Translations under genes and position numbers: made by a program
In this document: in pieces, positions 1-33,474 of the stretch
Layout: each line of letters begins with the position of its first letter
Position numbering within the stretch: the first letter of the stretch is position 1
Notes under the pieces: generated by a model
Told to the model about the DNA's origin: nothing
The model's input: the letters and a program-made list of their open reading frames with translations, nothing else
Databases searched by the model: none
Assembly (NCBI GenBank): GCA_041308705.1
Contig: JBFZBA010000017.1
Location: 1 to 33,474, forward strand
Origin: Candidatus Altimarinota bacterium
GTDB lineage: Bacteria > Patescibacteriota > Gracilibacteria > BD1-5 > JAGOOR01
Reading direction: 5' to 3'
DNA: 33,474 nt

Positions 1-1685
1 GCTTTATCGCCTGCGACTGCTGGATCATCGATGAGTGAGTTACCACACTTTATATTGTTATCGAGTGTTTCTAATTTTTCACCTTTTCGTAAAGTCTTGA
101 GCCAAAGAGAGAGACGAGTAATTTCGACAGATTCTTCATTGAGGTCAACTCAGTAAATATTATTTTTCAGAATTAAACGATATGTAGACTCGTCATCACC
201 AACTTTCAATTGGACGCCTTTTTCCCCATAAATAATATCCCTAACTCTCTTATTTTCCGAAAAGAGAAAATCAAAAACTCTGACAAGGAAAGCACCAGAG
301 CCACACGCAGGGTCGAGAACTTTGACATTTTGGAGGATTTTCTGATATTCCGTGTAGGCTTCGATTTCTCTCTTACGGTAGGTCTTTTCTGCGATATCTC
401 CTTTTAGTTTGTATTTTTCAATAACTTTTTCTTCGTGTTCTTCGAGGTACTTCCCGAGACTGTTTCGGACGATATAATCGACGATATAGGCAGGTGTATA
501 AAATATGCCGTCTTTCTTGCGTTTTGAGACTTCTTTTTTCTCTTCTTTGATTTCTGTTTTTGCACTCTGAATCTGGTTGCGAATACCCTCTAAATCAGAA
601 ATACTTTGTTCAAATATGTGTCCGAGGATTTCGACAGAGAGTTGTCCTCCATCTTCAGAAAAATCATAACGACCAAGATCTGCAAACTCCTGACATAAAT
701 CATCTGAAATTTTTAGATTATCTATTTCTGGATCCTCCTTGAAAAGTCCTCAATTGTAGTGCGGGATTGATTGGGAATTATTTCATTCAGCAATGGAGCG
801 AAAATACATCTTGATAGTATCCCAAACAGAAAATCAGATAGATTTTGCCTGTGTTATATTTTCGGTAAGTCTATCTGGTGGGAGCAATCATTTATTATCT
901 TCACAAAAATATATAAAAACAAGTCTATCAATGATTCTCTGAGTTTTTGCAATAACCTGAATGCCTTGCATAGATACATTGTTTGTCCATATATCCCTCA
1001 TTAACCGTTTGCGCAAGTCTGCATATTCTTTGTAGAATTTTTTAGTAATCAATTCTTGCTCGATACGGACTTTCGCGAGGATTTTCTCAGTTTCACTCTC
1101 TCCTGTCTCGGATATGAGAGACTCAGCCCGTAGTAGGAGATAGAAGGTACGGAATTTCTCGTAATCATTTGCAGGGTTGATGAGGTCGGCAAGTGTCCAG
1201 ACTTCGTAGTCCTGGTAGGTGTCGCGGTAAAGGCGAATTTCCTGGTAATTACTGACGATAACCCAACGAGAATTGTAGAGAGGCTTGTACTTGAATCCTT
1301 GCTGAATCGGTGTCATATTTCCTTCTCTCTGTTGTGGTCTGTCGATAGAAGTACCCGCATCTTTGAGCTCTACGACGGCCTGTGTCTCATTTTTGTCACT
1401 GGAATAATATCCGAGACCTATGTCACAGGTTTGACCATTTGAGGCATTTTTTGGGTGCTTCTCACGAGTGTATAATCCTCCACTCACATCATTGTATCCG
1501 AGAATAGTTCAGAAGAGTTTTTCTGAGTAGGTCGCTTCAAATGCTGTTTCCTTTTTCTTCTGAAGTTCTCACTTCCGATACATCTCATTCCATTCATGCA
1601 GAATCGCTATTTTACTCTCTATATCAGGGATTGATACATTTTTGAGAGCATCTTGGAGGACGATTTTGGAGAAAAGGTGAGCCAT
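1..1685 (-). CDS. Type IIG-like restriction-modification enzyme: N-terminal PD-ExK-like nuclease region fused to a gamma-class N6-adenine DNA methyltransferase. The 3' end runs off the window start.
   Basis: ATG at 1683-1685. ORF-track piece 888..1487 extends in the same frame through 7 in-frame TGA (1569, 1509, 888, 834, 783, 750, 150) to position 1. Motifs: CDIG..(18 aa)..VELK near the N-terminus; IPHYN-G-GLF with the first G encoded by TGA 750-752; methyltransferase motif I VLDPACGSGAFLV (rc of 282-320); NIYGVDLNEESVEITRLSLWLK; NIKCGNSLI at the edge. The NPPY motif would lie beyond the window. Confidence 0.7.
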
Positions 1686-1764
1686 TATGTGAGATTATAT
1701 CCATTCCCCTCTTTTCACAATCAAAAAATCCAGGTTTCCCTGGAATTTAAAAAATGAATAAAAA

Positions 1765-1840
1765 TGGTGCACCCGGCAAGGTTCGAACTTGCGACCCTCG
1801 GTTTCGAAGACCGGTACTCTTCCAGCTGAGCTACGAGTGC
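1765..1840 (-). tRNA. tRNA-Arg, anticodon UCG, CCA encoded
   Basis: The reverse complement reads GCACTCG-TA-GCTC-AGCTGGAA-GAGT-A-CCGGT-CTTCGAA-ACCGA-GGGTC-GCAAG-TTCGAAC-CTTGC-CGGGTGC-ACCA. This gives a 7-bp acceptor stem, a T-loop TTCGAAC, and the anticodon loop C-T-TCG-A-A. Confidence 0.85.
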
Positions 1841-1999
1841 ATACTTGCAAAATAAAAAAGAATAAATAAAAAAGAAAAAAGGAGGACTATAAATCGTTAT
1901 CAAATCCGCTGCTTTACTTTTACTTCTTCTTTTACTATGGCGAAGTCATCCGGATTATAGAGAAGTTCGCATATCTTGCAAAATTTTCTTGCTACGAAG

Positions 2000-2037
2000 A
2001 ATCGAATGGGCCTACCCTAAGTAAATCGAATGGGCCT
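2000..2037 (+). repeat. Two direct copies of the 14-mer AATCGAATGGGCCT (2000-2013 and 2024-2037), spaced 24 nt start to start
   Basis: Exact 14/14 repeat read directly in the tRNA/lipoprotein intergenic region. Confidence 0.6.
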
Positions 2038-2044
2038 GTCCCGC

Positions 2045-2085
2045 CCCCGCCTCTGGCAGGATAAACACAGGCGGGGTTGAATTTT
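2045..2085 (+). terminator. GC-rich hairpin followed by a T-rich tail (intrinsic-terminator-like or attenuator-like)
   Basis: CCCCGCCT (2045-2052) pairs perfectly with AGGCGGGG (2069-2076), and two further pairs are possible. It is followed by TTGAATTTT. No upstream plus-strand gene is visible. Confidence 0.35.
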
Positions 2086-2125
2086 CACTAATAGGGGTTA
2101 TACTGAGCGAGTAATTTATCAACCT

Positions 2126-2401
2126 ATGAAAAAACTCCTCCTCCTCACTCTCCCCCTCCTCCTCGTAGCCTGTGGCACGAGTAAAGTACGACCAGTAGAG
2201 ATATCAACTGACATTCCGCCACAGCCCATTATCGCCCCTGCTGAAGAAAACAAAGAAGAGGTGAAAACAGAAGAAAAAACAGGAAAAGAAGTCCTCGCAA
2301 AACCAAAAGAATCACCAAAAACAACTGAACCAGAACCAACAACAGATGATATGACGAGAGAAATAGACGCTATGATCGATGATCTCATCTCAGGTTTCTA
2401 A
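2126..2401 (+). CDS. Small lipoprotein (91 aa)
   Basis: MKKLLLLTLPLLLVAC: a signal peptide with the lipobox L-V-A-C, followed by a low-complexity E/K/P/T-rich mature part. TAA stop. Confidence 0.6.
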   Translation: MKKLLLLTLPLLLVACGTSKVRPVEISTDIPPQPIIAPAEENKEEVKTEEKTGKEVLAKPKESPKTTEPEPTTDDMTREIDAMIDDLISGF

Positions 2402-2410
2402 TACTCCCCC

Positions 2411-3787
2411 ATGATTCGTGACTTCAGAATAGAGAATCATCTTTTTTCTCCTCACTTGCGCAATGGCTCTTATGGGGCATTTTTTGAGCAAAGTAGTGAA
2501 TTTACCATAGATACGGCAAATACAGCGACAGTCGCAGCATCTCTCTGGTATATCGATACTGTGCCAGTGAAGCATCCAATACTCGAGCTCGAATCAAGGG
2601 TATCTGTGGTATTGGCAGAGATGGAGGTACGATGAGTCTATATCGATGAGGAGATACTGAAAAATCTCGAAAAAGAACTAGGAGGAGCTATCACAGATAT
2701 AGAGATGAAAGTAGCCAGAGAGACAGGAGAGACGGTCAATCTCGCTTCCCCGCTACAGCTCCAGAAGCTCCTCTTCGAGACAATGCAGATAAAACCTCTC
2801 AAAAAAACAAAAACCGGCTGGAGTGTCGACGAAGAAACACTCACCATCCTCGCAGAAGACCATGAAATATGCCGTGATATTCTGCAGCATCGCCACGCGA
2901 GCAAGCTCCTCGGGACCTATGTCCGTGGCCTCGCAAAAAATATAAATCCAGAGACCAATAGGATACATACCACCTACGATACCCTCGGAGCCAGCACTGG
3001 CCGCATGTCCTCAAATGATCCAAACCTCCAAAATATTCCCGCAGGAGATCCGTGGAGTGATGAGATAAAGCGGGCATTTCGACCACAGCAAGGAGACTGG
3101 TCATTTGTCGTCGCAGATTATTCTCAGATAGAGATACGGATACTGGCTTGTCTCTCAGGAGATGAGAAGATGCTCGCGACACTCAAAGAAAAAAAAGACC
3201 TCCACTACGAAACAGCAAAAGTTCTCTTCGAAAAAGAAGATATCTCAAAAGCAGAGAGAAGTATGGCAAAGACTGTGAATTTTGGCGTCATGTACGGTAT
3301 CACACCATTTGGTCTCTCGAAGATGCTGGCAAAGAATCCTGCAGAATGTAGTGTCTATATTGACCGATTCTTTGGTCTCTATCCTGCTACCAGAGAATAC
3401 TTCAACCATATCGTCACAGAGACACTACGGGTAGGCTACGCGGAGACATTTTTTGGCAGGAGAAGAACTATCAAGTGACTCTCTGACAAGAACTCAATGG
3501 TACGTGAACAAGCAAAGCGAGAAGCCATGAACATGCCTATCCAGTGAACCTGCGCTGATATCATCAAGTACGCAATGGTTGGAATTTCTCAGGAATTTAA
3601 GAAGAGAAAATTAGACGCCCAGCTCATCATGCAGGTGCACGACGAACTCGTAGTCGAATGCCCAGATACAGAAACAGAGGAAGTCGAGAAAATCCTCCAC
3701 GAAGTCATGGAACACATCGTCGAATGGGATATACCCCTCACGGTCGATGTCTGAGTCGGTAAAAACTGGCTTGAAGCTAAAAATTAG
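2411..3787 (+). CDS. polA: DNA polymerase I, polymerase domain only (458 aa); no 5'-3' or 3'-5' exonuclease domains
   Basis: ORF-track pieces 2411..2635 and 2705..3478 are in the same frame and are joined through TGA at 2633, 3476, 3545 and 3752. Family A motifs: DYSQIEIRILA, KTVNFGVMYG, PIQ-G-TCADI (G = TGA 3545-3547), QVHDELV. The gene ends VGKNWLEAKN-TAG. Confidence 0.9.
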
Positions 3788-3872
3788 TCATAGTCATAGA
3801 AAAAAGTCATAGAAAGGAATTTTATTTTTCCCGATTACAAATCGATTCTATGACTATGACTTTTACTATGAC
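3787..3872. terminator. Inverted heptamer array (3x GTCATAG, then 3x CTATGAC) between convergent polA and rpe; putative bidirectional terminator
   Basis: GTCATAG at 3787, 3793 and 3806; CTATGAC at 3848, 3854 and 3866. AGTCATAGAA (3805-3814) can pair with TTCTATGACT (3846-3855). Both stop codons lie inside the repeats. Confidence 0.4.
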
Positions 3873-4516
3873 TGTGTAAATTTATTCAACCATCACAAAT
3901 CCCCTCCCGAAAAAAGTGCCGAGCTCATAACCGCACCTGTCGCACCAGCCTCAAGACAAAGAGGAAGTGTCTGTTCACCTATTCCACCATCCACTATGAT
4001 GGGAAGCTCAGGTCTCTTGCCGTGTATTTCAGCTATTTTGGGGAGAACTTCTGGGATAAATGGAGTCCCTGAGTAGCCTCATTTGATAGTCATGATGATA
4101 ATATAATCTATCTCCTGAATATAGGGGTCGAGATGATCGGCAGGTGTTGAATCGAGGAGCGCAAGGCCTACCTTTTTCCCTGCGTTTCTGAGTGTCTGAA
4201 TGATTTCATGCATGTCCTCATCACACTCGAGATGAAAAGCTACGGCAGAAACAGAAGGGAAAGAAAGAATTTTTTCAAAATATTCCGATGGCCTCTTCAC
4301 CATCAGGTGGACATCTACCGGCAATCAGCAATACTCATCCCCTTTTCACTTTTGCAAGAACGAAATATCATCCGGAGAGAGCATGAGAGAGGGTACGAAT
4401 TCCCCATCACCGATATCATAGTGAACGCCCGCTATTGGCACAGGGAGCTCGGCAATGCGACTATTCCACGACTGGGGAGTATCTATGAGAGCGAGGACTG
4501 AGGGAAAGATTTGCAT
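3866..4516 (-). CDS. rpe: Ribulose-phosphate 3-epimerase (216 aa)
   Basis: ATG at 4514-4516. Reads MQIFPSVLALID...GVHYDIGDGEFVPS...DVHLMV...IMTIK-G-GYSG...IVDGGI. In-frame TGA at 4346, 4325, 4079 and 3893; TAG stop at 3866-3868. Confidence 0.85.
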
Positions 4517-4523
4517 GAATTAT

Positions 4524-4817
4524 TTAATTTAATCGGAGAATATTTCTGAGGGTAGCACCTCGGTCAAGAGGATATGATGTGTTGGAATTATATGGGACAA
4601 CAGGAATTCTCTCCGCTTCCCTACCCTCTTCTCGAGCAATGAAAGCCTCAACTGTCAGGATACCCGTCACTTTCCCAGAATTGTCACCCTGGACTCCAGT
4701 GACAGCCTGCCCATTATTTGCGGACCAATTTCTGCTCGGACCAGGTCATTCCTGTATACCAGCTACACCTTTTCGTACATGATGTTCTGGGAGAAGAGCA
4801 ATGCCAAAAAATTCCAT
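4524..4817 (-). CDS. Hypothetical protein (97 aa), visible only with UGA = Gly
   Basis: ATG at 4815-4817, one in-frame TGA, TAA at 4524-4526. It ends 7 nt upstream of the rpe start on the same strand. Without it, 358 nt between rpe and dnaE would be non-coding. I recognise no family. Confidence 0.35.
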
Positions 4818-4874
4818 AAAAAAATTTAGAAATAACTCAAATGAGTATATACTAGCCCCACAATATTACAAGAC

Positions 4875-7800
4875 ATGTCCTTCGTTCATCTCCACCTCCA
4901 TACACACTATTCATTTCTTCAGGGTCTCGGCAATCCGGAGGCTTTTGTCATGCGAGCAAAAGAGCTGGGGATGCCAGCCCTCGCTATCACTGATACAGAT
5001 AATCTCCACTGAGCTTTTGAATTCTATCTCCTCTGTAAGAAAAAATGAATCAAACCCATCATAGGAGTGGAAGTATTTATCTGTGAACAGGGACAAAAAT
5101 ACGATGCCCGTGATGCAAAGGTCTACAGCCTCATACTCCTTGCGAAAAACTTCAATGGATACAAAAATCTCATTCAGCTCACTACAAAAGCCTATCTCGA
5201 CGGAAATGTCGGAAATAGAGCACAGATAGACTTCCCGCTTCTGGAAAAATACGCCGAAGATACGATAGCGCTCTCAGGAGATCTCGCGAGTGAGCTGGCA
5301 CAACATGTCGTATCTGGTCGTGACAATGCCTTTTTGCTGGAGAGAATAACCTATTATCAGAGAGTTTTTGGAAAAGAAAACTACTTCCTCGAAATAGGTG
5401 AACATCCAGATCGTGGCTCACAGGGTGCGTATAATCAGAAACTTGTCGAGCTCAGTAAGCTCTCAGGAGCGCCACTTGTCGGCACCAACGATGTCCACTA
5501 TGCCAGAGCAGATGATGCAGAGGCACAGGATTTCCTCTCATGTATCGGAAGTGGGCGGAGAGTAGATGATCCAGATAGACGGACTCTCATAGATGGGAAT
5601 TATTCTCTCAGGCCAGCAGAGGAGATGCGGGAACTCTTTGCGTACGCACCAGAGGCATGTGAAAATACGCTCAAAATAGCCGACATGATAGACATAGAAA
5701 TACCTCATGGAAAACCACTCCTCCCTGTCTACAAATTAAACGAGAAAGAAGAAGAGAGAAAAACAAAATACACCGAACTCTACCCGGACGACTTCGAATC
5801 GCTCACTGATCAGGAGTGGCTCCTCCGCTGGACATGTTTCGAGGGACTCAATACACGATACTGATTCATCCTTTCCGATGAGGATATAGCAGAGTGTGCG
5901 CACAAAGAAATACGCGAAGAAATACCAACACTCTCCGAGCTGTCACCAGATGAGCTCCTAGAACTGCCGAAGAAGTGGAGAAGTACAAAAAAAGAAGGAA
6001 TCTATAATACCCTCTCTGAAGGAAATAAAGCAATTTTTGACCGTCTCGAATATGAGCTTGCGGTCGTTCATCTGATGGGATTTGATGGATATTTCGTTAT
6101 CGTCGCTGACTTTATCAGTTGGGCACGAGAACACGATATACCCGTCGGACCTGGTCGATGATCCGCTGCTGGTGCCATCATCGCCTATCTGTCTGGGATT
6201 ACCAATATCGACCCCCTCCGGTATCAGCTCCTCTTTGAACGATTTCTCAATCCTGCCCGAGTATCGATGCCAGATATCGATATCGATTTCTCCGATGAAT
6301 GACGAGGACGAGTCATCGAATATGTCCGAGAAAAATATGGACACGATCAGGTCGGTCAGATATGTACATTTGGAACTCTAGCCGCTCGTGCAGCGGTAAA
6401 AGATGTCGGTCGTGCACTCGGTATCCCCTTCGCTGAGATGAATCAATTTGCAAAGCTCATACCAGCTCGACCTGGTATCACCATCGAAAATGCTATCAAA
6501 GAAAATCCAGATCTAAAGAGAACAATAGACATGAATCCTCTGCATAATAAGCTCATAAAAAATGCTCAGAAACTCGAGGGAACGGTCCGACAACTGGGTG
6601 TTCATGCCTGTGCTGTCATCATCGCACCGAGCCCTATGACAGATTTCTGTCCTCTCCAACATCCGCCAAAAGATGATACCGCAATAGTCACTCAATTTTC
6701 TGCCTACCCTCTCGATGGTTTGGGACTTTTGAAAATGGATTTCCTCGGTCTCAGAAATCTCACCATCATAGATCGTGCCCTTCGAATTATCGAGAATAAT
6801 CATGGAGTAAAAATAGACATCAATAATCTCCCAATGGATGATCAGCGAGTATTTGATATCTTTGCAAAGGGTGACACGACTGGTATATTCCAGTTCGAAT
6901 CAGCGGGCATGCGTCGCTACCTGCAGGAGCTCGTGCCCAATACATTTGAAGACATCATCGTCATGGTGTCGCTCTACCGACCAGGACCAATGCTCTACAT
7001 CCCGACCTATATCAAGAGAAAACACGGAAAAGAAAAAGTGAAATACCCGCATGAATCACTCGCGCAAATCCTCCAACTGACTCAGGGCATCGCCGTGTAT
7101 CAAGAACAAATCATGCAGCTCGTCCAGGCATTTGCTGGATTCTCACTCGGTGAAGCAGACATACTCCGTCGAGCTATGGGAAAGAAAATCAAAGAGCTCA
7201 TGGACGAACAAAAAGGAAAATTTATCGAAGCCGCCATGAAAATCGGACATACTGAAAAACTCGCCACATACATATTCACCGATATTATCGAGCCATTTGC
7301 GGGGTACGGTTTCAACAAATCTCATGCTGCATGTTATTCGATGATTGCCTATCAGACAGCATATCTCAAAGCGTACTATCCGACAGAATTCCTGACGGCT
7401 CTCATGGTCTCAGATGAGGATGACAGCGATCGAATTGTTCTCGAGATAAATGAAGCGCGCTCAAAATGAATCCAGGTCCTCGTGCCAGACGTGAATGAAT
7501 CGAGGAGACATTTTACCTATATCGATAAGACGAAAATCCGTTTCGGACTCAAGGCTATCAAGGGCGTCGGAGATGGTCCTATCGGTACGATACTGAGCTG
7601 AAGAGAAGCTGGAAACTATACCACACTCGAGGACTTCGTAAAACGAACTGGGTCCGATGTTATCAATAAAAAGACACTCGATGCACTCATAAAAAGTGGG
7701 GCTATGGATACGATGGGAGAGCGCGGACATATGTTGGCAAATATGGAGAGAATGGCAGGATTTTTACGAGAAGTAGAACACAAGACCAGTACCAAACAGA

Positions 7801-8672
7801 TGGATATGTTTGACCTCGGAACTGATATTACTGGAAGTGGGCTCATACTCGAATCTGGTACACCTATGTCATTTGAAGAAAAAATACGAGAAGAAAGAAA
7901 TGCTATCGGTATGAGCATATCTGGTGATCCACTCGATGGTCTCAAGCGGTACATAGAACGGAAGTCTCTCGGACTAGATAAAGTGAAGGACTTCCTCGCA
8001 ATACTCGAAGAAAGCATTACAGAAGAACAAATAATCGATGATGAGGTGAGCGATGCAGGAGAAGTAATAATAGAGGAAAAGGAGACAGAAAAAGATATAG
8101 AAAATGAACCAGAGGAAGAAAGAAAAAAAGAAAAAAAAGAAAAGCCAATAGTTCAAATAATCGGCTATGTCGATACGGTCAAAAAAATACAAACAAAAAA
8201 AGGAGACAATATGCTCATTGCGACTTGTTCGAGTACTGGGTGGAAATTCACAGTCGTCGTCTTCCCGAAAGTATACGATCAAATAGCTCACCATATCAAC
8301 TTGGGAGAAATCATTCTCGTAAAAGGTCGGCTCAATTGCAAAATAGAGATGCGCGAGATATCTATCGAGGCAGATCAGGTGAAGAGATCCACTATTTCAG
8401 ACCTCAGAACAGCTGCGAGAAATGAAGGAATATTTGGAGATGCAGAAGAGGCAGAATGACAAACTGTGAAGCAATTTCAGAAACTACAAAATACATACCC
8501 CTGCATCATAGAAGATAATATAATAACCCTCAAACTCTCCGAAAAAACACCCAGAGAGACGCTCCTCGAGATAAAGACGCTCCTCGAATGATACGCACCA
8601 GGAGACTACCATGTCTGGCTCGATATAGGCGGCACTATGATAGATACAAAGAAAAAAATAGCAGATAACTAG
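4875..8672 (+). CDS. dnaE: DNA polymerase III alpha subunit (1,265 aa)
   Basis: Starts [17 protein letters not shown] (PHP domain). Four ORF-track pieces (5067, 6438, 7704 and flanks) share one frame and are joined through 9 TGA (5010, 5046, 5862, 6159, 6300, 7467, 7599, 8457, 8589). Motifs: GPGR-G-SAAG (G = TGA 6159-6161), PDIDIDF, and an OB-fold region near the C-terminus. TAG stop at 8670-8672. Confidence 0.92.
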
Positions 8673-11600
8673 GCTCCTGTGGTCTCGAGAGTCGTTATGA
8701 CATCACCACTGAGTATGATTTTCCCGAGTTCGACTCTATCTCGAGAGAGGGTAAATATAACACGATTATTTTCGAGCTTCACAGACCATACAACATTGGT
8801 ATCAAGAGTGCGGATGACTCCACGATTATCGAGAGTGATCACTGGTCTATATGCGGTATCTGTGATATACGCTCATCACTTGAGAGTGTCGCGAAGTGTC
8901 GCAGGCTCGAGACGGAGACCATTACCGATGACAAATATTCCTGGCTTGTTTACTTCTTCGAGTGTCGCAACTTGTCGGTAGATAGTCTCTGGAAAATCGT
9001 ATCTTACACGCAGTCTCTCAGAACTACCCTGACGAATTGAGTAAGAAAATGTCTGCCCAAGAGTGATAATAGGTACCATAGAAAAAGTACTTCCCAGTGT
9101 CGGCACACCAGAATTTCTATCAAAAGTTGTGAGTGTCTCTGTTCAGAAATTAAGAGAAATTTTGGGAGTATTGCGGACAACAGAAGTAGAAAATACATCA
9201 CTATTACTACCGAATCATCGAGCCAGAGTCCAGCTCTGACTATCTATGTAGGATTGTACGCCCATCGGCAGAAGTGGGGAAACAAAGAGTGTTTTACCAG
9301 AGACTTGTCCATTTTTATCGAGAGTACTGATGCCGAGTCTTGGTGGGTCTGTAACGATGCGAGTGGTGTAGTCTCGGACTCTTCATGAGATGGTCACACG
9401 GACAACCATCCCTGTGCTCTCTTGCTGTGTCTCAAATGCAAATCTCGTCGCAGAGAGTTTCCTGTACTGTGAAGATGGGAGACGGAATATCTCAACATTG
9501 GTCAGTGTGTCAGCTGGGAAATACGACTGGAAATCAATCTCTGTAGGACTCGGGAGAGAGAGCTTTATCAGAGGTGGAATATTTGAGAGGATACTACCTT
9601 GTGAGAATTCTGCGTAAGCATCAAAGACAACAGTCCGAGGGAAACGTTTTTCTACAAGGCTACGAGCATCTGTGATAGTACCATAATACCATTCAGATTC
9701 GACAGGGAGGGATAATTTCTTGATACCGACACCTGGTGCGTATTCGGCCAGTGACCAATACTGAGAAGGCCCGATAATTGTCTTCTGACCATCAGGAAAG
9801 AGAAGAGAGATACTTCCGTTCGTATCAGTAGTGAGACGATCATTTGGGAGAATTGGGAGACGAATATCACGGATGCTCAGTGGCCGTTTTTCAACAGTAT
9901 TACTGAAGAGCATGAGCGATCATTTGAGGACAGCAATACTACTATCGCTCGCAAATCTGACTCTCTGACCAGCAGTCATATTGTACGAGGCAGTCTTCCC
10001 TTTTGAGGTCACCTCTAACACGGTTGATTCTGAGGTATAGCCTGATTGCCCTCCACGGATAACAAAGTTTGGAGAGAGATCCTGAATGGCACCATTTTCA
10101 TCGATATATCTTGCTCTGGTGAGAAGTGTCCTGTAGATTTTATTATGCTCGATAAAGACAATTCCATCTATGTCGGCAATGGTAGGAACACTCGAGATAG
10201 GCATGAGTGGATCATTTTTGGTCTGTGGGATAATATCTACTTGATAACGCCCTTTATTCTGCTGGGTCTCAAAGAGAGAACGGAAGAGGCTCAAACGCAT
10301 ATGTTCATTGCCTTGTTTCATATGTACCTGGTATGGGGCACTCGCTGGAGAATTGTTCTGTCGTAAGTATATCTGTCCATCTCGGGGTATGAGTGACATA
10401 TCTGCATTTCTAATATTGAAAAATTGACGGTATATATCATTCATAGTGTATACCTTTGGTGCATCTTTAATAGTGTATACATTTGGAGATTTTGTGTAGT
10501 TTTCTTTTCTATAGATGATACTTCAGAGTGAATAATAGAGATCGAGATCACCGTCACGGTCGTCATCAGTAGTGTGAATTTTTGTCTCAGCATTGACCCC
10601 CCGTGTATAATAGATGAGCTTCTGTGAATTACCCCCCTGAGTCACATAGAGTCACTGAGTCTGCCTGAGTCCTTGCTCTTCCATGGTAGTCTCAAATGTC
10701 GTACGAGCAGAAGGAGCAACAGGAGTATCAGTTGTGATTGATAAAAGGGGAGCACCGGGCTGAAGAGAGTTAATAGTAGAAATGACAGGTGCGAGCGGAT
10801 TGAGAATATTCGAATCAAGCGCAGCAAGATAACTGCTCGAACGATTGTTTTGGGCCAAGTGAGCGCTCCCCACTATTCCCTGAGCAAGGGATGGTATTTG
10901 TTCAAGTGTTTTTGTGTTATTTCACCATGCGACGAGATCCTGGATGACTTTATTATTTTCTGCCCTGTCCATCTGAATAGCATCTTGTATTAAATCAAAT
11001 CTCCTATTCATCTGCGCAATAGCAGGAGCCATCACATCTGTCTGAGATGAATTGGTGTTGAGGATTCGAGCAAACTGTGCTCTCCTCTGTGGTAACATAT
11101 CTATACCCTGAATCACCTCAGATAATTGAGTAAGTGATTGTCTTGGATCCAGATACTCTGGATTTTGTGTCGCTGCTACAAGCTCTCGAAGCATTGATGG
11201 GATTTGAACGAGAGATGTAGTATTGATACTTGGGTCAGCCAAAAGTGCTGTCTGAAGAGTATCTATAGATTTTTGAATACTATCAAAATTCGCATGTGAT
11301 CATCCAATACTCCGCTGTGGATTGAGTTCTATGGTATCCACATCATTTCTAAATCGAGCAGGGCTATCATATCATTGATATGCAATATGTATATCCCAAA
11401 AATCAGGGGGGAGATATCCTTTTCGTTCGGTGGCATGAGCAACGGTAGTTCACGCATTCCACTCAGGTACGATAGGGACTTGATTGTAGAGGCATTTAAA
11501 TTTGGTCGTTGCAGCAAATATATCTTCAGCAAATCCAAGCGCTGGAGCAAGGGATGGCATCTTTGGAGCAGGAGGTAGATCGGGGAGCTGAGGTATATCA

Positions 11601-14600
11601 ATAGATGGTGGCGGGATTTTTGTCGTCAATTGTGGGACTTTTGGGATGCGTGGCATAGGCGGAGCAGAAGTACCTATTGGTGCATCTGGGAGGGATATGG
11701 GCTGGAATGTAAAGTTATACTGTGGAATCTTGGCATTGATAGCAGGATTTATCTCTTGCTTCAGAGCAACATTTGGCCATCGTGGCATTTCAATAACAGG
11801 AATATTTGGTATGATTTCTGGTATGACTATAGACATAGCATGTTGGAGATTCCACCGCTCATTATGATTGACACCACATTCTGTTTCATAATCATTAAAG
11901 ACATCTATCAATCCTTGCCACGAATCAAGCGTCTTGGTATTAGCGACAAATGATTCTGTCCAGTTACTGAAATTTGGACCATTGTCCTTCATCCAATCTC
12001 CCATAAATTTCTGTGTTGATGCGACATTTTGTGAGAGACCATAGAGGTATTTCTCTTTTTCATAATAGTATTCTTGGATCATCTCTGGCATTTTTTTATA
12101 TTTTTCAAGTTCACGGAGATTTTCATATAGTATGGCTTCATTTTCAGGACTTTGAGGAGCATTAAGTGCTTTTTTATACTGAATCATTTTTCCATCAATA
12201 TCTTCAGTTCTTGGGTACGGGAACACGGCATCAATAGTATCCTCTGCAGGATCAACAGTAGGATATTGCGAAATATGTTGAGAAAAAGTCCCTGGTACTG
12301 CGTAAGGTACTTTTGGTATATTCAAATCATCAGAAGAGCCAACTCCTCGATTCCCAGCAACAGCATTGGCAGTCGGTATGATACTACTGAAAAGTCATGA
12401 TGATGGAATATCTGAAATTCAGGATATGCCTTGTGGGAGATTTTCAAATTCGAGTATTGCTCCCCTGTCTGCGATCGAGGAGAGATCAGGGAGTCATATG
12501 TTGAGATCAGGAAATTGAGTTAGACTTGAGATAATCTCATTCATCTGCCTGTCATACCAGTCCATGATAAAGTTTGGAAAAGGTTTAACACTCTTGAGAT
12601 TGATCGACTCAGGGCTAACGGCATTTCACCCCAGGAAATTCATAATCTGTGGGTTGAGAGCTATTTTGAGTATATCATCACCATATTTCGATAGGAATTC
12701 AAGTGCTGAGTCAGATGACGACCCTTCTGCGACAGTAGCATTTTCTGTAATACTCTGGAGAACAGCTGAGATATTTCTATCGTTGGCATTGGCAAAATAA
12801 TTCTCTGTAGTCTGTGAGAGAGCAATCGGGTATGCATCTATCATCTGAGAAGGAGAACATGTACTCGCATTAGAAAAAACAGCTCTCTCTCTCCTCTCTG
12901 GATTTTTATCATCTTCCTCCGATGGAGGTAGACTGTCAGATACATCGGTTTCTGTATCAAGTGGCGCATCTTCACTTCCATCGTTGAAACCCTGAAGTAG
13001 CTGTAAAATTGCATAAATACAATTCCCGTCAAACTGAAGAGGAAATTTTCAAGGTTTATTTTGGATAGCATTATTAGGACCAAAACAGACAAGCTGAGTC
13101 ATAGCACCTGTGAGAGTCGTATCCAAGAATACACGGAATTTCGAGATACCAAGTCCTGGTGTATATTCTCCTGCTTTGAGACCTGTGACCGATCATGCAG
13201 CATTGGTACCATCACTGAGACCACTACCCCCCGTGGCAGCTGGTGAACCTGGGAGTAAGTCACGAAGACCTCCTGCTCAACGACGCTTTGCACCAGGCGG
13301 ATATGAGATAGCAGGATCTCAACATAGGACATTGTTATGACAAGCTTTTCCTGGAATATTTGCTTGTGGAACAGCATATCCCAGAGCAGTAATAGTGTTT
13401 CCTGGCATATTTGGTGACCAGTTAATTGGCTGAGAAAAAGAATTCCCGAAACCAGAAGTAAAGCCTTCAATAATCTGATCTATACCATTTGTAATTCCTG
13501 CAACAACTGAGTCAATCTTTCAGAGGCTTGAAAGTATCTGTGGAATATTATTCTTCATGACCATTTGAAATACTTCCCCGTAGTCAGTGTCATCTTTGTC
13601 TGGTATGCCATCACCATCGCTATCTTGATTCCATTCTGCGAGCCGTCTTTGTGATTTTTCCGCCATCTGAGCTTCACTCAATTGTTCAACTGGGCGAGGG
13701 TTGGCATTACTAGTAGGAGGCGTGCTCGTAGGGTCCGCACTGAGTCGGAGAGCATTTTTCTCAGGGTCATTTATCTCTCGAGTGATGACAGTCTTTTGAT
13801 ATGTACGATCATAGGTATTGTGTGAACGATAGAGTAGGAGTGGCCCACCACATGTTTCATTTGGATTAAATCGTATATCACCGTAACTATCATGATCATA
13901 AAACTCACTTTCTGGTATGGATTCTTTCCCTGAAGCAGTCGTATTAATGCTTCGAATATCAGACTTTGGAAGTGTACTTACAGATGTCGGATCTTGACTA
14001 TCTTCAATATAACCAACATCAAATTTACCAAAAGAAAACGACCTGAGCGTACCAGTGTAGATGAGCGTTATGGTCTCACCAGGAGCGAATGATACATTTC
14101 TCATGTCTGCTATTCCTGAATGATGATACTGACTGTCGATGATAAATTTTCGTGTTTCTTTTCCGGTACCGCGGACAATATCATATTCTGTATCTGAGGG
14201 TGAGAGATAGTCAGCAAATTTCTCAAGCAGAAGTATGTTACTGATTTTTTGTGTTGAATTATTTTTGAGGATTATTTTGACTTCTATTGGAGAACCAGAC
14301 AGTACTTGTCCAGAGGCTTCGAGAGATTTATACTGTTTTTTTACGGAGAGCGAAGCGGGTATGATAAATGGTGCCTTGAGAAGATGAAGCGCATCATAGC
14401 TCTGATCTGGACTCGTGACGACAGATACGATACTATCATTCTCATCTTCAAATGAATCATAACCAAATCGGAGTGAGCTAGCGAGATTAGTAGAATTTCC
14501 ATCGTACATGCGCAAAAGACCATTTGGAAGACCAGAGAGACTATTGGTAGAATTACCGGCAAAGCTGTCTACTACTGCAGTCCCCAAACTTGGTGATGGA

Positions 14601-17600
14601 GCTATGGTCGCGGGCTGAGGAGATGGTACCTGTATCTGCGTAAAGAGGAGATTATTTGCTTGTTCTTGCTTTGTTCGGAGTTCAAATGTAGGTGGTACAG
14701 GCATGGTATTTGGATCAACAAATCCAGGACCATTGTAGCGAATTGCCCCTGTGAAATAAGAAGCCTTTGCTTCATCCGACAAGACGAAATCATAGACATT
14801 ATCCATGAGCTGTACGCGGAAGATACCAGAGCTGTGGCCATAAAAAACAAATAAACTTCCGAGATGATCCATCACAATAATATCATCAATTCTATCATTA
14901 TCCATATCAAAGACTTCGAGTTGTTCTATTTTTCAGAGTATTGGTGTTACATCGTATTGCATTGGTTTTTCCGTCGGACCATTTTTGTCATGTACCACCA
15001 GGTGAATCTCTCCTGAGTTATCAACAAAAACTATATCAGCATATCCGTCACCTATGAAGTCTCACGACAGTATCATTCATTGCTGTGCATCTCTGACAGA
15101 TAGGAGATCTCCTCCATCGAGAAAAGTGCCATCACCACGAGAGAGTCACATTCATATAGTACCATTATCGTGGTAGACTATGAGGTCTTTTTTCTCATCA
15201 CTATTTGCATCACGGAAAGTAAAATCACTCACACGAGCTCATGATATATATATTGGCTCTCCGGGAGTTTTATCAAATCCTGTAGTATTATCTACTCCGT
15301 AGGCTGGGAGATGAATGAGGGGATCTCCGAGATTAATAGTCAAGTAATCTGCATGATTTTCCATCGATTCTCACCACTCCTGTCATGAGGCAAACTGGAG
15401 GAGAGAGGTATTATCATCCGTCCAGCCGAGACCATCTTTCTCGGGATAGGAAGACCATCACTGTGTATGTGTTCACCCTAGATAAGTATTTGATGCGCCT
15501 GACATATATACTACCATACCAGGTACCTCATGAGAGCTAACATTACTCCAGGTGAGCTTTGTAAGAAGTGTTGGGAGGAATGGTTCTACGATGATATCGC
15601 CAGCCGTATCTACTCAAAACTGTTTTGGAACTCGCGGCTTCCATGCGAGTCAGAGAGTACCAATATTTTTACCGTTTGAAGTAACTGAAAATTGGAGGAC
15701 TTGAGTATTTTTTTGTACAAAGGTAAGTGAGAGATTTGGGAGAGAGAATATTTCTGTGAGAGTAAAAAGTTTTTCTGAATTTTGATACACACTTCCGTCT
15801 CGATAATAAATATCCGAACCAGCTGGGGTGAAAGTCATCGTGTCTCGGCTACACACGCCCTCACATGGACTGAAAGAAATATCAGACATAGCTGGGTAGC
15901 GAACACGAGCAATAGCACCGAGGCGTGAGTCAGATACCGAGAGAGTGAGCGCATTATTGATGTATGATTCTATTTGAACCTTGATACCAGTTCCGTATTG
16001 AACAGTACCAGTTGTGAGACCACCTGTCGGCATGACAGTGATAATAGGACTCACTGATGTATCGAGAAGTGTGGTGAGTGCGAGAGTTTTTGTCTGTGGA
16101 GCAAAGAGTGTTGATCATCCAAAATATCATTCAACAGGTGTCTGTCAAAATGGCGCACCGAGTAAAACTTGAGTCAGGTTCTGCCAACGATTTTGAGAGG
16201 CTTCTTCACTCGTGATAACAGGAAGTGCATTTGTCTCAGAGACATTTTCCAGTGCAGGAAGAGGAGATTTTTTACCATCTTTCTGGAGCCAACCGCGGAA
16301 CAATATACGACCAGGATTTCCGACACTGATGATATCCGTTTCATAGATTCCTCTAGATACTTCTCGTGCAGATGTGAGTGGCTGGACGAGCGCATCACGG
16401 TCAGCTGTAGCGACTATCGTGTGCCCATGAAGTGTGGTCAGATTACCATAACTATCATAAACTCGGGTAGTGAGAGTCCCCCGTGCTCCAGCTCGAGCAA
16501 AGAGAATCTCGGGACTGGTAAGAGCTATACGAGCAGGGGTACCTGGTAAAATCTGGAAGCTCTCTCCCACTATTTTTCCGAGACCTGTTTCCTTCATGTA
16601 AAAAGAAATTGTAGCAGGTTTTGTACCAGTCTTTATAGTAGTTGTCGCACGACCTCATCGGAAAATAAGACTCTCCTGAGCGAGTATGGCATCACCACCT
16701 CTTATACCTATTTTGATAGCGGTATCCCAATTATCGACGAGAGTACCGTCAGCTCTCTGAATACTAAAATTGACAGGAATTTCCTGACCCACCTCAATCT
16801 CATCACTCCGAGGAATATCGACCTTGAGCAGTGCATCAGCGAGAACTGGTCGAGAAAAATTAGTAGATATTTTTTGAGCATCTCGAGTCAGTGTGATGTC
16901 AAAAGTAGTGTTGCCTGATTCAGTTGGTGTCAGTGTGAGAGGAGATGTAGCCTTAGCTGAAAAAACTGTATTTGGCTGAGTTGATAATGGTGATATTTTT
17001 ACTCTCGTTGAGCTCTTGATATCCATATTCCAGTCCTTGAGGTCAATGCTATTTCACCAGGTATCCTGGAGTAAAAATGATACCTTTTCTGGAGTATCAC
17101 GGATGAGTAGACTCGAGAGAATTGCTTCCATCTTGACTGGTTTATCTGGCGAAACCATGAAATAAGCCTGAGAGGAATAATCCCCTGCCAGAATGGTGAT
17201 AGTGTATTTCCCAGCTTTCCTCAGAACTGAATCAATAGCAGGACTCCCTAAACGAATACTATTATTTGTCACAGGTACAGATTTATAGAGTCATCGTTCT
17301 TGGCCTGTCACATAGTCCTGAATAGAGACATATACAGTTCCTGGATATATATCCAGACCAGACAAAATCAACTCCAATCCTCTCGTGTCACCAGCGGTAA
17401 TTGTGTGTGAAGTGTCAGTACCTGTAGAACCAATAACTGTCACGCCGAGGACTATCGGGCCAATCAATATAGAGTCTTGTTTTGAAGTAATGAAAATACC
17501 TTTTTCATCATAAATACGGGATGCAAAAGTAATCCGTGCGCGATTATTATTCTGCGAAGTAAATGACCATGAAGCATGTCCGTCCAATAGCGTATCAGAA

Positions 17601-20600
17601 CCAGAAACACTAAAATAACGCTTCTGAATATCTACCCAATCAGTATCTCGAGAGGAATAACTCTTCTTTTCATCGAGGTCATCTATGCGGATGACTTCGA
17701 GACGAATATTAGTAGAATCATCGTCGAGCCTGAAATTTCCTTCATCAAGCGTCGTATCTATACGAACTGTTTCGCGAGGCTTGAGAGTACGAGCCGAGAC
17801 TGAGGTATTGAGTGAGAGTCAGTCTCTCTTATTTTCTACATAATCCTGAACATTATTTTTGTTAGTATCTGACTTGAGAAAACTTTTGAGTTGCTGCAAC
17901 AATCCAGAAATATCACCAAGTCCACCAGTTGAAAAAGGAAATGCGGGAAAATCAGAAGTATCAGCGGTAAGTGTAGTTGATTTTACATCAGTAAAGCTCT
18001 GAAGCCAACAGAGAATTTGACTGAGCCACTCCCACACTATGACACTTGAGAGCAGTTGACAATCAAGTTTTGATGATGAATCGCCACCTGACTGCTTAGC
18101 CTCTTTTTCATCACGAGGTGTGTCACGAAGTACATCTGATTCACCGAGGAGTGTACGGATTTCACCAGGAGAAAGAGAGTACGGAAAATCATCCCCAGAA
18201 TCAGAAGGTGATGAATCAAATACTATATCACTGTGGACAGCTTGTATATCTGTGAACCATTCTGGGAGAGGATTTTTTTTCTCTGGAGCAAATCAAAATA
18301 CAAAATTTCTCGCATCACCCTGACCTCCGAGGTAACTCGTTTCATAGAGATCTTTTTTATCTGGGAGGATGAAATTTTTATTCGCAGTAGTAGGAGCAAG
18401 AGCTCGTTCAAAGACAGAGGTATATTTTGTTTCAGTGTCGAGATATTTCCAGCGAAGTGCCTCGATGAGAGCATTTTTGATGTCAGTATTTGCGAGAAGT
18501 GTGTCTGCAATATTCACAGAATTCATACCAGCATCTGGCACGAGCTGAGACCATTTATGACCATTAGGGAGATTTACCCTCGGTGTGAGTTGAGACTGAG
18601 CTCATGAAAGAGCAGTACGAATTTTCGCAATTATGACATCATCCGTATCGAGCGGATTCACGACGATATCAAATAGATTTGGATAATTCACACGAGACTG
18701 CGTTCCAGTCCGATTGAGATAGAGGAGATATCTCTCTTCGTCTATTGGGAGGTTTGGTGTCGATAATCCCTGGAGCTGTTTTCCAAAAACACTCGTCGTC
18801 GGATCACTGTGTTTGATGAGTGATGGTATTCTCTTATATGTTCATGAGAGTCCGTTCGTTTGACATGCTCCGAGATTTTTTCCATCACGATCGAGGAGAG
18901 TGATGTCACCATTATTCACAGAACATCGTATGAGACTCGAGAGAATATTTTCATTTCTGTCAGGAGTGGGGTCAATATTTATTGGATTTGGCGTCGGTCG
19001 TTGAAGCGGAGTTGCACAAGAATATCTGTTTCCATTTGTTTCAGTAGGCCAATTGTATTTCTTATTTGCGATTCAAACATGCTGGTACGGTCGGAGTATG
19101 AGATCAGTGTTGAGACAATCAAGTGGTGAGTTCACTGCAGTTATTTTCTTTCCTGCAGCAGGATCAAGAATAGGCAAGACGAAATCATCAGAGCGAGAAG
19201 AATTGAGTACCATTCCACTATCTCAGTAGGTCGAATTGATTGGACTATTTCCGCCCCAGTATGACAATGTCGGATTTGGGCATACTATCCCTGCATCTGT
19301 GTCGCGAGCAATAATTTTTCCATCAGATTCACCTGCGAGCATATTATATCCATGGTTCATCTGAACCGTCGTATTGACTCATCCAAATGTCGAACCACGA
19401 ATGAGGCTACAGTCACTCGCAGTCTTAATAGTATTAGCCTTTGTACCATAGAAATAATTATCATAGACGAAATTATATGTACGAGTCACTCGTCTTCTCC
19501 CTTCTGTTTCTGTGATAGTTTTTTGAAAAGGACGACTCACCAAAATAGGGATATCGAGAGAGAGATTCCCTTCAACATAAGTATCTATCAATTTTTCGAG
19601 AACATCGTTACCTTCTTTGATAACCTGAGCAGAGAGGGCGTCTTTGGTCGTGATAAGCTCAGGAATAGTGTCTACCCTGACACTGGATGAGTCATCATAA
19701 TATCGTCCAGTATTGTGAACCCACTTTGTCACATCTTCGAGATATTTTTTATTGATAACTTTGATAAATGGCGTGATGAGCCCATCAGCAAAAACCTTGG
19801 TCGTGATATCCGAAGCTTGATCCAAAAATGAAGCTCCAGGATTTGGTTCAGGTTTCCAATTTTGAAAACTCGGTATTTTGAGATTTCCCTCAGATTTCAT
19901 GAGAGACAGAAATCCTGCATAGAGATATTGAGCAAACTCACGGGAAAATCGATTATAGACCGTGTGCTCCTGATTAGGGATAAAGAACTGCTCGTAGACA
20001 GAGAGAAGTCATTTACTGGCTGCACGAGATTCATTGATACTATCCATGTAGAAAATCTGTGGATCTGTGCCGACATTTTGGTAACGTCATTTTTTGTCAT
20101 CATATTCGTAGACGCGAGCAAAAAAATCACGAATCTTTGTTACATCAGTATCGATATCTCCTGTATTTGGACTGATGACAGAATGCCAGATATCAGGACG
20201 AGGATTTTCTTTTTTCTGTGAGAGAAATTCATATCGTGAAGTATCCCAATTCCAGAAAAAATGAGGCTCATCAAAATCTGTGTACGGAAAGAGTGAGAGG
20301 AAGTCTGTGGTATTTTTGTGGACAACAGGAATCGGGAGATGTCCGATAAGTATAGTTCCCACTAGTTTCTGAGTTTTATTGCCGTGCTCTGGAAGTCCAG
20401 AGAAATACAGTCGTTCATTGGCAGAAGCTATAACATACGGATGAGTATCGCGAGGAAATGTCAGGATAACTGCGCGTGTGTGTGGAAGTCGAGCCTGTAT
20501 ACGGCGGGCATAGGCATCGATATCAGAGGACATCTTGCGAAACAAGTCTTCCTCCACAAGGACAGATACTATATCTTCATGATCTCATGTCTCCGATGCA

Positions 20601-20695
20601 GAAACATCAGAAATGGTAAATGGAATACGAAAAATAACCTCAAAAGAAAGGAGGCCTATCAGAAACCATGCAATGATCTTTTGGATAGGAATCAC
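8669..20695 (-). CDS. Giant membrane-anchored surface protein of about 4,008 aa (Ig-like, FG-GAP, CARDB-like, TSP3-like Ca-binding and Pro-rich segments)
   Basis: All 18 minus-strand ORF-track pieces from 20087..20557 down to 8876..9106 share one frame (low coordinate mod 3 = 2). My codon-by-codon scan of every gap found only TGA (about 49 in total) and no in-frame TAA or TAG between the TAA at 20729-20731 and the TAG at 8669-8671. Many gap lines were cross-checked against plus-strand ORF-track translations. The only canonical start is GTG at 20693-20695. It gives IPIQKIIAWFLIGLLSFEVIF, a predicted N-terminal transmembrane or signal anchor. Confidence 0.8.
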
Positions 20696-20778
20696 GAAGG
20701 TATAAATATTTCCATTATTGTACTCATTTTATTTGTAGAATAAAAGGATTATCATACCTTCTCGCTTGCAAAAATGCT

Positions 20779-21927
20779 CTAATCTACATAAATATATCCT
20801 ATGATAGCAGGATTACTAAAATTCTCCCTCCGAGTTGTCACTTCGTTGAGTGCTCGGTAGTTCATATCCTTGATGATCATATGGTCTTCATTGACTGCCA
20901 TGACTATACCGACATGCCCATACGCAGGCGGAAATCCTGCACCATGATAGACTATGATAGCTCCTGGTCTCGGATCATTTCCCGTTGGTTTTCATTGCTT
21001 TTTCGCATTTCTGATCCAATCTTTCGCATTACCACGCCAAGTGACATCTTTATATTTTGCAACAAAACAAGTACAGTTTCCCCAGACAAAATTACGACAT
21101 CATTTACTGACTTTGAGACCGAGAGAATAATCTCCATAAGTGAGATTTAACTGATCTCGCACAACTGGCTTCGGAGCTGGTTTGAGTGCTGGCGCTGCTG
21201 GTTTTGGAGCATTATTTTGTGCAGGAGCTGGCTTGGCAGCTGGAGTAGTCTTTGCAACCTGTGGAGCTGGTTTTTTGGTTGGGTCTTTTGTGGGATTTGG
21301 GAGGAGAATTTGTTTACCGACACTGAGTCTCGTATTACGGCTCATATCGTTTGCGATGAGGATAGTGTTGATATCTTTGATGCCATATTTCTGTGCGATA
21401 GTACTCAGAGTATCTCCCTTCTGTATAGCATACTGGACACCATTGATACGAGGAATTGTGATTTTCTGGTTGATTGAGAGAATATCGGTATTGAGATTAT
21501 TCATCGTGCGCAGTGTCGCAATCGGTATTCCATATTTCTGAGCAATAGTACTGATAGTATCACCTCTCACGACTGTATGTGTGACATAGAGTGATCGCTT
21601 TGGGTCAACTGTAGGCTCTGGTAGCTGTTCGGCTTCTAATGCGAGAACAGGTGCAGGCTCTGGCTCTATGAGTGTCGTCTCGGGTGGATTCTGGACAAGG
21701 TCCTCTATGAAGTCAGAAGTGCTCTCCCCTGTCTCCCAATCGTAGGAAGCGAGAATAGTGGAACGGTCATATTCGCCTCGAACAACCACACCTGTATAGC
21801 TCTGCATGTAGGAACCAAATACTGGGTAGATAGGGACGATGAGGATAAGTAAAAACGCGAGATTACTGAGAGTTTTCTGACGAAACTGTTTTTGGCGACG
21901 CAGGCGTGTAGAAAACTTATTTCGCAT
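20779..21927 (-). CDS. Membrane-anchored LysM-LysM-CHAP (NlpC/P60-like) peptidoglycan hydrolase (382 aa)
   Basis: ATG at 21925-21927. Transmembrane anchor LAFLLILIVPIYPVFG. Two LysM motifs (HTVVRGDTISTIAQKYGI..., YAIQKGDTLSTIAQKYGI...) and a Pro/Ala/Lys linker. The CHAP domain is read through TGA 21100 and 20992: GNCTCFV...WRGNAKDW...YGHVGIV. TAG stop at 20779. Confidence 0.85.
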
Positions 21928-21930
21928 GGA

Positions 21931-22929
21931 TTATTTTTTTTCGTTATAGATGAATCCTACTATATTTTTATTTTTTATCTTCTCGACACGGGTTGTCACT
22001 TTCCAGAGTCCAGCATAATTCATATCTTTAACGACCATTGTACCAGCCTTTGCATTGACACTCATGACGATTCCGACATGTCCGTAAGTGAGATTATAGC
22101 CTGGACCATACCAGACAACTATAGCCCCCGGTCTCGCTACTTGACCAGTTTTAAATCCTGCGGCATTAGCATTTTTATACCAATTTCTCGCGTTTCATCG
22201 CCATTTCACTGGCCAATATTGAGCTACAAAATAGGTACAATGACCAGGAACAAATCCTGCCCCACCTTTATTGATGAGCTTGAGAGTAAAGGTTCCAGTA
22301 TTAGGCTCACCTTGACCACCAGAAACACTACCAGCATTATCGATAGCAATTGATGGTCTCTGTGCATCAGGGAGGAAGAGTGTAATACCAGTCGGAAGTA
22401 CATCTCAGAGGAGGTTCGCTGTACGGATTTTCTCGCTTGTGGTCTTGAATTTGATAGCTATGGCATCGAGTGTATCTCCTCTCTTGGTCGTATACATGAT
22501 ACCATCACCTGGTGGGATGATGAGTTTCTGACCGACACGGAGGGTATCAGTGGAGAGATTGTTTGCCCAGCGAACAGTGTTCGCAGACATACCAAATTGT
22601 TCGGCTATTTCTCAAATTGTATCACCACTCTGAACGAGATATTCCTCAACTGTAGACCGCTGATTTCCCTCGGGAGAAGTCTGTGGATCGATAAAATCAG
22701 CATCAGTAACATCTGTATATTCATTGATAATAGATGTCTCGTTGATATTTACACCAAGCGCACCTCTGTTAGAACCATCATAGATAAAAGCACCAAATAC
22801 GGGATAAATGGGTAATAAAACGACGAGTGAGAGAATGAGAAGAGAATTAGAAGTCCTCACCCTCTTCATCCGTGCTCGGCGAAGAGCACGACGGTCGCGA
22901 AGATACTTGGATATAATTTTTGGAAGCAA
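21931..22929 (-). CDS. Membrane-anchored LysM-LysM-CHAP peptidoglycan hydrolase, paralogue of 20779..21927
   Basis: Pieces 22612..22929 and 22405..22590 plus the downstream stretch are joined through TGA 22612, 22405 and 22195. Motifs: LLILSLVVLLPIYPVFG anchor; YLVQSGDTI-G-EIAEQFGM and YTTKRGDTLDAIAIKF (LysM); GHCTYFV...WR-G-NARNW...YGHVGIV (CHAP). TAA at 21931. The start is uncertain: TTG 22929, or ATG 22869. Confidence 0.8.
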
Positions 22930-22949
22930 GCAGGGAGATTAAGGACAAA

Positions 22950-23258
22950 CTACGCGCTGATCGAAGTAACTTCGAGCTTTGTCTGTGCAGCGCGGAAACC
23001 AGCTGTACGATGGTAGTGTTTCTTTGATTTCATTTTGAAGACGCGAACCTTGTCACCTCGTGTGTGTTCTGTCACTTTGCATTCTACCTTTGCACCATCG
23101 AGAAAAGGAGCACCGACCTTGGTACCTGTAGCCTCATCTGCGACGAGAAGTGGTGTAAATGTGTGTGATTCGAGGGCTTCATCGAGTCTATCTACTGTGA
23201 TGATATCACCTTGTTTGACGATGTATTGTTTGCCTCCTGTTTCGATAACTGCAATCAT
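22950..23258 (-). CDS. rplU: 50S ribosomal protein L21
   Basis: Reads MIAVIETGGKQYIVKQGD...KVRVFKMKSKKHYHRTAGFRAAQTKLEV. This is an intact ORF-track entry. Confidence 0.9.
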   Translation of the reverse strand: MIAVIETGGKQYIVKQGDIITVDRLDEALESHTFTPLLVADEATGTKVGAPFLDGAKVECKVTEHTRGDKVRVFKMKSKKHYHRTAGFRAAQTKLEVTSISA

Positions 23259-23402
23259 AATATTGGATTAGATGGCTGTATTGTATATATTTTTTTAATC
23301 TGGCAAGTTTTTATACTCTAAAAGTGCGCAAAACATGATTTGTATGCGATTTTTTGATTTTTTATTTTTGATTTTTTATTTGCCAGCTATACTTCCCTGC
23401 AT

Positions 23403-24038
23403 ATGAACACAAAAAAACACATCATGCTCATGGGCATCCAGGGCTCTGGTAAGGGCACACAAGCCGCTCTCATCAACAAAAACTATGGCTATATCAGCCT
23501 CGAAACAGGCGCTATACTCCGCTCTGTCCTCGAAAATCCATCACATAAGCACTACCAGGCAGTTGCAGACACAGTCCCTCATGGCATCATGACACCTGAT
23601 TCTGTGATTTTTGACCTCATACGAGAATTCATCGATAATCACCCAGACAACCATATCCTCATAGACGGAGCTGTCCGAAATATCGCTCAGAGAGAGTTTT
23701 TCGATGCTATCACGACTGATTACTGCGTCATACACCTGACTCTCACCGAAGAAGAGGCATTGCGAAGACTCCAGGGTCGCAAGATGGATCCCGTCACAAA
23801 AGAGATATTTGGAAGTGATTTCGAGGGGGATACCAATCCTGAGACAGGAAACAAGCTCGTGATACGAGTCGACGACACCGATGTTGAGAAAATCCACAAA
23901 CGATTCGCATGGTACCGCACAGACATCGTCCCCCTCCTCGAGAGCTGGAAAACCGACGGAGTCGAATATTACACGATAAATGGCGAACAACCTCGCGAAG
24001 CCGTGTGGAGTGAGATTGAAGGGATATTGAATTCTTAA
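23403..24038 (+). CDS. adk: Adenylate kinase (211 aa)
   Basis: P-loop MLMGIQGSGKGTQA; ILIDGAVRN; a long LID region without Cys; RVDD. Intact ORF with TAA stop. Confidence 0.85.
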   Translation: MNTKKHIMLMGIQGSGKGTQAALINKNYGYISLETGAILRSVLENPSHKHYQAVADTVPHGIMTPDSVIFDLIREFIDNHPDNHILIDGAVRNIAQREFFDAITTDYCVIHLTLTEEEALRRLQGRKMDPVTKEIFGSDFEGDTNPETGNKLVIRVDDTDVEKIHKRFAWYRTDIVPLLESWKTDGVEYYTINGEQPREAVWSEIEGILNS

Positions 24039-24084
24039 ATTAGGAGAAAATTGACAATTATAATAATATAATTATTATAATTAT

Positions 24085-24714
24085 ATGAAAGTATATCATT
24101 ATAGCCGACTTGATAAATGGGAAGATATTGAGAACGGCTCCTGGGAAAGCAAAAATAAACCTGGGTTAGCAACAAATAATAGAATGGGGCATGCAGATAA
24201 TGAAGCCTACAATTGTAGAGCGGTATTCGCTTTGTTGGATCCACTACCAAGTACTTGGGTATATAATCCTCACTTTATACAAATATGGAGTCATTTAAAG
24301 CGTCATGTTGGCAGACTATTACTAGAAATAGATATAGATCCGAAGAAAGACCCTGTCTTTGTGATAGATAGAGCACATGTAGAGGGACATCTATATAAGG
24401 AGAAAGAGGGCATTCCAGAAAAATATTTACACGGTTCATTGGCAGAAGCTGAGGGGGCCTATATGAAAAGCAAGATTGCATTAGGGGATTATTTGAATAA
24501 TACAGAGGGGCAGGCATACTCTCTACCTGAAGTAATAATTACAAAACAAGTACCTCTAAAAAAAATAAAAATTTCTGAGGAACAGCCTTTTATTGATGAA
24601 GACTTAGAAATATATACCGAAGCATGAATACAGAGAATCATTAGCAAACTGGAAAGAGTTCCAAAAATTGCAGAATTATATAGAAAACGAATACTAGCTA
24701 AAGTTTCACATTAA
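24085..24714 (+). CDS. Hypothetical protein (209 aa)
   Basis: ORF 24085..24627 continues through TGA 24625 to the TAA at 24712-24714. I recognise no motif. A TTGACA hexamer lies at 24051-24056 upstream. Confidence 0.5.
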
Positions 24715-24747
24715 ACTCTCAAACCAGAGCTTTATCAAAATAATATA

Positions 24748-25158
24748 TTAAATCTGCATCAAAACTGCGGCAACCAAGACGCCAATCATGCTACCGACGA
24801 GAGTTTCTGATGGGAGGTGTCCGAGAGATTCATTGAGTTGTTTTTCTCCTTTTATCTTATTGAGGGCGTGAGCGTGGAGACCTGATTGGTAGCGGATATT
24901 CATCGCATCATAGATGACGATAGCAGCGAAGACGAGTGCGAGGACGAAGAGGTCGTGAAGTGGACCGTATTTGATACCGATAGCCGTTGCGAGACTCGCG
25001 ACGAGTGCTGAGTGACCAGACGGCATACCTCCTGTAGAGAGCATAGACTGGAGATGGAATCGATTTTTCCTCCACAAAAATAATCCTTTTAAAAGTGTTG
25101 CAACGATATACGCAGCAAGTGGTATGAGGATGATATGTTGAGCGAAAAAATAATTCAT
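24748..25158 (-). CDS. Divergent PAP2 / DUF212-type membrane protein (acid phosphatase / vanadium haloperoxidase-related)
   Basis: 136 aa and hydrophobic. Contains the GGMPSGHSA signature typical of the YuiD/DUF212 family. Confidence 0.7.
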   Translation of the reverse strand: MNYFFAQHIILIPLAAYIVATLLKGLFLWRKNRFHLQSMLSTGGMPSGHSALVASLATAIGIKYGPLHDLFVLALVFAAIVIYDAMNIRYQSGLHAHALNKIKGEKQLNESLGHLPSETLVGSMIGVLVAAVLMQI

Positions 25159-25641
25159 TTAGGCTATTTCCATGAGTTTATAAGAAAACTTCCCTGCGCG
25201 AGCGACGCCTTCAACAGTCTCACCCTCTGCCTTGCCCATGACAGCCTGACCGAGAGGTGATTCATTTGAGATGCGGTGTTCGAGTATATCAGCTTCTGTA
25301 CTACCGACGAGGACATATTCCTGTACTGGAGAACCCTTTTCTGTACCCATCTTGAGTGTGAATTTGCTACCGATAGTGACGACATTGTTTTTCTTTGCCT
25401 TCTTATCTGTATCGAGGATTTCATAGTTTTCCATGATTTCTTCAATCTCAGAGATACGGAGCTCGACTGCAGCCTGTTCATCACGAGCTGATTGATATTC
25501 AGAATTTTCTGAGAGATCTCAGTATCCGATAGCGACTTTGAGCTTTTCAGCGATTTCCACGCGTTTTACATTACGCAAGTCGTCGAGCTCGAGGTGGAGC
25601 TTTTCGAGACCTTCGTTGGTGAGTTGATATTTCTTTGGCAT
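25159..25641 (-). CDS. greA: Transcription elongation factor GreA (160 aa)
   Basis: ATG at 25639-25641. Reads MPKKYQLTNEGLEKLHLEL...AIGY-G-DLSENSEYQSARDEQ (G = TGA 25519-25521). The C-terminal domain ends ...SNESPLGQAVMGKAEGE. Confidence 0.88.
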
Positions 25642-25684
25642 AGTGGGAAAATAGAGAGTAAATATTGAGTGAAGTATAGAAAAA

Positions 25685-26185
25685 TTATTGCAAAAGCAAA
25701 CTCTTGAGGTCGTTGTACTCATCCCGAAGGACTTCAAATCAAACAGCGCGACCATCAACTTCTGTGATAAATCTAACTATCTGACCGTCACCAGTTTTAT
25801 CATTGAGAAACATCGTCTTGCCAAAGAAATCAGTCGTATCCTGAAAATCATAGAGATTGGAGAGGAGGAGCAGGTTGCGACGGATGAGAGCGTAATCGTT
25901 TTCAAATACATACATACGGATACGATCTGCAACAGTTATCTCCACAGGAAAGGTAAATATAAACGCTCCAAATACATCATTCTGAGTAGATTTACGGAAT
26001 TGATAGGTATTTTCTACCTTTGAGAGAACTTTGTCATTTACACTCGTGCTAATAATCGGTCTCCGAGTATCAGAAGGCGTAGTAGAATTAGTCGATCCAT
26101 TCTGAGAACGAAAAAAGAGGACTATGAGAAAAAACGCAAAAATCCCTGTACACAGAAAGATGATATAGGCGATGGTACGAAGCAT
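25685..26185 (-). CDS. Hypothetical single-pass membrane protein
   Basis: Starts MLRTIAYIIFLCTGIFAFFLIVLFF. There is one in-frame TGA (25739) and a TAA at 25685. An alternative TTG start lies at 26218. Confidence 0.5.
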
Positions 26186-26227
26186 AGAACTATAATAAGA
26201 ATTGGATACAAAATGCAAGAGAGCCTT

Positions 26228-27193
26228 CTATCAAATTTGATTTATCCAATTCTGAATTTTTGGGAACATGACTTTCCTGTCAAGTCAATATTTCATCCAG
26301 AGTTCACGATGTGTCCCCGATTCAGCAAATGTATCAGCAATACCGATTTTGAGGAGTCGAGTCGGATATTCCTCAGAAAGTACGGAAGCAACGGCATCAC
26401 CAAGTCCTCATTCGATATTGTGTTCTTCGATAACGACGACTTTGTGAGTCTTCTGAGCTGAAGCTATAATACCCTCACGGTCGAGAGGTTTGATGGTATG
26501 GATATTCAGAAAATCAACAGACTTCCCTTCTACGATGAACGACTGAGCGACCTGAAGAGCCTCGTAGACCATCGAGCCTGTGGCAATAATTGTGACATCC
26601 GTCCCGTCGAGAAGTCTCTGAGCTTTGCCTATCTCTATCGGTGTGTCATCGAGAAATACTGGGAAATCAGCACGCGTCACACGGATATAATCGACACCTT
26701 CGCCATCCGCCATCGCCGCAACCATCTGTATCGCTTGATTATAATCCGCAGGAGACAATACGCGTACGCCAGGAAGTGCACGCATCATAGCTATATCACT
26801 CTCCATCTGTGCACTCGCGCCATCAGGACCGACATTGAGGCCATAGTGACTTCCGACGACTTTCAGAGGCAGGTGTGACATCGCTGCGAGTCGGATCTGA
26901 CTGAAATTCAGCCCCGGACTAAACGCAGCAAATGAAGTAATAAATGGAATCTTGCCTGCATGTGCCATACCAGTAGCAATACCTGCCATATTCTGCTCAG
27001 CAACACCGACCTGGAAATACCTCTCAGGAAATTCATGGATAAATCATTCGAGCTTTAGTGAACCTGGGAGGTCAGCATTGAGGACGACAACGCTCGAATT
27101 CTTGCGAGCGAGCTTTACTACTCCCTCTCCCCATCCAGCGCGGATAGATTTCTTTGTGAGTCAGGATTCGTCGAACCAGTTTGGCAATAACAT
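26228..27193 (-). CDS. Transketolase, C-terminal (pyrimidine-binding plus C-terminal domain) subunit (321 aa)
   Basis: ATG at 27191-27193. Reads [42 protein letters not shown]...IEEHNIE-G-GLGDAV...[11 protein letters not shown]. In-frame TGA at 27161, 27044, 26408, 26285 and 26231. TAG stop at 26228. Confidence 0.88.
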
Positions 27194-27314
27194 ACAAGTT
27201 TACTAAATTGATAAGTTTCTTAAGTTTATTATGTTCAGGGACATATGAAATGCAATGAATTATTCCCAACTTTGTAAACTTAACAAGCCCAGTAAGCCTA
27301 GTGAGCATCTAAAT
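27194..27314 (-). repeat. Conserved intergenic cassette, copy 1 (121 nt), between the Cys-ladder gene A stop and the transketolase start
   Basis: Gapless alignment to 30781-30901 (offset 3587) with 9 mismatches in 121 nt. There are only 2 mismatches in the 91 nt at 27224-27314. Confidence 0.85.
27228..27255 (-). promoter_or_regulatory. Predicted sigma70-type promoter inside cassette copy 1 (-35 TTGCAT, 16-nt spacer, -10 CATAAT)
   Basis: The minus strand reads TTGCAT-ttcatatgtccctgaa-CATAAT, about 35 nt upstream of the transketolase ATG. Confidence 0.4.
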
Positions 27315-29042
27315 CTAGTAGACTAATTTCCTATAACACTCCTCACACACCACCTTCTCAGGTCTCTCCGGAGCATAGGTAGTAATTATAGGTTTCTGAC
27401 ACTCTGAGCAAGTCCTCTCATACAGTGTTCGAGGATTTCTCAGATCCATTCTTTCCTTATGTCTCTGGTCTGGATGCTTCGTGGGGATAGGAAGAGAATG
27501 TTCTATGTAGAAAGCCAGTTCTTGTCGGATGATTTTAAAGGGTTTGCCTGTTACTTCACACTGTACTATTCCTGAGAGAAGAATATCAATATTCTTCTGT
27601 GCTGTGTCGTATCCTACTTTCTTCTCATCATACTGGGATATGGGGAGTGGTGTGAGAGAAGACCCTTCAAAGGTCTTTACTGGTTCATCATACCATCTCC
27701 ATCCACGAGACTTCACTTCTTCTTCAGTAAGTGGGAAGTATTCCTGTGCCAGACTCTCATTATATCACCATGGTGCATCAGATATTGAGAAGAATTCGCC
27801 CCATGTTCACTCGTGTGTCATGGCATCAATGATGTTGCCTACCATGGTTTCATATTCGTGGACTCAGTAGGGTTTATTGAGAATGCAATGGTGTTCATGG
27901 TTGTGCAATCAGACACATCAGAAACAATTCTGTATACTATTGCAGTCCTGAGAATAGATCACATTGGAAACATCCTTCCATACATCTGCACAAAAAAGAA
28001 GATTCTGAGAATTCTGACCGACAATTGAACATTCGTAGCACCACTCAACATTCCAGCCAAAATTATCGACATCCATGAGATTTTTACCTGTTTTTATATT
28101 GCTACAATACCGCAATTTCTCACAATCAGAGCACTCGAAACATTGGTAACAATCAGATGCATTGATGATATGATTTCCTATTGAATTCTCTACTTTCGTT
28201 CATTCAAAATAACGCTTTGGCTGAGTAGAGATCCATGTTCTAATTTTGGGAACCAATAATCCTATATCAAGAGTCTGCAGTTGATTGAAATAGTCTTCTT
28301 TGGTATACTGTTTATTGGCAATACAGTATGATTGATTCGTGAGATTGGCACAAGAAAAACAATCACTACAACCCGTACACGCATGACAAACGAGACAATC
28401 GCTACACCGTGTTAACCCCTGGGAATAGAAACATCTTTCACAGTTATTGCAGTCAATACACTCATAACAATCACGACATTCGTATATCGAGAGACAATCA
28501 ACACACATCTCGGATCGGACAAACATTGCCGTGTAATAGAGTTTTTCAGAGTTTCATCCATTGAAGGAGAGATAACTATCTTTGAGATTATTAGCATTAT
28601 TACAATAATCTGAATTTTCTAAAAGAGAACAACTGCGCGCAAAATGAGGAACTCTCAGTGCGAGGGAGTCGATTTGTTCAAGAATTGGAATGTCTGGATT
28701 ATATTGCTGACCATATTCGAGAGGATTCCAGCTATCACTATAATAGATATCATTCTCATATACGGAGTACGCTTTGTCTTCTGAGTGCATACTAAATATT
28801 GTTTCATCCGAGTAACTACTTTTTCGGAGGTACATTTTTCGCTGATTTCTGTAGCTTATTCTTCGTCTCATCCTCTCCTCCGGACACAATGTCGGGCTCG
28901 GAATACTATATTTCTTCCCTCCAAATATTGGTGAAACTTTATCCAGAAATTCCAAATCTTTGTCCGTCACAAGGAACTCCTGCCCACTCATGCGACACTT
29001 TTTTGTTTCAACGATTTTTTCACCAGGAAGAAGGATGGGCAT
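27315..29042 (-). CDS. Cysteine-ladder repeat protein, paralogue A (575 aa)
   Basis: ORF-track pieces 28554..29042, 28200..28526, 27918..28115 and 27315..27716 share one frame and are joined through TGA 28554, 28200, 27918, 27909, 27864, 27807 and 27765. The register is confirmed by plus-strand ORFs 27529..27870 and 27813..28028. ATG at 29040-29042; TAG at 27315. Confidence 0.8.
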
Positions 29043-29049
29043 ATATTGT

Positions 29050-30780
29050 TTAATAAATTTCGCGTCTGTATGCTTCCTCCGAGAGGACTTTCTCAGGTCT
29101 CTCAGGAGCGTATGGAGTGATGATATCTACACCCGTCGAACTACATTTTCTCTCATAGAGAATAGTACCGGCTCTATATTCTTTTATACGATTTGCATGG
29201 CGGACTTGAGGATGAACGGTTGGAATAGGGAGAGAATTTTCTATGAGAAACCCGAGCTCTCTTTTCTGTAAACGAAATGGACGACGGGACTCGGTACAGA
29301 TAATCATAGCACTGAGAATCTCATCAATATTTTTCTGTGCTAGTTCAAAACCAACAACTTTTTCATCATACTCAGAAATATGCTTCGGCGTATATCCTGA
29401 TTCTCCCGTGAGAGGCTCTCTCTCGATAAATTGTCATCATCGTTCTGTGACTTCAGAGGGGCTCAGCGGTGTATAGTCCATCCCCACTGTTTCGTTGTAA
29501 CCGTAGGGAGAATATTTCATAGGGAAAAACTCTCACCATTCACCCGTTGTCTTCATATGTTCTATCATCTTTGTTGTCAGAGTCTCATATTCCTGAACTG
29601 AATACGGCTTATTGAAGAGACAGTATTTCCCTTTTTTGATACCAGCACAACCAAAACAATCCTGGCTCGATATGACATTGAGCGAGTAGTAAATATTCTG
29701 TGAATTATCCCAACACATGGCACAAAATGCACACGAATTCACATTGAGACCTGTCGCAAGAGACTGATAGATGAAGCTCGAGTTCTCTCAGTAAATAAGA
29801 TGATCCTGACAATTTTTTGCATTAAAAATGTAGAAAGTATTTTTGCAGTCCTCCAGATGATGTCATTCAAATGAATTATAAGTATTCCGAGAATGAGATA
29901 GATAATCTCCTGTGCAGGATTCATTGTTTGTACCGTGCATATACTTCACAGGATATTCTGGTCTCTTTTTCTGGAAGTAGGCAAACATCTCTGCGTATGT
30001 CTGCTTTCCGAGTATTTCTTGTTTTCTTTTTTTATATTCTTCGGGTGAATATTGGATATTGTTAATACAGTATTCTTTTCTGTACTGATTGAAACAGAAG
30101 AGACAATCATGGCAACCCGTACAACCAAAACAAAATGAGAGATCATTACAATTCTCACAATCAGTGGAGAAAAAAACAGCATTACATCCTGAACAATTGA
30201 AGCATTCGTAGCAATGATCACACTGAAACATGATTTCTCCATCGAGAGAATTATTGCAGTGTGTAGAATTACCGAGATAGTAACAATTCTCGAGGTAATC
30301 AACATCGAAACACATATAACAATTTTTGAGATTTCCTGCAGCGTTATTGTACTCTGAATTTTCTAATCGGAGGGCTGAGATGGAGAGCAGAGGAGCCACC
30401 TTCATGAGTTCATGAAATTGGTCAAAAAAAGGCTTATCCCAATCTGGAGATCGCGCCGAATCAAAACATGACCAGTCATCACTCCACCAGGCTTCAGTCC
30501 CATAAACCTGATAAGGAGAATCAGGGTGATACATGGAGATGATATCTTTACCAGTAAGCCCACATTTGCGTCGATAGATATTTCTCTCATTTCTCCAAGC
30601 AAATTTCTGAATCATCCGTTCGTAGGGAGATGTAGTCGGAGTAGGGAAATTCATCTTCTTCCCAGCAAGTACTGGAGACACTTTGTCATAAAATTCCAAA
30701 TCTTTGTCAGTCACAAAGAATTCCTCACCAGAGATCCTACATGTTTTTGTTTTTACGATTTTTTCACCGGGAGGGAGCAT
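29050..30780 (-). CDS. Cysteine-ladder repeat protein, paralogue B (576 aa)
   Basis: Pieces 29863..30780, 29533..29742 and 29050..29307 share one frame and are joined through TGA 29863, 29788, 29533, 29437 and 29434. ATG at 30778-30780; TAA at 29050. The stop lies 8 nt upstream of the paralogue A start. Confidence 0.82.
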
Positions 30781-30901
30781 ACAAGTTGATTAAGTTGGTA
30801 AGTTTTTGAGGTTTATTATGTTCAGGGACATATGAAATGCAATGAATTATTCCCAACTTGGTAAACTTAACAAACCCAGTAAGCCTAGTGAGCATCTAAA
30901 T
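30781..30901 (-). repeat. Conserved intergenic cassette, copy 2 (121 nt), between the paralogue C stop and the paralogue B start
   Basis: See copy 1. The start codons (27191 and 30778) and the upstream stop codons (27315 and 30902) sit at identical offsets. Confidence 0.85.
30815..30842 (-). promoter_or_regulatory. Predicted sigma70-type promoter inside cassette copy 2 (-35 TTGCAT, 16-nt spacer, -10 CATAAT)
   Basis: The sequence is identical to 27228-27255. Confidence 0.4.
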
Positions 30902-32647
30902 CTAGTACACTAATTTTCTATAACATTGTTCACAGAGGACCTTCCTTTCTGCAGTATTATAAGTCGTCTGAATTTCCTGTCCACATTCTCCACATTTCTC
31001 AGCTTTTAATTGTTTTGGATTGAGAAAAGTGATCCTCTCATTGTATCGAACCTGCGGATGCTTGCGAGGAATAGGGAGATCGTGAGTGATGTAGAATCGC
31101 AGTTCTTCTTTGAGGATACGAAATGGTTCACCTGTTTTTTCACACTGGATAATGCCAGCAAGAAGTGTATCAATATTTTTTCCAGCAACTTCTTTGTTTA
31201 CCTTTTCAGGATTGTATTGTGCTGTATCTAGCAGTGTCACATACTCCCCTGTTCTTTCTTTTTTGGGAATATCATACCACCTCCATCCATACTTTTCGAT
31301 GGTTGCACGGTCAAGCGGTTGATCATCAGCACCAATAGTTTCATTATATCCAAAGGGTGACATGCTCGGATGGAAAAATTCACCCCATTCTCCACAAGAT
31401 CTCATGTGGTCTATGATTTTTGGAACGAGTTGTTCATATTCCTGCTGGCTCATTGCGACATTGAGAATTGCATTTTCCCCATGATTCAGACCCACGCAAC
31501 CAAAGAGATGATTGGAGTTGAGACACCAAGCAGAATAGTACACCTCAGAACAAAACTCGCAGCAAGCTGTAAAACAAATCTGAGAGCTATTTCATGAACC
31601 AAGTGACTCAAGCATATGGTCTGAATAATAGCCAAAACCATTCATGTCCATAGAATCTTTTGCCATCTTTGAAGAACCGACATATTTCACATTTTCACAT
31701 CAGAACACCTCAAAACCGAGCACATTTTTACAATCGACGAGATAATCTCCGATAGAGCTTTCTGTGTTTACATTGTGATGTACTCGGACAGGGTTTGAAT
31801 GGTTGAACTTCTGCACACGAGCCAGAATAGCAGCATAATTATCATGAGTAATTCTGAGCTCTTTTATCCGTGATTCATAGACAGATTTTTCGAGTTTTTC
31901 ATTAAAAATACAATACTGCTGACCAGTGAGATTCATACATCAGAAGCAATCCTGGCAACCAATACATGATGAACAAAATGAACAACTACGACAATTTGTA
32001 CAGTCCTGAGAATAAAAAGTGGCATAACATTCATTGCAATTCACACATTGATAACAATGTTCATCCTTTGAACCAAAATACATCTCCAGACAATCCTTCG
32101 AATGCACAACTCATTTACAAAACATGCAGTCTTCGAGGATCCCAGAGTTAAAACAAAGATAACAATTTCTGGAAGCCATTTTTCACCCTCAGAACCAATT
32201 CGTGTAGTCACAGTTTTCATTGTGACTTGTGTGATAGAGGGCTGTCATCGGTACATCATGCCAGAGCTCTCCTATTTGTGGTAAAATTGGACGATCAAAA
32301 TCGATCTGTCGACCATAGCCAAAAGCAGACCAGGAATCTCCAAACCAGAGTTTTGGTTCACAGACCTTCCTATCATCATCAGGATGATACATCGTCACAA
32401 TAGTATTGCCTGTCATGCATGATTTTTTCTCATAGAGGTATCTCTCGTTACGAAAAGCCATTCGTCGCTGCATACGAGTGATAGGTGCGAGAGTCGGTGT
32501 CGGGATACTATATTTCTTCCCTCAGAAAATAGGTGACATCTGATCATAGAGGAGAATATCACGATCAGTGACGAAAAATTTCTCCCCAGACAAAGCACAG
32601 GTTTTTGTCTCGACGAGAGATTCTCACGGGAGGAGGAAGGTATTCAT
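30902..32647 (-). CDS. Cysteine-ladder repeat protein, paralogue C (581 aa)
   Basis: Pieces 32189..32473, 31700..31936 and 30902..31543 share one frame and are joined through TGA 32624, 32522, 32189, 32183, 32111, 31940, 31700 and 31592. The register is confirmed by plus-strand ORFs 31370..31597, 31966..32151 and 32102..32284. ATG at 32645-32647; TAG at 30902. Confidence 0.82.
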
Positions 32648-32726
32648 GGGAAAGTTAGAGGTTAATCCTTAAATGTTTTAAAAAATCCACCATTTTTAAT
32701 TTTGCATTTTTAATTTGAATTCGGTT

Positions 32727-33448
32727 TTATCGAATTCATAACACTATAGGCAGAATCTTTGTTCTGCCAATATTGAGCTCAGGATGAGCGTAATTCACAT
32801 GAGCAACTGAGCTACCTCCATCGAGATTGAGTATCTGAACTGTGTCATATGTGCCAATAAATCGTATTTCCCGGAGGACGATATTCCTCACCTCTGCGAG
32901 GGCTTCTTCTTCATTGATAGTGAGAAACCATACATCTTGAACACCAGATTTTTCAAAGAGAACGAGGACAGTGCGTTTATGAGCTTTTCCTATGTAGGAA
33001 GCAGGCCTCAGGTCTTCTTCAATTCTATCTCACCTCTTGGAATAAATAACTGGACCGGCCTGGAAGAGGACATCGCACGAATCTATGAGCGACTCATGAT
33101 AGTCGACATTTGGCATGATGCGGATTCGATGGCTATCCTGACAGAGAAAATGCGTCACCTGAGGATTATCAAGCACAGGAGGAGTATATCGCTGTCCGTC
33201 GAGTGCGAGAAGTCCTGCATGGTAGATAGAACCATCGATTTTATTGAAATAACCACCGTTCACGAGCGCCCGATATTTTTTTGCACTATCATGTGATTCA
33301 AATCGCGGTGTATTAAATGGCTGATACAGAACATCGAAACCATTTTTTGCCCGCGTCCAGATAGTCGAAGTCAGCTCATCATAGATGATATCTTCTTTCT
33401 CAAAAGATTCGAGTCATGGAATATTTCTCGCGAGGTACTGTATGAGAT
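32727..33448 (-). CDS. Phosphodiester glycosidase (DUF2233/NAGPA-like) family protein; the 5' end is missing at the contig end
   Basis: Reads ...ALVNGGYFN...LFQAGPVIYSKR-G-DRIEE...KRTVLVLFE...ILNLDGGSSVA... In-frame TGA at 33414, 33030 and 32736. TAA at 32727. Confidence 0.6.
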
Positions 33449-33474
33449 CTGTCTCTTATACACATCTCCGAGCC
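33449..33474. other. Nextera/Tn5 mosaic-end adapter read-through (sequencing artefact)
   Basis: CTGTCTCTTATACACATCT followed by CCGAGCC exactly matches the Illumina Nextera transposase adapter. Confidence 0.9.

Follow-up and report, generated by a model that had tools for sequence, protein, structure and literature searches.

Predatory Absconditabacteria, a related sister lineage using genetic code 25, have been proposed to recognise their hosts through giant surface proteins; those of Vampirococcus lugosii (1,392-4,163 aa) and Strigamonas methylophilicida combine signal peptides or TM segments with adhesion-type domains (PMC8080830, PMC13059738). 'VCBS repeat-containing' proteins have been detected in the metaproteome of groundwater Gracilibacteria (PMC11452946), a label that members of the family described here also carry. 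The window analysed, a 33,474-nt stretch of DNA from a code-25 Gracilibacteria-lineage bacterium, carries a minus-strand gene whose product belongs to the same size class as Vampirococcus VAMP_16_20 (4,163 aa, 'hypothetical'), a likeness of size. We know of no cultivated member of the Gracilibacteria (BD1-5), which are small bacteria dependent on hosts, and a giant, apparently exported family conserved in many of their genomes is by virtue of that conservation among the few concrete, trackable candidates for their cell-contact apparatus. Gene callers set to the standard code break these giant genes up into dozens of pieces labelled 'hypothetical', and code 4, which several public pipelines apply to them, places Trp where Gly belongs, so that the family stays hidden and alignments and structure predictions are degraded. 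The gene itself is as follows.

8669..20695, minus strand: whole giant gene; GTG start at 20695, TAG stop at 8671-8669, 49 TGA codons (assigned to Gly)

The reverse complement of this region is 12,027 nt long, divisible by 3, and its frame 0 runs through 4,008 sense codons, 49 of them TGA, to a single TAG as the last codon; TAA is absent. The remaining two minus-strand frames contain 73 and 131 TAA/TAG, which puts the chance of such an open frame at about e^-73 or less. An in-frame TAA lies 12 codons upstream of the GTG, with no earlier start codon between. The product of 4,008 aa (442 kDa, acidic, pI 5.1) aligns end to end with homologue P0001 in a single BLASTP HSP (1-4008 vs 1-4001, 76% identity). 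A sequence-only reading of the window had proposed one 12-kb gene for one product of about 4,008 aa, and both the re-translated open frame, with its TGA count and its sole TAG as terminal stop, and the end-to-end homologues bear this out. It had counted eighteen ORF fragments and placed every minus-strand ORF of at least 60 aa in the same frame; our recount (table 11; ATG, GTG or TTG starts; minus strand; at least 60 aa) gives 17 in frame, close to that number, and 15 out of frame, contrary to the second statement. The in-frame ORFs, which together take up about 62% of the gene, are much longer than the others, the longest reaching 461 aa. This splitting under table 11, together with the 65-110-aa fragments in public gene calls of relatives, would favour an artefact: a pseudogene, a chimeric contig or a string of distinct short genes that appears continuous only when TGA is read through. 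On sequence evidence that explanation is refuted, and we give it a negligible chance: it conflicts with the absence of internal TAA/TAG, with same-length homologues collinear end to end, some of them lacking any in-frame TGA, with TGA/GGN codon exchange among orthologues, with the gene order of an independent assembly (L004), which likewise runs from dnaE through the giant gene to LysM-CHAP, and with an even GC content along the gene. The region is a single intact gene.

TGA is a sense codon across the whole window, for example nine times in DnaE, where those at aa 46, 58, 429 and 865 correspond to conserved Gly in the T. aquaticus enzyme. Between the giant gene and its orthologues L004 and L001, TGA swaps with GGN and never with TGG, while aligned TGG stays TGG at 40 of 41 sites (L004) and 33 of 41 (L001) and is replaced by TGA at none. 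In-frame UGA falls at Gly positions of orthologues and standard-code homologues, and the residue spectrum at TGA sites was also used. By these codon comparisons UGA is read as glycine in the giant gene, and the proposed use of code 25 is upheld by the TGA/GGN exchange and the DnaE positions. Homologue L007 (3,817 aa) has zero in-frame TGA and five more loci have none over at least 1,460 codons, so the giant ORF is independent of recoding.

For seven of the 47 homologues the alignment spans 69-100% of the length, with identities of 35-76%, and the others are collinear in blocks; BLASTP coverage is about 100% with P0005-P0007, and ordered blocks are seen with P0008-P0047. Full-length collinear homologues measure 3,800-4,400 aa, the closest being 76% identical. 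By tblastn at least 177 reference species, most of them labelled Gracilibacteria, have a relative, and the best 80 carry, all but three with generic titles, the label Gracilibacteria, Peribacteria, Peregrinibacteria or Patescibacteria, with none of these 80 labelled Absconditabacteria. Database names at NCBI are 'VCBS repeat-containing protein', 'hypothetical protein' or 'S-layer homology domain-containing protein' (e.g. NUJ97433.1, MCK5461308.1). The product has the hallmark domain behind a probable signal peptide, the whole-length collinearity and the size of this group, and by these alignments it belongs to a conserved, unnamed and uncharacterised family of about 4,000 residues across Gracilibacteria and relatives. 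The earlier impression that most of the protein matches nothing thus applies to curated domain and structure libraries, about 85% of the protein having no recognisable domain, but fails against dozens of full-length homologues.

The N-terminal part contains the following features.

20597..20695, minus strand: probable Sec signal peptide, aa 1-33, with K6, a hydrophobic core at aa 7-25, then VSA/SE
18206..20596, minus strand: family hallmark region, aa 34-830, the most conserved part of the protein
20090-20584, minus strand: alpha/beta core, aa 38-202, within the conserved N-terminal region

In a Kyte-Doolittle scan the N-terminal segment is the sole strongly hydrophobic one, as the sequence-only reading had it. 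The family consensus there is ...FRIPxxxxxxxALA..., with a conserved AxA-type site, and this signal-peptidase-type site (VSA/SE here, ALA in the consensus) makes a cleavable signal peptide more likely than the anchor that had been proposed. Pfam, motif and hydropathy scans found neither SLH, LPXTG or RTX nor a hydrophobic tail or sorting signal at the C-terminus, in line with the earlier remark that no recognisable sorting signal was seen; by Pfam, SLH (PF00395) is also absent from the nearer homologues and present in distant family members (P0020-P0023). Behind the segment, the hallmark domain (aa ~38-202) directly follows with the motif ..VSxLVEE..LVGTxLIGxxPxP..FPYxDF..EIWHxVI.. (alignment A6). 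The N-terminus is about 90% identical where whole-protein identity is 76%, with invariant D140, R249, D352, E367, H629, K757 and E785 and conserved Cys at 429/472/527/560/611; 18 Cys occur in the whole protein, many of them conserved. An exhaustive profile search with the core recovered 491 clusters in which the domain, at residues ~40-220, is always N-terminal in proteins of 3,100-5,900 aa, or lies in fragments. An AF2 model of the region, made on P0001 as proxy, reached a pLDDT of 71.5, and Foldseek against PDB and BFVD gave nothing below E 0.04; the only likeness is a generic one to alpha/beta folds of Rossmann/flavodoxin type (E of at least 0.05). Profile searches of Pfam, NCBIfam and PDB returned no match to this region.

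The following features lie in the middle of the protein.

16283..17533, minus strand: Ig-like (Big_1 / invasin-D3 type) beta-sandwich stretch, aa ~1055-1471, by family HMM, probably 3-4 units
14813..15244, minus strand: FG-GAP/VCBS block, aa ~1818-1961, by Pfam, PDB profile and motifs
14873-15061, minus strand: Pfam FG-GAP_3, aa 1879-1941, E 7e-7, 30.2 bits against a gathering cut-off of 26.9
13991..14386, minus strand: module earlier called CARDB/DUF11-like, aa ~2104-2235, no Pfam match
13589..13624, minus strand: DSDGDGIPDKDD, TSP3-like Asp loop, aa 2358-2369, family-conserved, D and P invariant in alignment A7

The FG-GAP beta-propeller-like block of the sequence-only reading is confirmed as FG-GAP by Pfam FG-GAP_3 and by the match of the family profile to PDB 8w20 (E 2e-8); motifs allow about three repeats to be made out, calcium-type Dx[DN]xDxxxD sequences are present at aa 1829 and 1930, and 10 of 11 homologues have an FG-GAP Pfam match. 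The several Ig-like repeats it described hold by family profile and transitive homology: with the family HMM, P0204 and P0202 (named 'adhesin/invasin') match through their repeated Big_1/invasin units; at positions aligned to this stretch, P0020 and P0022, both distant homologues, carry Pfam Glyco_hydro2_C5/Invasin_D3/Big_1; and among PDB profiles there are faint matches (E 0.07-0.16) to an S-layer protein, to intimin and to an Ig group-1 protein. They do not extend to Pfam Big_1/Invasin_D3, which finds no match in the giant protein at E up to 1 and a weak one in 1 of 11 homologues. The CARDB/DUF11-like module is not borne out, since neither CARDB (PF07705) nor DUF11 (PF01345) has a Pfam match in the giant protein or 11 nearer homologues; DUF11 is sub-threshold at the equivalent position in P0022 (19.4 bits, E 1e-3) and P0020 (18.7 bits, E 2e-3; cut-off 24.6). 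The calcium-loop sequence noted earlier is present as a conserved Asp-rich loop that may bind calcium, though TSP3_bac (PF18884) has no Pfam-significant match in the giant protein and is found only in P0020 and P0022. Our searches thus point to three ties to known domains only: FG-GAP/VCBS, Big_1/invasin Ig-like at profile level, and Asp-rich calcium-loop-like motifs.

The C-terminal half is made up of blocks of differing conservation.

12986..13498, minus strand: Cys-containing block, aa ~2400-2570, conserved, AF2 pLDDT about 30
11396..12613, minus strand (aa ~2695-3100): two conserved blocks, aa 2695-2750 and 2850-3100, predicted mostly helical
11555-11734, minus strand: Pro-rich stretch, aa 2988-3047, 30% Pro, ending the helical blocks
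10676..11368, minus strand: variable segment, aa ~3110-3340, poorly conserved, most variable among close relatives
8672..10663, minus strand: C-terminal region, aa ~3345-4008, moderately conserved, without sorting signal
10541-10567, minus strand: second DxDxDG loop, aa 3377-3385, by motif scan

The family consensus of the Cys block is CGFGxxxC..P.NWAPLAPG...FR.F.TPTLTG...CFG...NC. The AF2 tile aa 2340-3109 is unreliable (pLDDT 42), and within aa ~2695-3100 the helices at about aa 2810-2900 alone reach pLDDT 65-83. The Pro-rich linker, placed earlier at about 11528-11700, is real at its revised position. Identity to P0001 falls to 43% over aa 3101-3200, against 76% over the whole protein, and helicity of the variable segment is suggested only by faint matches of composition type, one to apolipoprotein A-I and another to a helical bundle (E about 0.06-0.1). 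Over its last 660 aa the protein is 77-81% identical to P0001, the same as its average, and it is not hypervariable there.

Upstream of the giant gene lie two hydrolase-type genes.

20696..20778, minus strand: intergenic region of 83 nt upstream of the giant-gene start, with conserved sites
20779..21927, minus strand: upstream gene 1, 382 aa, N-terminal hydrophobic segment, 2 LysM + CHAP (peptidoglycan hydrolase type)
21931..22929, minus strand: upstream gene 2, 332 aa, LysM-CHAP, paralogous to upstream gene 1

Pfam supports both genes (LysM 4e-22 and CHAP 2e-15 in gene 1; LysM 3e-20 and CHAP 1.6e-14 in gene 2). A same-strand LysM-CHAP pair sits directly upstream both here and at 14 related loci (L001, L004, L008-L019), an arrangement that is strict in the close clade only and is not kept in more distant family members. 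In the intergenic region, TTTTTGCAAG is invariant and a (T/G)ATAAT-CCTTTTATT stretch largely conserved in the window and 8 related loci (alignment A9), and a weak sigma-70-like match lies at 20755-20726. The conserved stretch is probably the giant gene's own promoter or regulatory site, and with this element between them co-expression of hydrolase genes and giant gene is only putative. The next gene downstream is the convergent dnaE.

The single N-terminal hydrophobic segment with its AxA-type site, the Cys, the FG-GAP and Ig-like homology, the Asp loops and the SLH domains of distant members give good support to an exported, extracellular-type protein located at the cell surface. From sequence we infer signal-peptide cleavage, surface retention, calcium binding and adhesion, and we think it rather probable that this conserved family forms an exported Ig-like/FG-GAP surface fibre, likeliest for contact with another cell. 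The protein would be exported by Sec, lose its signal peptide and remain on the cell as a long surface fibre of many domains, stiffened by calcium. Its conserved 800-aa N-terminal region may sit closest to the cell and serve assembly or anchoring, and from there the Ig-like and FG-GAP modules and those downstream would reach outward, the less conserved stretches at aa ~2400-2500, 2700-2900 and 3100-3200 being candidates for specificity. Physical contact with a host or prey cell would be the likeliest role, possibly in joint work with the two LysM-CHAP hydrolases in its own clade, and the protein is accordingly put forward as a candidate, and no more firmly than that, for a host adhesin. The earlier label of a typical adhesin is doubtful as to type: self-comparison (E up to 1) found no internal sequence repeats, and with length and domain order fixed the protein is unlike most adhesins, which vary by repeat expansion, so that a structural or machine-like role fits equally.

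A scaffold of envelope or S-layer type, serving the bacterium's own surface as a coat or spacer, would accommodate the length and domain order kept across the class without repeat expansion, the very strongly conserved N-terminus, the SLH domains of distant members, one of which is named for them, and a faint profile match to the S-layer protein 4uj7 (E 0.07). Lacking SLH or another known wall-binding domain, in itself and in its nearer relatives, and at 442 kDa far above typical S-layer subunits, the protein is an unlikely though serious candidate for such a scaffold. Scaffold and host-contact roles are not mutually exclusive. The invariant residues and conserved Cys, in a region far more conserved than the rest, and the adjoining peptidoglycan hydrolase genes could instead mark the N-terminal 800 aa as a new catalytic domain on a long stalk, acting for example on host envelope polymers jointly with the LysM-CHAP hydrolases; giant proteins of other predatory bacteria have been proposed to combine adhesion with wall digestion (bioRxiv 10.1101/2023.11.21.568195). 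We consider an enzyme or effector improbable, given that neither sequence nor fold matches an enzyme family in Pfam, NCBIfam or PDB, that the fold likeness is only generic, and that the invariant residues are equally explicable as structural. Large size, FG-GAP repeats and a weak family-profile match to an 'RHS repeat-associated protein' recall polymorphic toxins and Rhs-like weapons that act on contact through a variable toxin tip at the C-terminus. Such a role is disfavoured to the point of being very improbable: the match is limited to the FG-GAP repeats, Pfam finds no Rhs/YD repeats or toxin domains in the giant protein or 11 homologues, the conserved C-terminus offers no hypervariable tip, and no immunity-like small gene lies downstream, where dnaE converges. 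A bolder form of the surface-fibre proposal, which we hold to be speculative and on balance unlikely, is a lineage-defining Gracilibacteria surface organelle protein, in which an N-terminal new fold would anchor or assemble a fixed-length fibre that forms, with the LysM-CHAP pair, a host-docking and wall-opening module in its own clade; it is suggested by an N-terminal region without neighbours, an architecture fixed across the class and hydrolase synteny strict in the close clade.

Set beside described systems, the putative surface fibre compares as follows. RTX adhesins (LapA, SiiE, MpIBP; type I-secreted) are likewise giant and acidic with calcium-loop-type motifs, and their calcium dependence is established where that of the giant protein is presumed; the latter has 0 GGxGxD motifs and no tandem repeats, and an N-terminal Sec-type signal rather than a C-terminal T1SS signal. 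Its stretch at aa ~1055-1471 is alike at profile level to the Big_1/invasin-D3 arrays of intimin/invasin-type adhesins, but it is without their outer-membrane beta-barrel, LysM-periplasmic module and C-type-lectin tip and has no Pfam Big_1 match. With integrin-like FG-GAP/VCBS beta-propeller proteins (PF13517; e.g. the secreted esterase of PDB 8w20) it has FG-GAP repeats and Dx[DN]xDxxxD loops in common, in a block of <5% of the protein, the remainder being unrelated. Compared with the wider Gracilibacteria family of about 4,000 aa, whose nearest database member is 76% identical, its own clade is without SLH and Pfam-detectable TSP3/Big_1 and has two LysM-CHAP genes upstream, and shares with that family the size class, the N-terminal hallmark, the FG-GAP block and the conserved C-terminal blocks.

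The giant minus-strand gene (20695..8669) is a single, intact code-25 gene encoding a protein of 4,008 aa. The reverse complement of 8669-20695 spans 12,027 nt, and its first frame holds 49 TGA, no TAA and one TAG, which is the last codon; retranslation with table 25 therefore returns 4,008 sense codons with no internal TAA or TAG, as the sequence-only reading had asserted. TAA and TAG number 73 and 131 in the remaining two frames of this strand, which places an open frame of 4,008 codons far beyond chance (~e^-73). That reading had also put every minus-strand piece of at least 60 aa in the same frame, which is incorrect: under table 11, 17 such ORFs are in frame and 15 are out of frame, the in-frame ones being much longer. 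The start codon is GTG at 20695, with an in-frame TAA 12 codons upstream and no alternative start codon in between. At the other end, the TAG stop (8671-8669) and that of the convergent dnaE gene (8670-8672) share bases within the palindrome CTAG (8669-8672), and there is therefore no intergenic terminator between the two genes.

Searching 5.8 billion proteins yielded 47 homologues. P0001 (4,001 aa), the nearest of them, aligns as a single BLAST segment (1-4008 versus 1-4001) at 76% identity, and P0005-P0007 (~4,000 aa, 35-36% identity) are aligned with 100% of length covered. The remaining homologues measure 3,100-6,300 aa and share common blocks whose order is kept. The gene for P0028 (3,817 aa), at the related locus L007, has no in-frame TGA and ends in TAA, and five more loci are free of TGA over at least 1,460 codons; the giant ORF thus belongs to the family as such and does not arise by read-through. 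In the independent assembly L004, dnaE, the giant gene and the LysM-CHAP genes follow one another as in the window, and GC content is even across the giant gene. No sign of a chimera is seen in the L004 gene order, the GC profile or the collinearity of homologues. The end-to-end alignment with P0001, the TGA-free homologues and the matching order in L004 bear out the earlier view that the ORF pieces are one gene, and the rival that they are an artefact, with no real single gene behind them, is effectively excluded.

TGA lies inside genes across the whole window, for example in dnaE (9 TGA) and the LysM-CHAP genes. Three tests at the sequence level show TGA to be a Gly codon and not a Trp codon. 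Four TGA codons of dnaE, those for aa 46, 58, 429 (within GRGSAAG) and 865, fall opposite Gly of Thermus aquaticus DnaE (PDB 2hpi). Where the giant gene has its 49 TGA, homologues show G, then S/N/D/A, plus a 'W' that is a product of database translation with code 4; opposite the true TGG-encoded Trp of the query, the residues are W/Y/F/L. Finally, codon-level alignment pairs TGA in the window with TGA or GGN in orthologous genes of L004 and L001, in both directions; no TGA-TGG pairing occurs between the giant gene and its orthologues at these two loci, and TGG is kept as TGG at 40/41 aligned sites in L004 and 33/41 in L001. Many public homologues (P0001-P0008 and other Logan/JGI entries) have been translated with code 4 and show Trp at residues for which the organism uses Gly, while other family entries in public data are 65-110-aa fragments made by standard-code gene calling. 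These code-4 Trp substitutions and code-11 fragmentation distort alignments and models of the family proteins, a warning that is itself a new contribution.

The giant protein belongs to a family of very large proteins that is conserved and confined to its lineage. A genome scan with two N-terminal peptide patterns, covering one genome per species for 185,579 species, found relatives in 177 species. Among the best 80 of the 177, all but three, which are generically titled, are labelled Candidatus Gracilibacteria, Peribacteria, Peregrinibacteria or 'Patescibacteria group', and the closest is Gracilibacteria isolate DAH.8, with 94% identity across the 165-aa N-terminal core. When 1.84 billion cluster representatives were searched exhaustively by HMM with this core, it was found in 491 clusters, always at residues ~40-220, in proteins of 3,100-5,900 aa or in short fragments. 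Members are named 'VCBS repeat-containing protein', 'hypothetical protein' or 'S-layer homology domain-containing protein' in the databases. One MAG carries the N-terminal hallmark twice, on separate contigs (L045 and L054; CAZKLD010000019.1 and CAZKLD010000021.1), and some organisms therefore have paralogues.

Features of the giant protein and of the spacer before its gene (minus strand)
aa 34-830: most conserved region, ~90% identity to P0001 versus 76% overall, the part that the most distant members also have
aa ~1055-1471: Big_1/invasin-type stretch, where the family profile repeatedly matches units of 'adhesin/invasin' and 'Ig-like domain-containing protein'
aa ~1818-1961: FG-GAP repeats, with a Pfam match above threshold, PDB 8w20 at 2e-8 and matches in 10/11 homologues
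aa 2358-2369: DSDGDGIPDKDD loop, conserved across the family
aa ~2400-3100: three conserved blocks, containing conserved Cys, together with a segment rich in Pro at aa 2988-3047 (30% Pro)
aa ~3110-3340: most variable segment between close relatives
aa ~3345-4008: C-terminal region, moderately conserved, with a second DxDxDG loop
20696-20778: spacer of 83 nt, with TTTTTGCAAG invariant in 9/9 aligned (window, L004, L008-L014)

The sole strongly hydrophobic segment of the protein, aa 7-25, had been taken for a membrane anchor. It is followed by VSA|SE, where the family consensus has ALA, and aa 1-33 reads instead as a putative Sec signal peptide with a signal-peptidase site. The region behind it (aa 34-830) contains invariant polar residues and conserved Cys and has no match in Pfam, NCBIfam or PDB sequence and profile searches; NCBIfam models likewise match neither P0001 nor P0009. 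Structures were predicted with AF2 from substrings of P0001 as a proxy (89% identity in the N-terminal tile, W at the TGA sites). The model of P0001 aa 34-830 (pLDDT 71.5, pTM 0.64) is confidently alpha/beta at its start, and Foldseek against PDB and BFVD returns nothing below E 0.04, the best matches being weak ones to generic alpha/beta folds such as the MID domain, PurE, lumazine synthase and asparaginase. A resemblance of the N-terminal core to the N-terminal subdomain of gingipain (peptidase C25) was considered and rejected: Pfam has no match even at E 10, PDB profiles have none, and the 50 best Foldseek matches listed include no gingipain.

Downstream of aa 830, the domains proposed earlier fare unevenly. 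The FG-GAP block is confirmed by Pfam, PDB 8w20 and the homologues, and calcium-type motifs lie inside it at aa 1829 and 1930. The Ig-like repeats stand at the level of the family profile and in distant members, which have Pfam Ig-like domains at the aligned positions, but the query itself has no Pfam match there. A CARDB/DUF11 module at aa ~2104-2235 is unconfirmed by Pfam scans of the query and homologues; two distant members have sub-threshold DUF11 matches at the equivalent place. The calcium-loop-like motif DSDGDGIPDKDD is present as described, without a Pfam TSP3 match in the query. The blocks at aa ~2400-3100 are without known relatives, and the AF2 model of P0001 aa 2340-3109, which spans the Cys block together with the conserved blocks and the Pro-rich segment, reaches pLDDT 42 and pTM 0.26, too low to be informative. 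More distant members carry a strongly hydrophobic, helix-like segment FKAWVELFILIKAILKSW (for example P0009 ~3170, P0005 ~3040, P0011 ~3084; family consensus near homologue aa 2890-2915) at a position that is polar in the window protein. This segment may be a buried helix, or else an element that interacts with the membrane and has been lost in the window's clade. The C-terminal region lacks LPXTG, RTX and a hydrophobic tail, in agreement with the earlier failure to see a sorting signal. The protein is acidic (pI 5.1), has 18 Cys and shows no internal sequence repeats by self-BLAST.

The two genes immediately upstream, on the same strand, are paralogues; both encode proteins with a hydrophobic N-terminus, two LysM domains and a CHAP domain. 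The same arrangement is seen at L001, where the giant protein is 36% identical, at L004 and in each of the twelve nearest species (L008-L019); in more distant loci the pair is not found within 4 kb upstream of the giant gene. In the spacer, a largely conserved (T/G)ATAAT-CCTTTTATT stretch follows TTTTTGCAAG after 12-13 nt, closer than a standard -35/-10 pair would allow. A promoter of its own is probable for the giant gene. No partner genes conserved in distant family members were found, their neighbours being different. Adjacency to dnaE recurs among the loci and probably reflects inherited gene order and nothing more.

Elsewhere in the window, three tandem minus-strand paralogues (27315-29042, 29050-30780 and 30902-32647) encode Cys-rich proteins of ~576 aa in which CxxC-type pairs are frequent. 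A Pfam scan of one of them, 27315-29042, gives no more than a weak treble-clef zinc-finger match at its C-terminus (E 0.009). A DNA polymerase I homologue of 458 aa (2411-3787, plus) consists of the polymerase domain alone, without exonuclease domains, and is equal in size to that of L004 (18397-19776). The gene at 3-1685 (minus) encodes an MmeI/Eco57I-like type IIG restriction-modification enzyme whose 3' (C-terminal) end lies beyond the low-coordinate window edge, and the 209-aa ORF at 24085-24714 (plus) has no Pfam matches. A 178-aa ORF (32727-33263, minus) contains a phosphodiester glycosidase (NAGPA) domain, and its product may be a further envelope-acting enzyme.

The giant protein combines extracellular-type domains with a signal-peptide-like N-terminus. 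We infer that it is exported by Sec, is located at the cell surface and is stiffened by calcium, and that it acts in cell-cell contact, perhaps jointly with the adjacent LysM-CHAP peptidoglycan hydrolases. Its earlier description as a typical adhesin sits poorly with the class-wide constancy of length and order, the absence of repeats and an N-terminus that is extremely conserved. Because of these same properties, a structural surface fibre or scaffold fits at least equally well, and an S-layer-like scaffold is a live rival. So is an enzymatic N-terminal region. A polymorphic toxin is effectively excluded.

What is new here is the delineation of the family and of an N-terminal hallmark without a known fold, its spread, including relatives whose gene has no in-frame TGA, and the clade-specific LysM-CHAP synteny. 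The giant protein is not the first of its kind, since public databases already list homologues, generically named, and these lineages are recognised for having giant surface proteins. 'VCBS' proteins of groundwater Gracilibacteria, known by annotation text and not linked to the giant-protein family, have been detected in a metaproteome (PMC11452946), and in a sister lineage giant surface proteins have been proposed as host-recognition factors (PMC8080830, PMC13059738).

What the first reader, a model, noticed from the sequence alone, without database searches (positions are those of the whole stretch)
20779..22929. Tandem LysM-LysM-CHAP hydrolase paralogues directly upstream of the giant protein: a candidate envelope-attack or attachment module
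Two genes have the same architecture: an N-terminal anchor with the shared PIYPVFG motif, two LysM repeats, and a CHAP domain with Cys and His in GNCTCFV/GHCTYFV and YGHVGIV. The two genes are 3 nt apart. On the same strand, rplU lies 20 nt upstream of the first gene and the 12-kb gene lies 83 nt downstream of the second. Membrane-tethered, peptidoglycan-binding amidase/endopeptidases next to a giant adhesin suggest a functional unit. It could serve to breach or remodel a partner cell wall, or the cell's own wall at the contact site. rpmA (L27), which normally follows rplU, is absent from its usual position, consistent with the accessory genes occupying that slot.
Basis: inference. Interest (0 to 1): 0.7.

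Follow-up and report, generated by a model that had tools for sequence, protein, structure and literature searches.

The report
Duplicated wall hydrolase genes behind rplU
Two adjacent genes in a Gracilibacteria genome (UGA = glycine) encode peptidoglycan-cutting LysM-CHAP enzymes that are a clade-specific duplicate of a core gene sitting right after ribosomal gene rplU in every relative examined, so they are more likely the cell's own wall-splitting enzymes than a dedicated attack module tied to the neighbouring giant protein.

Summary
The order on the minus strand is rplU, 20 nt, gene A (332 aa), 3 nt, gene B (382 aa), 83 nt, then a 4008-aa ORF. A and B each carry two LysM domains and a CHAP domain with intact catalytic residues, and they are 35% identical.

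In 83 of 83 testable loci, rplU lies directly upstream of a LysM-CHAP gene. So this is a core Gracilibacteria gene occupying the usual rpmA slot, not an accessory insertion.

The tandem duplicate and the adjacent giant gene occur together in only one clade: 20 of 20 loci there, against 0 of 64 single-copy loci. That amounts to one evolutionary event. Distant giant homologues sit next to unrelated genes. The giant gene also has its own conserved −10-like box.

The paralogues diverged in complementary ways. A changed residues around the active site. B changed LysM residues.

My best reading is septum-splitting or wall-remodelling autolysins of the Sle1/LytN type, expressed together with rplU. 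A role against a host's wall, or in helping the giant protein cross the wall, is not excluded.

In passing I found an undescribed gene-specific element, a hairpin plus TTATTCCTAA, between rplU and the single-copy gene across the class.

The parts
22950..23258 (-). rplU (ribosomal protein L21), 102 aa. First gene of the unit. TACAAT box at 23280-23285, 21 nt before its ATG.
   Evidence: ORF and translation. phmmer finds orthologues in every locus. Pfam Ribosomal_L21p on the orthologues. Box position.
22930..22949 (-). 20-nt rplU-to-A spacer (TTTGTCCTTAATCTCCCTGC). No hairpin and no terminator-like site.
   Evidence: The PWM scan finds no significant match here to the single-copy motif.
21931..22929 (-). 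Gene A: LysM-LysM-CHAP hydrolase, 332 aa, TTG start. Basic n-region, PIYP at 22801-22812, LysM1 at 22513-22641, LysM2 at 22360-22491, CHAP at 21934-22248. Catalytic Cys lies in GHCT (22234-22245), His in YGHVG (22072-22086), Asp and Asn in KDMNY (22015-22029). This is the derived paralogue around the active site (N to H next to the Cys; K293W, R358A, E362K, Y378F in B numbering).
20779..21927 (-). Gene B: LysM-LysM-CHAP hydrolase, 382 aa, ATG start 3 nt after A's stop. PIYP at 21823-21834, LysM1 at 21451-21579, LysM2 at 21298-21432, Pro/Lys-rich linker, CHAP at 20782-21093. Cys in GNCT (21070-21081), His in YGHVG (20908-20922), Asp and Asn in KDMNY (20857-20871). Keeps the ancestral CHAP residues; LysM positions are altered (W141T, P160R, A212P).
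   Evidence: AF2 model of the 85%-identical P0003 has pLDDT 82 and a CHAP fold.
20696..20778 (-). 83-nt B-to-giant spacer with clade-conserved TTTTTGCAAG and CTTTTATT, and a -10-like TACAAT at 20717-20722, 21 nt before the giant's GTG.
   Evidence: TAnAAT lies 16-27 nt upstream of the GTG in 19 of 19 pair-clade loci.
8669..20695 (-). Giant ORF, 4008 aa, GTG start, N-terminal hydrophobic signal-like segment, one FG-GAP/VCBS repeat (aa 1879-1941; nt 14873-15061). Member of a Gracilibacteria-wide family of ~3100-6300-aa surface proteins. Its end overlaps dnaE tail-to-tail by 4 nt.
   Evidence: Orthologues are directly downstream of B in 20 of 20 pair-clade loci.

Best explanation
**What the genes are.** A and B encode exported peptidoglycan hydrolases. 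Each has a Sec-type N-terminal signal, probably cleaved after P-x-Y-P-[SVAT]-[FL]-[GSA]. Two LysM modules then hold the enzyme on the glycan strands of peptidoglycan. A CHAP cysteine peptidase/amidase (Cys-His-Asp-Asn) cuts the stem peptide or cross-link.

**Where they come from.** They are a clade-specific tandem duplicate of a single-copy core gene. In all examined Gracilibacteria that gene sits immediately downstream of rplU, usually as tRNA-Gln, rplU, LysM-CHAP.

**Most likely job (inferred).** I infer they act on the cell's own wall, doing septum splitting, daughter-cell separation and wall remodelling in a monoderm, peptidoglycan-containing cell. This is what LysM-CHAP and LysM-NlpC/P60 autolysins (Sle1, LytN, LytE/F) do in Firmicutes.

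**Expression (inferred).** In the window's clade the ancestral hairpin after rplU is gone. rplU-A-B are packed at 20 nt and 3 nt and are most likely co-transcribed, which would tie hydrolase supply to ribosome synthesis and growth.

**After the duplication.** The copies diverged in complementary ways. A altered the surroundings of its catalytic Cys. B altered its LysM residues. Both evolve at the same moderate rate.

**The giant gene.** It is a lineage-specific neighbour with its own promoter-like box. Any functional coupling to it is secondary and unproven.

**Shown versus inferred.** Shown: the domains, the catalytic residues, the fold, the synteny statistics and the divergence pattern. Inferred: export and cleavage, the substrate (own wall), co-transcription and growth coupling.
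For: - **Domains, residues and fold.** Pfam hits are above the gathering scores. C285, H338, D354 and N356 are invariant in 77 and in 103 sequences. In the AF2 model (pLDDT 82), the CHAP domain superposes on S. aureus amidase 5t1q (2.2 A over 110 columns), PcsB 4cgk (3.0 A over 117) and phage phi812 CHAP (2.6 A over 117). The overall best match is the T. thermophilus 2xLysM-NlpC/P60 endopeptidase 4xcm, E = 1.6e-10.
- **Core-gene status.** rplU is directly upstream on the same strand in 83 of 83 testable loci. These include 80 GTDB species representatives, and 64 loci are single-copy. tRNA-Gln(UUG) precedes rplU in about 20 of 26 single-copy loci tested.
- **Gene tree.** A and B form two sister clades with mirrored topology, which indicates one old duplication with both copies retained.
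- **Rates.** Identity to the window runs L21 > A ~ B > giant, with no accelerated paralogue.
- **Complementary divergence**.
- **Signal peptide.** After PxYP, the -3 position is S/V/A/T in 100 of 103 proteins and the -1 position is G/S/A in 103 of 103. The uncharged core before PxYP is short, median 10 residues.
- **Operon.** No terminator-like site lies on the coding strand between rplU and the giant gene.
- **Literature.** Gracilibacteria have complete peptidoglycan synthesis and no outer membrane (PMC6851277, PMC11452946). [quoted passage not shown]
- **Downstream neighbours.** Undecaprenyl-PP synthase and polyprenyl synthase follow the single-copy gene in about 9-12 of 57 loci.
- **Phage origin.** No relatives were found in viral contigs.
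Against: - No experiment or expression data exist for any member. The substrate, own wall or host wall, is not determined by sequence.
- Gracilibacteria are host-dependent, and cultivated relatives are predators. Secreted peptidoglycan hydrolases of Vampirococcus were proposed to attack the host wall (PMC8080830). A universally conserved hydrolase could equally be a universal attack enzyme.
- The duplication and the giant gene co-occur perfectly (20/20 against 0/64), and the trio has stayed together down to 49% identity of B.
- Paralogue A has replaced residues that are 100% conserved elsewhere, next to the nucleophile. This could mean a new substrate.
- In most single-copy genomes a terminator-like hairpin separates rplU from the hydrolase gene. 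One sub-lineage has a TATAAT box there instead. So co-transcription with rplU is not general.
- I could not inventory the other hydrolases of a complete genome.
Confidence: 0.55

Rival explanations
1. Attack or attachment module. The giant FG-GAP/VCBS surface protein holds the partner cell, and one or both LysM-CHAP enzymes locally digest the partner's peptidoglycan at the contact site. In the refined version, B keeps the housekeeping job and the derived paralogue A is the weapon.
For: - The order A-B-giant is conserved in 20 of 20 loci of the clade, and the duplication co-occurs perfectly with the giant gene.
- A has changed residues that are otherwise invariant around the catalytic Cys: N284H, K293W, R358A, E362K.
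- No terminator-like site lies between B and the giant gene.
- Relatives are predators with giant surface proteins, and their secreted hydrolases have been proposed to hit the host wall (PMC8080830).
Against: - The co-occurrence is a single phylogenetic event, and flanking synteny (adk, greA, DUF212, tkt) is conserved too.
- 64 single-copy genomes keep the hydrolase without an adjacent giant gene, and three distant giant homologues have unrelated neighbours.
- The giant gene has its own conserved -10-like box.
- A and B evolve at the same rate, more slowly than the giant protein, with no arms-race signature.
- The giant protein has no recognisable wall-binding or lytic domain.
Confidence: 0.2
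2. Assembly helpers for the giant protein. The extra hydrolase copy opens or remodels the cell's own peptidoglycan locally, so that a 4008-aa surface protein can be threaded through and anchored. This would be analogous to the specialised wall hydrolases encoded next to secretion systems, pili and flagella.
For: - Adjacency and co-occurrence of the extra copy with the giant gene.
- Tight packing on one strand without terminators.
- Both paralogues are under similar purifying selection, as expected for enzymes acting on a constant, self substrate.
Against: - Other Gracilibacteria encode giant homologues of 3100-6300 aa without an adjacent hydrolase, so no dedicated helper is generally needed.
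- There is no evidence of physical interaction.
- The same single-event caveat applies.
Confidence: 0.12
3. Not functional wall hydrolases of the cell: either a prophage or mobile-element lysin remnant, or catalytically dead LysM adhesins.
For: CHAP domains are common in phage lysins, and the structural neighbours include LysK and phi812 CHAP.
Against: - The catalytic Cys, His, Asp and Asn are invariant in 103 proteins.
- The chromosomal position next to rplU is fixed in 83 of 83 loci.
- No relatives occur in 2.9 million viral contigs.
- There are no phage genes in the window.
Confidence: 0.03

Closest known systems
Staphylococcus aureus Sle1/Aaa (LysM repeats + C-terminal CHAP; septum-splitting amidase)
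   Same: Same order of modules: signal peptide, N-terminal LysM repeats, C-terminal CHAP. Similar size (334 aa). A monoderm host with peptidoglycan. LysM-dependent targeting to the cross wall and a role in daughter-cell separation (PMC9616470) are the model for how A and B most likely work. The CHAP fold matches an S. aureus amidase structure at 2.2 A.
   Different: Two LysM repeats rather than three. Only domain-level similarity and no orthology. No NCBIfam equivalog comes near its cutoff. The signal peptide is unusually conserved (PxYP, an R-x-x-R n-region). The gene is locked to rplU. Activity is untested.
Staphylococcus aureus LytN (YSIRK/GS signal peptide + LysM + CHAP)
   Same: An autolysin whose conserved signal-peptide motif contributes to septal delivery (PMC9616470). 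The strongly conserved n-region and PxYP of this family could be an analogue. LysM sequence match to PDB 11ci.
   Different: There is no YSIRK/GS motif here. The conserved residues are different (N6, A9, R10, R13, R16, P32, Y34, P35). Septal targeting is pure inference.
Streptococcus pneumoniae PcsB (coiled coil + CHAP, FtsEX-controlled divisome hydrolase)
   Same: It is the best NCBIfam and PDB sequence relative of the CHAP domain, with a structural match at 3.0 A over 117 columns. It is an essential cell-division hydrolase of a monoderm.
   Different: A and B have no coiled-coil domain. The NCBIfam scores are 43-46 bits against a cutoff of 450. They use LysM targeting instead of FtsX docking.
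Thermus thermophilus 2xLysM-NlpC/P60 D,L-endopeptidase (PDB 4xcm/4uz2) and Bacillus subtilis LytE/LytF/CwlS
   Same: 4xcm is the best whole-model Foldseek hit (E = 1.6e-10), and LytE is the best LysM sequence match. All share the logic of tandem LysM modules feeding a papain-like cysteine peptidase that cuts stem peptides.
   Different: Their catalytic domain belongs to the NlpC/P60 branch, not CHAP. They have no linkage to rplU.
Canonical rplU-rpmA(-obg) ribosomal operon
   Same: rplU is the first gene of a tightly packed unit.
   Different: rpmA is not in the window. In relatives it was seen only 4-5 kb upstream, in 3 loci. The slot after rplU is taken by a wall hydrolase in all 83 testable loci. 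I found no description of this in the searched literature.
Predatory wall hydrolases (Bdellovibrio DD-endopeptidases; proposed secreted hydrolases of Vampirococcus lugosii)
   Different: The Bdellovibrio enzymes have a different fold (PBP4-type serine DD-endopeptidases). Here there is no loss of a regulatory domain, no accelerated evolution and no experimental link.

Membership tests
CHAP domain (Pfam PF05257; papain-like cysteine amidase/peptidase) | Profile match above the curated gathering score | tested here: met
   A scores 54.6 bits and B 57.5 bits against a cutoff of 26.
CHAP domain (Pfam PF05257; papain-like cysteine amidase/peptidase) | Catalytic Cys and His plus polar third and fourth residues in register (Cys...His-x16-Asp-x-Asn; compare LysK C54/H117/E134/N136, recalled from my own knowledge) | tested here: met
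   C285, H338, D354 and N356 (B numbering) are invariant in 77 database proteins and in 103 code-25 translations, including all A and B copies.
CHAP domain (Pfam PF05257; papain-like cysteine amidase/peptidase) | CHAP three-dimensional fold | tested here: met
   AF2 model of P0003 (85% identical to B): the CHAP region has pLDDT above 90. Foldseek hits are 5t1q at 2.2 A over 110 columns, 9eum at 2.6 A over 117 and 4cgk at 3.0 A over 117. Paralogue A was not modelled.
CHAP domain (Pfam PF05257; papain-like cysteine amidase/peptidase) | Hydrolysis of peptidoglycan, and which bond is cut (amidase or endopeptidase) | not testable with these tools
   Needs purified protein and sacculi or muropeptide analysis.
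LysM peptidoglycan-binding module (PF01476) | Two profile matches above the gathering score, N-terminal to the catalytic domain | tested here: met
   A scores 72.3 bits (aa 97-139 and ~147-190). B scores 78.3 bits (aa 117-159 and 166-210). The cutoff is 20.9. The baab fold is modelled with pLDDT of 88 or more in all but the last 10-residue block, where it is 83.
Sle1/LytN-type septal autolysin of monoderm bacteria | Cleavable Sec signal peptide, i.e. an exported enzyme | tested here: inconclusive
   The -3/-1 rule is met in 100-103 of 103 proteins, and the hydrophobic core is short. No dedicated predictor was available. AF2 draws a long N-terminal helix, so an uncleaved anchor is not excluded.
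Sle1/LytN-type septal autolysin of monoderm bacteria | Orthology or a curated family assignment | tested here: not met
   No NCBIfam equivalog approaches its cutoff. The best hits are DipM (54 bits against 900) and PcsB (46 bits against 450). The resemblance is in architecture only.
Sle1/LytN-type septal autolysin of monoderm bacteria | Acts on the producer's own septal wall, with a separation defect on loss | not testable with these tools
   Inferred only, from core-gene status and synteny and from the literature on the envelope (PMC6851277).
   The consensus scan finds no minus-strand terminator-like site between 20696 and 22949. The gaps are 20, 3 and 83 nt.
   TACAAT at 20717-20722 lies 21 nt before the GTG, the same geometry as rplU. 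Only 25 TACAAT occur in 66,948 positions. TAnAAT lies 16-27 nt upstream in 19 of 19 clade loci. This is sequence evidence only, not a mapped transcription start.
   Conserved in 20 of 20 loci of one clade, absent in 64 of 64 single-copy loci, and absent around 3 distant giant homologues. It is a single evolutionary event.
Canonical rplU-rpmA operon | rpmA (L27) immediately downstream of rplU | tested here: not met
   No L27 hit in the window or next to rplU in any of 84 sequences. L27 was seen 4-5 kb upstream in L027, L031 and L048 only.
Giant FG-GAP/VCBS surface protein ('adhesin') | Recognisable adhesion-type repeats and an export signal | tested here: inconclusive
   There is one FG-GAP_3 repeat (30.2 bits against a cutoff of 26.9) in 4008 aa and nothing else. 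The N-terminus is hydrophobic. Homologues are named VCBS-repeat proteins, and some carry SLH domains. Adhesion itself is untested.

The most novel reading that the evidence does not exclude
In this clade the duplication created a division of labour. Paralogue B keeps the ancestral, rplU-coupled job of splitting the cell's own septum. Paralogue A has a remodelled pocket around the catalytic cysteine but ancestral LysM modules, and it was recruited together with the newly adjacent 4008-aa FG-GAP/VCBS surface protein to breach the wall of the host or prey cell at the contact site. Under this reading, rplU-A-B-giant is a growth-coupled 'hold and cut' module of an episymbiotic or predatory CPR bacterium.
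Probability: 0.15. Interest if true: 0.7.

Novelty: new member of a known kind. Interest (0 to 1): 0.4.

Why it matters
How ultra-small, host-dependent CPR bacteria divide, and how they open a host's envelope, are both open questions. No Gracilibacteria enzyme for either step has been characterised.

This analysis names one concrete, class-wide candidate. It is a LysM-CHAP hydrolase that is fixed behind rplU in every genome examined. It also identifies a clade with two complementarily diverged copies next to a giant surface protein. That gives a natural experiment for separating self-directed from host-directed wall cleavage.

The analysis also tempers the attractive 'attack module' reading. 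The strongest signal is housekeeping-like conservation, and gene adjacency to a giant ORF in a single clade is weak evidence of function.

The gene-specific hairpin-plus-motif element between rplU and the hydrolase gene matches no Rfam family. It is a possible regulatory link between ribosome production and wall hydrolysis.

Tried and rejected
1. **Table-11 reading.** Rejected, because the ORFs fragment.
2. **Code 4 (UGA = Trp).** Rejected in favour of code 25.
3. **ATG at 22869 as the start of A.** I first favoured this start (80-nt gap, matching database gene calls). I withdrew it after the codon-position and conservation test.
4. **The motif as a general RBS or promoter.** Rejected. 44 of its 46 occurrences are at this one site, and rplU upstream regions show no Shine-Dalgarno or similar motif.
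5. **The motif as a -10 box of a leaderless mRNA.** Rejected. The sixth position is not conserved as T, and one sub-lineage has a canonical TATAAT more than 100 nt upstream.
6. **The pair clade retaining the motif upstream of A or of the giant gene.** By eye it looked similar, but an unbiased PWM scan does not support it except in L018 and L019.
7. **Known RNA family in the spacers.** None.
8. **Phage origin.** No relatives in viral contigs.
9. **Tat signal.** The RR is not at the boundary of the n- and h-regions and is not conserved (read from the alignment).
10. **Structure prediction with the window's own code-25 translation.** I used the 85%-identical P0003 instead.
11. **Conserved downstream neighbour of the single-copy gene.** Only patchy: UppS and polyprenyl synthase in about 9-12 of 57 loci.
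12. **Literature.** I found no description of LysM-CHAP enzymes or of the rplU linkage in Gracilibacteria in the held library.
Full report
**1. The observation**

Read with the standard bacterial code, the region is a mosaic of short ORFs. All are on the minus strand:

| Gene | Coordinates | Length |
|---|---|---|
| rplU | 22950..23258 | 102 aa |
| A | 21931..22929 | 332 aa |
| B | 20779..21927 | 382 aa |
| giant ORF | 8669..20695 | 4008 aa, 49 in-frame UGA |

UGA means glycine here, not tryptophan. In 103 orthologous LysM-CHAP genes, 272 in-frame UGA codons fall in alignment columns with a majority residue. Of these, 243 align with Gly and 7 with Trp. Proteins that a source translated with code 4 show W at otherwise invariant G positions.

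Pfam finds two LysM domains and one CHAP domain in each protein, well above the gathering scores. A and B are 35% identical over their whole length, E = 6e-59. The quoted motifs and the 20-, 3- and 83-nt gaps are correct.

The 20-nt gap depends on a TTG start for A. Public gene calls use an ATG 60 nt further in, and I first followed them. The extension is nevertheless coding:
- It is conserved as L[FL]PK[IL][IL]SKYLR[DE]RRALRRAR in 19 loci.
- It varies mostly at third codon positions (0.105/0.05/0.208 for positions 1/2/3).
- It supplies the conserved arginines of the family's N-terminal region.

No L27 gene is present anywhere in the window.

**2. The proteins**

An alignment of 75-77 database homologues, and of 103 code-25 translations from fetched loci, shows these residues as invariant: Cys285, His338, Asp354 and Asn356 (B numbering), and the P-x-Y-P motif.

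An AlphaFold2 model of P0003, which is 85% identical to B, has mean pLDDT 82 and more than 90 across the CHAP domain. Foldseek results:
- The CHAP domain falls on S. aureus amidase 5t1q (2.2 A over 110 columns), phage phi812 CHAP (2.6 A over 117) and PcsB (3.0 A over 117).
- The whole model falls on the T. thermophilus 2xLysM-NlpC/P60 endopeptidase 4xcm (E = 1.6e-10).

No curated NCBIfam equivalog comes close to its cutoff. The family is an uncurated one with a familiar architecture.

The N-terminus has these parts:
- A strongly basic, sequence-conserved stretch (N6, A9, R10, R13 and R16 at 95% or more in single-copy proteins).
- About 10 uncharged residues.
- P-x-Y-P, followed by [SVAT]-[FL]-[GSA] in 100-103 of 103 proteins.

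That last pattern is the signal-peptidase I -3/-1 rule. I had no dedicated predictor, and an uncleaved anchor remains possible.

**3. The neighbourhood across genomes**

Homologues are abundant, and those that carry a name are almost all from Gracilibacteria. I collected three metagenomic loci by exact-protein look-up and 80 loci from species-representative genomes. I called ORFs with code 25 and searched them with the window's proteins.

- **rplU linkage.** rplU lies immediately upstream on the same strand in every locus where this can be tested: 83 of 83. L018 is cut off before rplU.
- **tRNA-Gln.** In most single-copy loci a tRNA-Gln(UUG) gene precedes rplU.
- **The pair and the giant gene.** Only 20 loci, including the window, have the tandem pair. 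Their B orthologues are 49-92% identical to the window's B. All 20 have an orthologue of the giant gene directly downstream. Three of these needed a correction for masked N runs.
- **Single-copy loci.** The other 64 loci have one copy and no ORF of 1500 aa or more next to it.
- **The giant family.** Proteins of about 3100-6300 aa, named 'VCBS repeat-containing' and some with S-layer-homology domains, are found across Gracilibacteria. Three distant members sit among unrelated genes: FtsH, glycosyltransferase and ankyrin; NTP-transferase; pyrH and obg.

So the old, universal linkage is rplU to LysM-CHAP. The linkage to a giant gene is a property of one clade and arose once, together with the duplication. 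Flanking genes (adk, DUF212, greA, tkt) are syntenic in that clade too. Conserved adjacency there is therefore weak evidence for function.

**4. The duplication**

In a distance tree, A and B form two sister clades with mirrored internal branching. This indicates one duplication at the base of the clade, with both copies kept in every descendant.

Both copies are equally distant from the single-copy proteins (35-36%). Both evolve at the same rate, slower than the giant protein and faster than L21.

Of the 75 columns that are 90% or more conserved in single-copy proteins, A keeps 56 and B keeps 61. The losses are complementary:
- **A** replaced CHAP residues that are 100% conserved elsewhere: N284H (next to the nucleophile), K293W, R358A, E362K, Y378F and Y267F. 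It kept the ancestral LysM residues.
- **B** kept those CHAP residues but changed LysM positions: W141T, A142M, P160R, G211N and A212P.

Neither copy looks like a decaying gene or a fast-evolving one.

**5. Transcription signals**

In the window there is no terminator-like hairpin on the coding strand between rplU and the giant gene. rplU-A-B are too close for internal promoters of the usual kind.

The giant gene is different. TACAAT lies exactly 21 nt before its GTG, and TACAAT lies exactly 21 nt before the rplU ATG. There are only 25 TACAAT in 66,948 positions of the window. A TAnAAT box lies 16-27 nt upstream of the GTG in 19 of 19 clade loci.

I therefore infer one unit, rplU-A-B, plus a giant gene with its own promoter that may also receive read-through. 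This needs RNA data.

**6. An unexpected element**

In single-copy genomes, the 45-95-nt spacer between rplU and the hydrolase gene has a fixed grammar: a hairpin of variable sequence, a U-run, then the nearly invariant TTAT[TC]CCTAA, 8-10 nt before the start codon.

- **Hairpin strength.** It is -8 kcal/mol or stronger in 39 of 47 loci (median -16.1, median z -3.7 against shuffles).
- **Covariation.** In one alignable sub-lineage, 5 of 17 predicted pairs show compensatory changes.
- **Specificity.** The 10-mer occurs 46 times in 963 kb of single-copy loci counted on both strands. 44 of these are at this site. It is therefore not a general ribosome-binding or promoter signal. These genomes show no Shine-Dalgarno motif even before rplU.
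- **Rfam.** Nothing matches.
- **Variation.** One sub-lineage has a canonical TATAAT right after rplU, a longer leader and the motif variant TTTCTAAAA before the start.
- **The pair clade.** A PWM scan shows the element is not retained in front of A. Only the two deepest members, L018 and L019, have a good match, and there it lies between B and the giant gene.

I read the element as a terminator or attenuator joined to a gene-specific translation-initiation or operator signal. Its function is unknown.

**7. How it most likely works**

*Shown:* exported-looking LysM-LysM-CHAP enzymes with intact catalytic residues; class-wide single-copy conservation in a fixed position behind rplU; a clade-specific duplication with complementary divergence.

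*From the literature:*
- Gracilibacteria make a complete peptidoglycan and lack an outer membrane (PMC6851277, PMC11452946).
- In monoderm bacteria, LysM-CHAP and LysM-NlpC/P60 autolysins such as Sle1 and LytN are directed by LysM to the cross wall and split daughter cells (PMC9616470).

*Inferred:* A and B are the cell's own septum-splitting or wall-remodelling hydrolases. In this clade they are co-transcribed with rplU, so that their supply follows growth. Confidence is about 0.55.

*Rivals:*
It is favoured by the lifestyle of relatives (PMC8080830), by A's remodelled pocket and by the perfect co-occurrence with the giant gene. It is weakened by the single-event phylogeny, the independent promoter box, the equal and moderate evolutionary rates, and the many genomes that have the enzyme without an adjacent giant gene.
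- A helper role in passing the giant protein through the cell's own wall (about 0.12).
- A phage remnant or dead enzyme (about 0.03).

**8. Novelty and verdict**

The proteins are new members of a well-known kind, LysM-targeted CHAP autolysins.

What is new is the context. A wall hydrolase replaces rpmA behind rplU throughout a CPR class. It comes with a gene-specific hairpin-plus-motif element and an unusually conserved signal peptide. One clade has a complementarily diverged pair next to a giant surface protein. I found none of this described in the searched literature, but absence from that library is not proof.

The 'functional unit with the giant adhesin' is a reasonable hypothesis for one clade, not a demonstrated system. 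Interest is moderate.

Noticed in passing
Single-copy loci, rplU-to-LysM-CHAP spacer, e.g. L029 9876-9952, L023 ~9937-10003, L053 ~9935-10003: A class-wide, gene-specific non-coding element. It consists of a variable hairpin (median -16 kcal/mol), a U-run and the invariant TTAT[TC]CCTAA, 8-10 nt before the start codon. 44 of the 46 occurrences of the 10-mer in 963 kb are at this site. There is no Rfam match. The flanks TTTTA-N4-TAAAA form an imperfect palindrome.
   Followed up: partly
L018 ~1821-1836 and L019 11213-11228 (B-to-giant spacer, +64 after B's stop): In the two deepest-branching pair-clade genomes, a good match to that motif (PWM 10.2 and 15.8 out of 24.7), preceded by a short hairpin, lies between gene B and the giant gene instead of after rplU. 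It is undetectable in the other 18 pair-clade loci.
   Followed up: partly
Single-copy loci, ~100-400 nt upstream of rplU (e.g. L029 9394-9468, L047 9404-9478): tRNA-Gln(UUG) directly precedes rplU on the same strand in about 20 of 26 single-copy loci tested. It is absent in the pair clade (none in L001, L002, L012, L019 or the window).
   Followed up: partly
L083 9194-11038 (+) and 11091-12935 (-): The whole tRNA-Gln-rplU-LysM-CHAP block is present twice as a tail-to-tail inverted repeat with nearly identical copies. This is either a real inverted duplication or an assembly artefact.
   Followed up: no
window 27315-29042, 29050-30780, 30902-32647 (all -): Three tandem paralogues of 575-581 aa, very rich in Cys (CxxC-type repeats), with conserved N- and C-termini. 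One of the three was scanned and has no Pfam match. Orthologues are syntenic in L001. About 60 nt downstream of the first and third copies (27194-27253 and 30781-30840) are nearly identical.
   Followed up: partly
window 23280-23285 and 20717-20722 (-); 24051-24078 (+): TACAAT lies exactly 21 nt before the start codons of both rplU and the giant gene. A near-consensus TTGACA-16-TATTAT ends 6 nt before the ATG at 24085, suggesting a leaderless or very short-leader mRNA. No Shine-Dalgarno-like sequence precedes rplU in any of 84 sequences.
   Followed up: partly
window 8669-8672: The giant ORF (-) and dnaE (4875-8672, +) converge and overlap by 4 nt, leaving no room for a terminator between them.
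   Followed up: no
L086 8001-22235: A distant giant homologue (4256 aa) is flanked by pyrH and obg. obg is the gene that usually follows rplU-rpmA in other bacteria (from my own knowledge), so pieces of the canonical rplU-rpmA-obg neighbourhood seem to be scattered around giant genes in this class.
   Followed up: no
L027 5417-5689, L031 4740-5012, L048 5657-5929: rpmA (L27) homologues lie 4-5 kb upstream of rplU on the same strand in these three single-copy loci. None was found within 10 kb in the other loci or anywhere in the window.
   Followed up: no
Database proteins P0011, P0012, P0018, P0117 and others: Public gene calls for this family are often wrong because of the genetic code. There are table-11 fragments (P0011 is the first 275 aa of gene B) and code-4 translations with W at conserved G positions. 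Calls for paralogue A start 20 codons too late.
   Followed up: yes
LysM-CHAP family, residues 1-62 (B numbering); window 21742-21927 and 22744-22929: The N-terminal region is conserved far more than a normal signal peptide. N6, A9, R10, R13 and R16 are at 95% or more in single-copy proteins. P32, Y34 and P35 are at 100%. A short strand (D54, I58, Y62; pLDDT ~81-85 in the model) precedes a disordered linker. It may be a targeting or autoregulatory segment.
   Followed up: partly
Single-copy loci, 0.5-2 kb downstream of the LysM-CHAP gene (e.g. L003 12100-14574, L031, L063): Undecaprenyl-pyrophosphate synthase and polyprenyl synthase genes follow the hydrolase gene in about 9-12 of 57 loci, and an RRM RNA-binding protein gene in about 6. 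Otherwise the downstream side is variable.
   Followed up: partly
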